From IMG/VR virus record IMGVR_UViG_3300037067_008087, positions 1 through 64,000 of that record: a stretch of 64,000 nucleotides of DNA; one strand, given 5' to 3'. The notes below the pieces were generated by a model that had not been told where the DNA came from, did not search any database, and saw only the letters and a program-made list of their open reading frames with translations. Below, piece after piece: positions 1 to 64,000 of this stretch. Both the position numbers and the translations under genes were made by a program. The stretch's first letter is position 1, and each line of letters opens with the position of its first letter. Source of the stretch: a virus (lineage: Duplodnaviria > Caudoviricetes).

Positions 1-115
1 CAAAATCATTGTTTGTGGCAAGTATCTTGGCTGCCTCAATTTCTAACAAGGTTCTTTTGGCTTCATCCTTGTCTATTTCCTTTTTCACTTTTTCCCAATT
101 TTGATCTTCCATTTC

Positions 116-481
116 TTATTTATTTATTTTGATTATAACTTCATAATTTCGCTCATTTAATAAACCAGTTTGATCTGGGTGAGGATCATGATATAATTTT
201 CCGTTTTGATATATACATACATGGCTAACCCCTCGCATACTATTACCAATGACTAAGTAATACTCGTCTTTTATTTTAGAATGGCCGTTTATACTGTACC
301 ATTCATATCCATTCTTGTCAAGCCAATCACATAATATATCTACCCAATTAGAATCGTAATACTCCTGAATCTGAATAACATCTTCGGCAGAATCCTTATC
401 CATTATTGATGCTATCACCGCACTAAAGCAATTACCTCTTTCTCCCTCTCTACAAAATCTTGTTTGTAATACTTTTCTCAT
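116..481 (-). CDS. Hypothetical phage protein with Cys/His motif (possible papain-like fold)
   Basis: 121-aa ORF with GNCFSAVIAS and HVCIYQNGKLYHDPHP; coupled to the upstream ORF by a 4-nt overlap. Confidence 0.55.
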   Translation of the reverse strand: MRKVLQTRFCREGERGNCFSAVIASIMDKDSAEDVIQIQEYYDSNWVDILCDWLDKNGYEWYSINGHSKIKDEYYLVIGNSMRGVSHVCIYQNGKLYHDPHPDQTGLLNERNYEVIIKINK

Positions 482-846
482 CCCTCACCCTCCTTTCTTT
501 CAGGCGGGGCGGGAAGCTGTTCCTTAATCTTGTCACGCAGCCATCCTGCTCCAACACAAAAATCGTGATGTGGCAAAGTAGCGGTTTCGGCAGTTATCTT
601 CATCTCATATTCACGAGATGCGATAAACACTTCCTCATCACTTGGCAGTTTTATCTCCTTAATCTGAGGGAGAATGGATTCGAGGACTTCGATTTTAGCA
701 TGGATTCTTACCGGAGATTCTGGCAAAAACACATGGATGTATTCAGTTTCATTCAGTATCATTTTCAACTCCCCGATCTTGTCGAGGATAATTTGTTTTG
801 CTGTCATGGTTGAGCCTCCTATCTTGAATACCCACAATCGTAACAC
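478..846 (-). CDS. Hypothetical protein
   Basis: 122-aa ORF in the minus-strand block, overlapping the next gene; true start may be internal. Confidence 0.5.
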   Translation of the reverse strand: MLRLWVFKIGGSTMTAKQIILDKIGELKMILNETEYIHVFLPESPVRIHAKIEVLESILPQIKEIKLPSDEEVFIASREYEMKITAETATLPHHDFCVGAGWLRDKIKEQLPAPPERKEGEG

Positions 847-1027
847 TCAATTCCGTTGAAGGCATAATACCCACAAGCGGGACAGCGATAAAGGCAATCG
901 TATAACCTTTTAAGATCAATTCTGTAAGTTTTTGTTTCCATGTTTATTTATTTAGGTTTCTCAATTTCAATTCTCTCCACCTCCTCAACATGGTCAAGGA
1001 GTATCTGCAATAGTTCGTGTGTTGGTT

Positions 1028-1327
1028 TCATGGCTCAATAGCATTAAGCCTATCAATCTCTGCGGCTAATAAAGTTCCGGCAATAATGATGCGATCTTTG
1101 TATGGCTTATTAGACATCTTCTGCCATAAATCATAATCCCAACCATAAGGAGGCAAGTTTTCCTTATTATATACTTTCCCAGTAATTAATAACTCAGCCG
1201 CCAAAGAAAGTTGCTTAAGATTATTAATCCGAACGTCGTATTCAACAGTTCTACCATGCTTTTCAATCTGTTCTTTGCGTTCCTGAGCAATAAGCTCAAT
1301 CCCTGTAAGTTTCTGTTTCGTTTCCAT
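1028..1327 (-). CDS. Hypothetical phage protein
   Basis: 99-aa ORF; A-rich leader AATAAATAAAACT-ATG. Confidence 0.65.
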   Translation of the reverse strand: METKQKLTGIELIAQERKEQIEKHGRTVEYDVRINNLKQLSLAAELLITGKVYNKENLPPYGWDYDLWQKMSNKPYKDRIIIAGTLLAAEIDRLNAIEP

Positions 1328-1360
1328 AGTTTTATTTATTGTGCCTTGCGGCGGTTATTT
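1321..1360. repeat. 40-bp direct repeat, copy 1 (copy 2 at 3114-3153)
   Basis: TTTCCATAGTTTTATTTATTGTGCCTTGCGGCGGTTATTT is identical at both loci. Confidence 0.95.
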
Positions 1361-1555
1361 TAATTTCAAATCAAATACTTCCTCAGCTTCCTGTAATTCA
1401 TCAATTAAGTATTGGCATACTGCAACCCAATCGCCTTCAAAGTCCTGTATGTACCATTGCGGGGCTTCTCCGTGCTGTTCCACAACTCTCAGATAAGTTC
1501 CTGAATCGGTGTAATAAACACGGCTTACTTTTACTACTATGCTTTCTATTTTCAT
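1355..1555 (-). CDS. Hypothetical protein
   Basis: 66-aa ORF in a tightly packed minus-strand run. Confidence 0.5.
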   Translation of the reverse strand: MKIESIVVKVSRVYYTDSGTYLRVVEQHGEAPQWYIQDFEGDWVAVCQYLIDELQEAEEVFDLKLK

Positions 1556-1770
1556 AACACAATCTTACCGTTAGTTAGCACCTTGATAATAGCAAAGTAT
1601 GTGTCATTACACCTGTTGCGTTGGTTAAGCCAATCAATGAAATACTCATTGAGTTCAGGGTTACCTATTGCACCAATACAACGTGTTAGTTTATCTTCTA
1701 TCTCTTGCAGCTTTACTACCTGCTCTTTGTGAATGTCTATTTTGACATCAATTAATTTATTTTGGTTCAT
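1552..1770 (-). CDS. Hypothetical protein
   Basis: 72-aa ORF, 4-nt overlap with its neighbour. Confidence 0.5.
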   Translation of the reverse strand: MNQNKLIDVKIDIHKEQVVKLQEIEDKLTRCIGAIGNPELNEYFIDWLNQRNRCNDTYFAIIKVLTNGKIVL

Positions 1771-1773
1771 TTT

Positions 1774-2046
1774 TTATTTCTCTCCTTTGATTAAACAATT
1801 AAGCACTTGTATTTTCCCTTCATAAATTTTCCTATCGACTATTCCTGCATCTCCGGCTTGATCCATTAATTTAAAAACTGTTTTTTCATTATCAATCACC
1901 GCCCTAATTCGCTGTTCCCATTGATAATTCGCCCAATCAACCCCATAATCCCATCCAATTTCAATACATTCAAATTGTTTTGCATCTTCTTTTATGATAA
2001 ACCTTGCCTTGCAAAGCCCATCAAGTTTCTGTTGTTCTGTTATCAT
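1774..2046 (-). CDS. Hypothetical protein
   Basis: 90-aa ORF in the packed run. Confidence 0.5.
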   Translation of the reverse strand: MITEQQKLDGLCKARFIIKEDAKQFECIEIGWDYGVDWANYQWEQRIRAVIDNEKTVFKLMDQAGDAGIVDRKIYEGKIQVLNCLIKGEK

Positions 2047-2231
2047 TGTTTAGCGATTAACAAAACTTCTTTAGCTATCTTCTTCATGCCTATCTGCATA
2101 TCCTGAAGGAACTTATGCTGAAGCATCCGGTAAACATCTATTGAATCTTCAGCCTTTGTTATCGCATCAGGATTATCCGCTATGGTTTTATACAGCCAGT
2201 TCATTAGTAATAAGTGATTGTCTTTTGTCAT
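2043..2231 (-). CDS. Hypothetical protein
   Basis: 62-aa ORF with overlaps on both sides. Confidence 0.5.
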   Translation of the reverse strand: MTKDNHLLLMNWLYKTIADNPDAITKAEDSIDVYRMLQHKFLQDMQIGMKKIAKEVLLIAKQ

Positions 2232-2617
2232 TGCTGTTCCTCCTGATAATCATCCTCATAATCATAATCATAATCAAATTGTGCTTGCCAGTTTTCATCC
2301 TGATACCGTTTGAGCATGGCAATTTCTTTAATAGTTCTGTCGCCCTCTGCTTTTAAAGCTATACTCCTGCACTGCTCTTCAAAGTTTCTCATTTTGTATT
2401 CGCCATCATTACGTTTAGCAGCCATTTCTTTAGCAATTTTATACTGCTTCACCGCTTTATCGCAAAGCCTTTGACAATCTTTACGGGCATTGTCTATTTC
2501 ATCCTTACTTACCCCTTCTTCGTTTTCAAGGGACATGCATGTTTCAAAATGTGAGTAATCGTAACTCAACATTATTTTTACACTTGCTGATTTAATTTTC
2601 GTTTCCATTTCACTCAT
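2228..2617 (-). CDS. Hypothetical protein
   Basis: 129-aa ORF with an acidic C-terminus. Confidence 0.6.
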   Translation of the reverse strand: MSEMETKIKSASVKIMLSYDYSHFETCMSLENEEGVSKDEIDNARKDCQRLCDKAVKQYKIAKEMAAKRNDGEYKMRNFEEQCRSIALKAEGDRTIKEIAMLKRYQDENWQAQFDYDYDYEDDYQEEQQ

Positions 2618-2903
2618 TATTTTTGGTTAATACTTCACTTGCTTTCTCAACAGCCTCAAACCACATTTCAGGTGTAGGCTGTCCTGATAATAGCCCTTCC
2701 TGTTCGCAGTTATGAAGGTGGACGAGTTCGGAGAGGGCTTCCTCCAGCTCCTTTATCCGCTTGTCCTTCTCGGTGGTTTGATTCTCACATAATGCCACAC
2801 CCCAATCAATCATTAAATGATCATTTTCAGCCAATCCCATATCTTGAAGGTCAAAAAACTTTTTGTAATGGCTTGATACTTTTATTCGTGATACTTTTGT
2901 CAT
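2610..2903 (-). CDS. Hypothetical protein
   Basis: 97-aa ORF. Confidence 0.5.
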   Translation of the reverse strand: MTKVSRIKVSSHYKKFFDLQDMGLAENDHLMIDWGVALCENQTTEKDKRIKELEEALSELVHLHNCEQEGLLSGQPTPEMWFEAVEKASEVLTKNNE

Positions 2904-2919
2904 TACTGTTCCTCCTAAT

Positions 2920-3120
2920 TTATTTTTTATAAAAACTCAATAGACTTTCAGCGGCTTCTATCTTCTTCATTATATCCACCATAAGCCGTGCGGCATGAAT
3001 ATTAGTACCATGATTTACCACCAATATTACATAGTCATTCCTCAATCCCTGTATTTGCTCTGTTATCACGTTTCTAAGGATTTCACGTTGTTCCAATTCT
3101 TGTGCGTCTGTTTTTTCCAT
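2920..3120 (-). CDS. Hypothetical protein
   Basis: 66-aa ORF with the same leader as the 1028-1327 gene. Confidence 0.6.
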   Translation of the reverse strand: MEKTDAQELEQREILRNVITEQIQGLRNDYVILVVNHGTNIHAARLMVDIMKKIEAAESLLSFYKK

Positions 3121-3153
3121 AGTTTTATTTATTGTGCCTTGCGGCGGTTATTT
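3114..3153. repeat. 40-bp direct repeat, copy 2
   Basis: Identical to 1321-1360. Confidence 0.95.
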
Positions 3154-3188
3154 CGGTAATTACCTCAAATTCAAGTTAAGTATATCCT

Positions 3189-3725
3189 TTATTGAGCCAA
3201 TAAGTATTTCATAACCTCAATCTGTTTCAGATAAGGCTGTAAGTGTTCGGTATCTGCATGGACTTCCCTTACCCTCGCTTCAAAGGCATTAAGACTACCT
3301 TTAAAACACCCGCATACTATCTGTGCATCGTTCGCATTTGTCCAATAACAAGCTGTTTGCGCTTGCCGTGAGCCAACTTTGGGAGTTATATACCGTTGCG
3401 GATTTTCTTCATACCCGGAGCAACGGGAGCAATCGGAGCAATTGGAGCAACCGGAGCAACGGGAGCAACGGGAGCAATCGGAGCAACCGGAGCAACCGGA
3501 GCAACCGGAGCAACGGGAGCAATCGGAGCAACCGGAGCAACCGGAGCAACCGGAGCAATCGGAGCAACCGGAGCAACCGGAGCAACCGGAGCAATCGGAG
3601 CAATCGGAGCAATCTATTAATGATTCACTTTTTTTAGCTGCCGACTCTTCTGTTTCATAATCAGCATCCCATCGGTTGTTATTCTCGTCGTAATACCAGC
3701 CGTCTTTTAAGGTTATTTTATTCAT
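3189..3725 (-). CDS. Cys-Ser-x repeat protein (probable beta-solenoid) with a conserved phage C-terminal GSR...CGCF domain
   Basis: 178 aa; (CSx)n tract followed by VGSRQAQT...[17 protein letters not shown], a tail seen after repeat tracts in phage proteins. Confidence 0.7.
3417..3614. repeat. Tandem 9-bp repeat GGAGCAANN, 22 units
   Basis: Directly visible; encodes CSx on the minus strand. Confidence 0.97.
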
Positions 3726-3810
3726 TGTTTTGGTTTTTAATGGTTATCATCTTATCCGTTTTGTCATATCCCCCGCCGGGAGTTGTTTGTGATATGTATA
3801 GTTTCATGAG

Positions 3811-4713
3811 TTATTGGTTGTTATATTGTTCTATTGCCTTGAATATTTGATAAGCTACTTGCGGAACAATTGCGTTCCCCATAGCTTTTATAGATTCGTT
3901 TCTCCATTTAGGAAAGGTAATACCAACCAGTCTGTCGGAAAGCCCATCATTTCTGCCACGAAGAGGGGATTGAGTTGGGAAGTTGTCCCATCTCCCAGGT
4001 CTGCTGCCAAGTGACTTTTCCCTTTCTGTGAAGGACTGTTCTCTATCCCGTTGGTATCCAGTGTCGTGGGTGTCGGTAATAAACCATTTAAAGCCATTTG
4101 TTCCAGATTTAGGCCAAAATTTATTCCCGTTGTTTTGCTGATATTTTTTCCATCCGTCAACTTCCGATGTCCGTATTCGCATTGTGTTGTGGGCAACAAT
4201 CCAAACCCTGTCCCTTCGGTGCGGTGCGTTGACGGCACAAGCTGGAAGTACATACGGTTGCACTTCGTACCCTTCAGCTTCCAGGTCAGCCTGCACTTGG
4301 TCGAATACCAATCCCCCTGACCAATTAACAAAGCCGAAAACGTTTTCGCCCACAATCCATTGCGGTTGAATCTCCCGTATTGCTCTAAGCATTTCCGGCC
4401 AGAGGTGGCGGTTATCTTCTGTGCCTTTTCGTTTCCCTGCAAGTGAATACGGTTGACACGATCACGGGAACCCACCGGTGACGATAATGTCGTCATTTCT
4501 CCAGTGGGTTCCAAATCGTTTTGTAAGTTCAATATTAATTGTGTCATAAGTAAGTGTATGTATGTCTCCATGATGATAAGAGTTAGGCCAATAGTGGGCC
4601 AACACTTTTTGCCCAAATGGGTTTATCTCACAAGTGACACGTGTTTCCCATCCTATCCACTCAGCCGCTAATGAAAACCCTCCAATTCCTTCAAATAATC
4701 CTATGTGTATCAC
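3811..4713 (-). pseudogene. C5 cytosine DNA methyltransferase large subunit, interrupted by an in-frame TGA in motif IV
   Basis: Motif I LFEGIGG, motif IV GGFP*SCQPYS, motif VI GENV, motif VIII HRRDRVWIVA, motif X GNAIVPQVA. ORFs 4462-4713 and 3811-4392 share one frame. Confidence 0.85.
3888..4496 (-). CDS. Alternative-frame methyltransferase small subunit (motif IX), nested in the MTase gene
   Basis: Long second-frame ORF with LLPTPT and LNPLFVAEMMGFPTDW (motif IX-like); motif IX is absent from the main frame; likely start at MTTL (4496). Confidence 0.7.
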   Translation of the reverse strand: MTTLSSPVGSRDRVNRIHLQGNEKAQKITATSGRKCLEQYGRFNRNGLWAKTFSALLIGQGDWYSTKCRLTWKLKGTKCNRMYFQLVPSTHRTEGTGFGLLPTTQCEYGHRKLTDGKNISKTTGINFGLNLEQMALNGLLPTPTTLDTNGIENSPSQKGKSHLAADLGDGTTSQLNPLFVAEMMGFPTDWLVLPFLNGETNL

Positions 4714-5128
4714 GTTTCCTTCCTTTGGTATATTGATTATTGTGTGGACTATATTTTTTTGTATGTTCTGATTTAGGTAAACATTCTAAATTCTCAATTC
4801 TATTATTTGCCCTATTCTCATCTATGTGGTGAATATCATGACCCTTTGGAATTTTATGTTTTTCTTTCTCCCAAACATACCTATGCATCAATGTTCGTTC
4901 ATTGGTAGTCAATGAATAATACCCTGTATTCCTAAGTGTAAATTTTTTGCCATCATAAAACTGGTGTGGTTTAAAATTTACTCCCCTAAGCGTAAATCCT
5001 CTTTCTTTAAAGGCTTTATAAACACATTGTCTTGTCACGCCGATTTCTGTCGCTACCTGCTCAAGCGATAACCCATCAAGGTACATCTGGTATGCACTAT
5101 CATAAACAGGATTTCTTTTATTTGCCAT
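4691..5128 (-). CDS. HNH endonuclease with N-terminal HTH
   Basis: MHRYVWE...DIHHIDENRANNRIENLECL...H motif; overlaps the MTase start. Confidence 0.85.
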   Translation of the reverse strand: MANKRNPVYDSAYQMYLDGLSLEQVATEIGVTRQCVYKAFKERGFTLRGVNFKPHQFYDGKKFTLRNTGYYSLTTNERTLMHRYVWEKEKHKIPKGHDIHHIDENRANNRIENLECLPKSEHTKKYSPHNNQYTKGRKRDTHRII

Positions 5129-5211
5129 AGTTCAAATATACAATGTAATGTTGACGTATGCAAATCTTTTGTTTAAAAAAGAACCAATTCCCGAAAATAA
5201 ACTCCCGTGTT

Positions 5212-5454
5212 TCATGCACTCCTCAATCCTTTATTCCAGGGTATAGTACCCTTTTTAAACTTATTATCTATTAGTGTTTTACTCATACAGCTTGCCCTAT
5301 ATGACTTGTCTTTCTTTATCCCAAGTGCAAACGCCCTTGCATAGATAGCATATACACTTACCCCGTATCTCTCTGCTAATACTTTATTCGGAGTGTTGGA
5401 GTAATCCCGTGTTAGGGATTTGTGTTCAAAGTTTGTCCAAGAATGATAATTCAT
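5212..5454 (-). CDS. Small HTH-like protein resembling the N-terminus of HNH-associated proteins
   Basis: PNKVLAERYGVSVYAIYARA and FKKGTIPWNKG. Confidence 0.5.
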   Translation of the reverse strand: MNYHSWTNFEHKSLTRDYSNTPNKVLAERYGVSVYAIYARAFALGIKKDKSYRASCMSKTLIDNKFKKGTIPWNKGLRSA

Positions 5455-5683
5455 GATTTTAAATTAAATATTCGCCTAAATAGCCCCTGACTGGATGAGG
5501 GTGTTGAGGTCGGAAATTACATCTGTGAGTACCTTGTGCTTGCCTAAATACCACTGTCTTAGTGGTGTTGGCATTTTATATTCTAAATCATCTGTAATAT
5601 TGGTCAATTCGTCCTGGTACTTATCCCTTAGTTCTGTTGTGGTCATGGCTATTCCTCCTTAATTTTTAGTGGTTTCATATTGT

Positions 5684-5905
5684 TTAATTAAGTTCGTAAT
5701 CATAATCTTTTCTCTTATCCCAATTAACACCCCCATCTTTAACGGGGATTTCTGATATCAGCTGGTCTGTAACCTTACAATAACCAAGTCCGTTAAGTTG
5801 GCAATACTGCCGCGCCAACCCTTTAGAAGGGGCTTCGATATTAGGGCCACAGAAAGTTTTAACCTTACCATCTACAATAGCTTTTATTTCAGTTGTCCAC
5901 ATCAT
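5684..5905 (-). CDS. Hypothetical protein
   Basis: 73-aa ORF. Confidence 0.55.
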   Translation of the reverse strand: MMWTTEIKAIVDGKVKTFCGPNIEAPSKGLARQYCQLNGLGYCKVTDQLISEIPVKDGGVNWDKRKDYDYELN

Positions 5906-6202
5906 ATACTCTCGTCCTCCAGTATTTCTTTTTTTATTAACTTATCAACCAACGCATTATAACACTCAGCCAATGTGTTAAAGCTAATGCTTAAAGAATA
6001 AAGCCTATAAGCTAACACCACAACCCATACACATAGGATAGCGTCTATCATTTTAGAATAAGTTTAAGTATTTCAATCGCCCCCTTTAATTGGGCGGCTT
6101 CCATTATACCGCCTATAGTAGTGGAGTTCTTAATAGCCTCAAATCTAATCTCTAAATTTTTAAGCATCTTTTCGTATAGTTCCCTTTTAAGAATAATCTT
6201 AC

Positions 6203-6388
6203 TCATGCCTCTATCATTATTTTAATTTCATAACCAAGATAAGAGGCATAACGAAGGGCTAAGCCCAACTTCATGTCCTCTTTCTTTTCAAGGCGGGACA
6301 ACATGGATCGGCTTATCCCCAAATGGCTAGCCATTTCACTCACACTAACCTTGTGGAATTTCCTGAGTTCTATTAGTTTGTGGATCAT
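6203..6388 (-). CDS. Cro/CI-type HTH protein
   Basis: LRKFHKVSVSEMASHLGISRSMLSRLEK. Confidence 0.75.
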   Translation of the reverse strand: MIHKLIELRKFHKVSVSEMASHLGISRSMLSRLEKKEDMKLGLALRYASYLGYEIKIMIEA

Positions 6389-6672
6389 ACTATCTTTAAT
6401 GATTTAAGCCAATGCCACTGACTTTTAAATATCTCTACTAAACTTAGATTGTCAAAATTCAAAAACAACCATGAAAATAAAGTGATAAAAAGCCATATAA
6501 CAATAATAATAATTAATGCTGCGAACAAACAGCCAATAACCGGGAATCCATCGTCGTCCTCATATTTATATCCACAATGCTCACAGACTTCTATTTTACT
6601 TTCTTTCATCCCGCACTTAGGGCATACTGGTTCTTCCGTTGTCCTATGGGGAATAATAATAGGGACTATCAT
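6385..6672 (-). CDS. Zn-ribbon plus transmembrane protein
   Basis: CPKC...CEHC followed by a hydrophobic helix. Confidence 0.6.
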   Translation of the reverse strand: MIVPIIIPHRTTEEPVCPKCGMKESKIEVCEHCGYKYEDDDGFPVIGCLFAALIIIIVIWLFITLFSWLFLNFDNLSLVEIFKSQWHWLKSLKIV

Positions 6673-6696
6673 TTTTTTTATGTTTAATTGTTAATT

Positions 6697-6912
6697 TCAT
6701 GTTTTTTGTGGGAGCAACTCTATGCCGTGCTGTACGTCGCCAACAATAGAAACATACTGTAAATCATCTCCCTCTATCTTATACCACCCATCATACATCG
6801 GGTCTTCATTAGGCTCTACCGCATCTACTCTCCATATAACCCCATCCTTCCCAAAAAACAAGATCATAGGCTCTAACCACTTCCCAGTCTTGCTGTTATA
6901 TACTTTTATCAT
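6697..6912 (-). CDS. Hypothetical protein
   Basis: 71-aa ORF. Confidence 0.55.
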   Translation of the reverse strand: MIKVYNSKTGKWLEPMILFFGKDGVIWRVDAVEPNEDPMYDGWYKIEGDDLQYVSIVGDVQHGIELLPQKT

Positions 6913-7187
6913 TTGTGTTTTATTATTTTCAACTGATCTCTATTAAACCAAGCTATAACGTTACCATCGCCATACCTACTCTTACTTAAAGAATATTCGT
7001 CGTCAGAAATTTCACCTACATACCACTTAGTCCCTACAAGTTCTGGACTTATATCAACAGCAATATAATCACCAAACCCTCCCCCGTCTATTAAAACATC
7101 GCTTGGGGACACTAAGTCCTTTCTGACCCACCCAATACCCCCATAATTAACTATCTTAACACGATCTCCTATTTTAAGCCTTTTCAT
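6909..7187 (-). CDS. Hypothetical protein (KOW/SH3-like start)
   Basis: LKIGDRVKIV. Confidence 0.55.
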   Translation of the reverse strand: MKRLKIGDRVKIVNYGGIGWVRKDLVSPSDVLIDGGGFGDYIAVDISPELVGTKWYVGEISDDEYSLSKSRYGDGNVIAWFNRDQLKIIKHK

Positions 7188-7542
7188 CTCCCTTTATTTT
7201 AAGTTCCTCTCCCGTTAGACTGTATATTAGGTTCTGTAAGGTGTGGACATAATCTACAAGAAGAGATTCAAACCCAACAACAAACCAACATCCGGGTACA
7301 TCATTATATGCAATTTTAAACGTTTCCTTGTAGGGATCATAATCTAAACTCCAATACCATGAATCTTCTGGTTTTATAAACCCAAACCTTTCCAACCACT
7401 CTTCTGTTAGGGGTATGGGAGAAGCCCATGATTCATCGTGTTCTATTCCTTTTAAAGTGTTTACAATAATCTCAACAATAGAATCCCCCTCCTCGTCGTG
7501 GATTGTCACATAATTCCCGATTCTTAATTCTTGTGGTCTCAT
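7174..7542 (-). CDS. Hypothetical phage protein
   Basis: ELRIGNYV...PIPLTEEWLERFGF...VHTLQNL...LTGEEL pattern. Confidence 0.65.
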   Translation of the reverse strand: MRPQELRIGNYVTIHDEEGDSIVEIIVNTLKGIEHDESWASPIPLTEEWLERFGFIKPEDSWYWSLDYDPYKETFKIAYNDVPGCWFVVGFESLLVDYVHTLQNLIYSLTGEELKIKGDEKA

Positions 7543-7892
7543 CTATGTCTTTTTCTTTTAAACATCCAAACTATAGCATCTTTAGGAAGAGGGGTTTTAT
7601 CACAATCTAGATATTCGCCCCGACCAAACACAAAGGGGGCTTCCACCTCATACCCATCTATCTGCTTAACAGTACCATCATCATATCCTACAAGCATTAC
7701 CCCCGGAACAGTATCTTGTATAATTTCATAAGATGTAGTATCAATAAGCACAGCATCCCATTGCCCATATGCCTGAGAGCATACAAGAAGCAAAATAAAT
7801 AAATTAGTCTTCATCTTTGTTGTTTTTAGATACCCAAATGTAAAACCAAGTAAGAAGCCCGCACATAATAAAAATGGCTGCACATATACCAC
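7539..7892 (-). CDS. Small exported/membrane protein
   Basis: Hydrophobic N-terminus; internal MKTNLFILLLVCSQAYG-Q resembles a signal peptide. Confidence 0.55.
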   Translation of the reverse strand: MVYVQPFLLCAGFLLGFTFGYLKTTKMKTNLFILLLVCSQAYGQWDAVLIDTTSYEIIQDTVPGVMLVGYDDGTVKQIDGYEVEAPFVFGRGEYLDCDKTPLPKDAIVWMFKRKRHR

Positions 7893-7982
7893 TAATCCAT
7901 GGTATTGTATGGAAAGAAACCACAGAGAGTATTAAGTACACTATAGAGCAGACGGCTAGAATGATTGAATAAATGTATTTCA

Positions 7983-8198
7983 TTATTTTAAAAGTTTAGT
8001 TGCTATTTTAATTATAAGCCAATTAATAAATATAGACACAAAAAAAGAAGCGAACATAACAGCTACCCATTTAATTAGTGCGAGTGTGTCTCCGGGTGGG
8101 ACGTCCATATGCTCAGCTAACCAGCAAAATCCCGCTATCTCAGCCACAATAATAACAAAAGTAAAAAAATACACCAGACCGTTAGTAATGTGTTTCAT
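7983..8198 (-). CDS. Two-TM membrane protein
   Basis: Two hydrophobic helices. Confidence 0.55.
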   Translation of the reverse strand: MKHITNGLVYFFTFVIIVAEIAGFCWLAEHMDVPPGDTLALIKWVAVMFASFFVSIFINWLIIKIATKLLK

Positions 8199-8212
8199 TA
8201 TTTTAAAAATAT

Positions 8213-8404
8213 CTATTTTAATACAATCTTTAATTCATACCCCAACTCATCCAAGTAATCCTCCAACTTATCTACCCGTATATGCCTGACACCCCTCTCG
8301 TACTCCGACAGCGTTACCCTGCCCACCCCCAGCCTCTTGGACATGTCGGCCTGTGATACCCCATGTAGCTTTCTTAACTCCCGCATTTTATTCTCTATTG
8401 ACAT
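8213..8404 (-). CDS. Cro/CI-type HTH regulator
   Basis: LRKLHGVSQADMSKRLGVGRVTLSEYERG; first gene of the leftward block. Confidence 0.8.
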   Translation of the reverse strand: MSIENKMRELRKLHGVSQADMSKRLGVGRVTLSEYERGVRHIRVDKLEDYLDELGYELKIVLK

Positions 8405-8455
8405 AATGTTCTATTTTGTCGGAGGGAAACCCCTGTTTTTGTTCCAAATATCATA

Positions 8456-8463
8456 CAAAGTTA
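8456..8463 (-). promoter_or_regulatory. Bacteroidota -7 promoter element (TAACTTTG)
   Basis: Matches TAnnTTTG about 50 nt upstream of the HTH gene. Confidence 0.6.
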
Positions 8464-8901
8464 AAAAAACAACTATTCCCATCCAAATATTTTCAGGATT
8501 ATTTTCAACAAATTTTTCAACAGATTGATTTTCAAATGATTGAAAAGGACGGTCGCCGAACCCAAATCAACCCGGCTGCACCTTTTATATATAGGTATCG
8601 AAAAACACAGGGAAAACACAACAAAATGAATTTTCTGTGGGCGGGGGTGTTTTTGGTTTTTCGGGTCTGGAGAAAATTAGGTGGTTTATTATAGGTAAGT
8701 CTGTGAGAATAACTGATGGCGGGTAGGTCTGCGGGGGTTAATTGGTTGACTGTGTGTAAGTCTACAGGGATGGTGGATATATATAAGAAGGGGGCGGCAT
8801 ACCTTTTATTAAATGAAAATTGCGAAACCCACTCCCCGTCAATCATTTTTGTCTATTTCGACTGTTTGTATTGTCCTGATAATCAGTAAATTGTAACAAT
8901 T

Positions 8902-8929
8902 GTGTCTTATAATTAGTATTATGTTAAGT
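8902..8929. other. dif-like XerC/XerD recombination site
   Basis: GTGTCTTATAA-TTAGTA-TTATGTTAAGT in an 11-6-11 layout; XerD arm matches E. coli TTATGTTAAAT at 10/11. Confidence 0.7.
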
Positions 8930-9164
8930 AGATTTTTGTATCCCTTGATAATAAAGCGATTCCGATTGTTTCCTATTATAATGTATTGAATATCAATAAG
9001 ATACGATTGTCAATGTTCTGTTTTCCTTTGTTGGTGCGGGATGCAGCGGGAATTGGCGTTTCAAAAGTAACTCATTTCATTATTTCACATCTTTATTCAC
9101 CTTATTATATAATGGTTATTTTTTTGTCAATTAATTCAATCCTATCAATTTAGTAGGATGTTGC

Positions 9165-9253
9165 CGTTCGTCAATGATTTTTGTACGTTCGTCACCAATT
9201 TTGATTCGTTCGTCAAATAAATTTGGTTTTGAAAAATTTCCGTTGTATGTTTG
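9165..9253 (+). promoter_or_regulatory. Early promoter: three CGTTCGTCA boxes at 21-bp spacing plus -33 TTTG and -7 TATGTTTG
   Basis: Boxes at 9165, 9186 and 9207; TTTG 9222-9225, 20-nt spacer, TATGTTTG 9246-9253. Confidence 0.75.
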
Positions 9254-9296
9254 TTTCGAAATTCAATTACAAAAATTCACTTAATACACACACACA

Positions 9297-9563
9297 ATGG
9301 CAAAGATCAATGATTTAGCACAGTTAGTTTCCGCAAAGGAAGCAGTTTCGACAAGTTCTAACGTGATAAGCGTTACGCAGAACGCGAATGACACGATCAC
9401 GATTGTTCTGAAACAGGATGTTCAGCAATGGACAAGCAAGAAAGGCGCAACAGGATACTCAGTAACGCAGGCAGGCAGTGCGTTTGGAGGCGAACAAGTC
9501 ACAATCAAAACTCCGAAAGGCTCTGTACCTGCAAGTCTGTCAGTTAAGCTCAACATCAGGTAG
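9297..9563 (+). CDS. First early gene, hypothetical
   Basis: 88 aa, directly behind the promoter and followed by a terminator. Confidence 0.7.
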   Translation: MAKINDLAQLVSAKEAVSTSSNVISVTQNANDTITIVLKQDVQQWTSKKGATGYSVTQAGSAFGGEQVTIKTPKGSVPASLSVKLNIR

Positions 9564-9582
9564 ATTACCTGTGTACGTATGC

Positions 9583-9611
9583 AGCCCGTTCCCTTAGGGG
9601 TTCGGGCTTTT
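9583..9611 (+). terminator. Intrinsic terminator
   Basis: AGCCCG...CGGGCT followed by a T run. Confidence 0.7.
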
Positions 9612-9638
9612 GTCGTTAGTAACCAATACATTTAACCC

Positions 9639-9848
9639 ATGAAATTTTCTATATTTTACTTGTTGCTTGTTATAGCGTGCTGTAACAGGCATTATCACAA
9701 CCCTCAAATGAAAGTGGAGGGTTTTAACCGTAGACAAAACATACAGTTCTCTAATTGTAGCGATGGTAGTGACTGGCAGTGCGATTCATGCTATATCGCA
9801 ATATGTTTAAGGCATGGTATTGAAATAGACTCAACTAAATTATACTAA
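9639..9848 (+). CDS. Putative small lipoprotein
   Basis: MKFSIFYLLLVIA-C lipobox-like start; Cys-rich. Confidence 0.5.
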   Translation: MKFSIFYLLLVIACCNRHYHNPQMKVEGFNRRQNIQFSNCSDGSDWQCDSCYIAICLRHGIEIDSTKLY

Positions 9849-10479
9849 CATGAAGCGGATTGAAGAGATCGTGGATATTATTACCTGCGTGGCTATGTAT
9901 GATGACGAAGCCACAGACGAGGAAAAGGCAAGGTATTTTGACATAATTCAAAGAGATATTAGGAAACTTTTAAACATGACAGACAATGAATAAGATTATA
10001 CAAGTATTGCAGTCAACTCTTGTAGTTGATGAAGTGAACGTAACAAATGATGAAGCTCTTGAGGACTTATACAGAGAGCTTTATGAAGAGTTCGCAGAAT
10101 ATTCTAATATTCGCCTACAAACCATATTACGATGAGAGAGTGGTGGATTAATTACAATGGCTTTGTCCATTTAAGCAAAGAGAGGCTGTCCGATAAGGAC
10201 ATCCTCTTTAAAGGCACTTACTACGGTTTAAGACAGTTTATAATGTCTTTAACTGGTTATAACGAACAGGACTTTTGTGAAACAGTTTGTACTAAACATC
10301 AATTCTATGGAAACTATATTTAGCCCACCCAGAGAGGTGTGGGGCGACCTTATGAGCGAAGAGAAAGCGGTCTTAGCCTCTTATAGAACAGTCCTGAGGA
10401 TTAAAGAATATGCTGAAAAGCATTTTCCTAATAATAGCGAATTGCATTTTTATTTAATGTGTAATATGTACTTAAAAAT

Positions 10480-10914
10480 GTGGAACATATGCAAACAATA
10501 GCGGACTTTAAGCGAAGATTAGCTCCCGGAGTTAAGATTCACACTATTTACCACCAGAAAATACTTGGCAGAGACGCTAAGGGACTTGTTTTTGGGGATG
10601 AGGATAAAGGGATACGGACTGTAAACAGGGTTTTAAGCACACAATTTACCCTAAATACTATGCGCAATGGCAACATGATTGAAAGTTGGATGCAATTCCC
10701 TAAGGCTAAAGAGGTTAAATTTTTGGATGAAGATACAATCCAAATCTATACAGAACATGAAGGCAGTTTAATACCATGCTTAACTTATAAATTCGTAAAT
10801 GAATATGGTCATTGTAGAAACTGTGGATGTTATTGCAATCTAGAGGAACTTACCGATGAAGGGTTTTGTGGTAGTGAATGTTATGATGATTTCTTTTATC
10901 CTGATGAAGATTAA
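10480..10914 (+). CDS. Hypothetical protein with C-terminal Cys cluster
   Basis: 144 aa; CRNCGC...CGSEC. Confidence 0.6.
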   Translation: MEHMQTIADFKRRLAPGVKIHTIYHQKILGRDAKGLVFGDEDKGIRTVNRVLSTQFTLNTMRNGNMIESWMQFPKAKEVKFLDEDTIQIYTEHEGSLIPCLTYKFVNEYGHCRNCGCYCNLEELTDEGFCGSECYDDFFYPDED

Positions 10915-10925
10915 AACTTAATATT

Positions 10926-11255
10926 ATGAAAATAAATGCAAAACAAGAGCTTTTAGATAGTGTCAAAGGACTTGACATTAAATGTGCCTATGTTTACAGG
11001 ATTGCTGGCGCAAGTTATTTTGATAGTGATCTTAAGACTAAATATCATTATTTATTAAAACTCAATTACTCCACAGAGGATTTTAGGGTATTTATAGAAT
11101 CCCTTGATTTTGATTATGATAACGGTTATGGCGGTCAAGAATTATTTGGACTGGTTTGGCTTATTGATAATACATGGCTTGAACGTGGAGAATATGATGG
11201 TTCTGAATGGTGGGATTATAAAACAACTCCACGTATCCCTGATTGTTTACTGTGA
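10926..11255 (+). CDS. Hypothetical phage protein
   Basis: DYDNGYGGQELFG...ERGEYDGSEWW. Confidence 0.7.
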   Translation: MKINAKQELLDSVKGLDIKCAYVYRIAGASYFDSDLKTKYHYLLKLNYSTEDFRVFIESLDFDYDNGYGGQELFGLVWLIDNTWLERGEYDGSEWWDYKTTPRIPDCLL

Positions 11256-11321
11256 TTCGTCAACGAATTTCCGTTGTTCGTCAAAATTATTTCATTTTCT
11301 GAAAAACTTGTTTTAATTTCG
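11256..11321 (+). promoter_or_regulatory. Second early promoter: two TTCGTCA boxes (21 bp apart) plus -7-like TAATTTCG
   Basis: Boxes at 11256 and 11277; the -7 element starts 31 nt after the last box, the same offset as at 9215/9246. Confidence 0.65.
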
Positions 11322-11361
11322 GCCTGTATGGTATCGGTCAGGGTTCGATTCCCTGACAGGC
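11322..11361 (+). ncRNA. tRNA-like acceptor plus T-arm mini-structure
   Basis: GCCTGT/ACAGGC stem and CAGGG-TTCGATT-CCCTG T-arm; no anticodon arm. Confidence 0.4.
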
Positions 11362-11389
11362 ACAGTTTTCTTAACTTAAACTTTGGATT

Positions 11390-11743
11390 ATGAGAAAAGA
11401 TGCGATTGAAAGAAGGCTTAAAGCCTTAGAATGTCTCAGGACAAACAACTATGGTCAACTGGATGATTTTACCAGAGTGGCTGGCGTAAGTAGGAACTTT
11501 GCTACTGTTGTATCAGGTATGGGTATTGTTAAAAAAGAGGATAAAGTTTATAAGTGGAACACTGATGAACAGCCCTCTCTTAGCATGGCCCGGCGTGTCC
11601 TTAGCAGGGAGCAGGAGTATGTTAAAAAATACAAAGCTCCTCAGGCTTTCACTCCTATCGACAACATTATTAAATGGGTCGAAATAGGGATTAGATATGG
11701 GGTTTCTGATATCAAATCATTTGTAAAAGAGGTGATAAAATGA
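11390..11743 (+). CDS. Hypothetical protein (possible winged HTH)
   Basis: 117-aa ORF. Confidence 0.6.
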   Translation: MRKDAIERRLKALECLRTNNYGQLDDFTRVAGVSRNFATVVSGMGIVKKEDKVYKWNTDEQPSLSMARRVLSREQEYVKKYKAPQAFTPIDNIIKWVEIGIRYGVSDIKSFVKEVIK

Positions 11744-13326
11744 AATACGCATTAATTGAGCTTTATAAAGGGAGGAGCATGGTAGGTGTCCTCCCTTGTG
11801 GAATTATATCTGATGAAGGTAAATTCTGGGTTTGCACTAATTTCCTTTCAGGATCGTATAATGAAAGAAAGTATGAGCTAGGTTATAAATTTAGCTGGGT
11901 TATACAAAGAGAACTGGTCTTTAATGAAAAGATTATTATTGGTGAATTGGTTTGTGGCGAAATACCCGTTCATAATTCTATATTGATAAAGGAAATAAAA
12001 TTCAATAGTGAGTTAATTGTTTCAGATAAGCTATTTAACCAGCTGTATGAAATGGAACTATTCTGTAAGAAAGGAGATTTGAAGGGAAGTGTTAAGATAA
12101 ACATACCCAATTTTGAATTTAAAGCTGATGGGGTTATTTATTATCGTATCCCCTATATGCAGAATCCTTTTAATTCCTTTGATGTGAGGGGTGGTGAAAT
12201 ATCCTATTTCATGGGCGTCCAAGAGTATAAGGATAACGGGAAGTGGCTTAGAGAAGGCCGTCAGGTAATGAAAGCCAGTAAATTCGCTTCCATGCTTGAG
12301 TGTTTTTATGTTGGCGATCCGAAGCTGTTTAAGAGAATGAATGAGTTACTGGCTGAAAAACTTAAGTCATGTGGTAAGATAGATATTCTCATAAGCGACG
12401 ATCCTGCCTCTATTTACGCCATTCAAGAGGACAAGAGATCGGGAACACTTGCTTCATCATGTATGCGACCTAATTCCAGTCATGGTTGTAAAAATTATGT
12501 TGATTTTTATAATACAGTAGGAGCTAAAATAGCATATTCTCTTGATAAAGAGGGATTGTTAATAGGAAGAGCTTTGCTTTGGGAGAATGTAAAAAGTCCT
12601 GATGGTGATTTTACTTTTCTGGATCGCATATACGGATCAGAGTCAACTATTCTTTCCTTTAAGGATTGGGCTGAGGATAATGGATTTTTCTCAAAAGTGG
12701 AACAATCATTTAACAATCTGAATTTGGAGCTGGGTGGTAAGATTATATGTGATTATCACTATGAAACCGATAATTATTATGAAGATTTTGATGGTTTTCC
12801 TTTTGTGGATACTTTGTGTTATTATGACGGTATGTTTTTAAACCCAAACAGAGGGCCTGATCAAATGCAATCCACAGAAGGTGCGGTTAATCGTTATACG
12901 TGTTACGACTGTGGTTGTGATTTAGATGAAGATGATATCCGTTGGGTAGATGATAACTCTTATTGCTCTGATTGTGTTGTATATTGTGAGGATATAGGTG
13001 GTTATGCCTTAAATGATGATGCCGTTGAAGTTCGTGATTATTATTATCTGAAGGAAAACTGTTTCATATGTGCTTGTTGTGGTGAGTGGGAGATAAATGA
13101 TAACTCCATAGATTCTGAGGATGGTGATATTTGCCGGAGTTGCTTTGAAGATAAATATTCCACTTGCGAAAACTGTGGTGATGTTGTCAGGCACGTACTA
13201 GAAACCCCAGATAACCAATATGTCTGCGAATATTGCTATTCTGATATGGTGGTAGAATGTCCCGACTGTGGTGTTAAAATGATGAAAGATGAAGTCTGTG
13301 AATGTAAAATTAAAGAAAATGTATAA
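11740..13326 (+). CDS. Uncharacterised protein with SCM...GRALLW...DRIYG core and C-terminal multi-CxxC Zn fingers
   Basis: 528 aa; many CxxC pairs in the last ~140 aa. Confidence 0.7.
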   Translation: MKYALIELYKGRSMVGVLPCGIISDEGKFWVCTNFLSGSYNERKYELGYKFSWVIQRELVFNEKIIIGELVCGEIPVHNSILIKEIKFNSELIVSDKLFNQLYEMELFCKKGDLKGSVKINIPNFEFKADGVIYYRIPYMQNPFNSFDVRGGEISYFMGVQEYKDNGKWLREGRQVMKASKFASMLECFYVGDPKLFKRMNELLAEKLKSCGKIDILISDDPASIYAIQEDKRSGTLASSCMRPNSSHGCKNYVDFYNTVGAKIAYSLDKEGLLIGRALLWENVKSPDGDFTFLDRIYGSESTILSFKDWAEDNGFFSKVEQSFNNLNLELGGKIICDYHYETDNYYEDFDGFPFVDTLCYYDGMFLNPNRGPDQMQSTEGAVNRYTCYDCGCDLDEDDIRWVDDNSYCSDCVVYCEDIGGYALNDDAVEVRDYYYLKENCFICACCGEWEINDNSIDSEDGDICRSCFEDKYSTCENCGDVVRHVLETPDNQYVCEYCYSDMVVECPDCGVKMMKDEVCECKIKENV

Positions 13327-14392
13327 TAACCAACAAAAAGACATAGAGGAAAATCTTCCTCATATGCCTGATCTATCTCAGTTAAATGAGATATTAAATA
13401 TTCAATCTTCCTCTAAGAACGAAAGCAGGATGGTTGTTCATTTGTGGGACAAACTAAAAAAATATAACCCGGTTATTGATAACGTGGGTAATATGATTAT
13501 CACTAAGGGAGAATCAGATGCTTTTCCCTGTGTGGTTGCTCATTTAGATACTGTTCATAATTTTTATAATGATTTTAAAGTATCATATACAAATAAACTA
13601 AACAGAGTTCATGCTTTTGCCACCTCTCAAAGCCAGAGGGTTGGTGTTGGTGGTGATGATAAATGTGGTATCTTTGCCTGTTTATATATGCTTGAGAAAT
13701 TTGATAATATCAAAATAGTATTTTTTACACAAGAGGAATCCGGTCTTATAGGATCAAGCGATATAGAAGAATCTGTTTTCGATGATGTTGGGTATATTAT
13801 ACAGCTTGATAGGTGGGGGCGGAGTGATTTTATATCTTCCGTTTATAAATCTGATACTGTTTCGGATAGTTTTAAGCTAAAAATTAAAGATTCTATGTTT
13901 AAATATGGTTTTTACCATGCTGAGGGATTAATAACCGATAGCATAAACCTGTTTGAACGTAATGTCGGGGTAAGCTGTGTTAATATCTCATGTGGTTATT
14001 ATCAGCATCATTCAAACATGGAGTATATTGACGTTAATGAGTTATGGAACAGTGTTTTGTTTACAGAGCAGATAATTCGTGATCTCGGTGAGGAAATTTA
14101 TGCCAAGTATGGTTTTAATAGTTATAATGAGTTAGGGTATTATGATAAAACGGGTAATTATTATGACGAAATTGAAAATTATTATGACTGTGGCAATAAA
14201 TGGAACGACAATAATGCTATTGAAGATATCATATTTGATTTTCTTATTAAATATGATATAGATATTAATAATATTACTAAGGATGATAGGGAATTATTGT
14301 CTGAAATTTTAAAAGATAGGGGCATCCACCTTAGCGATAATATGTTGTATAATTATACAGTTAATGTAGTGTGGGATATGAGAAATATTTAG
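13289..14392 (+). CDS. M20/M28-family zinc peptidase
   Basis: AHLDTVH, GGDDKCG, QEESG, QLDR, YQHH ligand motifs; true start may be a few codons downstream. Confidence 0.8.
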   Translation: MKSVNVKLKKMYNNQQKDIEENLPHMPDLSQLNEILNIQSSSKNESRMVVHLWDKLKKYNPVIDNVGNMIITKGESDAFPCVVAHLDTVHNFYNDFKVSYTNKLNRVHAFATSQSQRVGVGGDDKCGIFACLYMLEKFDNIKIVFFTQEESGLIGSSDIEESVFDDVGYIIQLDRWGRSDFISSVYKSDTVSDSFKLKIKDSMFKYGFYHAEGLITDSINLFERNVGVSCVNISCGYYQHHSNMEYIDVNELWNSVLFTEQIIRDLGEEIYAKYGFNSYNELGYYDKTGNYYDEIENYYDCGNKWNDNNAIEDIIFDFLIKYDIDINNITKDDRELLSEILKDRGIHLSDNMLYNYTVNVVWDMRNI

Positions 14393-14542
14393 TACGCTAA
14401 ACAGCGTAATGCTATTTTGGGTAAAATAAATTAACAGAATTAAAACTATGGCAACAACATTTGAATTTTTTATTGCACTATTTATAGTGTGTGCTATTGT
14501 ATTGATGGCAATATTAACGAGTATTAATAATAAATTAAAACT

Positions 14543-14731
14543 ATGAAAAAAGCATTTATTTATGTAGATAAATCTAACAAAGTGGTATATGCTGATTTTA
14601 CTGACAGTGTAATAAACTACTGGAACGGTAGCCTAAGGTGGTATCAAATGAAAGCCGAATATATAAAGGCTTTTATTAAATATTTTGAATTGAAAATACA
14701 TCATAAAGCACTTAAAAACATAATAATATGA
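14543..14731 (+). CDS. Hypothetical protein
   Basis: 62-aa ORF with an A-rich leader. Confidence 0.5.
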   Translation: MKKAFIYVDKSNKVVYADFTDSVINYWNGSLRWYQMKAEYIKAFIKYFELKIHHKALKNIII

Positions 14732-15102
14732 AAGAAATTGAAGAAGGCAATAAATTAATTGCTGAATTTATGGGATGGGATGGAATACGCTTTCTTATTC
14801 CACCTGATTACACACTACAGGACATAGAAGGAGTAGAATCTATGTTTTATGATTTTTCTGAAAATGAAATGGAATACCATTCCTCTTGGGATTGGCTTAT
14901 GCCGGTAGTAGAGAAGATTGAATCTAAAATTTTCGACAATGATGAGTTTTATAATTTTAACATTTTGGGTGGATGTTGTGTTATTGTAATTTCGTCACAT
15001 GGAAACGAATTAATCACATCAGAAGATGGCCAATCTAAAATTGAATGCACATACCTTGCGGTTGTTGAATTTATTAAATGGTATAATAAACAAAATGTAT
15101 AA
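14728..15102 (+). CDS. Phage ABA-sandwich-like protein
   Basis: NKLIAEFMGW...YHSSWDWLMPVVEKIE. Confidence 0.55.
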   Translation: MKEIEEGNKLIAEFMGWDGIRFLIPPDYTLQDIEGVESMFYDFSENEMEYHSSWDWLMPVVEKIESKIFDNDEFYNFNILGGCCVIVISSHGNELITSEDGQSKIECTYLAVVEFIKWYNKQNV

Positions 15103-15118
15103 TGCAAAATGTAAAACT

Positions 15119-15301
15119 ATGAAAACAATCTATATTAATAGAAAAGGACAGGGATACCTTGAAACGGTTGACGAGTTTCCTTACAACAACAAGGATGAAA
15201 GAAAGGAGGCTGCAAGATGCTTGAGGGAATATAGATTCGGTGATCCGTCAGCTTATTTTTATTTTTCAAAAAGATGTACTAAAGAATGGAGGGATAAATA
15301 A
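15119..15301 (+). CDS. Hypothetical protein
   Basis: MKTIYINRKG start after AAAACT; 60 aa. Confidence 0.55.
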   Translation: MKTIYINRKGQGYLETVDEFPYNNKDERKEAARCLREYRFGDPSAYFYFSKRCTKEWRDK

Positions 15302-15305
15302 AATT

Positions 15306-15929
15306 ATGATTAAATCTATAAGTTACAGTGATCAGGATATTATAAAAAATATTTTATTATTACATGGGAATGGGGGTAATATAGACCTTGATCCCACATA
15401 TTCTACTGGTGTTTTTTATAAAGGTGAAATCTCACGACCCAAATACATATATGACATTAAACCACAGGTTGATGGTTGTGAGAAGGCATCTGCCGATAAT
15501 ATACCATTACCGGATGAGTCTGTTAATATTATTATGTTTGATCCTCCATTTGTACTTGGAGGGGTTGTATGGGATAGAATAAAAGAGAATAGTTGTTTAA
15601 CGGCAAGGAGATTTTCCCACTTCCATACATTTAATGACCTAAAGGTAATGTATAAATCTTCGCTTAGTGAATTTTATAGGCTTTTACGCCCAAAGGGAAT
15701 TGTTATTTTTAAATGTCAGGATACAGTAAGTAGTGCCAAACAGCACTTTACTCACGTTTGGGTAATGAATGAAGCATTAAAGGCGGGTTTTTATCCATTA
15801 GATTTATTTATAAAAGCATCGAAAAGCCGCCTTTTAAGTGGCAAGGTAAAACAACAACAACACGCACGTAAATATCATTCGTATTTTTGGGTTTTCAAAA
15901 AAACAAATAATAAAGTAAATTATGATTAG
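15306..15929 (+). CDS. Amino (N6-A/N4-C) DNA methyltransferase
   Basis: DPTYSTG SAM-binding motif and catalytic FDPPF; start set at MIKS. Confidence 0.8.
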   Translation: MIKSISYSDQDIIKNILLLHGNGGNIDLDPTYSTGVFYKGEISRPKYIYDIKPQVDGCEKASADNIPLPDESVNIIMFDPPFVLGGVVWDRIKENSCLTARRFSHFHTFNDLKVMYKSSLSEFYRLLRPKGIVIFKCQDTVSSAKQHFTHVWVMNEALKAGFYPLDLFIKASKSRLLSGKVKQQQHARKYHSYFWVFKKTNNKVNYD

Positions 15930-16128
15930 TAAAAAAACGTTAAACCAAATGGGATTAGACTCTATTAATGGCTATTATGAGAAAATATTACAAGATGATG
16001 ATGTGTCTCTAATAGCCAATTTGAGTATTCCACAGAAAGTTGATTTTATAAACTGGCTTTCTGACAGGAAGAGGAAGATTAAAACTACTGAAGACGGGGT
16101 TTATAACACTCTTCGTGCCAATGGATGA
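15922..16128 (+). CDS. Hypothetical protein
   Basis: 68-aa ORF. Confidence 0.45.
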   Translation: MISKKTLNQMGLDSINGYYEKILQDDDVSLIANLSIPQKVDFINWLSDRKRKIKTTEDGVYNTLRANG

Positions 16129-16244
16129 ATTTTATAAATCCATCATGGCTTGGGTTGTTTGTACCCTGTTTTTGATATTTAACCTGCATTGGATTGTCCA
16201 TTTGGCAAGCCATGTACGGCAATTATTAACGAAAATTTTAAAAA

Positions 16245-16724
16245 ATGTTAAAAAAAGGATACTTTCTTAAAGTTATTTTTATAATTTTACTCACTGAAAC
16301 AACCGCAGAAAATACCATGACTCCATTCCTTAACCTTGAAAAACAGGAGCTTATCGCTGAAGAGATGCGAATTAATAATGAGGTTGCAAAAATAGCCGGG
16401 ATTATTAAACACAAAGAAAGCAGGGGAAATTATCATCTAAGCGGTGGATCGGGTGAATATGGGGCTTATCAGTTTATGCCATCTACTTGGTATGTTTATT
16501 CTATGGAGGTTTATGGTAAAATAACACCAATGACAGAGGCTAATCAGGATGAGGTTGCTGTTTATGCTATTAAAAAGCTACTTGAAAAACACAATCCTGC
16601 TGAAATTGCCGCCATATGGAACTCCGGTAAGCCCACTTGGGAAGGGAGGAAAGGTGTTAATAAGTATGGGATAAAATATGATGTAGAGGCTTATGTATTG
16701 GATTTCTTAACTTTATATAATTAA
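16245..16724 (+). CDS. Lysozyme-fold/lytic transglycosylase protein with N-terminal hydrophobic segment
   Basis: KESRGNY...GAYQF...WNSG. Confidence 0.75.
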   Translation: MLKKGYFLKVIFIILLTETTAENTMTPFLNLEKQELIAEEMRINNEVAKIAGIIKHKESRGNYHLSGGSGEYGAYQFMPSTWYVYSMEVYGKITPMTEANQDEVAVYAIKKLLEKHNPAEIAAIWNSGKPTWEGRKGVNKYGIKYDVEAYVLDFLTLYN

Positions 16725-16728
16725 TACT

Positions 16729-17856
16729 ATGGAAACATTAGAAAAACAAACAAAGTTGAATGAGTTGGTTGCTGAAAAGATTCAGCGGAAAATTAATTCC
16801 GGGTTGAGTAATATTGAGGTTGCCCTTGATAAACTAACCAGAGAAGGAAAGATAATGCAGGATTTTATAGCTCCTGTGGGTAGTAGGGTTCGGGGAGAAA
16901 ACCAGTCCCCTGTTATGACCTTTGCTGGTAATGGGAAAGTTATAATGAATGTGAAATCTAAGGGTGATTTTGCTATTCATGATAACGCCTTATCCCAGTT
17001 GTCGGCTAAACTTGGAGTGCCTCTTGGTTATGTAAAGGGGCTTAACACAAGCGACTGGGGCAGACACCTGCTAAGTGATATTTTTAATACTCACTCTTAT
17101 CATACCGAAAGAGAACGTGTTCTCATACGTGCCGTTGGATATGAGGCAAGGGCTGTTTTATCCGACCATTATCGTAGGATTGATTCGGGTGATATTATAA
17201 GAACTTTCCTTGAAAGTGTTCAGGTAGAGGGTGGTGTTGTTGCTGATGCTTTCATGTCAGACACAAGATTATGGGTTGAAACTATTATGCCTGAACCTAT
17301 TGTTATCCCAACAGAACGCAATGGTGATGTTTATATCGCTTTTGGGGCTAGGCTTTCGACAAGTGACTATGGTGATGGCGCTTTAGATATGCGCTCTTTT
17401 ATGATGCAGGGGGTGTGTTTAAATGGGGCTGTGAGCAATAGTGTGTTAAGGGCTGTTCATTTAGGGCAACGCCTTGATGAAAATATTCTTTATTCTGAAA
17501 GCACCTATCGTAAAGACACAGACCTCCAGTGTTCTAAAGTAAAAGACATCACTAATCATTTGTTTAATCCCAGATTTATAAGGGATAAAGCCATGAAGAT
17601 ACAGGAGGCTGCCTCAATAGAGGTGGATATACGTAAGTCGCTTTCTGATTTGAATAAGTCTTTGGCAATAACAAAAGGCGAAGCTGATGAAGTTCTTACT
17701 ATCATATCTAATAATAAACTGGAAGATGGAGTACAGGGTGAAAATACTTTACTAAAACTTGCTCAGGGCTTGGCTGCTATGGCAAGGGATAAAGACCAAA
17801 CCCGCAAGAGAGAGATAGAAGAGTTATCTGGTAAAATAATGCTTTTGGAAAAATGA
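16729..17856 (+). CDS. DUF932-like phage protein
   Basis: RAVLSDHY, STSDYGDG, CLNG, HLG motifs. Confidence 0.65.
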   Translation: METLEKQTKLNELVAEKIQRKINSGLSNIEVALDKLTREGKIMQDFIAPVGSRVRGENQSPVMTFAGNGKVIMNVKSKGDFAIHDNALSQLSAKLGVPLGYVKGLNTSDWGRHLLSDIFNTHSYHTERERVLIRAVGYEARAVLSDHYRRIDSGDIIRTFLESVQVEGGVVADAFMSDTRLWVETIMPEPIVIPTERNGDVYIAFGARLSTSDYGDGALDMRSFMMQGVCLNGAVSNSVLRAVHLGQRLDENILYSESTYRKDTDLQCSKVKDITNHLFNPRFIRDKAMKIQEAASIEVDIRKSLSDLNKSLAITKGEADEVLTIISNNKLEDGVQGENTLLKLAQGLAAMARDKDQTRKREIEELSGKIMLLEK

Positions 17857-17982
17857 TATATGATATAAAAGAATTAAAAGACGGCAAATGGGTTACTGTA
17901 GCGACTGGGCGTAATTTTAAAAGCGCCCAAGCGCTACTCCTCCAATTCACCATGAGATATCCATCATCAAACCATATTATAA

Positions 17983-19278
17983 ATGTTAGAAAAAATACCA
18001 CCACAAGCAATAGACATTGAAAAAGCTGTCATAGGCGCTATTATAATTGATAGTAATGCCATTTATGATGTGGTTGATGTGTTGAAGCCGGAGTCCTTTT
18101 ACGCTCCGGCTAATCAACTAATTTATTCTGCTATTTTAGACTTGTACCACAAGAACAATCCTATAGACCTACTTACTGTTACTGAACAATTAAGAAAAGC
18201 AGGTAAACTTGAAGAGGCTGGGGGAGCCGTATATGTAACGGGAGTAACATCTGATGTGGTAAGTACAAGGCATTTAAGGGCTCATGCTGCTATTGTGGCA
18301 GATAAAGCTATAAAAAGGGAATTGATAGCCATTAACACTGAACTTCATGATGCTTGTTATGAAGACGAAGAGGATGCAGATGATATTTTAAACACGTTAG
18401 AATCTAAACTTTTATCTATATCTATAACTGGTAAAAGCAAAGGCCCTTCCACTATAAATATAGGGCTTAAAAAAGCGGTTGTAGACATAGAGGGATATAA
18501 AAAAGGCACACTAGCTGGGATTAGAAGTGGGTTTTATAGGTTAGACAAACTAACTGGTGGTTGGCAGAAAAGCGACCTCATAATAATAGGGGGCAGGCCT
18601 TCGCAGGGTAAAAGCCTTTTGGCAATTAAACATATAATGGAGTGTGGAGTGCCATCCCTATTCTTTTCTATAGAGATGAACCAAACAGCCATATCTACGC
18701 GCATGATATGTATGGAGTCAGGGCTTGGGAGTGATGATATAAGAAGAGGCCTTACTGATGATGAATTGGGTCTTGTAGACAGGGCTATATCTAAACTTGA
18801 AAAACTGCCAATTCTTATTGATGACACTCCGGCTATTCACATAACAGAACTTATAGCCAAAGCGAGAAGGGCTAAGTTAAAGCATAATATAGGCCTTGTT
18901 GCTGTTGATTATATACAAAGAGTGACGGCAGACAGGAAATATCGTGGTGATAGTAGGGCATCTGAAGTTGGTATAATTACGGGTGCGTTAAAATCATTAG
19001 CCAAAGAAATTGATGTCCCCGTTATAGCCCTTAGTCAATTAAATCGTTCTATAGAAAGAGGGGGCACACGTAAACCCATGTTATCTGATTTAAAGGAGAG
19101 TGGCGATATAGAGCAAGATGCTGATCTAGTTATCTTTGTCCACCGTCCATCATATTATGGTGATGACTCTGTGCCTGAAGATTCAATAATACTTGATGTC
19201 GCAAAACACCGCAACGGCAGGCTAGGAGAAATAATGATAAAAAAGACAAATAATTTCTCAAATTTATTGGATTATTGA
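17983..19278 (+). CDS. dnaB: Replicative DNA helicase
   Basis: KIPPQAIDIEKAVIG, Walker A GRPSQGKS, VDYIQ, ALSQLNR, LKESGDIEQDAD, KHRNG. Confidence 0.97.
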   Translation: MLEKIPPQAIDIEKAVIGAIIIDSNAIYDVVDVLKPESFYAPANQLIYSAILDLYHKNNPIDLLTVTEQLRKAGKLEEAGGAVYVTGVTSDVVSTRHLRAHAAIVADKAIKRELIAINTELHDACYEDEEDADDILNTLESKLLSISITGKSKGPSTINIGLKKAVVDIEGYKKGTLAGIRSGFYRLDKLTGGWQKSDLIIIGGRPSQGKSLLAIKHIMECGVPSLFFSIEMNQTAISTRMICMESGLGSDDIRRGLTDDELGLVDRAISKLEKLPILIDDTPAIHITELIAKARRAKLKHNIGLVAVDYIQRVTADRKYRGDSRASEVGIITGALKSLAKEIDVPVIALSQLNRSIERGGTRKPMLSDLKESGDIEQDADLVIFVHRPSYYGDDSVPEDSIILDVAKHRNGRLGEIMIKKTNNFSNLLDY

Positions 19279-19314
19279 TAAAATATTATTAACATTGTAG
19301 TAAATTTTAACATT

Positions 19315-19641
19315 ATGGAAAAGGTAAAAATTGTAGGAGTCTTCCAGAAAACATCAAAAAATAACAAGACTTATTATGAAATACAACTACAGGATGGGCG
19401 GAAAGGCACATCTTGGGACGCTGAGTTTCAGAACAATGTAAATAAAGAGGTTGCTATTGATGTAACATCAAATAAAAAAGGCGACATTACCTACCTTAAT
19501 TTCGCTTTGGTAAAAGAAAGTGCAAGCAGTGGAGGCAATACCGCATTAAGGTTAGAGTGTTTAAAACTTGCATTAGCTTATGTGAATGATGGAAATCCAT
19601 TTACTATGGCTGATTCATATTATGAATGGGTTATTAAATGA
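19315..19641 (+). CDS. Possible ssDNA-binding protein
   Basis: 108 aa, beta-rich, between helicase and nuclease. Confidence 0.4.
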   Translation: MEKVKIVGVFQKTSKNNKTYYEIQLQDGRKGTSWDAEFQNNVNKEVAIDVTSNKKGDITYLNFALVKESASSGGNTALRLECLKLALAYVNDGNPFTMADSYYEWVIK

Positions 19642-20441
19642 TACCAATAAACCATGATTTACAAGGTAAGCAGATAAACTACCTTGATAATAGAGCTTAT
19701 CTAAGCACTCGCGGAAGTTATTACCCAAGCGTCACAACCGTACTTAACATAATAGATAAGGGAGAGCAATACAGGGATTGGCTTATGTCTAATGGATATA
19801 ATGCTGATTATAAGATGATAAAAGCCCAAGAGATTGGCACTAAGGTACATGGCTTAGTTGAAAGGTTTAACTCTAACCCCGACGACACCATCTTATGTAT
19901 TGAATATGATGAGAATGGAAGGCCAAGAAACATGTATGACAAAAGAGTGTGGGAAATGTTCTCACGCTATGTTAATTTCTATGATAGATTTAAGCCTGAG
20001 TTATTAGCCGTTGAGCAGATTGTGGTTTCTGATAATTACCAATTAGGGGGCACTATAGACCTCGTTTTTAGGCTTAACGGGCTTATATACTTAGCCGACA
20101 ATAAAACAGGGGAGAACTTGCATAACACCCAAAGACTACAACTTGCCGCTTATGCTGTTATGTGGAATGAAGCATTTCCTGACTATAAAATAGATAAAAT
20201 AGCTATACTTCATCTTAACGCTAAAACAAGAAGCGATGGGAAGGCTGGTTCTATTCAGGGAAGAGGTTGGCAGTTAAAAGAGATAGGTGGCGAAAATGAA
20301 TACAATAAGTTATTCAAGGTATTCATGAACTCATACGATGTTTGGAGATTTGAAAATCCAAACTGGAGACCATTAGTTTTAGAATTACCGGATAGATTTA
20401 AAAGAGGAGACTATGACACAGCAAGAGAAGAATCAAATTAA
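19638..20441 (+). CDS. PD-(D/E)XK exonuclease
   Basis: YPSVTTVL, GTKVH, GTIDL...ADNKTG, QLAAYA. Confidence 0.85.
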   Translation: MIPINHDLQGKQINYLDNRAYLSTRGSYYPSVTTVLNIIDKGEQYRDWLMSNGYNADYKMIKAQEIGTKVHGLVERFNSNPDDTILCIEYDENGRPRNMYDKRVWEMFSRYVNFYDRFKPELLAVEQIVVSDNYQLGGTIDLVFRLNGLIYLADNKTGENLHNTQRLQLAAYAVMWNEAFPDYKIDKIAILHLNAKTRSDGKAGSIQGRGWQLKEIGGENEYNKLFKVFMNSYDVWRFENPNWRPLVLELPDRFKRGDYDTAREESN

Positions 20442-20576
20442 GGAAGCCAAAATGAAATATAAGTATGCCCTTAAACATAGAGATGTTTACAAAATCCAAA
20501 GAGACGAAATACTAAACGCAATAATTACATCCCCCACTCCTAATTGGGGGAGCCTGATAATCAAAGTGACATACAT

Positions 20577-21377
20577 ATGATCCATTTTTTTTGCCCCTTA
20601 GGTGGTAAAGCAGGATGGGATGATAATGAGTTAAGATATATGTTGAGAAGCCTTGAAAAGAACGTGGACGCGGAATTTGATATAACCGTGTATAGTGATC
20701 ATAACGTCCCGTGGCTTAGGAATGTAAAGTTTAAAATTATAGACAGGCCAAGAGACGGCAACTATGAGAATTTCTGGGACACACTTAATAAGATTTATTC
20801 TTATTCTGTAGCGCATCGGCACTCTAAAATGGACACATTCATTTATATTTATGATGATGTTGTATTATTAAAGAAATCTAGAGTAGGAGATTTATCTGAA
20901 TTGTTTAATGTAGCATTACAGGAAGATATTATTGATAACCAAAAGAGAAATAAAACGAAGCACGGACGTACTATAAAAAAGGCATTAGAGTTAACTAATG
21001 GCAAATACAACTACGAAACACACATGCCTAGACTATATCACGCCAATATAGTATTAGAGGTGTTTAAATTATATAACGTATTTTCATGTGATATACCGCC
21101 ATCATTCGCCACGCTATACTATAATCACTTAGACACAGCCCCCACTTTATTGAAAAACACCAGAAACAAAAGGGTTTCATTTTGTTTTGAAGATGAAGAT
21201 AGCACAGGATCAGTAACAGCCGTAAATGAAGGAGAAATAGATATATTTTGTAAGAATAAGATGTGGTTGCATTATAACGACAAAGGATTAAATTTTGCCC
21301 CAAATGGACAACAGATACTTAAGAATTATATAATGAAAATGCTTCCTAACCCGTCTAAATTTGAATTATATGTTTAG
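20577..21377 (+). CDS. Stealth-like sugar-1-phosphate transferase
   Basis: NELRYMLRSLEKN...VPWL and FIYIYDD resemble Stealth CR2; ATGA-coupled start at 20577. Confidence 0.6.
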   Translation: MIHFFCPLGGKAGWDDNELRYMLRSLEKNVDAEFDITVYSDHNVPWLRNVKFKIIDRPRDGNYENFWDTLNKIYSYSVAHRHSKMDTFIYIYDDVVLLKKSRVGDLSELFNVALQEDIIDNQKRNKTKHGRTIKKALELTNGKYNYETHMPRLYHANIVLEVFKLYNVFSCDIPPSFATLYYNHLDTAPTLLKNTRNKRVSFCFEDEDSTGSVTAVNEGEIDIFCKNKMWLHYNDKGLNFAPNGQQILKNYIMKMLPNPSKFELYV

Positions 21378-22293
21378 CGCTGTAATTACAACCATTCAGG
21401 AGCCAACCAAGGAGACGAAAGAACTTGTAAAAAAATTAGAAAGGCCGTTGATAGTAATAGGGAATAAAAAGACACCAGAGTATAATCTTCCCGGAGCCAA
21501 GTTTTATTCTTTAGACGATCAAAAGAAATTAGGCTTTCAGGTAAATAATTATTTACCAGTTAACTCATATACAAGGAAGAATATAGGCTATCTGATAGCT
21601 ATGAAGAATAAATCCACGGCTATATTCGACGCAAATGATGATGCAGCCCCCTGTGATGGGTGGGTTAAGAGAGATATAATATCTAAAAGCGTTGAAGCTA
21701 TTGAATATAAATGGACAAACGTTCTCAAGTGGTTTATGTATGACTTATGGCCGTCTAAGTTTAGGGTGGCGCGTATTAATATGTTGGATTTTGCCTTAGG
21801 AGACATCAAAGATGGCGTGTACCCAATACAATATGGGATGGTTGATGGTGATAATTGGGCTTTTAATGAATCTGTGCCATTAAGCGTTAGGGCGGGGAAC
21901 TGGTGTTTGTTTAATGGCAGAAATACATGGTGGTTCCCTAAGGCGTATCCATTGATGTACCTGCCGTCATATTGCAGCTCAACGCTTGCTGAAATATGGA
22001 GAAGCTTTGTAGCCCAAAGGTGTTTATGGGAAATGGGGCATCAAGTTTTGTTTTATACGGGGCACATGTTTAAATCAGGGAGACTCAGCAGCCCAGAAGA
22101 TATTGAAGAAGAAATAGACGGATACTCTGTGGATGACAAAATACTCAGTATATTGAGCAATTTATCGCTGAATGGCGATAGTTGTGATAATATGAGGGCT
22201 TGTTACGAAGCGCTCATAAAGGAATATATAATACCAGACGAAGAAATGTATTTAATAGATGCATGGATAAATGATATAAATAATTTAATATGA
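21370..22293 (+). CDS. STELLO/DUF288-like glycosyltransferase
   Basis: VITTIQEPT, LPVNSYTRKNIGYL, DANDD, IWRSFVAQRCLW. Confidence 0.75.
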   Translation: MFSAVITTIQEPTKETKELVKKLERPLIVIGNKKTPEYNLPGAKFYSLDDQKKLGFQVNNYLPVNSYTRKNIGYLIAMKNKSTAIFDANDDAAPCDGWVKRDIISKSVEAIEYKWTNVLKWFMYDLWPSKFRVARINMLDFALGDIKDGVYPIQYGMVDGDNWAFNESVPLSVRAGNWCLFNGRNTWWFPKAYPLMYLPSYCSSTLAEIWRSFVAQRCLWEMGHQVLFYTGHMFKSGRLSSPEDIEEEIDGYSVDDKILSILSNLSLNGDSCDNMRACYEALIKEYIIPDEEMYLIDAWINDINNLI

Positions 22294-23006
22294 AAAATAT
22301 ATCAACTGAATTTACGTATGATGATAAGATGCCTTTTGAAATGCGTATAGACCAAGATTCTAAATGCCCAATAATTTGCCATATAGATTGTGGGCATGGC
22401 GGGATGGTTAATGGGGTTTATCAAACTAATGGCAAAATGTGTGATCATGGAGACTTTGTGTTTTACGAGGGGGTTTTTAATAGGGTAATAGGGAAGGCGC
22501 TTGCTGTTAAATTTTATCAGGGAAACATATCTTATAATTTTACAACTACATCTAATTACGACACCCCTCTTCCTGAAAGAATAGAAAAGGTGGGGCGATT
22601 GGTGAAGCATTACAAGAGCCATAAACACATATTGCTATCATTACACGCAAATGCATTTGGGGTTGAGTCTACGTCTGGTTTTGAATATTTTACAACACCC
22701 GGAGTGACAGAATCTGATTATGCCGCCAATTTCTACTATCCTTATATCCTTGACTTAGGGATGAAGATGAGAATAAGCGCTCCTAATCCCAATGAATATG
22801 ACAAAGAATCAAGATTTTATGTGATTTTAAAAGGAGAAGAGGTGGGTTGTGTGTCTTTATTGTTTGAGGCTGGATTTATGACTAACAAAGAAGAGGCGCT
22901 TAAAATGCTAACTCCAGAGTTCCAAAATGCCTATGTTAATGCATTATATTTAGGGACACAAGATATCATAACCCAAATAGATGTTTACGGTAGTATAAAA
23001 AAATAA
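22290..23006 (+). CDS. N-acetylmuramoyl-L-alanine amidase (Amidase_3)
   Basis: DCGHGG, EGVFN, SLHAN, FEAGFMTN. Confidence 0.88.
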   Translation: MKNISTEFTYDDKMPFEMRIDQDSKCPIICHIDCGHGGMVNGVYQTNGKMCDHGDFVFYEGVFNRVIGKALAVKFYQGNISYNFTTTSNYDTPLPERIEKVGRLVKHYKSHKHILLSLHANAFGVESTSGFEYFTTPGVTESDYAANFYYPYILDLGMKMRISAPNPNEYDKESRFYVILKGEEVGCVSLLFEAGFMTNKEEALKMLTPEFQNAYVNALYLGTQDIITQIDVYGSIKK

Positions 23007-23010
23007 GAAT

Positions 23011-23553
23011 ATGAATAATAGAGGAGTATGGGATGAGTCAGAAGCAAAGAGCAGGCATGTATTCGACTTAGGATTATGTTTTGGGATAGCAGATTATATA
23101 TCCCAAAATGATACTATAGTTGATATAGGGTGTGGGAACGGCGCCTACGTGAAAGCATTAAAAAAAGTGGGCTTTGATATAATTGGCTTTGATGGCTGCT
23201 TGATAACACCTGAAATAACTGAAGGGTTGTGTGAGGTTTGTGATTTTTCAGAAAGAGCTGATATAGGTGTATATGATGTTGTTTTGTGTTTAGAGGTTGG
23301 AGAGCATATACCAGCTGAGTATGAGAATATTTTTATTGATAATGTTTGCCGCGCTACCAAGAAGTTGTTAATATTAAGCTGGGCTATAGAAGGACAGGGA
23401 GGGGACGGGCACGTTAATTGCCGTAATAATGATTATATTATCAATAAGATAGAGCAGGAGGGACTTAAGTATGATAAATTAATGGGAGATAAATTAAGGG
23501 GGCTTGCTTTCCATGAGTGGTTTAAAAATACAATAATGTGTTTTAAGAAATGA
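23011..23553 (+). CDS. Class I SAM-dependent methyltransferase
   Basis: VDIGCGNG, CLEVGEHI, GQGGDGHVN. Confidence 0.85.
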   Translation: MNNRGVWDESEAKSRHVFDLGLCFGIADYISQNDTIVDIGCGNGAYVKALKKVGFDIIGFDGCLITPEITEGLCEVCDFSERADIGVYDVVLCLEVGEHIPAEYENIFIDNVCRATKKLLILSWAIEGQGGDGHVNCRNNDYIINKIEQEGLKYDKLMGDKLRGLAFHEWFKNTIMCFKK

Positions 23554-24179
23554 TAACGGTGTTAATATGCGTCCACTCCCGTGATGACCTTCATGATAAG
23601 CTATTCGGGGAGGCCCTTGATAGTTTACTCGCTCAAACCTATAAGGAATTTAAAACAGTTATTGTGTTTGATGAATGTTGGGATAACACCTATAAGGTAG
23701 CCGAAAAGTTGACTAACTACATACAGGTTATAAAGACCCCCAAAACCGGATTATCAGACGCTAAGAACGAGGGTATAAGATACATAAACACAGATTGGGT
23801 TGCGTTCCTTGATGCAGACGACATGTGGCTCCCTGAAAAATTAGAGAAACAGGTTAAACACCTACAGAATGCGGACATTATTTCTACTCATTATTGGTTT
23901 AGAAAGATAGGCGATAAAGAGGAAATAACTGAGTCTTGTTTTTCTACAAAAGATTATGTCACTCATGATCAAATAGCCGCAAGGCTCCCTGTAGAGAATT
24001 GCCTCTGTCATGGTTCTATTCTCATGAAGCGCAGTATCTTTGATAAGGTTAAATACGGTAATCACAAGGGCATAGAAGATTGGGTGTTATGGAAAGACTG
24101 CCTTGCGCTCGGATATAGATTTTATCAGTTACCTGAAAGATTATATGTTTACACAACAAACACAAGCGTAGAAAGATGA
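23550..24179 (+). CDS. GT2 glycosyltransferase
   Basis: SLLAQTY, VAFLDADD, IEDW. Confidence 0.9.
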   Translation: MITVLICVHSRDDLHDKLFGEALDSLLAQTYKEFKTVIVFDECWDNTYKVAEKLTNYIQVIKTPKTGLSDAKNEGIRYINTDWVAFLDADDMWLPEKLEKQVKHLQNADIISTHYWFRKIGDKEEITESCFSTKDYVTHDQIAARLPVENCLCHGSILMKRSIFDKVKYGNHKGIEDWVLWKDCLALGYRFYQLPERLYVYTTNTSVER

Positions 24180-25261
24180 CGATACACGAACAAAAGGCTG
24201 AGACCATAATTAAGTACTCAAATAAGTACGGATTAGATACCATGATTGAGACCGGCACTTATTATGGAGACATGGTGGAGTCCCAACGAAACAATTTCAA
24301 AAAAATAATATCTATTGAACTTGGTGACGGGTTGGCAAAGAAAGCACAAGAACGGTTTGATGCTTATCCCCATATAAAGATACTTCAGGGCGACAGCGCT
24401 GAGGTTATTATGCAGCTATTACCAAGGGATCGTACATTGTTTTGGTTAGACGCCCATTGTTCCGGTAATGATACGGCGGGAAGTGATGAGGATAACCCCC
24501 TTATTCACGAATTGGAGGCGCTTGTAAAAGATAAAAACCATGTTATATTAATAGATGACATTCATGATAAAAGGCAGGACTTAGAGGACATAGTGGAGGG
24601 GATGATTGTCTCTTATGAACCGGGGATTATGGTTTTAGAACCCCGTGAAATAAGTAATGTAAATTTTTCTATTACCACAGCGTGTAATAGAAGTTGTAGA
24701 AACTGTTCCTATAACGCCCCGAATAAGAGCGTGAAACATCTTACAGAGCAAGAAATACGCCATGCTGCCCCTTATTTTAGTGGTTGTTCTATTACTATTA
24801 CGGGAGGAGAGCCGACAATACACCCTAAATTCCTTGAATTAGTGCCCAAGTTTGAAGAAATATTCGGACGCAAGGTGTCTATCGAGACTAATGGGTATAT
24901 GTTAAAAAAACATCCTGACATATTCAGGCACTTTAAGAATATCCACATTGCTAACTATATAAAAGGAGATTACTTTACCGCCAAAGAAGATAATACGGCG
25001 GTTATTAAGTGGTTTGTAAAGAATTACCCTGACATTAATGTATGTGTAGACGAGATGCGATCACACAGGGATAGAAATACTTGGGGCAAGAGGATTTGCC
25101 CTGCCGGGACTGCTATAACCATTGCGTATATGGGCGGGTTAGTATATCCATGCTGTATAGGAGATGGTCATATGGGCGCTATAGGTATAGGGCTGGATGG
25201 ATGGAGAGATAAAATACGTAATACGCCCCTTAATTGTCATAAATGCTTTTTCTCGCTATGA
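24176..25261 (+). CDS. Methyltransferase-like plus radical SAM fusion
   Basis: IETGTYYGD...FWLDAH N-domain; TTACNRSCRNC, TGGEPT, ETNG, C-terminal Cys cluster. Confidence 0.8.
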   Translation: MTIHEQKAETIIKYSNKYGLDTMIETGTYYGDMVESQRNNFKKIISIELGDGLAKKAQERFDAYPHIKILQGDSAEVIMQLLPRDRTLFWLDAHCSGNDTAGSDEDNPLIHELEALVKDKNHVILIDDIHDKRQDLEDIVEGMIVSYEPGIMVLEPREISNVNFSITTACNRSCRNCSYNAPNKSVKHLTEQEIRHAAPYFSGCSITITGGEPTIHPKFLELVPKFEEIFGRKVSIETNGYMLKKHPDIFRHFKNIHIANYIKGDYFTAKEDNTAVIKWFVKNYPDINVCVDEMRSHRDRNTWGKRICPAGTAITIAYMGGLVYPCCIGDGHMGAIGIGLDGWRDKIRNTPLNCHKCFFSL

Positions 25262-25893
25262 AAGTAATAAGTTATTGTTTGTGGGGTAATAACCCTAAGT
25301 ATATAGATGGGTTGTACCGCAATGTCTGTATTATAAAAGAGAAGCTCCCGGGATATAGGGTCTATTTATATGTAAATAAGAATTATTATATTGACATTGA
25401 TGGGTTTACGGTAATAAGAACCAATCATGACGGAAACTATCTAATGTTTGACAGATTCAGACCAGTCGGAGATATAACATATAGTAGAGATTTAGACTCC
25501 CCTATATTAGACAGAGAGATAGAGGCGATGAAAGAATTTGAGGCTTCTGATAAAGGCATCCATGTAATGAGAGATCACCCGTATCATCGCGCGCGTATTC
25601 TAGGAGGCACATTAGGGATAAAGAAGGGAGCCGTAAGGGGGATTAATAAACTAATAGATAATCATATTTATAAATACAATGATGAGTGGTTTAGCGACCA
25701 GATATTCCTAAATGACATAATTTATCCTATGGTAAAGGATAATATGCTTATACACTCATCTATTAACTTCTACACCGATGAAAAACCAACTCCCTTTCCA
25801 ACAGAGAGAGTGGGAGATGAGTTTGTGGGAATGATATTGCCGAGGGTTTATGAACATCATGCCGTATTAAGAAATGCTGAAAATATTATTTAA
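25255..25893 (+). CDS. GT-A-like glycosyltransferase
   Basis: KVISYCLWG, SRDLDS, MRDHPYH, ILGG, DQIFL; start set at MKVIS. Confidence 0.6.
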   Translation, partial: AMKVISYCLWGNNPKYIDGLYRNVCIIKEKLPGYRVYLYVNKNYYIDIDGFTVIRTNHDGNYLMFDRFRPVGDITYSRDLDSPILDREIEAMKEFEASDKGIHVMRDHPYHRARILGGTLGIKKGAVRGINKLIDNHIYKYNDEWFSDQIFLNDIIYPMVKDNMLIHSSINFYTDEKPTPFPTERVGDEFVGMILPRVYEHHAVLRNAENII

Positions 25894-28800
25894 TTTTCCA
25901 ACAAGAGAGAGGCCTGATAGGTTTAAGAAGAGTCTTGATTCAATCCTTAATAATTGCGAGGGCGATTTTAGGGTGATTGTTAAATTAGATAGAGATGACC
26001 CTACGATAAGCCGCTATTTAGCTCTAGTGGACGAATACCGTAATTATCCTATTATATGGAATATAGGAGATTCAAAAAATAAGGTTAATGCAATTAATAG
26101 AGATATATCTAATCTTGAATGGGATGTTGTTTTTTGTTGGGCTGATGATATATTTGCCATATACAAAGGCTTTGATAATATTATACGGGGTTCTTTTACA
26201 GACATAAACTCTTGGCCGTGCTTTTGGGATGGATACAGGAAGGATGATCTTATTACCATGTGCATTGTAAGTAGGGTTAATTACGATAGGTTCGGGTATG
26301 TATATTATCCGGGCTATGAATCCCTGTACTGCGACAACGAAATGACTGAAATAGCGAGGATTATGGGCGGGTTGAATGTTATACGCCATCCGCAAATAGT
26401 TAAGCATAATCACCCCGCGCTAAATACCAATGTGCGATTCGATGAACTAAACACTAAAAACGACAAAAGTTCTTCCGTTGACAAGAAGTTATTTGAAGAG
26501 CGTAAAAATAACAATTTTTACATAAACAATAACGATGAGTTGTTAGCCTTAAAATACCAGCAGGAGCCATTAGAGTACGAGGGTTTAATATACAAATATT
26601 TTAACCCGAAAAAGAAATTAACCATTTTCGAGGTAGGAGCCTGCCAATGTGAGGATACCCTGAAATTACAGAAGTTATTCCCTAATTCTGATATTCATGC
26701 GTTTGAGCCAATACCGGACAATTACAACAAAGGGCGCCAAAAGATAAGCGGCATCACTCTAAATAATATAGCTGTATCAGACCACAAGGGGGAAGATGAT
26801 ATGTATGTAAGCTCTGGGGCTCCCTGTGGCAGCGGAGAGTTTTATGGTAACAAAAGCAGTTCTTTATTAGCCCCATATAAACACCTTGAGATATTTGAGT
26901 GGTGTAAGTTCAATAAGAAGGTACGAGTTAAAGTAGATACTATCGCCAACTACATAACCAAGAAAAACATAAAGCACATTAATTTCATCCATATGGATGT
27001 TCAGGGGGCTGAGTTACAGGTACTAAAAGGATGCGGGGCGTTTATTTCTAATGTGGATATAGTGTTTTTAGAGGTGGCAAGAATAGAAATGTATAAGGAT
27101 CAAGCCTTATTGCCGGACATAAACGACTTTTTTATTTCTAATGGCTTTGAATTGATATATCAGAATGTTAGCGATGTTGCAGGTAATCAATTATGGGCGA
27201 GGATTAAATCGGATTTGCTATTTACTTCCATGCCAAAATATTGTATTAATCTTGCAAAGGAAGTTGACCGAAGAGTTGGCGTGGCTGGTGAATTTGAAAA
27301 GTTAGGGCTATCTATAAATTTCTATAACGCCATAGATGGCAAGAAGCTGGAGCCAAGTAGAACCATGACGGCGAATGAGATTGCATGCTCTAGGTCTCAT
27401 AGAAACATAATTAAAGAAGCAAAGAGGCAAGGCCTTGAGTATGTATATATATGCGAGGATGACATTAAGTTCTGTGATGATTTCTGGAAAAGAATAAGGC
27501 GCATAGAGTCTTGTGGGTTAGATTATGATATGTTATTTTTAGGAGGGCACTTTAGTGATAAAGAGGCTATGCCCATAGAATCATCCCCTACAATACATGA
27601 TAATATATATAGGGTATATAGATTAGCAGGGGCATATTCTTATATTGTTAAAAGTACCGCTTATGATAAAATACTTAATGCGCCAGAGAAATTTGCTATA
27701 GATGCTTTATATTGTTATTTTATTCAGAAACAAGTTAAAGCCTATGCGTTCATCCCATTCTTAACAACTTGTGCGCCTTGTTTCTCTAATATAACCGGGG
27801 TATATATGGAGTACCCCCATGTAAAATGGTATTATTCAAAAAAAATAGAAATGATTACTTATACGAAGTTAGGTAAAAACGGCAGGCTTGGGAACCAGTT
27901 GTTTCAAGTAGCCGCAGCTATTGCGATAGCTAAAGATAATAAAACAACGGCTAAATTGCCCGTTAACTGGCAATACCGTAATTATTTCAATGTGCCAGAC
28001 AAATATTTTGGAGATACGTCACCGGATTTATTGGTGAATGTATCAAATTATCATTATGACATAAGCAAACTGGAGAAGGTTGACTTTGAAAAATGCGTTG
28101 ACCTATTTGGGTATTTCCAATCAGAGAAGTATTTTAAAAATATTAAAAAAGATATCATAAAATGGTTCACGCCCAAGGTGGCTAGGTTAGATGAGTGGTC
28201 TGTTGGTATGCATATACGCAGAGGAGATTTTGTGGGTAATAAGGCTCATATAAACCTAAAGCCAGAATATTATATTAGCGCTATTGATAAGTATTTTAAT
28301 GACCCACGCTATAAGTTTTATATATGCACTGATGATCCAGACTATGCAAGATTCCATTTCAAGGGTGATCGGTTTATAATAGCAGATAGAACGGAACTTG
28401 AGGACTTTGATGTTATGGTATCATGCCAAAATCACATCTTAGCCAATAGCTCATTTAGTTGGTGGGGGGCTTATTTAGCACAAAGCAAGAGGGTTATTCG
28501 CCCCGCTAAATCTTTTAGGGGTGTGCTTGATCCTCTTAGTGAGAAAGACCTGTGGCAGCCTGAGTGGATAACCCATGAAGATCACCGGATAGACCTATCT
28601 GATGTTACTTTTATCACTACATTTAAGTACGATCACCCAGATAGGATAGAGAACCTTGATATATTTATGGATCAGCTTGGGGCTTATAAAACTAACATCC
28701 TTATAGGGGAGATGGGAGGGCAAATTGTAAAAGAAAAGTATCCTAAAAACTACGTAGACTTAAATTTTATAAAAGTCTTCCATCATACCCGCAGTAATAA

Positions 28801-30154
28801 CATATTGGCAGCATTGGCTAAAACAGAAATAGTTATCAATATAGACTGTGATATTGTTGTCCCCCCCAATCAGATATATGAGGCGGTTAAGATGCTGAGA
28901 AACGGCTATGAGTTCGTTTTCCCGTATGAGGGGATATTTGTGAGGGTGGGGAATGGGTCTAATGACCGGAACCAAGATTATATAAAATTAATTAAAGAGG
29001 CTGGAGACATAGGGATATTAAAGGGAATAGAGTTTTTTGGCATGTCTTCCGACAATATAGAGAGCCATGGTGGTGTGTTTGGATTTAGGAAGGGTGTTTA
29101 CTTTAAGTACGGAGGGGATAACGAAAATTATGTTTCCTACGCACCAGAGGACACTGATAGAGCCTATAGATTCAGAACGCTGAGTAAATACGGGAGGGTA
29201 AGCGGTTCCCTTTATCACTTAAATCATTTTTGTGGTGTGGACAGCACTAATATGAATCCATATTTTAACGCATCAGTCAAGGAGTGGGGAAAGGTAAGGG
29301 CTATGAATAAAAAACAGCTCCTTGCTTACATTAAAACATGGGAGTGGGATTATAGTAAAGTAAAAACACTTAAGGATATAGATAAGGGGTCATGCATAAA
29401 AACAACTAAAAATAACATCACCGATGTTACATTTATCATACCTGTTAAATACGATCATCCAGACAGAAAAGAAAACCTTAATTTATGTATTAGTTTTTTA
29501 CGATATTGGTTTGATACTAATATAATAATAGGGGAACAGGGTGGCGATAAGTTCTCTTACGTAAAGGATATCGGGTGTGAATATGTGAAGTTTGACAGCA
29601 TGCATGAATTTCACCGCACACAGATGATAAATAAACTTACATCTATAGCTAAAACACCAATAGTTTTTAATTGGGATGCCGATGTTGTGGCTCCCCCGAA
29701 TCAGGTACTGGACGCGGTAAATTATTTAAGAAACGGGGGCGAGTTTGCTTATCCTTACAACGGAACATTTATTAAAATAGATAAGGACAAAGCGTCACAG
29801 TTTGGTATATCACTGGATATATCAATGCTTTTTTCGGCAGAACACCAAAAAATAGTGTCAGATTCTGATGGTGGGGCTATAGGATATAAAAAGGACGCCT
29901 TTTTTAGAATAGGGGGAGAAAATGAACATTACATGTCCCATAGCCCTGAAGACAGGGATAGAAAATACAGAATAGAGACCTTGGCTGAATACACAAGGAT
30001 ACCGGGGCCGTTGTTTCATATAAACCACTATAAAAGCAAAGACTCAATTCATGATAATCAATATAAGGTTATTAATAAAAGCGAATGGAGGAAGGTGGGA
30101 CAAATGAGTAAGGCAGAATTAACTAAATATATAAAAACATGGAAATGGATTTAA
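25874..30154 (+). CDS. Six-domain glycan-modifying protein: GT-A, FkbM MTase, GT25, GT11, GT-A, GT-A
   Basis: WADD; FEVGAC/AFEP/HMDVQGAE; CINL..DRR/ACSRSH/EDD; GRLGNQ/GYFQSEKYF/HIRRGD/NSSFSWWGA; two KYDHPDR...D.D...PED repeats. Confidence 0.88.
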   Translation: MLKILFNFPTRERPDRFKKSLDSILNNCEGDFRVIVKLDRDDPTISRYLALVDEYRNYPIIWNIGDSKNKVNAINRDISNLEWDVVFCWADDIFAIYKGFDNIIRGSFTDINSWPCFWDGYRKDDLITMCIVSRVNYDRFGYVYYPGYESLYCDNEMTEIARIMGGLNVIRHPQIVKHNHPALNTNVRFDELNTKNDKSSSVDKKLFEERKNNNFYINNNDELLALKYQQEPLEYEGLIYKYFNPKKKLTIFEVGACQCEDTLKLQKLFPNSDIHAFEPIPDNYNKGRQKISGITLNNIAVSDHKGEDDMYVSSGAPCGSGEFYGNKSSSLLAPYKHLEIFEWCKFNKKVRVKVDTIANYITKKNIKHINFIHMDVQGAELQVLKGCGAFISNVDIVFLEVARIEMYKDQALLPDINDFFISNGFELIYQNVSDVAGNQLWARIKSDLLFTSMPKYCINLAKEVDRRVGVAGEFEKLGLSINFYNAIDGKKLEPSRTMTANEIACSRSHRNIIKEAKRQGLEYVYICEDDIKFCDDFWKRIRRIESCGLDYDMLFLGGHFSDKEAMPIESSPTIHDNIYRVYRLAGAYSYIVKSTAYDKILNAPEKFAIDALYCYFIQKQVKAYAFIPFLTTCAPCFSNITGVYMEYPHVKWYYSKKIEMITYTKLGKNGRLGNQLFQVAAAIAIAKDNKTTAKLPVNWQYRNYFNVPDKYFGDTSPDLLVNVSNYHYDISKLEKVDFEKCVDLFGYFQSEKYFKNIKKDIIKWFTPKVARLDEWSVGMHIRRGDFVGNKAHINLKPEYYISAIDKYFNDPRYKFYICTDDPDYARFHFKGDRFIIADRTELEDFDVMVSCQNHILANSSFSWWGAYLAQSKRVIRPAKSFRGVLDPLSEKDLWQPEWITHEDHRIDLSDVTFITTFKYDHPDRIENLDIFMDQLGAYKTNILIGEMGGQIVKEKYPKNYVDLNFIKVFHHTRSNNILAALAKTEIVINIDCDIVVPPNQIYEAVKMLRNGYEFVFPYEGIFVRVGNGSNDRNQDYIKLIKEAGDIGILKGIEFFGMSSDNIESHGGVFGFRKGVYFKYGGDNENYVSYAPEDTDRAYRFRTLSKYGRVSGSLYHLNHFCGVDSTNMNPYFNASVKEWGKVRAMNKKQLLAYIKTWEWDYSKVKTLKDIDKGSCIKTTKNNITDVTFIIPVKYDHPDRKENLNLCISFLRYWFDTNIIIGEQGGDKFSYVKDIGCEYVKFDSMHEFHRTQMINKLTSIAKTPIVFNWDADVVAPPNQVLDAVNYLRNGGEFAYPYNGTFIKIDKDKASQFGISLDISMLFSAEHQKIVSDSDGGAIGYKKDAFFRIGGENEHYMSHSPEDRDRKYRIETLAEYTRIPGPLFHINHYKSKDSIHDNQYKVINKSEWRKVGQMSKAELTKYIKTWKWI

Positions 30155-30714
30155 TACGAATATTAGTAGATGTGGATCATGATGTGGACGGTAATTTGAA
30201 CGTGTCCCCGATAATAAGCGTCCCAGAACAGCCCTTTGATATTAATAAGTTATATGATTGTTTTAATAAATTAAAAATAACCATACAGGACAATAATTTC
30301 ATAGGGAAATATTGTGTGGTTTTAAAAATGGTTAATGGTAGTTATGAAATGAAGAATGTATTTTATCCGCGATCCATAAATATGGAAAGGATACATAATG
30401 ATGTGGCTATGCATTTTGGTCTTTCACCAGACGACCTATTATCAAAAACTAAAAAAAGAAAGATAGCAAAGCCAAGACAATTTTCAATGGCGCTCATGAG
30501 TTATTTACTTAATTCACCCACTGTTGTTGTCGGGGGATTCTATGGGTTAGACCATGCGACAGTTATTTTTGCAAGAGACAAGGCAATACCGGCATATTAT
30601 TTATCCAGAGATAAAGAAATAACTGACGCCATATCTTATTTTAATACCGCATACGGGTTGGCTAAGACAATAAACGACCATATAAAGGAAATTTTAGGAA
30701 AGCCTGTAAATTAA
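30139..30714 (+). CDS. Protein with C-terminal DnaA domain IV-like HTH
   Basis: VAMHFGLSPDDLLSKTKKRKIAKPRQ...DHATVIFA. Confidence 0.75.
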   Translation: MEMDLIRILVDVDHDVDGNLNVSPIISVPEQPFDINKLYDCFNKLKITIQDNNFIGKYCVVLKMVNGSYEMKNVFYPRSINMERIHNDVAMHFGLSPDDLLSKTKKRKIAKPRQFSMALMSYLLNSPTVVVGGFYGLDHATVIFARDKAIPAYYLSRDKEITDAISYFNTAYGLAKTINDHIKEILGKPVN

Positions 30715-30766
30715 TATGTTACAAATTGTGTGTTTTTCATAGTGTTTAAGTATTAGGTTGTTAAGG

Positions 30767-30798
30767 AAAACCCCGGAAGTCATATCTGGGGTTTTTTT
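30767..30798 (+). terminator. Intrinsic terminator
   Basis: AAAACCCC...GGGGTTTTTTT. Confidence 0.8.
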
Positions 30799-30805
30799 AT
30801 CTTTG
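30798..30805 (+). promoter_or_regulatory. -7 element TATCTTTG
   Basis: Consensus match 23 nt before the ATG at 30829. Confidence 0.6.
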
Positions 30806-30828
30806 TACCTACATTAAATTCATATAAA

Positions 30829-31311
30829 ATGGCAGGTGCATCAATCGTAGGGACGGGTCTCATCACCGTAGATGTTACACACAAAGATGGTAGGGCTTAT
30901 GCGAAGACTATTCTTTTAAGTTGTGGCAAAATAGGTGAGGCATGGGATAATTCTAGCAGCACTGCTGATTTTTACTATGACATTGAAGCGGGTCGTGGCC
31001 CGGCTGTGAGATTTACAGCAACAACACTTACTAAATCAACCCTTACTACTGCTATTGAAAATGCAGACACAGGGAATCCTCGTTTTCAGATTCATGTAAT
31101 GACTGAGAATAGGGGTAGAAGCGGTGAGGTTGCTGTAGACAGGCTTGTTACTATCTATACAGAAGACATTCTGTGGGGGGTAGATATCAACACGACTACT
31201 TCTTATTTGTATGTTAAACGTGGGTACGATAGGGTAAGACTGAAAACATCCCATATTTTAACTGACATAGTAAGTTCGGCAAGTACATCTAGATCGCTTA
31301 GCGCGTCCTAA
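30829..31311 (+). CDS. Hypothetical protein (monocistronic)
   Basis: 160 aa with its own promoter and terminator. Confidence 0.75.
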   Translation: MAGASIVGTGLITVDVTHKDGRAYAKTILLSCGKIGEAWDNSSSTADFYYDIEAGRGPAVRFTATTLTKSTLTTAIENADTGNPRFQIHVMTENRGRSGEVAVDRLVTIYTEDILWGVDINTTTSYLYVKRGYDRVRLKTSHILTDIVSSASTSRSLSAS

Positions 31312-31313
31312 TT

Positions 31314-31341
31314 AAAAAGGGGGTAGTCAGCCCCCTTTTTT
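31314..31341. terminator. Bidirectional intrinsic terminator
   Basis: AAAAAGGGGG-TAGTCAG-CCCCCTTTTTT between convergent genes. Confidence 0.85.
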
Positions 31342-31356
31342 CTTTGTTTACTATGG

Positions 31357-31587
31357 TCACTCCTCAAAACTATCTAATACCGTCATTAGATCAGCCTCGT
31401 TATTTGGTTCCTTGAATTTCCTCCGCAATCCATCCATTATATTTGTGGATATCGCCTTTACTTTAGCTATGTATTTTATCATGTTTATAGCCTCTGGACT
31501 TATGTGTGGTACGCCCTCAGGCTTTTCTTCCTCAAGATAAGAAATGAAATCTGCGTCATCCTTAAATTCAGTTCTAATTACGGGCAT
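31357..31587 (-). CDS. Hypothetical protein
   Basis: 76 aa, ends at the bidirectional terminator. Confidence 0.6.
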   Translation of the reverse strand: MPVIRTEFKDDADFISYLEEEKPEGVPHISPEAINMIKYIAKVKAISTNIMDGLRRKFKEPNNEADLMTVLDSFEE

Positions 31588-31663
31588 ATGTAATTTTTAT
31601 GTAAAGTTAAAAACTATATTTGAAATTTCCAAATTTTTATTTGTATATTATTTAATAGTTTAC

Positions 31664-31671
31664 TAACTTTG
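31664..31671 (+). promoter_or_regulatory. -7 element TAACTTTG
   Basis: Ends 5 nt before the ATG at 31677 (near-leaderless). Confidence 0.55.
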
Positions 31672-31676
31672 ATAGC

Positions 31677-31979
31677 ATGTATTCTGATATAATAATAAAA
31701 AGGATTGCGGCTGGGCAAACATTAACCATGCCAGAGTTTGAAAAGGCTATTAAAGATATTGAAAAGCAGGCTAAAGAAAAGGGAGCTGAAGAAACTAGGC
31801 TATTTCTGTCTGAAGTAAGAAGGGTGTCTAAGGTTTCTAAAGAAAAAGCTAGGGATAAGTATATCCAAATGATACTATCAGACATCAGTGATTTTTGTTA
31901 CGACATGAGAAGATTAAAAAATGGGCAAGACATCTCAAAAAATCCTGCTTCTGGAACTGGAACAATACCTGAAGAGTAA
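31677..31979 (+). CDS. Hypothetical protein
   Basis: 100-aa ORF. Confidence 0.55.
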   Translation: MYSDIIIKRIAAGQTLTMPEFEKAIKDIEKQAKEKGAEETRLFLSEVRRVSKVSKEKARDKYIQMILSDISDFCYDMRRLKNGQDISKNPASGTGTIPEE

Positions 31980-32241
31980 GTATCTGGTTATCGAAAAGGA
32001 GAAGATGATGAAAGACGTAATTAAAACCGACAGAAGATTCCGATATGACTACTTTATCCCATCAATATCAGTGGTTTGCGAAATTAATGGAGGATCATAC
32101 ATTCCAAGGGGTAGACACACGTATGGCAAGGGATATGAGACTGACTTAACGAAAATGAACATGACACAATTTCATGGTATTAAATATTTTCAGTTTACCT
32201 ATGACATGTTGGCAAAACAGGACTATAAAAATTACTTATGA
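31921..32241 (+). CDS. DUF559/Vsr-like PD-(D/E)XK endonuclease
   Basis: RFRYDY...CEINGG...GRHT...D..K.N. Confidence 0.75.
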   Translation: MGKTSQKILLLELEQYLKSKYLVIEKEKMMKDVIKTDRRFRYDYFIPSISVVCEINGGSYIPRGRHTYGKGYETDLTKMNMTQFHGIKYFQFTYDMLAKQDYKNYL

Positions 32242-32507
32242 TTTTCAGGGTTCATTATAACTGGATTGCGACTCCTGCCGGGGAAATATACCAAGACTAC
32301 ACCGTGGGTAGCTCTTACGAAGTGCCGGGGGAAACAGACGAAGATGGGCTCCCTAAATTTAGGAAAGTGGTGGGCATTGAATATGTGAAAAGAGGGAGAA
32401 ACACAAGGTCTTTGGGTTATGTTATAGTTAAAATGGATGATGGATACCAGATAATACAAGATAATATACAATCTTTATATTCAAAAGATGGAAACACCAA
32501 GGGTTAA
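32238..32507 (+). CDS. Hypothetical protein
   Basis: 89 aa, ATGA coupling. Confidence 0.55.
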   Translation: MIFRVHYNWIATPAGEIYQDYTVGSSYEVPGETDEDGLPKFRKVVGIEYVKRGRNTRSLGYVIVKMDDGYQIIQDNIQSLYSKDGNTKG

Positions 32508-32931
32508 AAGCGCTGAAACAGTACAGGCCTGTATAGATGAGTTATATAAGTTAAATGACTGGTATAAACATTCTTATAAATCATGCACTATAGAAAACCT
32601 ATCTCATGCAAGGGCTAAGATGGTAACATATAATGCCACCCTATCAACATTCGTAGCTGAAAGTAAGAATGAAGTTGTTGACACGGAACATGCACTGGAA
32701 ATGTCCTTTAATAAATTAAACATAACAAACCTAGATAGCGGGGAGAGTATAGCTAGGGCTAAAAGCACAGCCATATTATCAACAGAAAAAGAAAGAGAGG
32801 CTTTTAACCTTGCTAAAAAATATTTCACTTATATTTCCATCTTTCATGCTAATATGAATAATGTTATTGATGCCATGAGTCAGGATATAGCTACCATGAA
32901 AAAAGAAGAAAGGCAATCTCGGATATTATAA
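32488..32931 (+). CDS. Hypothetical helical protein
   Basis: 147 aa; last gene of the plus-strand block. Confidence 0.6.
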   Translation: METPRVKSAETVQACIDELYKLNDWYKHSYKSCTIENLSHARAKMVTYNATLSTFVAESKNEVVDTEHALEMSFNKLNITNLDSGESIARAKSTAILSTEKEREAFNLAKKYFTYISIFHANMNNVIDAMSQDIATMKKEERQSRIL

Positions 32932-33022
32932 CCCATTGCATTATATATGATTCATTAGTTTACAAAATAAGCCATAATGTATGATATATTTTACAAATAC
33001 ACCCATTTTGCAAATTTCATAG

Positions 33023-33094
33023 AGCTCCGCCGAGGTAACGATCCCCGTTATCTTATTTACAGGATAAGCACATCACCATTAATGTTTGCGGAGC
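33023..33094 (-). tRNA. tRNA-Thr(UGU), atypical
   Basis: Acceptor GCTCCGC/GCGGAGC, D-stem ACAT/ATGT, anticodon stem CTTAT/ATAAG with loop CC-TGT-AA, T-stem CGGGG/CCTCG; no encoded CCA. Confidence 0.75.
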
Positions 33095-33100
33095 GTAATG

Positions 33101-33129
33101 AAAAGCCCCACCATATAGACGGGGCCTTT
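33101..33129 (-). terminator. Intrinsic terminator
   Basis: GCCCC...GGGGC followed by TTTT on the minus strand. Confidence 0.7.
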
Positions 33130-33174
33130 GACTTCTTAACTTAAACTTAAAACCAACACAAATATAATAAAAAT

Positions 33175-33864
33175 TTAATTAGATAATCCTAATATTGCTA
33201 ATATTGTTGCAATCCCCCCAAATATTACAGCAACAGTCGCATTCCTATTAACATTCTTCTTAAGAAGTTTAATCTGGTAATCTTTATCTCCTATGACTTT
33301 ATTTTTCTGGTTATCTTGTTTTACATATAACTCTATCTGATTTTCATAAGTGGCATTAAGCAACTCACACTCCTCATAATTCATTAAAATAACATCCGTA
33401 TAAGCTTCGTATTGTACTATCTCATCCCGCAACATCCATGATTCGGAATAAATATTAAATAAGCCGTCTAATTGAGGCTCAGAGAAAGGATAGTCTTTAG
33501 GGGTATCGTCTGTACCAACTACAGTAATAAGGCTGTCATATTTAACGCTAGGGGGTATATTAGCATTACTAACCTTAAGCTCCGCTATTTGTTTATCTAA
33601 AGCTGATATTGATCTCTGATAAGCTTTAATTTCTTTATTGCCATCAATTATCCTTTGCTGTATCTCAATAACATCAGCCTTTAAAAGCTTTAGCGAATCA
33701 GATAAAACCCTTATAGTATCTTGTCTTAGGGAGATATCCGACTTTAACGCCTTAATTTCTTTTGAATATTTAACTCCACGGTGGCTAGCATAGCCGGCTA
33801 CAAACAATAACACAGCTATCATAACCACCGTTAGGATGTTAAATTTAATTTTAGCCTCAGCCAT
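33175..33864 (-). CDS. Coiled-coil protein with N- and C-terminal TM segments (spanin-like)
   Basis: Hydrophobic termini around a long heptad region. Confidence 0.5.
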   Translation of the reverse strand: MAEAKIKFNILTVVMIAVLLFVAGYASHRGVKYSKEIKALKSDISLRQDTIRVLSDSLKLLKADVIEIQQRIIDGNKEIKAYQRSISALDKQIAELKVSNANIPPSVKYDSLITVVGTDDTPKDYPFSEPQLDGLFNIYSESWMLRDEIVQYEAYTDVILMNYEECELLNATYENQIELYVKQDNQKNKVIGDKDYQIKLLKKNVNRNATVAVIFGGIATILAILGLSN

Positions 33865-33866
33865 TA

Positions 33867-34208
33867 TTATTCTTTTTTAAGTGCAGCTTTTACTCTCAAC
33901 CCGAAATCTGCTGCCTCTTTTAAGAGGTCAAGGGCGTCTTCAATAAGGGACTCAAGTTCATCATCAATAATATCAAACTCTACTTTTATGTGTTCCTTAA
34001 GTTCATCCATTTCAAACATGTCCAAATCATCTAATTCCTCCTTGATCTCAGCCGCATTTTTTATAAGGGTGGGGATTTCAATGAGGTTAGGGAGAAGAGC
34101 TGTGGTATCTGGCAGCCACTGCCATCCGTCTTGGGTAATGTTATCCACCTTATTAAACACATGAATTACAAAACCCACTGCTTGTTTTAGTTTATCTATA
34201 TCAGCCAT
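33867..34208 (-). CDS. Hypothetical protein (lysis-region)
   Basis: 113 aa behind the TAACTTTG at 34234-34241. Confidence 0.6.
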   Translation of the reverse strand: MADIDKLKQAVGFVIHVFNKVDNITQDGWQWLPDTTALLPNLIEIPTLIKNAAEIKEELDDLDMFEMDELKEHIKVEFDIIDDELESLIEDALDLLKEAADFGLRVKAALKKE

Positions 34209-34302
34209 AATTAAATAAGATTAAATTAGACAACAAAGTTACGAAAAGGGAATAACTAACTTCCACCTATCTCTGTCTGGTGTGTTGTGTAGATTAATTG
34301 CA

Positions 34303-37300
34303 TTATTTATACTGATTTACTAAGTCATATAACTGTTTATATGTTACCACCCTTATTTCATCCCCGGCAACCTGTTTAGTTCTAATATAGTCCAATATGT
34401 TTTCAAGTATTGTGTAATATTCATATTCCTCCAAATCCCACGTTCCCGGATGGCCATATATACCGAGTGTCGTCCTCTTGGTTGTTATAATTGCATCTAT
34501 ATGACCTTCAATAGTTGTTTGATTAGGAATATCAAATCCTTGTGCATAAAACAAATCCCACCTATTAATAGGTATTTTTAGCCTGTTGTTTGTAACTAAT
34601 GTTGCACTTACTGAACGTCCAATATTAAAATAATCTAATACCGCAGAAAAAGTTACATCATCAGCAGCTCCTCCGGGATATGCTTTAGATACAATCCTGT
34701 AATCAATAGCTGTATCGTAATAATTTACTGCCTTTTCATAATAGGTAGCTAATTGTTCAGTAGTATAATTTGCTGATGTTTCATGAAATTCTATTCTTTC
34801 TGGCGGATATTCTCCATTTATTGATAGAGTATGTAATCCTATTTCGTTATCGTTTTTAATTAATGATTTGATCTGTGTGTTTGTAAGATAATGACCGTAA
34901 TTAATAAAAAATGTTTGCGGCACACTATGAGGCACAAATACAGTGTCTAATAACGGAATTTCCGTTGGCGTTGTATGATCCCAACTAAATACCACAAGCG
35001 GAAAATCAACATTTTGAATTAACACATAATCGGTATTGTATTGAGCATGATCGCTGTCGCTTACATATACATCATCTTTGAAAATTATTAAATCCTTGAT
35101 ATATCCTGTCGTTCTATAATTATAGCCTCCATCATAATAATTGGAATCCATCTTATTATAGTATAGATGTGGCCTCCAATTATCAAAATCCGTGAATTTT
35201 AACGGATCACCAACGAAAATCGTATCTAAAACCTCTCTGACAGAATTTGCTTCACTTAGTGATTCATCGCCTGTTGCAGTGAATATTTGATTTTCCGTAT
35301 ATTCGCCAAAATATCCTTCCGTTGTGTTTTCGATAAAATAATTTTTATCAGCCACACAATATCCGCTTAATAATAAAGTACTTAATTTAGGCTTTTCAAG
35401 GGTGAAAGGGAAGTCAATATCACAAGCATATCTTAACCATGTTGATCCATCCTGAACATTCCTTAATGGCTTGCCTAAAACATCGTTAGTCCCCGCCAAT
35501 AATCCCGGTATTATATAATATTCCTCTACCAATACCGAATTAATCTCAAATGATGATCTTGCACTCCCATTAAAATATAAATATAACGTGGTTTCTCCGG
35601 CGGTGAAATTTGCAACATGGCTTCTGTTTACCAAATCCCACGGAGCTACTGTAATTAATCCACCTCCTGCATTATATCCTGCATATAGAGCAGTACCTAT
35701 AATTGTTAATCTTGTATATATTCCTGACGTGATCGTATTGTTTCTTTGCAAATACGGGCGTGTCGTTGCGGATGCTGTTGGTTGTTTAGTTACCTCTGCC
35801 GTTAAGTTATTATTTGAAAAGGATAGAGTACCAGTGCCACTCGTCCCCCAAACTGCCGACCATCCACTTGTAGATGTTGAAAAATCTGATTGGTATTTAA
35901 CTTTTGTATCATTATAACCATATTGAGCCAGATAGAAATAATTATTCTGAGTTGCAACATTCGCCTCTGCCAAACCACTACACAAAGCATGATGACTATT
36001 ACCAGACACGTCATAAGAAGTCGTTGGTATATTAGTTTCAATTATTGGCTCACAGAATGGAATTATTGCCCATATAACATCTTCCCTCCAAATACTAATA
36101 CCATATACAGTATCCCCTTCTGCTATCCTTAATGTCCCGTCAACCGGAATAGTCGGCAAATCACTGCCATCAACAACAGATATAGAATCAGTAGTTAAAA
36201 CTCCTGTAATTGTATAATCTAAATTACCAGTTATTGATGTTCTTGCTGAAGCGTTCTTTAAAGCCGCATTATTCTCGTAAAATGTGGCGTCTATCCATTC
36301 ATTTGTTGTAAAATTAAAAGTATCTGCAACAAAAACATATATATTAACAGCAACCGTAATAATATTTGAACTCGCACTCACTCCCGCTGAATTTACCGCC
36401 CTCACCCTGTAATAGTAAGTTGTGTTCTCGGTTAGTCCGGTAACTGATTGAGAAGTCCCGCTTACCGTCAGATTGTTATACCCAGTTACAAAGGTTGCAA
36501 AGTTACTTGCCGTTGATACGTCCAGCCTGTAACTCGATGCCCCCGATACTGCAGTCCAATTAGCAGTAAAACTTGTGTCGGTTACGGAGGTGGCTGCCGT
36601 TGCTACGGGGGCAGACATATACACCATAAACGAATTACCACCCTTCATAAACTTACCCTCTGACTTCATAAACTGTCCACCGCTACCCATGAATCCACCA
36701 GTAGGTGTTTCCGGTGCTGCTGCGACTGTTACCGTTACCGTCCACTCCTGAGTTGATTCGTCCAGTGCTGTGACTGTATAAACAACCAGAGAAGTAAAGT
36801 CTGTTGCTGTTCCGCTTGTAGGTGAAATTGTCGCTCCTTCACTTACTGTTATTGTAGGCTGTAAAGCTGTTACTGATGTGCCGTATTCGACTTCTATACT
36901 TACAGTATGAGCAGTTGAGTTTATTGTGGCTGATCCGGTTTGGGCTGAGAGGGTGAAGGTTAGGATGTTAGTGGCGGTGCTGTCGGCTGAGCCGTATTCG
37001 GAATAACCGAGGTCAGGGGCAAGCCCGTTGTAAGGCAATCCCACGTCAACACCAGCGTCTATTAAAACAGAACCTTCTTTTAACGTTAGGAACGTTATGT
37101 CTGGAAGTGAACCATCCGCTTTTCTGGAGGCTGTTAGTTCCGCAAACATAGAAGCTGAATCTAATATATTAAAGTTATCATTCAGCCCCGAATATGCCCA
37201 ACTAAGCGTATCATTGTATTCCCAATAAGGTATTTCACCGTTCGTAAATAACCATGTGTTATGATCTCCTCTCGCATAGCTGGGTGGGCCATCACACGCT

Positions 37301-38349
37301 GATAAATACAGTTCCCAATACCAAAGCCCCCATGAATTATAAACTACATTATTTTGATACAACACTTCGGCATCATGTATATCACAGTCAAAACCAGTCC
37401 CCGGATCAGTCGTAAAACCTTGTTTGCACTTGTAAGCAATGTTGTTATAGTAGTGCATTATTGGCCCATACGGGTAATTTAGATTTTGTTCTACAAAACC
37501 AGACGCTTTATTAAATGCCGCAATATTATTATATGCTTTTCTCGTTTCTAATGATTGTTTATATCCATGTGAATATTTAAAACCAACTCCGGCACCGTAT
37601 TCAAGTAGCCCATTACTAAAAGCCCAATTATTATATACATGAGATTGACAAGCCGGGCTAACTTCAAATCCATCATCTGAATTATTCCATGATCTACACC
37701 CGGAAACTATAAATAAATTAGTAGAATCAGGCTCTGCCGTCCCAGAACCAAAAGTAAATCCATCAGCCCTATTGCCGGGCTCGGGATCATTTTCACTTAT
37801 ATTATTATAGCTATCGCAGTTTGTAACATACAAAGTGTCGAAACCTATTATCCATGTCCCATACCCCTCAATATCATGTGATACCATCTGGTCAAACCAA
37901 ATAACCCCTACCTGATATAATGATATACCTGAAATCCATTGACCCAACACAATCTGTTCGCAATTCCGAACTGTTAATCCCCTGAATTTAATATAGGTAA
38001 CGTTTTTGACATCTAATGCAACCTTAGTTTCTTCTGAAGTATAATTACTACAATCTAATATTGGGGTTTCATTCGGATAATTAAAAAAACAGATAGGATC
38101 AGTGTACGTGCCGTTATTACCATGACTTGCCGAAGGGTTTAATATAGGTTCTGACGTAGGTTGCCAAATCCCATTACGGAAATATACAGTGTCCCCCGCT
38201 TCGGCTGTGTCAAATCCTTTCTGCCATGTTGCAAAAGGCTGTGCTATCGTTCCGGGATTACTATCACTTCCCCCTGAAGGAGCAACATAATAAGTGGCTG
38301 CATTTAACACACTATTACTAAACAATAGTATAATTATTATTTTTTTCAT
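34303..38349 (-). CDS. Signal-peptide-bearing multidomain protein: PL9-like beta-helix, Ig-like, FN3, C-terminal NodB-like polysaccharide deacetylase
   Basis: YYVAP..GSDSNPGT..QPFAT; LIDAGVDVG; TYYYRVRAVN; FSWD..TFFIN..EIGLHT..AYPGG; ATGA-coupled start MKKIII at 38349. Confidence 0.8.
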   Translation of the reverse strand: MKKIIIILLFSNSVLNAATYYVAPSGGSDSNPGTIAQPFATWQKGFDTAEAGDTVYFRNGIWQPTSEPILNPSASHGNNGTYTDPICFFNYPNETPILDCSNYTSEETKVALDVKNVTYIKFRGLTVRNCEQIVLGQWISGISLYQVGVIWFDQMVSHDIEGYGTWIIGFDTLYVTNCDSYNNISENDPEPGNRADGFTFGSGTAEPDSTNLFIVSGCRSWNNSDDGFEVSPACQSHVYNNWAFSNGLLEYGAGVGFKYSHGYKQSLETRKAYNNIAAFNKASGFVEQNLNYPYGPIMHYYNNIAYKCKQGFTTDPGTGFDCDIHDAEVLYQNNVVYNSWGLWYWELYLSACDGPPSYARGDHNTWLFTNGEIPYWEYNDTLSWAYSGLNDNFNILDSASMFAELTASRKADGSLPDITFLTLKEGSVLIDAGVDVGLPYNGLAPDLGYSEYGSADSTATNILTFTLSAQTGSATINSTAHTVSIEVEYGTSVTALQPTITVSEGATISPTSGTATDFTSLVVYTVTALDESTQEWTVTVTVAAAPETPTGGFMGSGGQFMKSEGKFMKGGNSFMVYMSAPVATAATSVTDTSFTANWTAVSGASSYRLDVSTASNFATFVTGYNNLTVSGTSQSVTGLTENTTYYYRVRAVNSAGVSASSNIITVAVNIYVFVADTFNFTTNEWIDATFYENNAALKNASARTSITGNLDYTITGVLTTDSISVVDGSDLPTIPVDGTLRIAEGDTVYGISIWREDVIWAIIPFCEPIIETNIPTTSYDVSGNSHHALCSGLAEANVATQNNYFYLAQYGYNDTKVKYQSDFSTSTSGWSAVWGTSGTGTLSFSNNNLTAEVTKQPTASATTRPYLQRNNTITSGIYTRLTIIGTALYAGYNAGGGLITVAPWDLVNRSHVANFTAGETTLYLYFNGSARSSFEINSVLVEEYYIIPGLLAGTNDVLGKPLRNVQDGSTWLRYACDIDFPFTLEKPKLSTLLLSGYCVADKNYFIENTTEGYFGEYTENQIFTATGDESLSEANSVREVLDTIFVGDPLKFTDFDNWRPHLYYNKMDSNYYDGGYNYRTTGYIKDLIIFKDDVYVSDSDHAQYNTDYVLIQNVDFPLVVFSWDHTTPTEIPLLDTVFVPHSVPQTFFINYGHYLTNTQIKSLIKNDNEIGLHTLSINGEYPPERIEFHETSANYTTEQLATYYEKAVNYYDTAIDYRIVSKAYPGGAADDVTFSAVLDYFNIGRSVSATLVTNNRLKIPINRWDLFYAQGFDIPNQTTIEGHIDAIITTKRTTLGIYGHPGTWDLEEYEYYTILENILDYIRTKQVAGDEIRVVTYKQLYDLVNQYK

Positions 38350-39113
38350 AGATACTTTTCTTCTAACCAATCATATATTGTAGATTGTGTAGTCCCGTCA
38401 TCAACAACACTTCTGATAATAACTGCTTTTACCTCTATATTTGAATTATACGAGCCACCGCCATTACTCCCAAGATAAAAACCAGCCATATCATTACTCC
38501 CAGCATTTCCCGTTACGGCGGTATTTTTATTAATCTGCAAAGAGGAGCTTTCGCCATTTAAAATTACACGAACAATGCCGTATGTATCTAAAGCTAAATC
38601 ACCATCATCTTGCAATACAGTCCCAGCATATAATCTTAAATATCCTGAATTATCAGTTGATCCTTGTTGTAAAGAACCGTATTCGCTGGCATTATTACCA
38701 TCAAACACAAAATCCCACCGAGACCAAGTAACTTGTTTAAAGACAATATAAATGGTTATTGGTTGATTTAAAGTATATACCCCACCAAGAAAAGCGCCTT
38801 CTCCATTAAACAATATTCCATTTGCGTTTAAAACAGGACGTTCAACCCAAACTACAGGTACAAGGTCTAAGTCGTTACCAGATTCAAAATAGTCTCTCCA
38901 TTCTTCAACATAAGTAGGATGGTCAACGGTCATGGTAAACGTACTTGATTCATCGTACAAATACATCGCTACCGTATTATTATCAAGTTCCTCTGGATAC
39001 TCCCCTCCTTCTTCCCCAGCACTCTGCACCCCCCTATAAAACGGATACCTCCCTATCTGCCCGTTAACTGAAACAAGCAGAAATAATAAGGGTATTATTA
39101 TTAACTTTTTCAT
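38346..39113 (-). CDS. Signal-peptide-bearing LamG/concanavalin-like fibre protein
   Basis: MKKLIIIPLLFLLVSVNG-Q; TIYIVFKQ, LQINKN, FYLG. Confidence 0.65.
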   Translation of the reverse strand: MKKLIIIPLLFLLVSVNGQIGRYPFYRGVQSAGEEGGEYPEELDNNTVAMYLYDESSTFTMTVDHPTYVEEWRDYFESGNDLDLVPVVWVERPVLNANGILFNGEGAFLGGVYTLNQPITIYIVFKQVTWSRWDFVFDGNNASEYGSLQQGSTDNSGYLRLYAGTVLQDDGDLALDTYGIVRVILNGESSSLQINKNTAVTGNAGSNDMAGFYLGSNGGGSYNSNIEVKAVIIRSVVDDGTTQSTIYDWLEEKYL

Positions 39114-39116
39114 GGC

Positions 39117-40403
39117 TTAGTAAGTTGACGTTTTGTAGCCTGAAAGTTGCAAGATTAACAATGACGGTTTATTCCCGGCACTTGTGGCACTTATCGTACA
39201 CCATACAAACACCCCCGGCGGGATAACTGCATTTGCAAATGAAGTATCTACATCTCCGGTAGTCGTGCTTGTTATTGTCAATGCTTCTGTGTTTAAGTTA
39301 GTCGCTGAACCTGATTTAAAGGTTGCGTGCCAGCTTACCTGTACCCCCACTGTTTCAGTCCCGCTACCTTCTGCCAATACCCCTCGTAAAGACGTTACGT
39401 GTATCGTATCGCTTCCCGCATTGAAGAATGAACCCGCTATTGCATTATCATTAAAAGCTGCTGTGTCTGCCGCCAAGCCACCTCCCAGACCGAAAGTGAA
39501 TATCGGTATTGTGTCGGCTAACATAACAACATCCTCCGTTGCTGGCTTTCCTGCAAGTCCGGTTGTAAAATCATAGCCCGTCACATAACTCCCTGCTGCT
39601 GTGCCGGAACTGTCTGCTAAAGCCACACCGTCAACGGCATTGTTAAGTAAAGCTGCATTAGAATCGGCAATCATACCTGCTGCCTGTGCTATAACAAAAG
39701 CCGTAGATGCTGCTTGAGTTGTGTTCGTCCCTGTTACTGCTGTCGGAACAGTAGGAGTGCCTGTTAATGCCGGGCTTGAAGATAATACAGTCGAACCAGT
39801 ACCAGTTGACGTGGTTACTCCCGTTCCCCCATTTGCCACTGCTAAAGTTCCCCCCTGTGTTATAGTACCAGATGTCGTTATTGGCCCTCCCGAAGTCGTT
39901 AATCCTGTTGTACCTCCTGAGACGGCTACACTGGTAACAGAACCAGTCCCTCCCCCTATCTCAATGGCATTTATCCTTGCATCCAAAGAAAGAGTGTCAT
40001 CACCAGTAAGAAACCCAGTTAAAGCAGATAACTTAGCATAATTAAGCAGGCTATCTGCAATTTCACTCTGTACATCCCCAATAGTTATAAATTCACTTAT
40101 GGCAGAACTCTTTACATAGTTAAGTAAACTATCCGCTATCTCCCCCTGAGCATCACTAAGGGTTATTAAATCAATAATATCATCATGTGTAGCTATTTTT
40201 GTAAGGGTATCTCCCCATTCGACATAGCCAGTTAGGTCAAGTTCCCCAGCCACAATATCATTTGCTACACTATCTACATAGTGTATTGTTGCAATCTTGT
40301 TTATAGTGTCTACGGTTGCTGTGGCATCAATCTTTTTCGCTTGCCCAAATGCCGATAAGCTTGTTATTACTAAAAGCGATATGATTGCAATTTTTGTTTT
40401 CAT
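39117..40403 (-). CDS. Signal-peptide-bearing tail-fibre-like protein
   Basis: MKTKIAIISLLVITSLSAFG-Q; fibre motifs GTLAVANGGTG and SPALTGTPTVPT..TNTTQAASTAFV. Confidence 0.75.
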   Translation of the reverse strand: MKTKIAIISLLVITSLSAFGQAKKIDATATVDTINKIATIHYVDSVANDIVAGELDLTGYVEWGDTLTKIATHDDIIDLITLSDAQGEIADSLLNYVKSSAISEFITIGDVQSEIADSLLNYAKLSALTGFLTGDDTLSLDARINAIEIGGGTGSVTSVAVSGGTTGLTTSGGPITTSGTITQGGTLAVANGGTGVTTSTGTGSTVLSSSPALTGTPTVPTAVTGTNTTQAASTAFVIAQAAGMIADSNAALLNNAVDGVALADSSGTAAGSYVTGYDFTTGLAGKPATEDVVMLADTIPIFTFGLGGGLAADTAAFNDNAIAGSFFNAGSDTIHVTSLRGVLAEGSGTETVGVQVSWHATFKSGSATNLNTEALTITSTTTGDVDTSFANAVIPPGVFVWCTISATSAGNKPSLLILQLSGYKTSTY

Positions 40404-40419
40404 GTTTTTATGTGTTGTT

Positions 40420-40776
40420 TTAATTCTTCAACCATTGTATGAACATTATAATATATGGTATAATGGTTATGCCCAATCCTATTATCCATTTGGTGTCCCT
40501 ACTAGACTCTTTCTTTTTTGCATAAGCCCTTTCCTTTTCTGTCGTTGTAACTTCTATTTCTTTCTTGAAATCTGAAATGGATGATATCTTTTCTGACAGG
40601 GCGCTCATTGTATGGCATAGCTCTTCAGACCTATCTTCGTTTATCTTCAGCCGCACATTTAATTCAGTAACAGCAGAAATAACTCCCTTTTGGCCATTAC
40701 CCTCCAGCACTTTTTTATGCCTGTCGAGGGTTTCCTTCATTGCCCCTATTTCTTGTTCAAACTTGCAAACTTCCAT
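40420..40776 (-). CDS. Coiled-coil plus C-terminal TM protein (holin/XhlA-like)
   Basis: WIIGLGITIIPYIIMFIQWL at the C-terminus. Confidence 0.5.
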   Translation of the reverse strand: MEVCKFEQEIGAMKETLDRHKKVLEGNGQKGVISAVTELNVRLKINEDRSEELCHTMSALSEKISSISDFKKEIEVTTTEKERAYAKKKESSRDTKWIIGLGITIIPYIIMFIQWLKN

Positions 40777-41208
40777 TTACCACCATATTTCAAGGTTACC
40801 ATCTGTTACGCTATTCCACACTATTGTTATAGCTAGAATATCCCCTCGCCACTGTATGTCTGTTAACACTATCGCATTAGTGGTATATGCCACTGTAGCA
40901 TAGTTAGCGGTATATGTTAATGTTGCATCCGCAGTATTTAAAGTGTATGGATTCCCGGATACATCAATCTTATAATTAGCATGATGATCATCCCTGCCAT
41001 ACCCGATAGTGGCGACAGCATCATTAGCATTAAAACTAGTGAAGTCCATTATCACAAGGCTCACATCTTGCTTGCTACCCATGTTTATAAAAAATGTGGT
41101 AGTATCTTGTGAATAATAATCTGCGGCATCATAAGTCCTTCTTAGGCGTTGGGCACTGATATCTACCGCAAGTAGCGACAACAGTAGGAAAAATATTGTT
41201 TTTTTCAT
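40777..41208 (-). CDS. Signal-peptide-bearing beta-rich protein
   Basis: MKKTIFFLLLSLLAVDISA-Q. Confidence 0.65.
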   Translation of the reverse strand: MKKTIFFLLLSLLAVDISAQRLRRTYDAADYYSQDTTTFFINMGSKQDVSLVIMDFTSFNANDAVATIGYGRDDHHANYKIDVSGNPYTLNTADATLTYTANYATVAYTTNAIVLTDIQWRGDILAITIVWNSVTDGNLEIWW

Positions 41209-41224
41209 TGAAATAAAATTTTAA

Positions 41225-41232
41225 CAAAGTTA
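41225..41232 (-). promoter_or_regulatory. -7 element TAACTTTG; equivalent elements at 34234, 51529, 58078, 59225 and 62199
   Basis: Plus-strand CAAAnnTA sits just upstream of six late minus-strand gene starts. Confidence 0.7.
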
Positions 41233-41251
41233 CTAAAATCACATATATACC

Positions 41252-44200
41252 TTATTCTACACGATCCCCTAGGATGATCTGCCCCTTATCATTAAGCTTT
41301 ACTTTTCTATTGGAAAATATAGCCTCTCTGATATCCGCGTCAAACCTTGCGTTTTTAAGCGCCGCGCTCACATCCGCTGGCTTATTGCCCAGCCTTATTG
41401 CCTCATAATAATCTTCACGTATTGAATTTATGACATTATTCAAAGACTCTTCTGCCTCGAATTTTGCGTTAGCTAACTGATCCTTTTCCATGTTATTGGG
41501 GGCTATATATCTATTATACCCCCTTAATACTTCAGAATAAATATCACGGGCACTCTCTATTCTTTTTTTATAATTCGGGAATATATAACTCTGCATCGAC
41601 CTCACTGGGTCAATTTTACGGGACTGGGCTCCCTTACCCATAGCCAATAGTGCGTGGCCCCAATCACCCCCTTCTTTTCTTGTTTCATTAACTTTCATAA
41701 GGTCAGTGATTGTGGCAGGGAGATACAGATTTTCAGCTAAATACCAAGTTATATCCTTAAATTTATTAGACCAAGTATCTTCTTCGTTATAAATAGCGTA
41801 GCCATTATCATTACTATTCTTAATTAAATCAACATAAGCCTTAAATGTCATCTCATATCCCACAAACTTCCCAACAAATTCTTTAGCGGCATTTATCAGG
41901 TCTTCTGTCTGAAGAGTGCCAAGGGCAGCTTTTCGGCCTACCATTAATAGCGGTGTGGTTATAGAGCCATAATAATCCATGTAAGAATTATTTACATAGG
42001 TAGCGGTTCCATTTCCATGATCCTCGGTGATTGTTATTATATCATTCTTCCAGTAATCAGGGAGATATCGTTTCCACCCCTCTACATCTTCCGCGCTTTG
42101 CCCGTTTTTTCTATTCCTGTATGCAGATACAGCACTCAATGCAACAATAGACGCTAAATGACCAGACAGCCTCTGCATGCCTATATTTCTAGTATATGGG
42201 TCTTTTATTTCTTTCCACCCTAATTCTGTCCCCTTAAGAAAATTAACCATTGTAGAATATGGGAACGATATAAACGTTTGGCTCCATGGTGTTTTCCTTG
42301 CTAACTGTATAATTCTTGGCAGTTCTGAATAATAAGTAGATGTATCATGTAGAATATCAGACGCTTTTGTTTTTGCCATTTCTATAGCATCCACATCATT
42401 CATCCCCATCTTCTTATATACATCCCCGTATCTTAGATATTCAGACACATATCTATAAACTTTCCATACATCATCGGCCCAAGCGTAGGTTTTTAATGCT
42501 GGCATTACTGTTTTCCTTTTAATTTTTTCACCCAAGGTTTCATCACCAACACGGAAGATGCTGTTTTTACTGGACATATCTTCAATGTTGCGCATTATAT
42601 CGCCTACATTAGTGCTATCACCAATAATACCTCGACTTATCAACTCCCTTGTAAACCCATTTCTATCTTTAAGTTGGTTAGCTATCTCTTTCGCCGTTGA
42701 TATTGTATTAAAGTTCCCATTAGCTACCACATTCATTAGGTTAGATTTAAAATTCCTAACAGTTCCTTTCACCGATAAGGCTGTTTTAGAAATCTTTGCG
42801 GCAGACATAGACCCCAGCCATAACTTCATGGCAAGGCTAGACTCACTCTTGGGCTGCAATAAATCATTGAAGTTTTTGGCTATTTCTGGGGTTGTATAAT
42901 ATTCTGATAAAGCCTTCGTCCCGGGTTTGCCAGAAAACTGGTAATTAAGTTTAATTTGTGCAATATGATTTTTACTAGCACTCTGGTGTTCGGATATTAA
43001 ACCTTGAGCTAATAAATCATCTTTTATCGCCTCATACATCTTACCCTTAGCAAGTAGTTCTGTCTGCCTGAATAGCGTTGTGGCTATATTATAGAATGGG
43101 TCTGTATTTTCACCAAGTAGTTCTCTAACTTCTGGATTATCGGTCAAAAACTCAGACCTTCTTTTTAATGACCTAACATCAGCGTCAAGCATGCGAGGGC
43201 CAGATCGTAAGACAAAATCAGCAATATCCCCAACCTCAACCATCTGTTTCATCATACCCGTTGCTATATCTGCATGCTCAGCTTGCTCTTTGATCCTTTT
43301 ATTATATACTTCTTCCGGTATACCAAAATTCCCCTTGTTGGCCTTCTCTGCTGAAACAACAAGGTCTATAAAGTCGCTGGCGGTAATTCTGCCATCATTT
43401 ACAGCGTCTAATAATCTACCGTCTTTATAGGCCTCTACAATAGCATCCTGCTTATTTTTCTTCATCCATTCTTCCTTTGGATTTTTAAGCAAATCTGATG
43501 ATTGATTAAATATACTCTTATAAGGATTATATTCCATAAATATCGGCAGGGCCGCATCCTTAACTGCCGCCGGAATATTCTCCCAAGTATATCTCCTATC
43601 TGTATGAACCTTATATGTTCTTGTCATATAGAAACCCTGTCTTGCGGTAATGGCTTCAGCAAGGGGGGTGTTTATCATCTGTAATTGAGCAATACGCCTT
43701 GAGTGGCTATCCATCAACGCTCTTGCCTGTAATAAGTCCTCTTTAAACGAATCAGATAATAATGTTTCAAACCTATCTATCATTTCCCCAATAACACGGG
43801 TATCTCCAATATCAGCAAATTGCTTCATTGCGCTATTTATCATTTTCTTATCCTGATCAGAAAGCCTACCCTCTAATTCTTTTGTCATGTTTTTAAGTAG
43901 GTTCACGGTATCGTATTTAACTGCCTCAATAGCGTTTTTTGTGCTCCTTATTATTCTAGCGGAGCTTTTAGGAATCCCCCCATATGATTTCCACCAATAT
44001 TTTAATCCTTCCGATATGTTTTTTTCTTTAAACTTTTCTTTACCAGTCCTAAATGCATTAAATGCATTATCCCAAAAACCAGCACCAGCGGGTTTAGACC
44101 TCTGCTTATCCTCTTCTTCTTTAAACCTATCTTTCATCCACTCCGCAGCCGTCTTATTTCTTCCCTCTGGAGTTTTCTGTGCTTCTTTCCATTGTCGGTA

Positions 44201-47200
44201 TTGTTCTCCACTCATACCCGGAGGTAAGGCAGTGCCTCCTTTGGGCGATGGAGGTATAACAGTTTTCTCTGCTGTCTTCTTCTCTACTGCCTCTACATCA
44301 ATACCAGTAGCCTTCCTTATAAGATAAGCCTTTGCAGCCTTTTCCCCTTCAGCTCCCTTACCAAACGGCTTACCTGCGCTTATTGTCTTAGGGTCGCTTG
44401 GATTGACCGCATACCAAGTACCGCGACTTTCAACAACCCTATAAGTTTTATCTCCGGCTTCAATATAATGTTCAACACCAACTACATCACCCTTAGCGTT
44501 CATACGTGGGCGTGTACTAAGTTTAATATCCCTATCGACTACTTTTCTTTTCTCTTGAACATTTCCACTTGTCTCAGTCTTTTTTGAGCTTGTTGTTTTG
44601 TCAGGTTTGGTTTGCTTAAGTTTTTCCCCGACTCGCTTTTCACTTGGTATCCCTGTTTTGTTTTTGTTATCATTTACTTTAAGTTTAGTAAGGTCAGTAA
44701 TACCCCCTTGTTTTATTTTCTCTGTCGGCTTAATTTTATTCTTAGGGGCTTCAGTCTTCACCCCTTGTTTTATCTTGGGTTTTTCAGCCACGCCAAGATC
44801 GGTTAAATCAGTATAGGTTTGTTTAACCTTTTCTACTGGTTTAATTTTGTTCTTAGGTTTTTCTGTCCCCTTATTCTTTTCACGGCTAATATCAGTTAAA
44901 TCAGTATAGCCCTTGGCTTTTTTAATCGGCTCAGCTTTAGGTGTTTTTAATTTAGCCGATACAGTATGTGTTCGGGCTCCGCCATAATCCATGGCTTCAT
45001 ATTTCCATGAGTATTCAGGGTTGGTAGTCTGTAGTTTCCTGCGGGCTTGCTCTGCCGCACCGCGCCCTTCAAAATATTCATCTACTACATACTCACCAGC
45101 TTTATTCCCCTCGATTAATTCATACTGACGTTCCCCGTCACTAACCTTAGGATTTGTTGATGTTTCCTTTGGTTCTTCCTTAATTGGTTCAGCAGCCTGT
45201 TTGATCTTCTCTTTTGGCTTCTCGATTGCTTTAGGCTTTGGCTCCGCTTTCTTTTCAATAGGTTTAATTTTATTTTTAGGGGGTTCTTTTTTAGTAACCT
45301 CTTTCTTTTCTGGCATAACTGGCTTAGGTTTTTCTGCCACGGGCTCAGTTTTAGCCTTAACCTCAGCAACCCCATCTCTGACTAAGTCTCTTTTACTTAA
45401 TTCTAGAGAAGAAGATGTATCTTTATATTGAGCAATAACACCCTCATTTGACCTAACTACTAAATCTCCATTAGGATTTACCTCTTGCACAACACCACTA
45501 AAACCACGTTCTTTATCCTTTACTTTGTCACCAACAGCAAAATCAGCCCGTTCTGTTTTAGGGGTGGGCTCAGCTTTTGGGGGCTCAACCTTAGGGGTCT
45601 CTTCTTTAGGTTTAGCGGCCTCCACTTTGGGAGTTGCTTCTTTGGCAGCTTCCGCCTTAGGAGCCTTTGCTTCCCTTTTTATTGGTCGCGCTACTTTAGC
45701 TTCAGGTTGCACCTCTACTGCGGCACTGACTTCTTCTTTAACTGGCTCTGGTTTCGCTTTAAAATTAGCAGATGGTTTCATCCTATAAGAGCCATCTTCC
45801 ATTTTCTCGGCTTCTTCAGACCTAACCAAAGAATCCCACATATTACGAGCCTTAGAACTTATCTTGTCCGGGCGATCAGATTTTATCACATCCCCTTGCT
45901 GCCCAGCCTCTTCATTAAGTGATCTATATACCTGCTTACCAAAGCCCCTGCCCTCTTCATTTACATCTACCCTTTTAACTTCCCATCCTTCGGGTTTTTC
46001 TTCTATGGTTATTTCACCAAACTCTTCGCCGTCTTTTGTTATCTTACGAGTGAACGTATTCTCGCCCGCCTTAAGTATTTTCTTAATGGAGTTAGTTGAT
46101 GGGGTTTTCTCTGATACTCCTATAACGGGCTTAGCCGTGACATCACTTCTCTTTTTAAACATATCAGACTTGGCTTGTTCTTGCCATAAATTTTCAAGAT
46201 CGCTTATTTCTTTTTCTAAAAACTTTTGCGCTGTCTCTATTTCCTCAATGGTATTTTTTCGGGTCTGTGATAATTTAGAACTTTCAAGCCTCTTGTATTC
46301 TTCATATAAATTATCACTAGCCTTCCTTATTCTGTCATTAATAACAGGGAGTTCCCCGTCTATATCATTTATAGTCCTGCGTGTTTCTTCGTTTATAAAT
46401 AACTCGGGTTCCTGAAATTCTTTTCTATTGTCTAATATCCTAACATCTACATCATCTTGGATTTTCTTATTGTTCTCTATTATCTTATCTATCTTATCAA
46501 GCTGTGTTTTTTTAGTGGCGTCTGGAAGATCAGATTCCTGTATAGATTTTCTGTATAGGTCAGGATTAACTATAACGTCTTTAGATATAGCATTGATATC
46601 TATTATATTGTCTATTAAGGTTTTTGACGAAAGAAGTTCATTCTTCCTTTGTATGTTAGTTTCTTGGGCAGCTTGATCACCTAACTCTATTGATCTCTCT
46701 CTTAGTTTAGATGGCTCAATATCCATTGACTGCACTAAATCAATAGCCTTAGGAGATGCGCTCATGAAGTTTTTGGCGGCTTTATTATAGGCGTTTCTTA
46801 TAACCGCCCTCTTTACATCTGTCCCTATTAACCTAGGTACACCGGGTAAGCCAAGTCCGATACCAACACCAAGCGATTCCGCTGCTGTGCCCCAATCAAC
46901 TTCTCCATTTTGGGTATATTGATTATAAACATCATACCCCATAAACCCAATACCATTGGCAAGTGATGCCGCAGAACCAGATAAAACAGCTGATTTTGTT
47001 GCTTGCCCAACTAAATTGCCTAACATGCCAGAACCAACACCCAGTGAATGTAACACACTACCAGCAGTAAACCCTTCTACTGCACCAACTAAACCAGATT
47101 TTAATCTATCTTTAGTGTTGTCTCCGGTTTTAGTGCCGCGATATAAACCCTTCATCCCCTCAAGCGTGGCTAATTTGGGAATATTAACAGCCTTACCAAC

Positions 47201-48031
47201 AACACCCGGAGCCGTGCTCGCGAACCTAGCAACCCTTACCTCTGGGGTTACAGACAATTCAAGAACCAACGGCACTACACCCATCAATCCATCAAGGGTA
47301 GCCCCAACAAAAGTGTCTGGCATTTCCCTGAAATCATCTGCCGCAGTCTCATACCAATCAGCTAAACCATAAAGCGGATTAGACGTCCCTTCAAGACCCT
47401 GTATTAAAAGGCCTAATTCCTTTTTCTTGTTTTCGTCTTTCTCCCTGATATAGTTTTCCTGAAGACCTGATTTTAATTTATGTATAGGGCTATATGCGCT
47501 GAATAGCTTACTGACTAAATATCCCGGGACACCACCCAATGCGGCATCTGCATCCTCTAAAACATTACCAGCCCCACGGAATGTATTGGCGAAGTGTTTA
47601 TATAAACTATTAACAGTCCCACCAGTATGAGTGAGAAAACTCTTATCCTCTATTGGCTTAGATGCCTCTATTTTGGATGTTAAATCCAATATATCAAAAT
47701 CCAGCTTATCTGATACGGCATTATAACCAACAGGTTTCGGCCTTGTTATCTGAAGATTAGTAAGGTCGTTCTTGTATTGTGTCTGTAAATCATTCTTGCG
47801 CTGTGCAAACTGATCTAATGTTAGTGCCGGTACTGTAGGAGTTTCACGAGATGGTGATACAGACGTTCCACCCATCCCTTGATATGGATAAGCGCTTGTT
47901 GAAGATACGGATTCCCCTTCTTCTTTTTTTTTTAAGTATTCATCTACAGCAGATGTGCTTAATTTTTTAGTCGCTTGTTTCTGCCCAAGATATTCGTCAA
48001 CGAATGATGTTTTTATTATTGGATTAGGCAT
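41252..48031 (-). CDS. Giant internal virion/ejection protein (polyvalent-like)
   Basis: 2259 aa, last of four genes after the muzzle; internal GNAT-like and SH3-like segments; Lys/Pro-rich linker. Confidence 0.7.
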   Translation of the reverse strand: MPNPIIKTSFVDEYLGQKQATKKLSTSAVDEYLKKKEEGESVSSTSAYPYQGMGGTSVSPSRETPTVPALTLDQFAQRKNDLQTQYKNDLTNLQITRPKPVGYNAVSDKLDFDILDLTSKIEASKPIEDKSFLTHTGGTVNSLYKHFANTFRGAGNVLEDADAALGGVPGYLVSKLFSAYSPIHKLKSGLQENYIREKDENKKKELGLLIQGLEGTSNPLYGLADWYETAADDFREMPDTFVGATLDGLMGVVPLVLELSVTPEVRVARFASTAPGVVGKAVNIPKLATLEGMKGLYRGTKTGDNTKDRLKSGLVGAVEGFTAGSVLHSLGVGSGMLGNLVGQATKSAVLSGSAASLANGIGFMGYDVYNQYTQNGEVDWGTAAESLGVGIGLGLPGVPRLIGTDVKRAVIRNAYNKAAKNFMSASPKAIDLVQSMDIEPSKLRERSIELGDQAAQETNIQRKNELLSSKTLIDNIIDINAISKDVIVNPDLYRKSIQESDLPDATKKTQLDKIDKIIENNKKIQDDVDVRILDNRKEFQEPELFINEETRRTINDIDGELPVINDRIRKASDNLYEEYKRLESSKLSQTRKNTIEEIETAQKFLEKEISDLENLWQEQAKSDMFKKRSDVTAKPVIGVSEKTPSTNSIKKILKAGENTFTRKITKDGEEFGEITIEEKPEGWEVKRVDVNEEGRGFGKQVYRSLNEEAGQQGDVIKSDRPDKISSKARNMWDSLVRSEEAEKMEDGSYRMKPSANFKAKPEPVKEEVSAAVEVQPEAKVARPIKREAKAPKAEAAKEATPKVEAAKPKEETPKVEPPKAEPTPKTERADFAVGDKVKDKERGFSGVVQEVNPNGDLVVRSNEGVIAQYKDTSSSLELSKRDLVRDGVAEVKAKTEPVAEKPKPVMPEKKEVTKKEPPKNKIKPIEKKAEPKPKAIEKPKEKIKQAAEPIKEEPKETSTNPKVSDGERQYELIEGNKAGEYVVDEYFEGRGAAEQARRKLQTTNPEYSWKYEAMDYGGARTHTVSAKLKTPKAEPIKKAKGYTDLTDISREKNKGTEKPKNKIKPVEKVKQTYTDLTDLGVAEKPKIKQGVKTEAPKNKIKPTEKIKQGGITDLTKLKVNDNKNKTGIPSEKRVGEKLKQTKPDKTTSSKKTETSGNVQEKRKVVDRDIKLSTRPRMNAKGDVVGVEHYIEAGDKTYRVVESRGTWYAVNPSDPKTISAGKPFGKGAEGEKAAKAYLIRKATGIDVEAVEKKTAEKTVIPPSPKGGTALPPGMSGEQYRQWKEAQKTPEGRNKTAAEWMKDRFKEEEDKQRSKPAGAGFWDNAFNAFRTGKEKFKEKNISEGLKYWWKSYGGIPKSSARIIRSTKNAIEAVKYDTVNLLKNMTKELEGRLSDQDKKMINSAMKQFADIGDTRVIGEMIDRFETLLSDSFKEDLLQARALMDSHSRRIAQLQMINTPLAEAITARQGFYMTRTYKVHTDRRYTWENIPAAVKDAALPIFMEYNPYKSIFNQSSDLLKNPKEEWMKKNKQDAIVEAYKDGRLLDAVNDGRITASDFIDLVVSAEKANKGNFGIPEEVYNKRIKEQAEHADIATGMMKQMVEVGDIADFVLRSGPRMLDADVRSLKRRSEFLTDNPEVRELLGENTDPFYNIATTLFRQTELLAKGKMYEAIKDDLLAQGLISEHQSASKNHIAQIKLNYQFSGKPGTKALSEYYTTPEIAKNFNDLLQPKSESSLAMKLWLGSMSAAKISKTALSVKGTVRNFKSNLMNVVANGNFNTISTAKEIANQLKDRNGFTRELISRGIIGDSTNVGDIMRNIEDMSSKNSIFRVGDETLGEKIKRKTVMPALKTYAWADDVWKVYRYVSEYLRYGDVYKKMGMNDVDAIEMAKTKASDILHDTSTYYSELPRIIQLARKTPWSQTFISFPYSTMVNFLKGTELGWKEIKDPYTRNIGMQRLSGHLASIVALSAVSAYRNRKNGQSAEDVEGWKRYLPDYWKNDIITITEDHGNGTATYVNNSYMDYYGSITTPLLMVGRKAALGTLQTEDLINAAKEFVGKFVGYEMTFKAYVDLIKNSNDNGYAIYNEEDTWSNKFKDITWYLAENLYLPATITDLMKVNETRKEGGDWGHALLAMGKGAQSRKIDPVRSMQSYIFPNYKKRIESARDIYSEVLRGYNRYIAPNNMEKDQLANAKFEAEESLNNVINSIREDYYEAIRLGNKPADVSAALKNARFDADIREAIFSNRKVKLNDKGQIILGDRVE

Positions 48032-48033
48032 AA

Positions 48034-49551
48034 TTAAAACTCCTCTCCTTTATCTTTGAAATATTTTTTTAAATATTCAACAACCTCTTCTTCTGTCACT
48101 CCCGGATTTTCCTCCATTGTTTTATTTATAAGAGTCCGTTGTGTTGAAGTATAAGTTGGTGTGTTTTTAGTCACTAAAGTTCCTTCTGTCGTTGGCGCTA
48201 TATTATAATCAAGCGGCAACCCTTCATATTTAGACAATAATTCGTTTTTATATTTAGCAACAGGAACCTTAACTTTTATAACCTTTTCAGTTTCTATTTC
48301 CCCCTTATATTTCCCGTCTGGCTGTAAACTAAACTCACCATAAAGCTGTGTTGGACTATTATCATCTATTTTCTTCTCTGCTGCTGTTATCGTCTTGACT
48401 TCCTTAACCGGAGCCTTGATAGTTCCATAAATATAACCGTCTTTTATGTCTGAGAATCTTAAAGTCCCTTGCCCCGTATCCGGTAATTTACCCCCACCAA
48501 TAGGAGTTAATGTGCCGTCAAAATCTACCGGAAGAGTTTGCTCTTTATTGAAATGCACAACGTTTTCGGCGTTCTGCCCATCTAAAAGAGTCTTGTTTGT
48601 AACCCTCCAAGCCTGATCTTCGGCTCCGCTCTCCGCTGGCTTATATGGGGTCTCTTTTATGATTCTTGATGGAAATAAAGATGGCATAACATTTTGTTCA
48701 CCCCACTGTGCTGCTATCTGTTGCATGATAGGATTATCCTCTAAGTCCCTAGTAAACACATCTAATCCACCTATTTGCGACTGTTGATAAACCCTAGCTA
48801 ATCCTTCTGTTAAAACTAGAGATTCCTCTGGTGTGGCTATTTGTTCTATATTCCTCACTATCTCTTCAGGGTCTCCGAATAAAATCATATTATGCGTTAT
48901 AGCTTTTACGTTACGTTCATCCTGTAATAAATTACCATATTCATTAATATACACTTCTGGAGGAACCACATACTCACTTGATACAATAGTTTTGTTCCCC
49001 ACATTTCTTTCTACTTGCTTAATATTATCCTTATACTTATTTTGAATGGCATTAATAGATGTGTTCAAGTCTCCCCTTGTTGTCCTTAATAACCCTCCTT
49101 CTGGGAGAAGCCCAGTTTCCTCCGCTATCTTCCACCTCTCACTAAAAACATTAGGGTCATATATATCTGGGTTTTTCTGATACTTATCATATTGATCTAT
49201 AATAGCTCCCTCGTTTTGTTTAATGGTGTTATATTCTTTCATTATCTGCCCAGCTACACTCTGAATATTAAGAAGGTCTTCCGATGAGAACATCCCCCTA
49301 TTAAACCCCTTCTTACCCATACTCATTGTGGTAAGCCCATTAACAAAACTATTATACATCTCCAACATTTTATCCTGATTCTTTTTAACCACGGCATCAG
49401 GCATGTTGGTTCTTATGTTGTTGATAATAGAATTTATCTGCGTGCGGGTGCGAGTGTCTTCCGCCTGCTTTTGTTCCATGTAGGAATTAAAGCCTTGGTT
49501 TATCCCTTGTAGCAAGCCCGCTACTGCGTATTTAGTTGATATCCCTCCCAT
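48034..49551 (-). CDS. Putative ejection/internal virion protein
   Basis: 505 aa; position; helical N-terminus. Confidence 0.55.
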   Translation of the reverse strand: MGGISTKYAVAGLLQGINQGFNSYMEQKQAEDTRTRTQINSIINNIRTNMPDAVVKKNQDKMLEMYNSFVNGLTTMSMGKKGFNRGMFSSEDLLNIQSVAGQIMKEYNTIKQNEGAIIDQYDKYQKNPDIYDPNVFSERWKIAEETGLLPEGGLLRTTRGDLNTSINAIQNKYKDNIKQVERNVGNKTIVSSEYVVPPEVYINEYGNLLQDERNVKAITHNMILFGDPEEIVRNIEQIATPEESLVLTEGLARVYQQSQIGGLDVFTRDLEDNPIMQQIAAQWGEQNVMPSLFPSRIIKETPYKPAESGAEDQAWRVTNKTLLDGQNAENVVHFNKEQTLPVDFDGTLTPIGGGKLPDTGQGTLRFSDIKDGYIYGTIKAPVKEVKTITAAEKKIDDNSPTQLYGEFSLQPDGKYKGEIETEKVIKVKVPVAKYKNELLSKYEGLPLDYNIAPTTEGTLVTKNTPTYTSTQRTLINKTMEENPGVTEEEVVEYLKKYFKDKGEEF

Positions 49552-49553
49552 AG

Positions 49554-50804
49554 TTAGTAACTTATAGATGGAGTTGTTATAGGTTGAAATTGAGCCTGTT
49601 GCATTGGTATGTATGGCGTTGCTGCTGAATTATTCCCCGGTCTGTTCATGAACCATTGGGATGCCACATTACCAACCAAATTTGCCCCAGCGCCCCATAA
49701 TTGGGCGTTAGCGTTCTGGTTATTAGCCCATTGGTTATATGCCATATTACTCATATTATTCAAAGCATTTTGGGTATCTCCAGTATTAACATTTTGGGTT
49801 GCATATTGATTGTAATAATTCATATAGTTCTGATATGGATTATACTGGTTCATCTGCCATGCCTGATCCTGATATTGTGCTTGGTTTTGCAGCCCCTGTC
49901 CCATTAGGCTTGCGGCATTTAAGATAGACCGGTTTCTTAAGTCAGCCTGCTGCTGTTCCGCTGCTAGTCTCTGCTGTTGTAGCATAGTTAGTATATTAAC
50001 CGTTTGTGGAGCTAGCTGTGAATAAAAATTAGCCATATTAGCACTTGCCCCCGACTGTGCTTGTGTTAAGGCCTCCTGTCCTGTTGACCTCAATTGACCA
50101 GCCGCCGTTGCAATCCCCTGTTGTGCGGCAAGATTCCTTTCTTGTGCCGACTGAGCCATGTTAGTCGCAGCTTCCTGTGCTGTTGCCATTCGGTTATATA
50201 CATCACCATATCTCTGCCCGAACCTTTCTTGAGCCCCCATATAGTTCTGTTGATTCTGATCCCTGTATTGTGCGTTAGTTAACGCCTGTTCCCTTAACTG
50301 CTGTTGCTGCCCTCCATAAATATTAGATACTGCTCCAAGCACACCCTGACTAGAACCACCAAATTCCCTTATTCGATTAAGGGCTTGATTTGTATTTGCC
50401 CCTAAAGATTGTTCAAGTATTTTCTGCCCCGGCATATCCTGATTAGCTGCCCTTCTATACATACCGAGCATACCAGTCATGTTCTGTAATTCCATGCCAG
50501 CGCCCTTATTAACTAATCCCTGAGCAGCAGCGGCTCCTTGCGCATATTGATTTGCGATATTATTATAACCGGGGATCATTCCCTCTAGTTGCCCGGCGGT
50601 TCTTCCAAGGATATCATTAAATCTTTGATATCCATAAACACCAGCGTCTCCAGCTGCCTGAGTATAACCGCGAGCGTTATTTACGTTTTCATCATATGAA
50701 CCAAGTGCGGCATTAGTGAAACCCTGAGATATATCATCTACATAAATATCAGAAGGATTTAATTGGTTTATTGCCCCCATTAGTGTATCTATATAACTAG
50801 GCAT
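49554..50804 (-). CDS. Putative ejection protein (Gln/Ala/Gly-rich)
   Basis: 416 aa with low-complexity helical composition. Confidence 0.6.
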   Translation of the reverse strand: MPSYIDTLMGAINQLNPSDIYVDDISQGFTNAALGSYDENVNNARGYTQAAGDAGVYGYQRFNDILGRTAGQLEGMIPGYNNIANQYAQGAAAAQGLVNKGAGMELQNMTGMLGMYRRAANQDMPGQKILEQSLGANTNQALNRIREFGGSSQGVLGAVSNIYGGQQQQLREQALTNAQYRDQNQQNYMGAQERFGQRYGDVYNRMATAQEAATNMAQSAQERNLAAQQGIATAAGQLRSTGQEALTQAQSGASANMANFYSQLAPQTVNILTMLQQQRLAAEQQQADLRNRSILNAASLMGQGLQNQAQYQDQAWQMNQYNPYQNYMNYYNQYATQNVNTGDTQNALNNMSNMAYNQWANNQNANAQLWGAGANLVGNVASQWFMNRPGNNSAATPYIPMQQAQFQPITTPSISY

Positions 50805-50806
50805 GG

Positions 50807-51514
50807 TTATTTACTTTTTCTTTTATTTAAAATCTGATTTATCATATCCATTAAGCCAGATGATCTTCTTTCATTATTCTTACCCAAGCCCTCATAAGCT
50901 TTATGACTATACCGAGCTAACGCCCCCGGGGGTGCATCGTCCCATGAAAATTCCTTAGGGATATTAGAGTTGCGCTGTGTTGTGTTTGCTGGACTTTCTT
51001 GTATTAGGGATTGTGTACCGGATGGCCGCCATACATCAGGAGCTACAGCACTAGATGAGAATTGTGACATGTCTGGCAATACAATACCGCCGGACTTGTC
51101 TTGATTGTTTAACGCCATTCCCCCAAGTGCGGTCATTAAATTAGTGTACTTATTAGCTGCATCAGGGATTTCATATTTCGGGGATTGACCAAGAAGAGTT
51201 TCAAGATTAGTCATTGCAGACCTTCTCTCTATTTCCCTTTGTTCCTGAAATTTCTTTGCGTCAGCATATTGTCTGTTAGCCAAACTAGTAGCCTCATACT
51301 CTTCTCCGGTACTAGCTCCCTGCCCTTGTTTTTGTATTCGCTGTATTTCTCTTATGTCCGGTTCTATGCCTTTTGCCTCAGACTCTCTTATATATTCATT
51401 CACTTCATCATTTGCAGCCTCCTGTGCGCGACCCTTATCTTTCTTATCTTTTACTGACTTTCCAATCCCGCCAGCTAAGCCACCTAAAAATGCTAATATA
51501 CCACCTAGTGCCAT
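50807..51514 (-). CDS. Putative pilot/ejection protein
   Basis: Gly-rich hydrophobic N-terminus MALGGILAFLGGLAGG. Confidence 0.55.
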   Translation of the reverse strand: MALGGILAFLGGLAGGIGKSVKDKKDKGRAQEAANDEVNEYIRESEAKGIEPDIREIQRIQKQGQGASTGEEYEATSLANRQYADAKKFQEQREIERRSAMTNLETLLGQSPKYEIPDAANKYTNLMTALGGMALNNQDKSGGIVLPDMSQFSSSAVAPDVWRPSGTQSLIQESPANTTQRNSNIPKEFSWDDAPPGALARYSHKAYEGLGKNNERRSSGLMDMINQILNKRKSK

Positions 51515-51557
51515 TGTTATATTTTTTACAAAGTTACTAATTACTATCCTATGCCTT

Positions 51558-54500
51558 TTATGGACTTGGGGTTGACACTATTGTTACATTTCTTATGTGA
51601 GCTGCAACATTATCATCATTCTCAAGTTTACAGACTATCGTATTGCCCCTTAATTTTCTTCCCTGAAATAAGTCTATATGCCTTGTTATCCCAGTTGTTG
51701 TTGTTATGTCATACAGGAACTTAGCATGGAACTCCCCTTTTCTGCGCCTGAATCTTCGAGCCTTAAGCCTTGAATACATACGCATATATCTTCTTGTATA
51801 ATCCTTGGTGCTGATAAATTCTATATCATCATCATTAACTACTATGGAATCATTGTCTGGCATATCCCAGATAACATTAGAGTTCTCATAAATAGCAAGG
51901 AACATTTTTTCATCTGATGGGTATTCGTTTCCCACAACCCAAATCTCTGATCCGTAATCAGTCCCGTAGAAGTTACCATAATCAGCGGCCGTACTATCGT
52001 GATAATACAGATAACCATCCTTTATGGATATAAAACGAATATCCTCTATACTAGCATACATTTCAGGAATAAAAGAATAGAAACTCAGCCACCTGTTTGA
52101 CGGCTCATGGAATCCTATTGTTTCACTATTGGCAGATGTAAGGTTATCTATAAAGGTTAGATAGTACATTTTCTTGTACGAATCAAAACCAGCTCTTACT
52201 AATATATTTTCTTTACCACTACCGAGAAGTGTTTCTGCTTTAGGTCTGAAATAATTCTTCATCTTATACCGGCTTATATCTTCCGTGCCATTGTATGCTG
52301 TTCTCCATACAATACCAGATTGCATGTCAAACCCATAAATATAATTACCGTTAAAGACTATTGATTTCTTATCACTAGACCCATATGGTTCACTTCTTGG
52401 GCGGATAGAGCCTATTACACTATCTGTGTATGAAACAGTTGATTGCCCATCAGCGCCCATAGCCATCTCAGCCCCAAGATATGCAGAACTTATCTTGCTT
52501 TCCTGTATTATATTAAGCACATCTCCAGTTAATCCTATTCTTGTTATTCTACCGTAAATATCAGGAACGCTTATTTCATTATCAAAGTCTATAGTACTTA
52601 ATCCATTAACTCTTGTGTTTGGTAAAAAAACATTACTCCATAGTATATTATTTAACCTAATCTGCCTTGCATCTGGATTTGCAATGTGTGGACGCCCAAT
52701 ATTCTTAATCTTAGAATCGAAATAATTTGAATGGCTTTCTGATTCCATATAACAAACTATAGGTTTATCCGCATCAAATGTAAAATGTTGGCATATCGTA
52801 AACTCCATCTCGTCTATGTAACATATAGCAGACTGTAATGCGCTTTGGCTTCTTACAGGCACTCCATACTCAGAAGATTGTGTAACTGAATGATATGGGC
52901 TATCGGAACCCGGATTTGATATGGGGAATTTATACGGGGTTTCATAATAAATACCGGGCTTGTCTTGCTTTATTGGAGTATATAATTCAATTAAAACATA
53001 GTCAGCCGCATCTATATTGGTAGCCGAAGTGTTGCCGCTATAATCTGGGACTACTAAATATTCATTATAATCCCCACCAAGGCCTTGTATTTCATAATCA
53101 AGATAATCACTTAAAAGAGTTACTTGAGGCCTAACCTCACTCCCGTCAACAACAGCAGAGCCAAGTGTACCTATCCATCTTATCCTATCGCCCTTAGTGA
53201 ATTGATAGGTCATATTAAAATTAGGATTATTGTCCTTTGCTTGAAACATTAAATCATCATGTTTAATATACAAAAGGCCATCTTCCCTTTTAAAATCACT
53301 TACCTTAACAAGTGTTTTAGTATATGATTGAATATTAGTAAGTCCATAAAACACTCCCCAGTAGTGAGCCCACTTGGGCGGATCATTAGATATTTCTAGT
53401 TGTACTATATCAAAATATTCATTTGTAGTATGGGTTGACTGCTCACAATAATGACTAAGATAGACGCCGTCTGTTTCATTTACAAACCCCATTCTTCCAA
53501 ACTGGTCATAATATACAATACCGAGCCAATGTTTAGCCCCGTTTTTCATTGTGCCTAACTTGACATAAAAACTATAATTAACAGAATACCCACCTATCCA
53601 AGTACCTGCTTGATGTACTATATCTACATACCCACTAACATTATATGTCGCAGATACTATATTACCATCAATTGGAATTATTTTATTTGTGATATAATCA
53701 GCTAATGTTGTTATTTCCGAAAGATTTATAATATGCTTCTGTAGTGATGTCTCTATAACAAAATAGTTAGTAGTCCCAGAAATAAAATATAGTCGTTTTG
53801 TTGTTGCGTTAACTGTTGCAGCCGGGTAGTATGAACACCCATCCCAAGCGGCTGATGCATAATCAGACCGAGGAGAAGAAGATGTGATATGTGTTAATGT
53901 TACATCTACATCCACATTAGGATAACCCATGGTATTGTCGGCAAGTAATATTCTATTATCTGGCAAACATAGTATATCCCCGGATTTTACCGGCACATTA
54001 TCATATAGTTTATTTACAATAGAATCATCCAACACCTCAACAATAGTGCTCCCATCAAACCTACAATATTCATCAGCCACATCAATGGTCGCATATAATT
54101 TCCAATGGTCAAGAATAGAGTTCCTATATGCAAACTCCACTTTACTTACCGTATTTAAGCCGACATCATCAAGTTTGGGTAGGTGTCCGAATTTATTTAT
54201 TCCTGTATATAGTGATCCGTCCGGGCTTTCGTTATATGAATCCCCAATCCGGCTAATAGTTGACCATGCTGATTTTTCGTTATCATCAAAAATATATCGA
54301 GCGATAAAATGACAAGGCCTTTTTATTATATCTACATTAGATTCATTTTCAGAAGACAGACCTGATATGGTATTTTCAATAATATCTGGTTGTGGTTTAA
54401 TATAGCTTAATGTAAAGTTTCTATGTGTGTCCGAAGAATGGACGCTATACTGATCGCCGTAATAATCATAAGCCGTGTTGATTGCCTTATTAACATTCAG

Positions 54501-55340
54501 TTTCATTATCGGATTAATACCATCAGTCCAATACAACATCTTGTCATCGCCATCCCCGATTACAGTAGCCATGACGGGATTATATTTATTCCATTTAGCA
54601 ATAGTGGATGGGATACTAAGACTTGTGCTATTCAAAACCTCCGATAATCCCTCATTATATTTATAAACAGTTATAATATTATCAGACCATGGGGATACGC
54701 TACCATTAGAATCATAAGACCAAAAACAATAAAGCTCATTATCTTTAGCATAATAATATTCACCAACAATATCTTTATATGTGAAATAATTATTATAAGT
54801 ACCGTGATCACCATAAATAAATCCTAACCTTTGAGCCCCGTTTGTTTCAGATGTGTCCAGAATAGATACAATAATTTCACTTGTTAATGCTGATTGTGTT
54901 GATGTAACTGAATATATAAAATTATCCCCAAGCCCAGTTATTTTACCTGTTATACTAGATAGCGCACTAACCAAAGTGGTAAAATCAGAATGTTTATGAT
55001 ATATTTTGTGCCTTCCATTATCAGTCTCTATATTTATAATAACCCCGGCAGTGTCGTAAGTCCCTTCGTTATATAAACAATAATTAGCTATATTCAAGCT
55101 ATATATTTTCCTAGCCGGGGAAGTCCCGTTCGTTGGTGTTGGTTCGTATTGTCCACCTAAGGGGTCTATAATATTTTTAATTAATGAATTACCTAATGTC
55201 TTAGTGTAGATACCACCCCTTTCACTTTTATCCAAAGAAATATTTAAACGATACTTCCCATCGCCCTTAGGCATAACAGAAAGATCATCATCCCAGTTTA
55301 ATCCAGTACCAGTAACAAGTGGTATTCTATCAATTATCAT
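51558..55340 (-). CDS. Tail muzzle/stabilisation protein
   Basis: 1260 aa; LYWTDG.NP.MK.N, YLTF...IGFHE...RWLSFYSFIPE; follows the ring genes as in crAss-like phages. Confidence 0.75.
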   Translation of the reverse strand: MIIDRIPLVTGTGLNWDDDLSVMPKGDGKYRLNISLDKSERGGIYTKTLGNSLIKNIIDPLGGQYEPTPTNGTSPARKIYSLNIANYCLYNEGTYDTAGVIINIETDNGRHKIYHKHSDFTTLVSALSSITGKITGLGDNFIYSVTSTQSALTSEIIVSILDTSETNGAQRLGFIYGDHGTYNNYFTYKDIVGEYYYAKDNELYCFWSYDSNGSVSPWSDNIITVYKYNEGLSEVLNSTSLSIPSTIAKWNKYNPVMATVIGDGDDKMLYWTDGINPIMKLNVNKAINTAYDYYGDQYSVHSSDTHRNFTLSYIKPQPDIIENTISGLSSENESNVDIIKRPCHFIARYIFDDNEKSAWSTISRIGDSYNESPDGSLYTGINKFGHLPKLDDVGLNTVSKVEFAYRNSILDHWKLYATIDVADEYCRFDGSTIVEVLDDSIVNKLYDNVPVKSGDILCLPDNRILLADNTMGYPNVDVDVTLTHITSSSPRSDYASAAWDGCSYYPAATVNATTKRLYFISGTTNYFVIETSLQKHIINLSEITTLADYITNKIIPIDGNIVSATYNVSGYVDIVHQAGTWIGGYSVNYSFYVKLGTMKNGAKHWLGIVYYDQFGRMGFVNETDGVYLSHYCEQSTHTTNEYFDIVQLEISNDPPKWAHYWGVFYGLTNIQSYTKTLVKVSDFKREDGLLYIKHDDLMFQAKDNNPNFNMTYQFTKGDRIRWIGTLGSAVVDGSEVRPQVTLLSDYLDYEIQGLGGDYNEYLVVPDYSGNTSATNIDAADYVLIELYTPIKQDKPGIYYETPYKFPISNPGSDSPYHSVTQSSEYGVPVRSQSALQSAICYIDEMEFTICQHFTFDADKPIVCYMESESHSNYFDSKIKNIGRPHIANPDARQIRLNNILWSNVFLPNTRVNGLSTIDFDNEISVPDIYGRITRIGLTGDVLNIIQESKISSAYLGAEMAMGADGQSTVSYTDSVIGSIRPRSEPYGSSDKKSIVFNGNYIYGFDMQSGIVWRTAYNGTEDISRYKMKNYFRPKAETLLGSGKENILVRAGFDSYKKMYYLTFIDNLTSANSETIGFHEPSNRWLSFYSFIPEMYASIEDIRFISIKDGYLYYHDSTAADYGNFYGTDYGSEIWVVGNEYPSDEKMFLAIYENSNVIWDMPDNDSIVVNDDDIEFISTKDYTRRYMRMYSRLKARRFRRRKGEFHAKFLYDITTTTGITRHIDLFQGRKLRGNTIVCKLENDDNVAAHIRNVTIVSTPSP

Positions 55341-56068
55341 CTCTTAGGCGTTAAATAAAACGTGCTTCTTATCATATCCATGAACTCATCATGAGACGGA
55401 GCTTCTAAACTAACGAGCTCTGTGAGCGCTGCGCTATATACATTAAGCAACTCCTGTCTCCTACTCATCGGATAGTTATCATCAAACTTATAAAACTCAT
55501 AAAGAATATGAGCAATAAGGGCTGGTATATATTTATTAGGGATATAATTCTCTGTAGATATGTTAGTGCCTGATGTTTTATAAACAAGAACAAGTGTGGT
55601 TGATGTTGTGTTGCGTACATGTATCTTTTCTGCATCCCAATCTACAACATAATATCCATCTGTGTTAACTCCGCCCGGGGCATAATACCCGGGGCTTACT
55701 GGACTATTAACATCTTCACCTTCCTCATAATCTGTGTCTAAAGACTCAACACCACCTGTTTCTGTGATTGTATGAGTAATACTATCCCTGCGGGTTAGTG
55801 GAACTAACTCACCTGCTGCGGGCTGGTACAATCCTATAAAATCCTCCATTTCTTCGGGGAATGATATGTAATCAAGGCTGTTTAAAGTAACTTTCCTCCA
55901 CATCTTCCCTTCCCATACATAGTTGAGTCTTAGTTTCCTATACCCATCAATAGCCATTTCCAGAAATGGGAAATAATAACTTCTTGGTTTCTTAGCCTGC
56001 CATAAAGCCTTCTTAACTACTTCATGTAAGGTTTGTACGCGATCCGTATGTTGTTGTACATCACTCAT
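55337..56068 (-). CDS. Tail ring protein
   Basis: 243 aa; position and LVYKTSG...IPNKYIPAL..HI motif. Confidence 0.6.
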   Translation of the reverse strand: MSDVQQHTDRVQTLHEVVKKALWQAKKPRSYYFPFLEMAIDGYRKLRLNYVWEGKMWRKVTLNSLDYISFPEEMEDFIGLYQPAAGELVPLTRRDSITHTITETGGVESLDTDYEEGEDVNSPVSPGYYAPGGVNTDGYYVVDWDAEKIHVRNTTSTTLVLVYKTSGTNISTENYIPNKYIPALIAHILYEFYKFDDNYPMSRRQELLNVYSAALTELVSLEAPSHDEFMDMIRSTFYLTPKR

Positions 56069-56658
56069 TTAATGTCTGTTTTTAATTGAGGCATTTGTAC
56101 TCCTTGTAAAATTTGCAATACCATAGAGATAACATCAACATCCCCAGTTGGCATTGTTACCGTATCATCATCGTCAAAGGATGAAAATGGTATAGCCAGA
56201 ACCAACCTAAGCCCAGCTGTGGCTATATCACTTGTCATGTTTTCAGTGAACCATATCTTATCCTGACGCGGGATATAGCCAATCACCGTCGCTACATCAT
56301 GACTGAATAATCCATTAGCAAGTTCCCAGTCTGTTTCTCTTAATGGAACAAAATCTAAATCTGTTCCCTCCGCCGTGTTTACATGCCTAACAGCTTCTGC
56401 TGGGACAGAAAAAGCGACAAGTGGGGCGGGTAAGTCTACATAGTATCTACCAGTAGTTGAATCTTCCGTTGCTGCCTGACCTGTGTATTCTTTGGTTATA
56501 AAGTCGAAATCCTCCCATCGGTGTTCTGGTATAGTCCTTACCGCCTGTGCATACACCTTATCAATAGTCCACTCTATCACTTCTGGGCGACACCTAGGGG
56601 ACTTTCCGGTTGGGTCTACGATAAGTCGCACATAATCAATCCACTGCTTCTTGGTCAT
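56065..56658 (-). CDS. Tail ring protein
   Basis: 197 aa in a coupled run. Confidence 0.55.
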   Translation of the reverse strand: MTKKQWIDYVRLIVDPTGKSPRCRPEVIEWTIDKVYAQAVRTIPEHRWEDFDFITKEYTGQAATEDSTTGRYYVDLPAPLVAFSVPAEAVRHVNTAEGTDLDFVPLRETDWELANGLFSHDVATVIGYIPRQDKIWFTENMTSDIATAGLRLVLAIPFSSFDDDDTVTMPTGDVDVISMVLQILQGVQMPQLKTDIK

Positions 56659-57407
56659 TTCGCTTCAGTTTTTTGTAAATCAAGTTCGCCCTTTTGCATT
56701 ACTATCTGGTCTCTTAATGGGAGCCCTAATTTAGCCACAAGCCCCTGTACAAATTCTGGATGGAAATCTACCGGGTATTCAAGCTCAACCGACAATGAAT
56801 TAACAGTAACAGAAGTTTGCCCTAAGCTTCCAGTCTCCCCGACTCCTAATGCGCGGGATGTTGATGGGGCTAAATACTGTTCTACATCATAAGCGTCTAT
56901 GTAGTAATCAAATATAGGGGTCGCAGGATATTTAAGATAAGCAACGTTTACGCTTGTAATATTTGTGGGATATATCTTAATATTAGCCCCCTCTATAACA
57001 GCCGCCGGTTTCTCTGTTAATGGTGGTTCAAGCAAGTTATCTATCCGCCTGTATAGTTCGTCATGTGATATGAGGTCTATCTTTCTTACTTGTCCATTAT
57101 AAGCGCCATTTGTAACTATCTTTACAATATAAGCAAATGAAGAAAGGCTTGATATTGCGACAACCCCAGTTAAGGGTGTTTGTGTTGACGATGTAATGAA
57201 TGGCCTTAGTACCTTACTAGAGTAAACGAGATCGGGATTTAGAGCTCCAGCTCTTTGATTAACATAAAGTTCCTCTACATTCTTTTTAAAGAACTCCATG
57301 TTGTAATCTGATATTAAAAGATTAAACTCCAATAAATTTAAGGCTCCACCAAAATCATCGGTAGATATAAGGGAGTTTACATAATCATATATTTGCTTTA
57401 GTGTCAT
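56655..57407 (-). CDS. Tail ring/tubular protein
   Basis: 250 aa; paralogous to the next gene (KIYPT..YLKYPATP). Confidence 0.65.
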   Translation of the reverse strand: MTLKQIYDYVNSLISTDDFGGALNLLEFNLLISDYNMEFFKKNVEELYVNQRAGALNPDLVYSSKVLRPFITSSTQTPLTGVVAISSLSSFAYIVKIVTNGAYNGQVRKIDLISHDELYRRIDNLLEPPLTEKPAAVIEGANIKIYPTNITSVNVAYLKYPATPIFDYYIDAYDVEQYLAPSTSRALGVGETGSLGQTSVTVNSLSVELEYPVDFHPEFVQGLVAKLGLPLRDQIVMQKGELDLQKTEAK

Positions 57408-57410
57408 ATC

Positions 57411-58064
57411 TTAGTTCTCCTTTGCCTTTTCTTGATCTAAATAAGCTACTATCTGCCCATTACCCACTTCAAGCCCTACATATTTAAGCATTATACGGAT
57501 AATATCAATATGCTTTTCAGCCCCCCATTGTGGTTGTGTGCTGCTTGCACTATCATATATCTGCGCACCATTCTCCCACTTAACGGCATATACGGCTGGG
57601 GTTGGTCTTTTTAAGTAGACTAGGTTAATGGATGATATTGTCGTAGGCCAAACCCTAACCTGAGTTGCGAATATCTCAGCCATAGGTCTATCTGCTGTAG
57701 GGGCTATAATGGAATTTTCCCTTCTCATTACAGACTCCTGTGATGTTTCAAGTTTAACCTGTTTTGTTTCAGTGCTTAAAACATAGTAGGCGTCTATCCA
57801 GTGTAGGTAATCAGCTGGCAGGCTCCCTACCCCCGTGGTTAAGGCTACTGTTGTAGGATCAGATTTAAAAGGCCTTAAATATTCAGACAGTTGCCATTGG
57901 GTTTCAAACCCGGTTGGCTGGTCTGGATGTCCCCATAATTCAGAGATTAAATCATAGTCAACAATCTTAAGTAAACTGTTAACTTGTTTTATATCTATCT
58001 CGGTAATTTTAGCTGCTTGCTTAGCAAGAAAAGCAAACACCCTAACTATTTCATCAAGCGTCAT
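57411..58064 (-). CDS. Tail ring/tubular protein
   Basis: 217 aa; RVWPT..YLKRPTP. Confidence 0.65.
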   Translation of the reverse strand: MTLDEIVRVFAFLAKQAAKITEIDIKQVNSLLKIVDYDLISELWGHPDQPTGFETQWQLSEYLRPFKSDPTTVALTTGVGSLPADYLHWIDAYYVLSTETKQVKLETSQESVMRRENSIIAPTADRPMAEIFATQVRVWPTTISSINLVYLKRPTPAVYAVKWENGAQIYDSASSTQPQWGAEKHIDIIRIMLKYVGLEVGNGQIVAYLDQEKAKEN

Positions 58065-58112
58065 ATGAAAGTTTTTACAAATTTACACATTCTGTAGATA
58101 ATGGTTTTAAAT

Positions 58113-58144
58113 AAAAAACCCCCCGCTTACACGAAACGAGGGGT
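58113..58144 (-). terminator. Intrinsic terminator
   Basis: CCCCTC...GGGGGG followed by TTTTTT on the minus strand. Confidence 0.7.
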
Positions 58145-58167
58145 GACCATAGTAAACCAAAAACAAA

Positions 58168-59199
58168 CTATGAAGACAAAAATTTAACGATTCTTTCTTT
58201 TGCTATAGCCTCTGAGTCTTTGGGGCTTAACCCTACTTTAAGGTCTCTTGCGGCTTTACGAATTTCCTTCATGTCTTGCAGTCCATCAATGTCTGCTATG
58301 GAATATTTCTTTATCCTGTCAACCCCTACATCAAGACCGAGGTTTTCAAGTTCGGTTTCATGGTTAGCAAAATAAGTCATTAAGATTTCAAATTTCTTTT
58401 CAACCTGCCGTTTGTCAACCCTGCACACTACTTCGTTATTGCCAGCGTATAACCATGCCGACTGATTGGAATCAAACCTGATAATACCATCATGTATTGC
58501 TTTCTGTGCTATAGCCCTGCGCTGCACTTTTGTTCCCATTTCTGTGGCATCATTGATAAACTGCCTGAACCCACGTAGCCCTTTCTCACTCTGCCTCTGC
58601 CCTCTCTCAACCTCATCCCAAAGGCGGGATTTAAGTATATCCATTTGTAGGGTTTCTGCTTTCTGTATCCCCCATGCAGTAGCCAGCATGATTCTATCAG
58701 CGTCAGTAAGATTGCGGTCTTTAAAGATTAAATACTGGACATCAAGCTGATCGCCTCCGCCAAGTTTAGCTATCTTTTCCTTTGCCTCATCAACCGGGTT
58801 ATAAACATAACAACCACATTTACCAACATCAACAACATGCATTAAGAAAAATGCCTTTTCTGTGTCGTTGTTAGGGTCTATCGCTAAGTCATAGTTAACA
58901 AACCAATGTTTAGGTTGATAGTTCCATAGGTCATTGCCGCGTGGAGTGCGTGATTCCGCATACCTCCATTGCTCTACTCCTCTTTCACTCTTAAGAGTCC
59001 ACCTACATGGTATAGTGGTGAATGATGGTCTTAGCTTTACGCCTTTATCATCTTTAAGTAATGGGCTGTCTGTGTTGTATTTTTTTACAACAACATAATC
59101 TGTGAGCCCTCTGATTTCTTTCGCTTTTTCTTGATAAAACTTAACCGCCGGGTTAGTATTATCATTTAGATTCAATAATTGATCGTTAATGTATAACAT
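58168..59199 (-). CDS. Conserved capsid-adjacent protein of unknown function
   Basis: 343 aa, monocistronic, downstream of the capsid gene. Confidence 0.6.
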   Translation of the reverse strand: MLYINDQLLNLNDNTNPAVKFYQEKAKEIRGLTDYVVVKKYNTDSPLLKDDKGVKLRPSFTTIPCRWTLKSERGVEQWRYAESRTPRGNDLWNYQPKHWFVNYDLAIDPNNDTEKAFFLMHVVDVGKCGCYVYNPVDEAKEKIAKLGGGDQLDVQYLIFKDRNLTDADRIMLATAWGIQKAETLQMDILKSRLWDEVERGQRQSEKGLRGFRQFINDATEMGTKVQRRAIAQKAIHDGIIRFDSNQSAWLYAGNNEVVCRVDKRQVEKKFEILMTYFANHETELENLGLDVGVDRIKKYSIADIDGLQDMKEIRKAARDLKVGLSPKDSEAIAKERIVKFLSS

Positions 59200-59335
59200 C
59201 TAGATATTTTTTGGTTTACTGATGCAAAGATAAGAAATATTTAAATACAATTTCCTGAACCCTATAATATATTTAATGCATGATTTTTCATTCTTAATAT
59301 GGCATAATGCTGTTTAGCGTATGATTTTTCATTCA

Positions 59336-59388
59336 AAAAATAAAAGACCGCAAGTTTCGGGGGTGCAGCCCCTACTCCTTGTGGTCTT
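59336..59388 (-). terminator. Terminator after the capsid gene, with a branched loop
   Basis: AAGACCACAAG/CTTGCGGTCTT stem with an inner GGGG/CCCC hairpin, then a T run. Confidence 0.65.
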
Positions 59389-59442
59389 AAATTAGATATT
59401 ATAATATTAACTTTGTGTAGAAAGTTAAAGTATTACTTTAAG

Positions 59443-60924
59443 TTATTTCGCCGACCTCATTAATACCCACTGGTTCACTCCGCCACATATGATCATGTAC
59501 TGTGAAAGCATCCAGTAGTAGAAGCCATGGCTGTCGATAAAGGCATCCTGTCCGGGTATAGCACCGCTAACTCCCTTATTGATTTTCAGCACTTTACGAT
59601 TATTTTCACCGTTGTGGTTAGTATATGCAAGAGTAACATTCGGTATTGATTTAGGAGCGCTGTCGCGGCTAGTCCCGAAAGATTCATACATAACATTTTC
59701 CTGAGGAATACCAATAGCAAGTCTTGGGAACTCATAAAGATATTCACCAGCTGTCATTACACCAGCTCCGCCTGCTTTAGAGAATAGAGGGATAGGATAG
59801 AATACGTTGTCAAGTCCACCGACTGTAACGGCACGTACAACTATTCCCAGACGATTCTTTACATTGTCATAAAGATCAGTTCCGCCTGAAAATTCCTTAG
59901 TCCAACTAAGGCCTGCTTCTTCAAGGTCTCTCATGAACTGATCACCGGCATACCACATCATAGTCCCATTTGCAACGTCCTGTGAAGATGCAAGCTGAGC
60001 TGCGGTGTAAAGGTCATCAAACGATACTGCTGTATCATAGTTATGAGTCTGTGCAAGCTGATCTGCCCACTGATAGATACCGAAACCCGAAGCCCTTGAA
60101 TTACTTCCACCGAAGTCAGAAGTTTCAACAAGGTTAGTATTATCATTCAACTCACCGAACATAATAGCATTTTCTATTACTTCGTTAAGTTTAAATTCAG
60201 CTTCGATAAGTTTGGCATTTGTGAACTTGCCAGTTCCTTCAAGGCCTGTAACATCTTCGTAAGAACGAGCGATAATGTCACCCTCAAATCCAACAGTCCA
60301 TTTTGAAAGGAATGAAGTATGAGTGCGAGTAGTAAAGCTGTCAGTTACTCCTGAAGGCTGCCCAGTACCGCGGGCGAATGTGTTATAAGCTACAAACAGA
60401 TAACTATTAACAGGAACCTCTACTGAAATCTGTGATTTAGTAACGGTTGATCCATTAGAAAGAGGATAGCAGAGCAGTGTGTCATCTTCAAGAACTGTAG
60501 TGCTCATAGAGTGAACCACATAACCCCTTGATGCCAATACTGCTGTGGGTTGGTATTTGGCAGGAATCATAATAACATCACCGACCTTAACCTGATGGTT
60601 ACCGTTAGTGTTGAAGTTATCAGCATGAAGCTGAGCGCTTATTGATCCCCCTGCATCACCAGTAGTTATTGCAGCCCCTAATTTGATTGGATGCTGCGGC
60701 CATGTTTGTTCCACACTTGTAATTGTGGCGTCAGGAACGTCGATAACGCTCCCGAGAATGTTTAAAAGTTCAAGAGCCATAGCGCGGCTGCCGAACTGTT
60801 TGAAAAGTTTGTTGTAAAACTGAGCTTGTAATACAGCGGTATTACTTGTAATGGATAGCCATTCGGCTCCGTAATTGCCAGCTGCAAATTTGCTCGTTAC
60901 ACCATTAACGCTAGAAAGTGCCAT
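59443..60924 (-). CDS. Major capsid protein (crAss-like)
   Basis: 493 aa; size, position after portal and scaffold-like gene, IENAIMFGE...GIYQW segment. Confidence 0.75.
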   Translation of the reverse strand: MALSSVNGVTSKFAAGNYGAEWLSITSNTAVLQAQFYNKLFKQFGSRAMALELLNILGSVIDVPDATITSVEQTWPQHPIKLGAAITTGDAGGSISAQLHADNFNTNGNHQVKVGDVIMIPAKYQPTAVLASRGYVVHSMSTTVLEDDTLLCYPLSNGSTVTKSQISVEVPVNSYLFVAYNTFARGTGQPSGVTDSFTTRTHTSFLSKWTVGFEGDIIARSYEDVTGLEGTGKFTNAKLIEAEFKLNEVIENAIMFGELNDNTNLVETSDFGGSNSRASGFGIYQWADQLAQTHNYDTAVSFDDLYTAAQLASSQDVANGTMMWYAGDQFMRDLEEAGLSWTKEFSGGTDLYDNVKNRLGIVVRAVTVGGLDNVFYPIPLFSKAGGAGVMTAGEYLYEFPRLAIGIPQENVMYESFGTSRDSAPKSIPNVTLAYTNHNGENNRKVLKINKGVSGAIPGQDAFIDSHGFYYWMLSQYMIICGGVNQWVLMRSAK

Positions 60925-60937
60925 AGTAATTTAATTT

Positions 60938-62173
60938 TTATTTTATTCCTAAAAAGTTTTTAACCGCAATGTTGGCTAAATCTGCTTCTGTTGGTTTACG
61001 GTCTGGTGGAGCTTCCTGTGTATTTATTGGGCGTCCATTATATTGATCTTTTCCAACCTGTTCTCTTATTTTAGATAAGACCTCTTTTTTGTATGCCCTA
61101 AAAATCTTCTCCCTATTTTGTAGTTGATAAATTCCACCAACCAGTTCTGCTATAGCCTTAGCGTTCTCTTGCGTAGGTTCTATATTGTTCTGGAGAGCAT
61201 AATCTACAACCATTTTAGGGATTCCTTTTTTAAACTCGGAATCTACCTCAAACGTAAAATCAACAATTTCTTCACCTTTTTCGTCCTTATCTGTTATCTG
61301 AATAGTTTTAACTAAGTCAGCAATTCTATTAGCTTCCGTAGTCCAACCAGTCTTTAGAGATTCTAGACGCTCTTGTGCGGCCTTTAATTGATCGTTTCGT
61401 TGATTGATTATATTATTAAAATCATTTTGAGCCGGTATCTCTACCTTGCTTTTTACAGTATTAAACCTATCTTTTTCGTTTACCGCCAGACGGGAAAGTT
61501 TAAGTTCCTGTTCTGGGGTGAGTTCTATGTCTTCAGCTCTACCAGCTTCCATGAGAATGTCATCATCTACACCTAACTCCTTAAGGATAGACTTCTTAAC
61601 TATATCATCCTTACCAGCAAACTTAGGCGAATCATACTGCCATCCAAGTGATACAACATCAAGGTTTTCCATTGTATTGAGATCACTTCTGGCTATCCTG
61701 TTTGCGGCATATACAACACCCTCATTGGTACTGCCCTTCGCTAAAGCTTTAGCGGTGAGTTCTGCCTTGTAAGCATCAGCGCTGCCAAATTGCTTTATCG
61801 GATCATTAGCCTCGACAAACTTTTTAAACTCATCAACAATAACATTATATGAGTTTTGTAGCTCGTCATGCTGTTTCTTTACCGACTCAAATTCTTTCAA
61901 AGAACTAAATGCGTTTTTCAGGTCTTCTTCACCCTGAATCTCGTATTCTATATTCTGCGACGCCAACCACCCCTTTACTTCATCTACACTCAAGCCCGTT
62001 GGCTGTTGTATAACTGGAGGCGTTTCTACAGGAGCCTGTTCTGTTACAGGAGCTTGATCTGTTGTGGGCGCCGTCTCCGTCACCTGTTCTTCCGTCACCG
62101 GGGGATTCTCTGGAGTTATCTGTTGTAATAGACTCTTGTCAGCTATCCCCTCAGCTAAGTTTATTATGCTCAT
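60938..62173 (-). CDS. Scaffold-like acidic protein
   Basis: 411 aa; Pro/Glu-rich N-terminus; between portal and capsid. Confidence 0.55.
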   Translation of the reverse strand: MSIINLAEGIADKSLLQQITPENPPVTEEQVTETAPTTDQAPVTEQAPVETPPVIQQPTGLSVDEVKGWLASQNIEYEIQGEEDLKNAFSSLKEFESVKKQHDELQNSYNVIVDEFKKFVEANDPIKQFGSADAYKAELTAKALAKGSTNEGVVYAANRIARSDLNTMENLDVVSLGWQYDSPKFAGKDDIVKKSILKELGVDDDILMEAGRAEDIELTPEQELKLSRLAVNEKDRFNTVKSKVEIPAQNDFNNIINQRNDQLKAAQERLESLKTGWTTEANRIADLVKTIQITDKDEKGEEIVDFTFEVDSEFKKGIPKMVVDYALQNNIEPTQENAKAIAELVGGIYQLQNREKIFRAYKKEVLSKIREQVGKDQYNGRPINTQEAPPDRKPTEADLANIAVKNFLGIK

Positions 62174-62229
62174 ATGTCTTGTTTTGGTTTACTGGGTACA
62201 AAATTACAAATATTCTAAATATATGTTTT

Positions 62230-64000
62230 TTATGACATCTGCGGCTGTGCTTCTCCTCCCTGAATTGAGTTCTCTGCCTGTAGCATACTAACATCCGCGC
62301 CACTCTGCGCCATTACTTTAGCTATTATCTCATCTATCGTGTTTTTTGATTTATTATTATCTATCAGCATTTGCGATCTAGTCTTAAGATCATATTCTAC
62401 AGCCATACCTTGTTGCTTCATCTGCTCAATCTGTTTAGCAGTCTGATTCTGTAGCTGAACGGTCTGTTGGTTAATCTGCCCCTGTCTGTCAATGGCTTCC
62501 ATCTTTTCTTTATGCAACCTCTGTCTGTCTTTCTCTACCATCTTCTTAAGAACAGACCTTATCTCACTGATATTACAACCTGCAAATATCTGTTCCTTGA
62601 CATACATAGCCTGATCAGGAGTTAGTCCCGGCTGCCCATTTCTTCCATTCTCTAAAGCCAAGTCAACCATCTGTGAAAGAGTTTGTCTTTCCGCCATGCT
62701 CGGTCTAGCCCTTAATGTTATACCCATTTGTATAGGAAGGAGGGTGGAATCTGCTATAACTGATATATTAGCCTTGCCTATAACCTTTTCATATTCAGCT
62801 TTGCCTATGTCATCATATTTAATTATGCACTGTACCATTGTAGAACTTACCTCAGCCAGCTGTTCTTTTAGCTTCTTAGAACAATCTAATACAGGGCGTA
62901 GTGAAGCCTGAGCGCTTTGTAATGACATCTCGCTAACGCCTACAGCCGTATCTGTCTTGGGAGTGGCGCCTATCATGAGAAGGGGTATGCCGGTTAGGTT
63001 CTCGGCGAACTGAACACACCACTGGAGCCATTGCATATAAGGCTCAACCAACTCCCTGATATTACCCGGGACATACTGAATAGGGACTGGGTTCCCGGCA
63101 ACGCCCATACCATTTATCCCTGTTGTCTTATAGAAAAAGAAATTACCCTCTATAAAGCCTTTTATTACATTAAGTGGATTAAATTTCTTTGGGTCATTCA
63201 TCATCAATCTGGTCACGTCTACGGCATAACCACCTTCAGTAGCCTTGCCTATGCCATTCATTAAACGCACCCATGAAATGTGGAACACGTCAGCTACCAT
63301 CTTTAACCTATGAACAATAGCCTTTGTATCCCCTATTAACTTAACGCCTTGCACTGGGAATATAGGGTCTTTACCCACAATACCCTGATTAGGATATAAG
63401 CCATAATTATATACCCATTTAGAGCCCACTAACCAACTGCACCTGTAAAGCCTTCTTCTCCTTATATTCCTTACCTGTTCTCTATCACCTAACTTCTCTA
63501 TGCCTTCTTCTGGCATATCATATATTCTTGTTTTACCGTTTTTCTTAGTGTAAACTATTTCTTTTTTATTATCTACATCCCGCCAATACCCATGGAGTTC
63601 CAAAACTTTATAACTGCCGTAATCAATATTCTGTCTTTTGGCATCACTGAATGAGGACGGCAACTCCGGATTGCCGAACATCCCCTTGTAATCCTTGGCT
63701 AGTTCATATATTTCTTCTTCTGTTATACCCGTTTTCTCGCCATCGCTCATCATGTGTGATTTAGCCCTAAGCTCTGTAAGTGTAGTCCATTTCAGATAAC
63801 CCCCAAAATCCACATCTGAAAAATCTTCTTCATTTGAATACTGCATTATAACATTCTTAGGGTCTATGTACTCCCATTTAACTTTATGTGTTGCGTCATC
63901 ATATTTAACATGAGAAAATGCATATCCAAATGTTAATAAATCCCTCTTGGCTTTGGGGTGTATGTTGTTATCCCATTTCGAAAACGCTTCTGTGTGTGAT
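62230..64000 (-). CDS. Portal protein, 5' truncated by the window edge
   Basis: Frame stays open from 63846 to the edge (...KWEYIDPKNVIMQYSNEEDFSD...); TGIPLLMIG..P motif. Confidence 0.75.
   Translation of the reverse strand, partial: SHTEAFSKWDNNIHPKAKRDLLTFGYAFSHVKYDDATHKVKWEYIDPKNVIMQYSNEEDFSDVDFGGYLKWTTLTELRAKSHMMSDGEKTGITEEEIYELAKDYKGMFGNPELPSSFSDAKRQNIDYGSYKVLELHGYWRDVDNKKEIVYTKKNGKTRIYDMPEEGIEKLGDREQVRNIRRRRLYRCSWLVGSKWVYNYGLYPNQGIVGKDPIFPVQGVKLIGDTKAIVHRLKMVADVFHISWVRLMNGIGKATEGGYAVDVTRLMMNDPKKFNPLNVIKGFIEGNFFFYKTTGINGMGVAGNPVPIQYVPGNIRELVEPYMQWLQWCVQFAENLTGIPLLMIGATPKTDTAVGVSEMSLQSAQASLRPVLDCSKKLKEQLAEVSSTMVQCIIKYDDIGKAEYEKVIGKANISVIADSTLLPIQMGITLRARPSMAERQTLSQMVDLALENGRNGQPGLTPDQAMYVKEQIFAGCNISEIRSVLKKMVEKDRQRLHKEKMEAIDRQGQINQQTVQLQNQTAKQIEQMKQQGMAVEYDLKTRSQMLIDNNKSKNTIDEIIAKVMAQSGADVSMLQAENSIQGGEAQPQMS

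Follow-up and report, generated by a model that had tools for sequence, protein, structure and literature searches.

Can a gene that has an in-frame stop codon in the middle of its catalytic motif still direct the synthesis of an enzyme, and by what route would ribosomes pass the stop? This question is raised by a C5-methyltransferase gene, here called alpha, in the window, by which we mean the whole 64,000-nt stretch of viral DNA that was analysed and which is part of an 82-kb IMG/VR viral contig (GC content 38%). The gene occupies positions 3811..4713 on the minus strand, has a GTG start and consists of 300 codons; from GTG 4713 to TAA 3811 its frame contains a sole internal stop, the TGA at 4464-4462. 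Motifs I, VI, VIII and X (LFEGIGGF, GENV, PHRRDRVW and GNAIVPQV, respectively) are all carried in this single frame together with motif IV, and the translation read through the stop matches PF00145 over residues 4-185 with 127.9 bits, against a cutoff of 22.

Within motif IV, the minus strand at 4470-4453 reads TTC CCG TGA TCG TGT CAA (F-P-stop-S-C-Q). In this string TTC occupies 4470-4468, the catalytic proline codon CCG (hereafter the take-off codon) 4467-4465, the TGA 4464-4462, TCG (the landing codon) 4461-4459, the catalytic cysteine codon TGT 4458-4456 and CAA 4455-4453; TGA and TCG are the first and second codons of a 6-nt insert. Proline and cysteine are neighbours in motif IV of C5-methyltransferases, and they were adjacent in 89/89 distinct stop-less genes tallied here. 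As the DNA is written, the contiguous Pro-Cys is absent from the window's gene, and it is restored only if six nucleotides are skipped. The first-pass annotation, which was made from the sequence alone, had described a 6-nt insertion that places TGA between the catalytic Pro and Cys while keeping two overlapping frames open, and both the sequence and its translations confirm this. It had also remarked on a CGTG-AT-CGTG duplication and a GATC site; both are present in the window, and among the related genes described below they are restricted to TGA+TCN alleles, which make up 6/85 including the window's own.

The relatives of the gene were collected in several ways. A protein-guided search of viral contigs returned 64 related loci, 14 of which (9 distinct genes) contain a stop plus one codon. 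A scan for the DNA pattern of any six nucleotides between CCN and TGY returned 96 places; wherever the context is a true methylase the insert begins with TAA, TGA or TAG, and the 16 matches with a sense codon are chance occurrences in unrelated short ORFs outside methylases. The genome_contigs collection, in which each of 185,579 species is represented by one genome, added 12 further true stop-bearing cases and, across those 185,579 species, no methylase with TGG at the stop position. These cases include the isolate Muriventricola aceti H5_61 as well as MAGs of Oscillospiraceae, Muribaculaceae, Flavobacterium, Peribacteria and Paceibacterota. The stop-bearing family as a whole belongs to phages and prophages recovered with genomes of the Bacteroidota, the Clostridia and the candidate phyla radiation. 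The cultured relatives Bacteroides phage BS-TP4 and Porphyromonas phage018a are stop-less.

With all searches pooled, a stop plus one codon lies exactly between Pro and Cys in 85 distinct related genes. Comparison with homologues, which the first-pass annotation had proposed as a check, thus found the insert, a stop followed by a YYN codon, to be conserved in at least 85 distinct genes and not a private lesion of this virus; because stop and YYN stand in the same place in so many distinct genes, the insert is far beyond chance. The stop is TAA in 34 of them, TGA in 26 and TAG in 25, and the take-off codon is CCG in 48, CCT in 22, CCA in 13 and CCC in 2. The landing codons are CTA (20), CCA (14), CTG (13), CCG (13), CCC (7), TCA (6), CCT (5), TCG (4), CTT (1), TTA (1) and GCG (1), which amounts to YYN in 84/85 and to a full CCN in 39/85; that of the window is UCG. 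Landing on GCG is seen in two exceptions, L179 after TAG and P0063 after TGA, the latter deduced from the product of its nested second frame.

On a tree built from 65 stop-bearing cores, the identity of the stop changed at least 16 times and never to a sense codon. In the landing codon, the first position underwent at least 11 changes and the second at least 14, every one of them C<->T, and the third position changed at least 17 times with all four bases involved. The base that precedes the R of the stop serves in the overlapping +1 frame as the free third position of an Arg, Leu or Pro codon, yet it is invariably T, and on this ground the stop itself is under selection. The YYN rule could in part stem from the overlapping frame, which has N, D or S at that codon.

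Beyond the stop the methylase frame continues. Motif X is found in frame 170-416 codons past the stop in all stop-bearing genes that are uncut by a contig end, save four: L094 and L176 have an alpha frame that closes early, with motif X in the +1 frame instead, L080 has a broken +1 frame, and the alpha frame of L159 is without motif X. Across eight stop-bearing genes of 59-81% DNA identity, the excess of alpha-synonymous substitutions is x2.38 just after the stop, equal in effect to the x2.47 before it. Further downstream, the variable region evolves near-neutrally in the alpha frame (x0.94-0.95), yet it contains 0 stops where 2-12 are expected in 38/38 genes, 8 stop-bearing ones included; the window's gene has none, where about 4 would be expected (P about 0). 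Because this region is near-neutral and nevertheless free of stops, ribosomes must cross it in the alpha frame. To judge by these counts, the downstream methylase frame is open and under purifying selection.

The overlapping frame holds a second ORF of 219 aa, here called beta, at 3888..4547 on the minus strand. Its conserved ATG is at 4547, about 28 codons ahead of motif IV, and other possible starts are ATG 4571 and TTG 4616. Its span covers alpha motifs IV-VIII and includes the variable region with its LLPTPT repeats, and the sequence at its end, LNPLFVAEMMGFPTDW, is motif-IX-like; the C-terminus, LNPxFVxEMMGFPxDW, adjoins alpha motif X and resembles motif IX. The +1 frame is open over 190-370 codons in 62 of the 64 search loci and in the window, that is, in all those where motif IV was found, and the third frame at the same loci has 18-39 stops. 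Resampling of synonymous codons over the IV-VIII overlap gave an expectation of about 4.6 stops, with a probability of none of at most about 0.02 per gene, and counts of synonymous and non-synonymous substitutions reveal a second constraint. These patterns indicate that the nested +1 ORF is real. Because the insert is a multiple of three and brings no stop into the +1 frame, beta merely gains two residues, given at first reading as Asp-Arg; its sequence here is S-R-D-R-V-N, against S-H-A-N in stop-less relatives. The insert is therefore compatible with both genes.

Homologues of beta number more than 1000 database proteins; among the 120 listed, none has a Pfam family on record and the name given by the sources is 'hypothetical protein'. 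Beta itself had no match in Pfam even at E up to 10 and no sequence match in the PDB with a 34-sequence profile, and the AlphaFold single-chain models were too poor to interpret (pLDDT 47.8 for beta and 42.7 for alpha).

Several relatives show other arrangements of the two frames. In the database ORFs P0123 and P0128 the N-terminal part of alpha is fused in frame to beta just before motif IV, P0130 has an HNH-AP2 endonuclease domain in frame within beta, and P0133 combines alpha motifs I-VIII, an AP2-like endonuclease remnant and a beta-type variable region in one frame. In the Peribacteria MAG locus L176:3476-4714, where motif IV has TAG CTG, alpha ends 7 codons past motif VIII; a +1 ORF of 413 aa, without a Pfam match, there carries the variable region, the motif-IX-like segment and then motif X, all in one frame. 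Bacteroides phage BS-TP4 (L289; PQ571277.1, 50115-51437) has a stop-less alpha annotated as a 440-aa methyltransferase and, in the +1 frame, a complete nested beta ORF that is unannotated.

The origin of the insert is indicated by its upstream neighbour. An HNH endonuclease gene of 145 aa lies at 4691..5128 on the minus strand, overlapping the methylase start by 23 nt; the protein combines an N-terminal helix-turn-helix with an HNH_3 nuclease (Pfam HNH_3, E=1.7e-16) and shows distant similarity to phage proteins annotated as HNH homing endonucleases, with no close relative among cultured phages. HNH genes were found next to the insert in 74/102 stop-bearing loci, versus 0/51 stop-less loci, and went undetected with two queries in the remaining 28/102. 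The upstream distance from the insert to the end of such a homologue, or of an in-frame HNH domain that has a similar helix-turn-helix, is 40-255 nt, and in most stop-bearing relatives it is 200-255 nt. In a second, Clostridia-type clade, HNH was present in 4/4 stop-bearing loci; of 73 stop-less sites of this clade with enough upstream DNA, 72 were without HNH and one gave a weak match. Since stop-less genes form few clades, the association rests on about two independent contrasts.

The DNA upstream of the insert also has its own history. Stop-bearing and stop-less genes are 46% identical upstream of motif IV and 78% identical over motifs IV-VIII, whereas genes of the same group are as similar upstream of motif IV as they are over motifs IV-VIII. 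When the window was compared with stop-less DNA, 54 blastn HSPs started at 4458, the first base of the Cys codon, which is the first codon in common with stop-less methylase genes; others bridge the gap from 4485, and similarity never lies upstream of 4486. Similarity to stop-bearing DNA, by comparison, extends from about 5170 to 4189. Because stop-less similarity begins at the Cys codon, whose first base is next to the landing codon, the HNH gene, a replacement methylase 5' part and the insert form one unit, with the insert at its 3' edge. From these boundaries we place a putative mobile cassette at 4459..5170 on the minus strand, comprising the HNH gene, the replacement 5' part with motifs I-IV and the 6-nt insert, with the landing codon as its 3' end. 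The first-pass annotation had the sequence facts of the insert right and overlooked that it forms the edge of an HNH homing-endonuclease cassette. What is conserved at this edge is, on the comparative evidence, a recoding site.

Some further features of the region may be recorded. In six loci from Clostridia-type and other relatives (L193, L070, L080, L105, L133 and L159) an HTH-HNH endonuclease is inserted in frame between motifs III and IV, and the conserved stop therefore also ends the nuclease-containing ORF. Directly upstream of the window's HNH gene, an 80-aa ORF (5212-5454, minus strand) with a helix-turn-helix-like segment ends in KKGTIPWNKG and may be a homing endonuclease fragment or partner; just 3' of this ORF, at about 5132-5175, lies the start of the DNA similarity among most stop-bearing loci. 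Immediately 3' of the methylase, a 178-aa ORF without a Pfam family (3189-3725, minus strand) contains a repeat at 3417-3614 of about 22 tandem 9-nt units that encode C-S-(G/D/R/N).

How, then, would the stop be passed? We lean towards the reading that the insert gives immunity against a homing endonuclease and is rendered harmless when peptidyl-tRNA-Pro hops 6 nt, from CCG to UCG. By analogy with T4 MobA/gene 60, the insert, which lies in motif IV, where the DNA of the target gene is most conserved, would break the cassette endonuclease's own target site. A ribosome at CCG with the stop in the A site would terminate slowly because Pro is in the P site. The peptidyl-tRNA-Pro would unpair from CCG and re-pair six nucleotides downstream on UCG, which in the window would involve a G.U pair at the first codon position; a YYN landing codon would fit, since the two anticodon G's pair with C or U. 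UGU (Cys) would be read next, giving the canonical GGFPCQ within the hop product peptide GGFPCQPYSLAGK. Ribosomes that terminate would yield only an 83-aa N-fragment, and the hop would therefore also set a low enzyme level. A stop-hop from CCG to TCG that yields FPCQ had been among the options listed at first reading, and it is the one to which the comparison of relatives gives the best support, with YYN at the landing codon in 84/85 and never a sense codon at the stop; as a mechanism, the hop thus appears to be the best supported.

The take-off codon CCC is avoided (2/76 stop-bearing genes versus 32/89 stop-less ones) and CCG is used in 42/76 versus 4/89. The second glycine codon is GGC or GGG in 73/76 stop-bearing genes and GGA in 69/89 stop-less ones, and phenylalanine is encoded by TTC in 76/76 versus 71/89. 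Synonymous choices at positions -7, -4 and -1 from the stop are accordingly sharply unlike those of stop-less genes. This bias could be due to hop signals, to protection of the endonuclease target or to residue changes in the beta frame. RNAalifold over 85 contexts gave no conserved hairpin (consensus energy -0.3), and there was no covariation in these contexts, including between positions -7 and +11. The sequence GGAGG or GGGGG occurs in only about 40% of the genes, and a role of GGNGGN as an internal Shine-Dalgarno sequence is speculation. Take-off and landing codons match poorly in many genes; CCG>CUA, for instance, was found in 11 of the first 49 distinct genes tallied.

Readthrough of the stop by a near-cognate tRNA, which would produce an FP-X-S-CQ enzyme with two extra residues at low level, is the alternative that survives best and is nevertheless unlikely. 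A stop after Pro and before C or U is a poor termination context, and the frame is preserved. However, TAA, TAG and TGA are about equally frequent and interchange with one another, so that the inserted residue would vary, and the second residue would be L, P or S without any pattern at the protein level. A single base change would suffice to turn the stop into a sense codon, yet no methylase in the collections carries a sense two-codon insert, and the adjacency of Pro and Cys in all the stop-less genes likewise speaks against two extra residues. Neither the window nor the remainder of the 82-kb contig contains a tRNA gene, suppressor tRNAs included. UGA readthrough, another of the options first listed, is made unlikely by relatives that use TAA and TAG as often as TGA.

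A +1 frameshift at CCN-stop, in place of the hop or besides it, would join the N-terminal part of alpha to beta, and we regard this as quite improbable. The arrangement GGNGGN-3 nt-CCN-stop-C resembles the shift site of prfB (RF2), where a G-rich stretch likewise lies 3 nt before a shift-prone P-site codon that is followed by a stop and then C; in addition, the +1 frame is open across the site, and P0123 and P0128 are in-frame fusions of the N-terminal part of alpha with beta. The resemblance has limits, since a +6 move is needed here and not +1, and GGAGG or GGGGG is present in only the minority of genes given above. A +1 shift would also leave unexplained why the alpha frame past the stop remains in frame, constrained and open and why the landing codon has its second Y; a +1 slip would be favoured by CCC, which is avoided, and beta retains a conserved ATG of its own.

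True termination at the stop seems very unlikely; the N-fragment, with motifs I-IV as far as Pro, would then reassemble with a C-fragment that is initiated on its own. Homing-endonuclease insertions can split genes into pieces that reassemble (PMC2988022), and in the Clostridia-type relatives the stop ends an ORF with an HNH domain. However, there is no in-frame start codon from the stop to Cys, the landing codons being CTA, CCN and TCN, and the next in-frame ATG, 23 codons later, lies past Cys and CQPxSxAGK, a segment that is still under selection in the alpha frame.

It is most improbable that the gene is simply a pseudogene or carries a footprint, or that the 6 nt act as a reversible DNA switch; both ideas had been put forward at first reading. 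An inactivating footprint is rejected since the stop is conserved, with changes from stop to stop and without decay, in sequences whose DNA identity is no more than 59-81%, and selection acts on the frame downstream. For a switch, the window's CGTG repeat does flank the insert, and loss of one unit would give FPCQ, but most relatives have no usable direct repeat (for example CCG TAA CTA TGC); a scan of metagenome contigs for the window's allele found no insert-less twin and, equally, no insert-bearing one.

Two further candidates were discarded. Selenocysteine, which the first-pass annotation had thought unlikely, or a reassigned stop is excluded: the relatives use all three stops, each gene has a single in-frame stop, and TGA is an ordinary stop in this phage, ending 36/89 open stretches of at least 100 codons in the six frames of the window. 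Two programmed frameshifts, from alpha to beta and back to alpha, were rejected because slippery sites were not found and the open stretch of each frame far exceeds the requirement of such a model.

We return to the hop as the preferred reading. The chances are about even that these genes represent the first natural in-frame 'stop-hop' family, in which a cassette delivers a 6-nt insert to motif IV and peptidyl-tRNA-Pro re-pairs on any YYN codon in a minimal, hairpin-free bypass that would have to accommodate the second, nested gene as well. If this is true, hardly any signal (a Pro codon, any stop and YYN) is needed to programme ribosomes to pass over a stop, genes annotated as broken may work, and selfish nucleases can write hop signals into catalytic motifs, all of which would bear on the annotation of phage methylases and the prediction of phage DNA modification. 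Tractable systems are at hand in the isolate Muriventricola aceti H5_61, which is stop-bearing, and the cultured Bacteroides phage BS-TP4, with its stop-less alpha and beta.

Apart from T4 gene 60 with its relatives and yeast mitochondria, hardly any natural case of translational bypassing is known. As regards gene layout, the closest parallel is M.EcoHK31I; there the coding sequence for beta, which carries motif IX, lies within that for alpha, which carries motifs I-VIII and X, in a different reading frame (PMC2836561). The same nested alpha/beta layout is found in the window and in all its relatives, the comparison being one of layout; here, however, the start of beta precedes motif IV and the variable region belongs to beta as well, the corresponding region of alpha is an unconstrained but open linker, and M.EcoHK31I is without a stop in motif IV.

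The proposed move itself resembles the synthetic 'stop-hops' of E. coli (Weiss et al. 1987, as described in PMC5009743), in which peptidyl-tRNA moves over a stop to a similar codon and 9 nt yield one residue, although those were artificial constructs with matched codons. A 2016 review of recoding stated that no natural in-frame stop-hop was known (PMC5009743), and no later report of one was found in the literature searched.

The nearest natural counterpart is T4 MobA/gene 60, where the insert protects against self-cleavage (bioRxiv 10.1101/2022.08.31.505936; PMC2988022). As in T4, an HNH endonuclease gene lies beside the interrupted gene, the cassette brings a diverged copy of an upstream gene segment, and the insert sits in a conserved region with its stop after the take-off codon and its end at the landing codon. 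The differences are that the gap is 6 nt here compared with 50 nt in T4 and 20 nt in the shortest reported relative, that it is in frame, that no conserved take-off stem-loop was found (alifold -0.3), that the landing codon (YYN) matches the take-off codon (CCN) only approximately, and that the interrupted gene is a methylase with a second gene nested within it. With the bypass and the protection that we infer for this locus, the insert would be a miniature of the T4 mobA/gene 60 system.

Follow-up and report, generated by a model that had tools for sequence, protein, structure and literature searches.

A putatively mobile phage gene cassette predicted to build a methylated sugar chain, possibly for the phage's own particle

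An uncultured phage, whose host is probably a member of the Bacteroidota, carries a cluster of glycan enzymes whose product is almost certainly a complex, methylated sugar chain, and the larger part of this cluster may constitute a mobile cassette. We tentatively favour the phage's own particle as the destination of the glycan, over the glycans of the host envelope. Positions refer to a window of 64,000 nucleotides, which forms part of a contig of 82,396 bp (G000), about 70% complete by CheckV. All comparisons of the cassette between relatives rest on a single accessible related contig (G001), also about 70% complete.

Gene content and organisation of the cluster

The region 20577-30154 contains eight co-directional + strand open reading frames, overlapping for the most part (Table 1). 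Neighbouring frames overlap by 4-20 nt or, in one case, lie 4 nt apart, which bears out the tight packing described in the initial annotation. The start of a DnaA-like gene overlaps the 3' end of the last and largest gene by 16 nt, and the terminator-like hairpin found after it is likely to mark the end of the cluster's transcription unit; no comparable + strand site was found from 20.5 to 30.7 kb. Judged from these junctions and from the hairpin beyond 30714, the cluster is predicted to be transcribed as a single, tightly coupled unit. It lies in the replication-gene block, with an exonuclease on one side and the DnaA-like gene on the other, away from the structural operon.

Table 1. Predicted features of the glycan cluster and its downstream border (aa, amino acids).
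Feature	Position	Strand	ORF bounds	Evidence
Stealth-family (hexose-1-phosphate transferase-like) protein, short form	20577..21377	+	20544/20577-21377	Profile and motifs
STELLO/RGP (GT75-like) glycosyltransferase-like, 310 aa	21370..22293	+	21361/21370-22293	Atlas features and model
N-acetylmuramoyl-L-alanine amidase (Amidase_3)	22290..23006	+	22290-23006	Pfam 6.7e-15; phrog_435 endolysin
Class I SAM methyltransferase (Methyltransf_23)	23011..23553	+	23011-23553	Pfam 5e-9; motif I VDIGCGNG conserved
GT2 glycosyltransferase (TuaG/EpsE-like)	23550..24179	+	23550-24179	Glycos_transf_2 2.7e-24 (Pfam); FLDADD conserved
TylF-like methyltransferase-type domain (residues 1-about 150) and compact radical SAM	24176..25261	+	24176-25261	Radical_SAM 2e-13; Fer4_12 7.9e-6
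Small GT-A-type glycosyltransferase-like, 216 aa, virus-only family	25258..25893	+	25243/25258-25893	Atlas neighbours, AF2 model
Domain 1, N-terminal GT-like	25874..26518	+	25874-30154	phrog_14945 glycosyltransferase 8.8e-10
Domain 2, FkbM-family methyltransferase	26519..27208	+	25874-30154	Pfam 68.8 bits (cut-off 22.7), 8e-19
Domain 3, GT25	27209..27838	+	25874-30154	Pfam 55.3 bits (cut-off 24), 1e-14; EDD conserved
Domain 4, GT11 (alpha-1,2-fucosyltransferase family)	27839..28579	+	25874-30154	Pfam 63 bits (cut-off 23.9), 3.6e-17; phrog_2644 3.6e-46
Domain 5, GT2/Glyco_transf_7C-like GT-A	28580..29368	+	25874-30154	phrog_15655 3.6e-60; DCD conserved
Domain 6, second GT2/7C-like GT-A	29369..30154	+	25874-30154	phrog_1721 galactosyl transferase 2e-11; DAD conserved
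DnaA C-terminal HTH-domain protein, not a glycan enzyme	30139..30714	+		Bac_DnaA_C 1e-14
Terminator-like hairpin, 14-bp stem then T run	30764..30798	+		After DnaA-like gene

About nine GT-type domains can be assigned (the Stealth-type sugar-1-phosphate transferase, the STELLO-like protein, GT2, the small GT-A, the N-terminal GT, GT25, GT11 and two GT2/7C domains), together with about four methylating or radical enzymes (Methyltransf_23, the TylF-like domain and radical SAM of one fusion, and FkbM); the original tally of about eight transferase-like and three methyltransferase-like domains is thus slightly raised. Of the per-domain checks proposed at that stage, family searches were run against Pfam, PHROG and NCBIfam, and AF2 models cover the 216-aa protein and domain 5. 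Catalytic motifs, whose possible degeneration had been raised, are conserved in the GT25, GT11, GT2/7C, GT2, methyltransferase and radical SAM domains.

The first gene product is, as proposed, a real Stealth relative. Its single sequence matches Stealth_CR2 weakly (18.4 bits against a Pfam cut-off of 39.4); a profile of 7 sequences (alignment A6) matches the catalytic domain of GlcNAc-1-phosphotransferase (GNPTAB, E 1.9e-12) and CpsY (2.3e-5), and the motifs NNELRYxLRS, NDDxF, HxP and PSxFE are kept. The STELLO-like protein has no match in Pfam, PHROG or NCBIfam; its assignment comes from a language-model feature score of 0.99 to STELLO/RGP clusters and a TM of 0.89 (Atlas model). The amidase had been counted as a member of the cluster, but it is of lysin type and its homologue in the related contig (43% identical) sits elsewhere, on the opposite strand beside a TnpB gene; it is probably a passenger lysin outside the pathway. 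The GT2 protein matches TuaG (1e-18) and EpsE (2e-17) in NCBIfam, both under the family cut-offs. In the radical SAM fusion the motifs CNRxCxNC and GGEPT and the C-terminal cysteines (YPCCIG / CxxCFFS) are kept. Its TylF-like domain belongs to a widespread family, with standalone proteins of about 210 aa and fusions elsewhere to GT2 or FkbM, and the complete fusion was found in 3 proteins only. The 216-aa protein has no Pfam match; its neighbours in the Atlas are clusters of viral origin labelled 'putative glycosyltransferase', and a DLD motif is invariant. Its AF2 model, of moderate quality (pLDDT 69), predicts a small GT-A fold, with domain 1 of PBCV-1 A064R as best solved match (E 9e-7, TM 0.50), followed by the GT8 enzymes LgtC and GlyE.

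The six-domain protein and the conserved unit

All six domains described for the 1426-aa product of the largest gene were confirmed. Domain 1 is found in proteins P0001 and P0003, is missing from P0002 and P0004, and has no sequence match in PDB. Domain 2 also matches TIGR01444 (68.9 bits, cut-off 37.7), the nearest solved relative of domain 3 is procollagen galactosyltransferase 1 (E 7e-6), and domain 4 keeps the GT11 motifs HxRRGD and NSSFSWWGAYL. Domains 5 and 6 are paralogues (43% identical, alignment A4). The AF2 model of domain 5 (pLDDT 91) gives K4CP chondroitin polymerase, beta4GalT1, RmlT and ppGalNAc-T as top Foldseek matches, and its profile matches beta4GalT1 at 2.6e-5. Since the order FkbM, GT25, GT11, GT2/7C matches that of separate genes in another phage, the protein is best read as an operon fused into one polypeptide; phage locus L011 has, in this order, Stealth-like, FkbM and GT25 genes and a GT11-GT2/7C fusion.

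At least 553 viral contigs contain modules of GT11 with GT2/7C. Such modules are fused with a Stealth-like domain in phage loci L015 and L097, and are directly adjoined by homologues of the Methyltransf_23 protein in L014, L078, L099, L102 and L103. The nearest neighbours at about 40 such loci are GT2, GDP-mannose 4,6-dehydratase, epimerases, GT25, RmlD, GT6, GT10 and FkbM; out of 149 neighbour proteins that were scanned, 14 are GDP-mannose 4,6-dehydratases (best E 6e-155), and these genes form a fucose/deoxyhexose glycan context. The closest module matches in bacterial genomes lie on Bacteroidota MAG contigs (Sediminibacterium, Niastella, Chitinophagales, Flavobacterium) which also bear phage genes.

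The unit common to the related contig, 23011-30154, is syntenic and 55-71% identical (55% for the syntenic Methyltransf_23 homologue, 71% for GT2), whereas the structural proteins of the two phages are 25-37% identical (30-37% for TerL, portal and capsid). This difference suggests that 23011-30154 is a mobile cassette, selected and exchanged as a unit. The Stealth-like homologue (31% identical) lies downstream of the cassette in the relative, and the STELLO-like gene has no homologue there. The amidase and STELLO-like genes fall outside the conserved unit.

DNA, a free product or the host envelope as alternative candidate destinations

That the cluster builds or decorates a glycan, as first annotated, and does not modify DNA bases is backed by its family content, by the nucleotide-sugar and glycan genes beside homologous modules and by the solubility of all its enzymes. 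An oligosaccharide attached to hydroxylated bases of the phage DNA (5hmC, 5hmU or 5hoC) could evade restriction, as glycan-bearing cytosines do. Phage enzymes of the GT-A and GT-B types, with relatives in LPS and teichoic-acid synthesis, attach mono- to trisaccharides to 5hmC (bioRxiv 10.1101/2023.12.21.572611), and phages make polyarabinosylated 5hoC (PMC13326640). As in those clusters, several LPS/teichoic-acid-related GTs here lie near replication genes (DnaB helicase, PD-(D/E)XK exonuclease, DnaA-like protein), and a C5 cytosine methyltransferase homologue is present at 3829-4704, but it is split, with an in-frame TGA. DNA glycosylation nevertheless appears very improbable because no thymidylate-synthase homologue was found in this contig or its relative, and no TET/JBP-like dioxygenase in this contig at E<=1, absences that are not final with both contigs about 70% complete. 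The hallmark of DNA-hypermodification clusters is a thymidylate-synthase homologue, or else a C5-methyltransferase with 5mYOX/TET, which yields the hydroxylated base, and neither set was found. No dCTPase or nucleotide kinase occurs among the annotated proteins, and ThyS and TET are both outside the 25 commonest families beside homologous modules. We know of no report of fucosyltransferase, Stealth or FkbM chemistry on DNA.

The fusion of radical SAM and methyltransferase, like the additional methyltransferases, is reminiscent of the tailoring of sugars in natural products, with core-level matches of BlsE, ArsS and MoaA type. Together with the lack of any identified acceptor, this would agree with a free or secreted glycoconjugate or glycosylated small molecule (e.g. 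a methylated oligosaccharide or tailored nucleotide sugar) that alters host metabolism or signalling and is bound to neither particle, envelope nor DNA. Such a product is improbable: genes for scaffold formation or export were not found, and the recurrent core of GT25, GT11, GT2/7C and Stealth is a typical surface-glycan set.

During infection, the soluble enzymes might instead extend or re-tailor a lipid-linked glycan of the host (the O-antigen of LPS, capsule, or the general O-glycan of host surface proteins), for receptor masking, superinfection block or keeping progeny off cell debris, with the particle not the target. GT25, GT11, GT2, Stealth and FkbM are classic LPS, capsule or O-glycan families by their Pfam descriptions, and the replication-block position would permit early or middle expression suited to host modification. 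The host builds its Und-P-linked glycans with soluble enzymes at the cytoplasmic face (PMC12871550), which also counts for an envelope target. True homologues occur as GT11/GT25/GT2/FkbM islands in the T4-like cyanophages P-SSM2, S-SSM7, S-SCSM1 and S-SCSM2R (tblastn matches of residues 272-899 or 650-1426 to adjacent FkbM, GT11 and GT2-type genes, 26-34% identity). In cyanophage-type loci such modules adjoin outer-membrane-protein-like, porin and nucleotide-sugar genes, and the literature takes them as cell-surface modification, a role that is assumed and functionally unproven (PMC12801897). The cyanophage genes are separate and accompanied by their own nucleotide-sugar epimerases and dehydratases, whereas here they are fused, lack sugar-activation genes and are joined by Stealth, STELLO, radical SAM and further enzymes. 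Modification of the envelope seems somewhat less likely than that of the particle on other grounds: no integrase or lysogeny gene occurs among the larger annotated contig proteins, a lytic phage would benefit less from serotype conversion, flippase, polymerase and priming enzyme are all absent, and the module recurs in unrelated phages, often adjoining large structural-type genes. To our knowledge, converting phages use 1-3 membrane-bound enzymes, against nine soluble transferases and four tailoring enzymes here.

The phage particle as candidate destination

The nine transferase domains would be more in keeping with the synthesis of an entire chain de novo than with a single-sugar change to a host glycan. 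No cluster protein carries a hydrophobic or membrane segment, in keeping with the earlier remark on missing signal peptides, and the reported lack of nucleotide-sugar genes extends to the entire 82,396-bp contig, where no Epimerase or NTP_transferase family gene was found. The cassette would be one for glycan assembly and tailoring by soluble cytoplasmic enzymes only, which would draw on SAM and on nucleotide sugars of host origin (UDP-hexoses, GDP-fucose or a different GDP-6-deoxyhexose). Its stepwise product would be a branched, O-methylated hetero-oligosaccharide, probably with a 6-deoxyhexose and a phosphodiester-linked sugar.

Particle glycosylation has precedents. The mycobacteriophages Che8, Corndog and Myrna, in work by Freeman et al. 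of 2023 to which PMC12619734 and PMC12801897 refer, reportedly carry small virion glycosylation cassettes of two to four soluble GTs and an O-methyltransferase, with glycans said to sit on C-terminal tails of capsid and tail-tube subunits. A similar enzyme set coats the particle there and could do so here, although the present phage has a probably Gram-negative host and its cluster lies in the replication block. Neither its capsid proteins nor those of its relative have a C-terminal tail that is rich in Ser/Thr or of Gly-x-Ser type. In PBCV-1, A064R joins a methyltransferase to two GT domains, and A111/114R has three GT domains, one of them a fucosyltransferase; glycosylation of the capsid by fused GT-GT-methyltransferase proteins is established, with Vp54 the proven acceptor (PMC7826918). 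Both viruses encode soluble multidomain proteins joining successive GTs and a sugar O-methyltransferase, which draw on nucleotide sugars of the host and work without membrane machinery. The PBCV-1 enzymes have three domains each and belong to a eukaryotic giant virus, in contrast to six domains in a phage protein with no proven acceptor, and A064R shares with the 216-aa protein no detectable sequence homology beyond the fold, itself a weak match on a moderate model. By analogy, this precedent and fold match would argue for the particle. Counted against it are the replication-block position, the tail-less capsid proteins, the absence of a recognisable protein-specific initiating transferase in the cluster, families that are no less typical for making LPS, capsule and host glycoproteins, and a cassette known from its genes in a contig about 70% complete.

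Candidate acceptors among exported proteins are five phage proteins of fibre, lectin or glycanase type with signal-peptide-like N-termini. In these and the product of 72656-74203, the motif for O-glycosylation in Bacteroidota, D-(S/T)-(A/I/L/V/M/T), is found 10.4 times per 1000 residues, against 3.2 in all other proteins, and exceeds shuffled sequences in three of the six (p 0.002-0.013). In Bacteroidota, O-glycans are made on Und-P at the cytoplasmic face, where LFG-type loci build a species-specific outer glycan, and their methylation is common (PMC12871550). Those loci resemble the cluster, as judged from genes, in their soluble GTs, fucosyltransferases and methyl-adding steps, and the exported fibres bear the matching acceptor motif; they are chromosomal, however, and include a Wzx flippase. 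The phage encodes no priming phosphoglycosyltransferase, flippase, ligase or multi-pass membrane protein, which counts against a lipid-linked route, as this would depend wholly on the host priming enzyme, flippase and ligase.

If the chain ends on the phage's own particle, it may be placed in the cytoplasm directly on capsid or tail proteins, a route known from chloroviruses and some mycobacteriophages, or be built on the host undecaprenyl-phosphate carrier and passed by the host general O-glycosylation machinery to exported, sequon-rich phage fibres. The likely benefit to the phage would be shielding or altered host recognition.

Position and organisation of the cluster

The 82,396 bp viral contig of this uncultured phage (G000), for which CheckV estimates a completeness of about 70%, lacks an exact terminal repeat. 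Its + strand carries a block of replication-type genes from about 9.3 to 32.9 kb, and from 33 kb on genes for lysis, fibre, tail, capsid, portal and terminase functions follow on the − strand. As described in the initial annotation, eight mostly overlapping ORFs occupy positions 20577-30154, here placed in the interval that separates the exonuclease gene from the DnaA-like gene. Because their junctions are tight (overlaps of 4-20 nt or a 4 nt gap), and because the sole convincing + strand terminator-like hairpin of this area comes after the DnaA-like gene, the eight genes and the DnaA-like gene look like a single transcription unit. A scan for sigma-70 promoters performed at chance level and was uninformative. 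The 135 nt gap directly upstream of the first cluster gene contains a G+C-rich hairpin, TCCCCCACTCCTAATTGGGGGA (20530-20551). The replication-side block also encodes a small protein, SLT/transglycosylase-like and hydrophobic at its N-terminus (16245-16724), a second cell-wall enzyme beside the amidase of the cluster.

Coordinates of the cluster genes, their surroundings and other features discussed in the text (window numbering unless marked G000)
Feature	Position	Strand	Remarks
C5 cytosine DNA methyltransferase homologue	3829-4704 with 4691-5128	−	PF00145, 116 bits; one in-frame TGA
DnaB-like helicase	17983-19278	+	
PD-(D/E)XK exonuclease	19638-20441	+	
Amidase	22290-23006	+	Amidase_3/endolysin-type
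Class I methyltransferase	23011-23553	+	motif I intact
GT2	23550-24179	+	FLDADD intact
Methyltransferase-type N-domain fused to compact radical SAM domain	24176-25261	+	
DnaA C-terminal-domain protein	30139-30714	+	
Terminator-like hairpin	30764-30798	+	sole convincing one on this strand in the area; just past the DnaA-like gene
Fibre, lectin and glycanase-type proteins	34303-41208 and G000 69228-74203		signal-peptide-like N-termini, Bacteroidota motif excess; exported fibres at 34303-38370 and 39117-40403
Capsid protein	59443-60924	−	

Elsewhere on the − strand, a TnpB/IS605 OrfB-type gene (G000 64675-65865, or 2675-3865 of the contig segment L001) with OrfB_IS605, Cas12f1-like TNB and HTH domains is flanked by an 809-aa ORF (62230-64659) and a 786-aa gene (65951-68311) read as the large terminase. 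Its homologue (36%) in the relative G001 is found in a different place, adjoining the amidase.

Enzymes of the cluster

The transferase and methyltransferase character first assigned to the cluster was retained, and the count of about eight and three such domains was revised to about nine transferase-like and four methyltransferase/radical-SAM domains. Queried as a single sequence, the Stealth-like protein matched only CR2 in Pfam (18.4 bits, cut-off 39.4). A profile built from seven homologues matched the catalytic domain of GlcNAc-1-phosphotransferase GNPTAB (E 1.9e-12) and the exopolysaccharide phosphotransferase CpsY (2.3e-5), and NNELRYxLRS and NDDxF motifs are kept across these seven; HxP and PSxFE motifs are conserved as well. 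The Stealth family consists of hexose-1-phosphate transferases, including GNPTAB, CpsY and capsule polymerases. Its CR2-type ELRYSLRS-like motif and the following DD motif are present; at about 265 aa the protein is much shorter than classical members, its CR4-like PSxFE end aligns weakly, and CR1 was not detected. The 310-aa protein gave no HMM match, with nothing in Pfam at E<=0.01, including the STELLO/RGP families PF03385 and PF03214. By language-model features (Atlas score 0.99) and by structure (TM 0.89) it falls with STELLO/RGP (GT75-like) clusters, where PF03385 is present in 45-78% of the members. The amidase is probably a lysin, since its homologue in G001 sits elsewhere on the other strand, and a role in a glycan or peptidoglycan-linked step was rejected.

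The N-domain of the radical SAM fusion carries ETGTYYGD and FWLDxHYSG motifs, which we take to be features of TylF/MycF-like sugar O-methyltransferases, and its family is large, made up of free-standing proteins of about 210 aa that occur in other contexts joined to GT2 or FkbM domains. The complete fusion is represented by three proteins among 5.8 billion clusters. Its radical SAM domain scores 51.3 bits in Pfam (cut-off 29.5), with CNRxCxNC and GGEPT kept in five homologues; further conserved cysteines lie towards the C-terminus (C-P/D-x-G, YPCCIG, CxxCFFS), and no SPASM or twitch model scored above cut-off. A viperin-like antiviral enzyme was ruled out, as the match covers the cluster-binding core only, and is also contradicted by the conserved extra cysteines and the fusion to a methyltransferase-type domain. 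An arsenosugar-type trio of ArsS, glycosyltransferase and methyltransferase was likewise dismissed, every score falling far under the cut-offs.

The 216-aa protein is a member of virus-only families with an invariant DLD motif. A PDB sequence search with this family gave no match; the predicted model is a small GT-A fold of moderate confidence (pLDDT 69), with domain 1 of the PBCV-1 capsid-glycan enzyme A064R as top solved match (E 9e-7, TM 0.50), followed by GT8 enzymes.

The 1426-aa product of the last gene comprises, from N- to C-terminus, a glycosyltransferase domain, FkbM, GT25, GT11 and two paralogous GT2/Glyco_transf_7C-like (GT2/7C) domains, and its acidic motifs and GT11 signature motifs are all kept in its four closest homologues. 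A PDB sequence search with domain 1 gave no match. FkbM was recognised by PF05050 (68.8 bits, cut-off 22.7) and TIGR01444 (68.9 bits, cut-off 37.7), and GT25 by PF01755 (55.3 bits, cut-off 24), with an invariant CEDD and procollagen galactosyltransferase 1 as nearest solved relative. The GT11 domain scores 63 bits for PF01531 (cut-off 23.9), its H780-D785 (HxRRGD) and NSSFSWWGAYL motifs being invariant in four homologues; GT11 enzymes are alpha-1,2-fucosyltransferases. The model of domain 5 (pLDDT 91) resembles K4CP chondroitin polymerase, beta-1,4-galactosyltransferase 1, the teichoic-acid rhamnosyltransferase RmlT and ppGalNAc-transferases.

Full six- or five-domain versions are rare, with four proteins in a large protein collection, one of which (P0002, 68% identical) is encoded on an 82.7 kb contig. 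In the viral locus L011, genes for Stealth-like, FkbM and GT25 proteins are followed by a 956-aa fusion in which GT11 comes first, then GT2/7C, with a second GT2/7C at the end, and this gene order is the domain order of the six-domain protein. On the sequence evidence, that protein is a fused operon. Moreover, single proteins of about 780 aa on two phage-type contigs (L015:9998-12352 and L097:7998-10337) carry a Stealth-like domain C-terminal to GT11-GT2/7C, which is a Rosetta-stone link among the three activities. Taken together, the fusions in the window protein, L011, L015 and L097 indicate that Stealth, FkbM, GT25, GT11 and GT2/7C belong to one pathway.

Relatives of the cassette and distribution of its modules

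The only accessible relative, G001 (IMGVR_UViG_3300037067_006488, 77 kb, about 70% complete), shares structural genes with G000 at 25-37% identity (TerL 37%, capsid 35%, portal 30%). It encodes in the same order the methyltransferase (55%), GT2 (71%), the radical-SAM fusion (56%), the 216-aa glycosyltransferase (56%) and the six-domain protein (57%). Among phage proteins the terminase is normally conserved best, and that the cassette exceeds it in identity argues that the region 23011-30154 is kept together or exchanged as one unit. The Stealth-like homologue of G001 (31% identical) lies downstream of the cassette, and the STELLO-like gene is absent. A TerL-profile scan added only four distant relatives (28% identity), all of them fragments (one 74% complete), in which no homologue of the six-domain protein was found. 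No relatives were obtained by megablast with the cluster or tblastn with the capsid protein against 50,697 phage records, nor by scans of viral contigs with the six-domain protein as single query or with P0002, and metagenome scans yielded nothing useful.

Its modules are widespread. When IMG/VR was scanned with GT11 motifs, at least 553 viral stretches were confirmed. Of the 80 best loci, 75 have GT11 and GT2/7C side by side or in one protein, and the phages concerned are in other respects unrelated to G000. Among the 149 nearest neighbour proteins of about 40 such loci, the commonest families are GT2 (17), GDP-mannose 4,6-dehydratase (14, best E 6e-155), NAD-dependent epimerases (14), GT25 (14), DUF5672 (11) and RmlD-type reductases (7), and GT6, GT10, GT92, FkbM, DegT aminotransferases and cyanophage outer-membrane-protein-like genes also occur. 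NAD synthase genes recur as well (7 of 149, loci L011-L058). The dehydratase neighbours bear, indirectly, on GDP-fucose as the putative donor of GT11. Cultured relatives at 26-34% identity are T4-like cyanophages and some Streptomyces phages, whose genes are annotated as fucosyltransferases or glycosyltransferases and adjoin sugar epimerases. For the cyanophage genes, cell-surface modification has been assumed without measurement (PMC12801897). In bacterial genomes, the best matches fall on contigs from Bacteroidota MAGs (Sediminibacterium, Niastella, Chitinophagales, Flavobacterium). The same contigs also bear homologues of the helicase, fibre and giant protein of G000, which marks them as binned phages or prophages and points to a Bacteroidota host, the probable host of this phage.

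Candidate acceptors of the glycan

Since the cluster is located among replication genes, it is worth testing whether its sugars go onto phage DNA bases. Some phage transferases with kinship to LPS and teichoic-acid enzymes can attach up to three sugars to 5hmC or 5-hydroxycytosine (bioRxiv 10.1101/2023.12.21.572611; PMC13326640). Such pathways depend on a thymidylate-synthase homologue, or on a C5-methyltransferase together with a 5mYOX/TET dioxygenase. However, no thymidylate-synthase homologue (PF00303) was found in G000 or G001, both about 70% complete, and no TET/JBP match (PF12851) in G000 at E<=1; neither type is among the 25 commonest families of the 149 neighbour proteins. The only C5 methyltransferase is split between two frames and has an in-frame TGA, which might reflect a pseudogene, a disrupted gene or an error of sequencing; directly upstream is a gene for an HNH endonuclease. 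The fucose-pathway neighbours of homologous modules elsewhere also speak against DNA as acceptor. We therefore regard it as very improbable, and rate it even that high because both contigs are incomplete.

The claim that no nucleotide-sugar synthesis genes accompany the cluster held for the whole contig, a family search of which revealed no epimerase/dehydratase or nucleotidyltransferase gene. Hydropathy scans showed no hydrophobic segment in any cluster protein and no multi-pass membrane protein on the 82 kb contig, unlike seroconverting Gtr-type and Wzy-dependent systems, which have a flippase, polyprenyl-phosphate glycosyltransferase, polymerase or priming transferase. The same chemistry might edit host LPS, capsule or host glycoproteins, which we consider possible but rather unlikely. 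The general O-glycan of Bacteroidota is assembled on an undecaprenyl-phosphate carrier facing the cytoplasm and is commonly methylated (PMC12871550).

We tentatively place the product on the phage particle instead, although with less than even confidence. With nine transferases and four tailoring enzymes, the set looks geared to making an entire chain de novo rather than to a one-sugar edit, the module often lies beside large structural-type genes in other phages, and no integrase or lysogeny gene was seen among the annotated, larger proteins of the contig. Virus-directed glycosylation is, to our knowledge, proven only for a few mycobacteriophages and giant algal viruses. Mycobacteriophage virion glycosylation cassettes reportedly act on capsid and tail-tube subunits with Ser/Thr-bearing C-terminal acceptor tails. 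In contrast, the capsids of G000 and G001 end in ...WVLMRSAK and ...WVLMYK, respectively, and no Corndog-like S/T-rich C-terminal tail was found on these or other structural proteins. Likewise, mycobacteriophage-type cassettes have their glycosyltransferase and methyltransferase genes in or beside the structural operon, whereas the present cluster lies outside it, on the replication strand. Glycosylation of a capsid by fused GT-GT-methyltransferase enzymes is nevertheless established in PBCV-1 (PMC7826918).

The exported proteins of the phage suggest a more specific route. Five fibre, lectin or glycanase-type proteins of G000 have signal-peptide-like N-termini; one of this type is a 1143-aa protein with GH5, LamG, PL14 and CUB domains. 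In six fibre-type proteins (these five and that at 72656-74203) the D-(S/T)-(A/I/L/V/M/T) O-glycosylation motif occurs 10.4 times per 1000 residues, against 3.2 in all other proteins, and in three of the six it exceeds shuffled sequences (p 0.002-0.013). As far as we know, a protein exported by Sec cannot receive its glycan in the cytoplasm before export, so that a phage glycan on the fibres, if present, would have to take the host carrier route. It is tempting to speculate, though we think it improbable, that the phage reprogrammes the general protein O-glycosylation of a Bacteroidota host to sugar-coat its own exported fibres. The soluble transferases and methyltransferases would build a phage-specified outer glycan on the undecaprenyl-phosphate carrier of the host, and host flippase and ligase would attach it in the periplasm to the Sec-exported, sequon-rich fibre and depolymerase proteins. 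If so, the host-recognition gear of the particle would bear a virus-designed sugar coat from a hijacked host pathway.

Glycosylation by phages and giant viruses is known in principle. This locus stands out by a six-domain fusion whose order is that of an operon, by the addition of Stealth, STELLO and methyltransferase-radical-SAM enzymes, by a position in the replication block with no sugar-activation genes, and by the co-occurring exported, sequon-rich fibres. In the six-domain polypeptide, nature has condensed an operon into one assembly-line enzyme, which is of interest to glycoengineering. Phage modules of the GT11/GT25/GT2-7C/methyltransferase type are very common in the environment, as a single scan indicates, and we know of no case in which their target has been measured. 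Being compact, fused and free of sugar-activation genes, in a probable Bacteroidota phage that exports sequon-rich fibres, the locus is a convenient test case.

Follow-up and report, generated by a model that had tools for sequence, protein, structure and literature searches.

The late gene block described here, together with two genes lying elsewhere in the same genome, would encode host-recognition and glycan-cutting gear that matures in the periplasm of the host, a scheme that we consider fairly likely as a whole. Periplasmic maturation itself is very probable given the Sec leaders and the sequon load of the fibres. Judged from the sequences, export of the six proteins is well supported and host O-glycosylation of the fibres is probable; docking on particles at lysis, which is argued by analogy, has about an even chance of being correct. 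Such gear would imply an export route for tailed-phage fibres, of which we found no published description for tailed phages in the literature. The source, from which we analysed a window of 64,000 nt of an 82-kb genome, appears to be an uncultured, crAss-like phage of Bacteroidota, the host being suggested by the Q-rule, by T9SS relatives and by a weak crAss muzzle match. An earlier note on this DNA had proposed that the fibre-position proteins are exported, glycosylated and then either added to virions at lysis or displayed on the host surface. Export and sequon enrichment have held up and addition to virions now leans on the analogy with phage phi18:3, whereas surface display gains no support; neither a lipobox nor a T9SS C-terminal domain was found in the block proteins by Pfam/NCBIfam searches and inspection.

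Gene organisation

Four minus-strand open reading frames of 143, 428, 255 and ~1350 aa were verified at the positions in Table 1. The P0004 start at ATG 38349 overlaps the P0003 stop codon (ATGA), and an alternative TTG at 38370 is probably not used. The 2259-aa protein, which matches no family in Pfam or PHROG searches, is separated from the block by a 43-nt gap and shares its orientation. Gene order is the same in the related phage L003, with the block after a giant protein, as in other crAss-like contigs; in siphovirus-like contigs it lies between tape measure/Dit/Tal-type genes and lysis genes. In both kinds of contig the fibre, LamG protein and beta-helix enzyme form a cassette between tail and lysis genes. 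The two genes that follow the block, with a weak match to an Rz-like spanin (phrog_739, E 5.9e-4), form a putative lysis/exit module, and their arrangement is resembled by those of L003 and crAss001 gp27-30. P0005 has a coiled coil, a C-terminal membrane helix and a weak match to a PHROG 'hemolysin' family (phrog_1193, E 1.3e-5), and may act in a holin-like way or in docking at the membrane. Outside the window, upstream of the terminase genes, lie a coiled-coil fibre (P0007) and a LamG-GH5-CUB glycanase, both with leaders. The glycan-enzyme cluster, which according to the earlier note may supply or remodel the glycan, is confirmed by Pfam matches.

Table 1. Positions of the genes and domains discussed in the text; domain scores are followed by the cut-off in brackets.
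Feature	Position	Strand	Description
P0001	40777..41208	-	143 aa; leader residues 1-19 (41152-41208)
P0005	40420..40776	-	118 aa; within block; no leader
P0002, fibre	39117..40403	-	428 aa; leader residues 1-20 (40344-40403)
P0002 tip	39120-39515		residues 297-428
P0003, LamG/ConA-like	38346..39113	-	255 aa; leader residues 1-18 (39060-39113)
P0004	34303..38349	-	~1348 aa from ATG 38349; leader 38299-38349
P0004 Pel9A/PelN-like beta-helix	~37381-38301		PF22842, 66.3 bits (25.2); NCBIfam PelN, E 2.9e-34
P0004 DUF5018	36721-36984
P0004 FN3	36352-36612		PF00041, 39.2 (25)
P0004 polysaccharide deacetylase	34642-35001		PF01522, 25.6 (23.1)
Two downstream genes	33175..34208	-	113 aa and 229 aa; second with N-terminal membrane anchor
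2259-aa late protein, upstream	41252..48031	-	no leader; context only
Phage glycan-enzyme cluster	20544..30154	+	GT2, GT11, GT25, FkbM methyltransferases, radical SAM (Pfam)
Amidase_3 endolysin-type gene	22290-23006		inside glycan-enzyme cluster

Leaders and their conservation

Leaders and cleavage sites were called with our own simple n-h-c rule plus inspection. Among the 105 ORFs of the 82-kb genome only six combined a high score under this rule, which may at times take a signal anchor for a cleaved leader, with Gln at +1: P0001, P0002, P0003, the fibre gene and the GH5 gene that lie beyond the window, and one small early ORF. Leaders are present on all six fibre- or enzyme-type late genes; by the same rule, no Sec/SPI-type leader was found among the 17 other late genes, and none on the genes of the glycan-enzyme cluster. 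Each leader has a basic n-region, then a hydrophobic stretch of 10-13 residues, with small residues at -3/-1. With a slash marking the predicted cleavage site, they are MKKTIFFLLLSLLAVDISA/Q in P0001 (ISA/Q), MKTKIAIISLLVITSLSAFG/Q in P0002 (AFG/Q), MKKLIIIPLLFLLVSVNG/Q in P0003 (VNG/Q) and, counted from ATG 38349, MKKIIIILLFSNSVLNA/ATYYVAP in P0004 (LNA/A). That four genes in the fibre position carry Sec leaders, three of them with +1 Gln, had been claimed in the earlier note and can be read directly from the sequence.

The note's reading also extends to homologues, with relatives keeping their leaders in both the P0001 and the P0002-tip families. In the former, all 22 representatives (at most 50% identity), and indeed every full-length member, have one, and the alignment, with a mean identity of 30%, has only three invariant columns, one of them the +1 Gln. 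In the latter, 31 proteins (all full-length members) carry a leader, 29 of them with +1 Gln, the three members without one being sequences cut at contig ends. Across 11 related loci, leaders occur on 39 of 191 ORFs (32 with +1 Gln). Close relatives of P0003 retain G/QIGRYP, and the leader is absent from distant ones in other phages (39-48% identity). The Q-rule is specific to SPI substrates of Bacteroidetes (mean Q-value 71%), in which N-terminal Gln is cyclised at the periplasmic face (PMC5837995). Because the shape of the leaders is conserved although their sequences diverge, because the +1 Gln is kept and because the Q-rule is matched, the block proteins look like genuine Sec/SPI substrates of a Bacteroidota host, a conclusion that we consider supported.

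Sequon enrichment

For the motif D-(S/T)-(A/I/L/V/M/T), the level expected by chance was taken from 2000 residue shuffles per protein. The sequon counts given previously were reproduced, namely nine in P0002 (3.6 expected, p 0.0065), six of which fall in the N-terminal part at residues 32-136, 12 in P0004 and three in the 493-aa capsid protein. P0004 had been described as only modestly above background; the shuffles give 6.0 expected (p 0.016). The six leader proteins together hold 40 sequons against 20.4 expected (O/E 1.96), compared with 23 against 26.1 (O/E 0.88) in the 17 other late proteins, and the fibres of this genome reach 2.5-2.7 times chance. Among relatives, 17 unrelated, non-redundant N-terminal variable parts contain 146 sequons against 43.7 expected (O/E 3.3), each exceeding its own expectation, whereas 88 leaderless fibre relatives are depleted (O/E 0.54). 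Enrichment is thus borne out for the fibres against other late proteins and across relatives, but not for P0003 (none against 0.8) or P0001 (one against 1.1, at chance). The single P0001 sequon is conserved, with D35 and T37 nearly invariant and a strict sequon in 21 of 23 family members. Enrichment is uneven, P0003 having no sequon, P0001 one, and the leader proteins of phi18:3 being sequon-poor. We regard the excess in the fibres, here and in relatives, as real and beyond composition on the sequence evidence. In Bacteroidota about half of the non-cytoplasmic proteins carry the motif and occupancy of the sites is almost complete; motifs introduced by engineering are also recognised, glycosylation functions across species, and exported motif-bearing proteins are glycosylated almost by default throughout the phylum (PMC12871550).

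Domains and predicted structures

The mature part of P0001 is modelled as a small jelly-roll beta-sandwich bearing the sequon D35-T-T (AF2 pLDDT 84), and its best fold match is generic (Z 8.4, rmsd 2.7 A, 96 aligned). P0002 runs from a helical N-terminal part, with the six sequons, through a Gly-rich shaft motif common to ordinary tail fibres to a C-terminal jelly-roll tip (pLDDT ~90); residues 202-259 match three PHROG tail-fibre families. Fold matches of the tip are likewise generic (Z ~8) and include phage fibre tips and CBMs. Residues 230-428 were modelled as a homotrimer with an ipSAE of 0.88 (best of three controls, 0.00). Two of the three conserved tip sequons (297-299 and 332-334) are probably structural, since they lie in the modelled trimer interface. 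The tip is virus-specific, since in 185,579 species genomes it occurs only once, on a small contig of a MAG, and relatives show mosaic swapping of parts around it. P0003 matches phrog_21809 (E 1.6e-10). The beta-helix of P0004 is 45-56% identical to ~640-aa bacterial proteins with a T9SS sorting domain, its nearest bacterial relatives being secreted T9SS enzymes; the middle part between FN3 and the deacetylase has no domain assignment.

Proposed maturation pathway and its alternatives

Under periplasmic maturation, the products of the block would be a 428-aa fibre that trimerises and ends in a jelly-roll tip, a 255-aa lectin-like protein of LamG type, the small 143-aa protein with its jelly-roll, and a large enzyme in which a beta-helix like that of pectate lyases is joined to Ig-like domains and a deacetylase. 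Each of the six proteins would be synthesised as a Sec precursor with a leader of Bacteroidota type. SecYEG would move them unfolded into the periplasm of the host, signal peptidase I would remove the leader and host glutaminyl cyclase would cyclise the new N-terminal Gln. Exposed sequons, chiefly those in the N-terminal parts of the fibres and D35-T-T of P0001, would receive the host O-glycan, with folding and trimerisation also taking place in the periplasm. Holin, endolysin and spanin would then merge the compartments, whereupon the proteins would either dock on particles built in the cytoplasm or work unattached, as enzymes and lectins.

The last of these options may hold for all of them, so that the exported proteins never join the particle and instead serve as periplasmic or released enzymes and lectins of the lysis module, stripping or blocking the capsule or exopolysaccharide of the infected cell to aid release, reduce sticking of progeny to debris or exclude superinfection. 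We think this possible, if on balance unlikely. The block adjoins lysis genes as much as tail genes at every locus, the GH5, PL9-like and CE4 modules derive from secreted bacterial enzyme families, no virion-docking domain or mechanism for joining particles was found in the block proteins, and in the siphovirus-like relatives the large Tal-type protein could alone be the receptor binder. On the other hand, P0002 and P0007 have fibre architecture with the shaft motifs of ordinary fibres and a predicted trimeric tip, no further fibre gene was found in the ORF list of this crAss-like 82-kb genome, part-swapping that leaves the tip conserved is characteristic of genes that determine host range, and MS/MS of virion preparations detected the leader-bearing phi18:3 proteins of the matching position. 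A rather unlikely alternative concerns the sequons, whose excess could be a by-product of repeats and structural D-T/S motifs, with export serving Ca2+/disulfide folding or pyroGlu protection instead. Internal repeats do hold six of the ten sequons of P0007 (in three tandem copies) and two of the nine of P0002; the interface sequons of the tip, the lack of any in P0003 and the single ones in each of phi18:3 gp085-087 also fit this reading. It accounts poorly for an excess that recurs in every one of 17 unrelated variable parts, for the depletion of leaderless fibres with the same shaft motif and for a P0001-family sequon that is nearly invariant at 30% mean identity, and any accessible motif is a default target of the host system (PMC12871550).

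Two further explanations were weighed. In mycobacteriophages with glycosylated capsids, the glycosylation is reportedly phage-encoded. Phage-encoded virion glycosylation in that group is also referred to in PMC11256854, and the 9.6-kb cluster here, with its leaderless GT2, GT11, GT25 and methyltransferase domains, could similarly act in the cytoplasm and make the host periplasmic system irrelevant. We hold this to be improbable: it leaves the leaders and the Q-rule unexplained, the motif found in excess is the very sequon of the host periplasmic system, and the same block is found in the related locus L003, a comparison that covers the block only. Least probable of all is that the N-termini are not cleaved off but serve as anchors in the membrane or as hydrophobic helices with some other task, such as holding fibres at the inner membrane until they are assembled. 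Our leader rule leaves some room for this, but the leaders are canonical in build, the +1 Gln is nearly universal and, as far as known, is meaningful only once SPI has cut, and bacterial T9SS cargo of the beta-helix family bears the same leaders, which are necessarily cleaved.

Comparison with known systems

In the Ff filamentous phages, the coat proteins g3p and g8p are synthesised with Sec signal peptides, and the receptor-binding one matures outside the cytoplasm, but filamentous phages assemble at the envelope and extrude through it without lysis, whereas the present phage is tailed and of lytic type, with capsid and tail built in the cytoplasm. The MAT fibres of Bdellovibrio bacteriovorus are phage-tail-fibre-like trimers with signal peptides, mosaic in build and with swapped tips, that fold outside the cytoplasm, which demonstrates that fibres of this kind are able to mature once Sec has exported them (PMC10769870). 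They are, however, bacterial proteins displayed by the predator rather than viral ones, share a beta-rich domain, immediately behind the signal peptide, that is not seen here, belong to another phylum and have neither the Q-rule nor the O-glycosylation sequon. Leader, +1 Gln and motif excess are all alike in the Bacteroidota O-glycosylation and Q-rule substrates (PMC12871550, PMC5837995, PMC10653852), but those are all host proteins; phage proteins are mentioned in neither PMC12871550, where the word 'phage' occurs 0 times, nor PMC5837995. Prophages of Porphyromonas gingivalis do encode Q-rule proteins and are adapted to the host secretion system, although the five genes concerned are of unknown function, are thought to alter the host outer membrane and are not fibre-position genes of fibre, lectin or depolymerase type; their sequons are not considered there (PMC10367356).

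Among cultured Bacteroides phages, crAss001 and B40-8 have fibres without leaders. PhicrAss001 gp21-gp26 are fibre/lectin/depolymerase-type genes at a position that corresponds to that of the block, followed directly by lysis genes, as here, and share kinds of domain such as a polygalacturonase-like beta-helix and a lectin, but none has a leader, their sequon density is 0-0.73 per 100 residues, and they come after the portal gene whereas the present block comes after a giant late protein, with a second part before the terminase. Phage phi18:3 (Pachyviridae), a cultured phage of the Bacteroidota host Cellulophaga, resembles this phage in layout; its giant proteins measure 1612 and 1935 aa. Its gp085, gp086 and gp087 are consecutive large late proteins that precede the lysis genes and lie upstream of the terminase, with Sec-type leaders and +1 Gln (FGYS/Q, VSA/Q and LNA/Q) as in the block, and its record lists them as virion structural/tail proteins 'based on experimental MS/MS proteomics analysis'. 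They showed no similarity to our six leader proteins (BLASTP, E 0.01) and, unlike the fibres here, are sequon-poor (one each against ~3 expected), which indicates that export and sequon load are separable.

Leader peptides on late genes

The parent IMG/VR record, of which the window is the first 64 kb, is 82,396 bp long (CheckV completeness about 70%), and all 105 ORFs of this genome were examined for Sec/signal peptidase I (SPI) leaders with a simple n-h-c rule of our own; the leaders of the six proteins described next were also read directly. The four ORFs of the fibre block exist as the earlier note had described them, with translations that agree, and its claim that their products begin with signal peptides held up: P0001 (143 aa), P0002 (a 428-aa fibre), P0003 (a 255-aa LamG protein) and P0004 (an enzyme of about 1348 aa) all carry what read as textbook Sec/SPI leaders, having a basic n-region, an uncharged h-region of about 8-15 residues and small residues at -3 and -1. 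MKK or MKT is followed by 10-13 uncharged hydrophobic residues and then by the cut site, which is predicted (slash) at ISA/Q, AFG/Q and VNG/Q in P0001, P0002 and P0003, and at LNA/A in P0004 if translation starts at the ATG at 38349, which itself overlaps the stop codon of the gene before. Two further leader genes lie outside the window and encode P0006 (1143 aa; LamG, GH5 and CUB; cut VLG/Q) and P0007, a fibre with an internal start (MKRYIILSILV...) and the cut AMC/Q. All six proteins score 2.9-4.1, and when the same rule was run over all late genes none of the 17 other late proteins scored.

Gln occupies the +1 position in five of the six leader proteins, the exception being P0004 with Ala. 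Among the 105 ORFs, a high score combined with +1 Gln is found in three block genes, in those for P0006 and P0007 and in one small early ORF, the last of these being the only such leader outside the fibre blocks. Gln at +1 is known as the Q-rule of Bacteroidetes: its frequency among SPI substrates averages 71% in that phylum and is mostly under 20% in neighbouring phyla (PMC5837995), and selection for Gln at exactly this position is meaningful, as far as is known, only if the leader is really cut there. By our rule, neither crAss001 (first 50 kb) nor Bacteroides phage B40-8 has a leader on any ORF of at least 240 aa (0/15 in each). Two other exported fates were rejected: surface display as lipoproteins through signal peptidase II, because the four block proteins have no +1 Cys (P0007, which reads LFAMC/Q, could instead be cut before its Cys), and T9SS cargo, because Pfam and NCBIfam searches matched the C-terminal sorting domain (PF18962/TIGR04183) in none of the six proteins. 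The early ORF, read from an internal ATG, yields a protein of about 90 aa with the leader MKTNLFILLLVCSQAYG/Q, which makes it a candidate exported early protein, perhaps serving in superinfection exclusion.

Domain content of the leader proteins

Three PHROG tail-fibre families match residues 202-259 of P0002 (E 3.8e-9 to 2.6e-6), and its Gly-rich shaft segments are 70-88% identical to leaderless fibres of other phages. The last 130 residues are predicted to form a jelly roll (pLDDT about 90); its best fold match is generic (Z 8.7, rmsd 3.3 Å, 114 residues aligned), and the matches include phage fibre tips and carbohydrate-binding modules. Modelled as three copies, residues 230-428 gave an ipSAE of 0.88 against 0.00 for the best of three controls, the calibrated mark for this score being reached by 20 of 30 solved homomers and 1 of 23 monomers. 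Contacts agree between the three runs at a level of 75% or more, and the partner pLDDT is 71. As a prediction, the model lends support to a homotrimeric tip, and by its motifs and this predicted architecture P0002 is of the tail-fibre type. P0001 is modelled as a small jelly roll (pLDDT 84), again with generic fold matches (Z 8.4 or lower). The fold matches of the P0002 tip and P0001 (Z 8.7 or lower) are only generic jelly-roll ones and include PBSX XepA and YomS, from a Bacillus prophage lytic cassette; kinship was not accepted. XepA features in a paper that concerns secretion without a signal peptide.

P0003 is LamG-like (phrog_21809). P0004 runs from a Pel9A/PelN-like beta-helix through DUF5018 and FN3 to a CE4 deacetylase, with domain scores above the curated cut-offs (PF22842, 66.3 bits against 25.2; PF01522, 25.6 against 23.1), as is the GH5 score of P0006 (PF00150, 119.3 bits against 23.5). 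P0004 (PL9-like, CE4) and P0006 (GH5) are predicted to be polysaccharide-active enzymes, and the domain content of P0001-P0004 and P0006 makes the block a fibre, lectin and depolymerase set. P0007 and its counterpart in L003, a related 77-kb phage, share 42% identity at their ends, over the last 140 residues of P0007; this part terminates in a coiled coil and resembles a fibre C-terminal chaperone module, for which no Pfam or PHROG family was matched. A holin-like role is conceivable for the 118-aa product encoded within the block, as is one as membrane partner to the exported proteins.

Conservation of the leaders

The leaders are kept across homologues in the P0001 and P0002-tip families, as the earlier note's reading implies. 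All full-length members of the P0001 family, sampled as 22 representatives no more than 50% identical, have one, and Met1, the +1 Gln and one Gly are the sole invariant columns of the alignment. Proteins sharing the P0002 tip (tip identity 50-82%, lengths 253-707 aa) have very different N-terminal parts, and 31 of 34 bear leaders, 29 of these with +1 Gln; the remaining three are cut at contig ends. This tip is virus-specific: a search of 185,579 species genomes matched it once, on a 5.9-kb MAG contig. Across 11 related loci, leaders are found on 39 of 191 ORFs, 32 of them with +1 Gln.

For the P0004 beta-helix, bacterial proteins of about 640 aa show 45-56% identity; they end in a T9SS sorting domain (PF18962), the contigs that encode them reach 1 Mb, and some bear the names Bacteroidales, Rikenellaceae or Ignavibacteriae. 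The leader rule is passed by 102 of 120 beta-helix relatives, most of the others being visibly truncated or having leaders that the rule missed. The phage copies are without the sorting domain, so the module and its leader look to have been acquired jointly from secreted enzymes of the host type. Close relatives of P0003 keep G/QIGRYP, whereas those at 39-48% identity in other phages start without a leader; the LamG fold therefore does not need export, the leader is a lineage trait, and the same fold is used both with and without export. These leaderless relatives (L004-L006, L009-L015) are mostly on small phage contigs, near tail genes, and a short conserved gene (MIAIF...) often follows.

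Genomic setting, affiliation and host

The late operon, all on the minus strand, begins outside the window with the fibre and GH5 genes and continues through the small and large terminase (phrog_6681, E 2.3e-36), a TnpB-type transposase, the portal (phrog_6547, E 4.2e-26), a 493-aa capsid candidate, a 1260-aa protein (phrog_14478 and a sub-threshold crassvirus muzzle domain) and a 2259-aa protein to the leader-gene block, after which come two small membrane-protein genes. In L003, seven consecutive leader genes, including counterparts of P0001, P0007, P0006, P0002, P0003 and the P0004 beta-helix, stand between a giant protein and an amidase/spanin-type lysis cassette. Both crAss-like contigs and 16-43-kb contigs with siphovirus-type tail genes have a recurring cassette of three genes: a fibre with leader and conserved tip, a LamG protein with leader, and a beta-helix enzyme with leader (...SA/TTYYVA). 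On the siphovirus-like contigs it directly follows tape-measure/Tal-type genes and precedes holin-like genes. PHROG matches place it after tape-measure and Tal-type genes in L022 and after a tape-measure gene in L025, and gene order alone gives the same placement in L023 and L028. Lying upstream of the lysis genes, the cassette occupies the distal end of the tail module, a fibre-type position. Coordinates are collected in the table.

Coordinates of the leader-gene block and of other features in this genome and related loci
Feature	Sequence	Coordinates	Strand	Remarks
Early ORF	window	7539-7892	-	
Amidase_3 gene	window	22290-23006	+	E 6.7e-15; inside the glycosyltransferase cluster; only recognisable endolysin-type gene
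Leader-gene block	window	34303-41208	-	P0001-P0004
118-aa gene	window	40420-40776	-	leaderless, between two leader genes; coiled coil, C-terminal membrane helix, weak PHROG 'hemolysin' match
TnpB/IS200-605-type transposase gene	L002 (remainder of genome)	675-1865 (genome 64675-65865)	-	phrog_506, E 1.3e-124; between large terminase and portal genes
P0007 gene	L002	8656-10203 (genome 72656-74203)	-	
396-aa ORF	L003 (lysis region)	16686-17876		putative; taken as the same kind of transposase
197-aa predicted lipoprotein (...LVFS/C)	L022	7329-7922	+	between Tal-type gene and leader-bearing fibre
gp085-gp087	Cellulophaga phage phi18:3 (L033)	2892-8584		

TerL and portal were recognised by family match; the capsid candidate and the 2259-aa protein gave no match in family searches. 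Of the Crassvirales hallmark virion proteins (capsid, muzzle, virion RNA polymerase), the searches gave only a crAss_MUZ_C match below threshold (20 bits against 27), alongside phrog_14478, and the phage is crAss-like by layout only. No near relative emerged when the DNA of the block was compared with 50,697 phage records, and tblastn of the capsid candidate and the fibre tip against phages gave no match. With P0004 the same search matched only uncultured records, in alignments that start inside the leader. Searches of PDB sequences with the capsid candidate, P0002 and P0007 returned no useful match. The pointers to a host are the +1 Gln, the T9SS-bearing beta-helix relatives with their Bacteroidales, Rikenellaceae and Ignavibacteriae names, and the weak crAss muzzle match; these suggest, indirectly only, a member of the Bacteroidota with a general O-glycosylation system. 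At 6 occurrences against 2.65 expected, the Bacteroides promoter pattern is not significantly enriched.

Sequon content

We compared counts of the Bacteroidota O-glycosylation sequon, D-(S/T)-(A/I/L/V/M/T), with expectations from shuffles that preserve the composition of each protein. The six mature leader proteins contain 40 against 20.4 expected (1.09 per 100 residues), and the 17 other late proteins 23 against 26.1; the density over all proteins without leaders is 0.31 per 100 residues. The two fibres and P0004 account for the signal, with observed-over-expected ratios (O/E) of 2.0-2.7: 9 sequons against 3.6 in P0002 (p 0.0065), 10 against 3.7 in P0007 (p 0.0015) and 12 against 6.0 in P0004 (p 0.016). 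Within the block, enrichment thus stands for P0002 and P0004; P0001 has a single, nearly invariant site (D35-T-T; a strict sequon in 21 of 23 members at 30% mean identity), and P0003 has none.

Six of the 10 sequons in P0007 and two of the nine in P0002 fall inside repeats, which inflate counts, so the stronger test is across relatives. Taking the variable parts between leader and tip, one per cluster, we found 146 sequons against 43.7 expected in 17 clusters (O/E 3.3; 2.5 per 100 residues), each cluster exceeding its own expectation; enrichment in leader-bearing homologues is therefore also upheld. The 88 fibre relatives without leaders have 111 against 207 expected. Two of the three conserved tip sequons of P0002 (297-299 and 332-334) lie at the trimer interface of the model and are therefore probably structural rather than glycosylation sites.

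The phage has a glycosyltransferase cluster (GT2, GT11, GT25, FkbM and radical SAM). Likening its GT11 domain to the fucosyltransferase of host O-glycosylation loci was ruled out, as the latter groups as GT2 (PMC8698959). The Amidase_3 gene in this cluster is distant from the putative spanin and holin genes beside the fibre block.

Discussion

To our knowledge, folding and assembly in the cytoplasm is assumed for every part of a tailed phage. From the leaders and their conservation, the Gln at +1, the sequon excess, the domain content and the gene position we infer a different route for the proteins described here. The block proteins would be exported by Sec, SPI would cleave the leader, pyroGlu would cap the new N-terminus, the N-terminal parts of the fibres and the conserved P0001 site would receive O-glycan, and the proteins would fold and trimerise in the periplasm. 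In Bacteroidota the sequon is over-represented among proteins outside the cytoplasm, about half of which have one; sites are nearly fully occupied, engineered motifs are used, and one species glycosylates proteins of another (PMC12871550). Should the proteins reach the periplasm, their accessible sites would thus by default be expected to be glycosylated.

Docking of these proteins on particles once holin lesions merge the compartments is an evenly balanced proposition, and the leader proteins might instead act as free exit or exclusion factors. A search of the leader proteins for a domain docking them to the tail recognised none. The one line of evidence for docking is an analogy with Cellulophaga phage phi18:3, whose gp085, gp086 and gp087 have leaders (cuts FGYS/Q, VSA/Q and LNA/Q) and are annotated in its record as virion structural or tail proteins from experimental MS/MS proteomics; this is real, if indirect, support for leader proteins on virions, since such preparations can carry contaminants. 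Taking export and docking together, we tentatively propose a two-compartment assembly, possible though somewhat on the doubtful side, in which heads and tails form in the cytoplasm and the whole host-recognition set, Sec-exported, pyroGlu-capped fibres, lectins and depolymerases coated in host O-glycan in the periplasm, docks only within the seconds that separate holin firing from rupture of the outer membrane.

Were two-compartment assembly to operate, the fibres would wear a host 'self' glycan, which could protect them against Bacteroidota proteases, and host Sec, SPI, glutaminyl cyclase and general O-glycosylation would become a phage dependency and a possible route to resistance. Recombinant fibres and depolymerases made in the E. 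coli cytoplasm would be without their natural processing, and, if the same is true for many Bacteroidota phages, a late assembly step tied to lysis has gone unrecognised. A leader with +1 Gln on fibre genes would also be a simple sequence marker for assigning uncultured phages to Bacteroidota hosts.

A limited full-text literature search found no paper on tailed-phage fibre or depolymerase genes with signal peptides in Bacteroidota, and no description of phage proteins as substrates of Bacteroidota O-glycosylation. Leaders with +1 Gln have been noted on five genes of unknown function in P. gingivalis prophages (PMC10367356). Tail fibres, Sec-exported phage proteins and host O-glycoproteins are each known singly; it is their combination that appears not to have been described. 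In crAss001, the proven fibres gp21-26 lie at the equivalent place before the lysis genes, but they are without leaders and have 0-0.73 sequons per 100 residues. The phi18:3 genes likewise stand before the lysis genes and upstream of the terminase, like those of P0007 and P0006 here, yet their products have one sequon each against about three expected, depleted where our proteins are enriched, so export and sequon load are separable traits. Finally, maturation of phage-type trimeric fibres after Sec export has a precedent in the MAT fibres of Bdellovibrio (PMC10769870).
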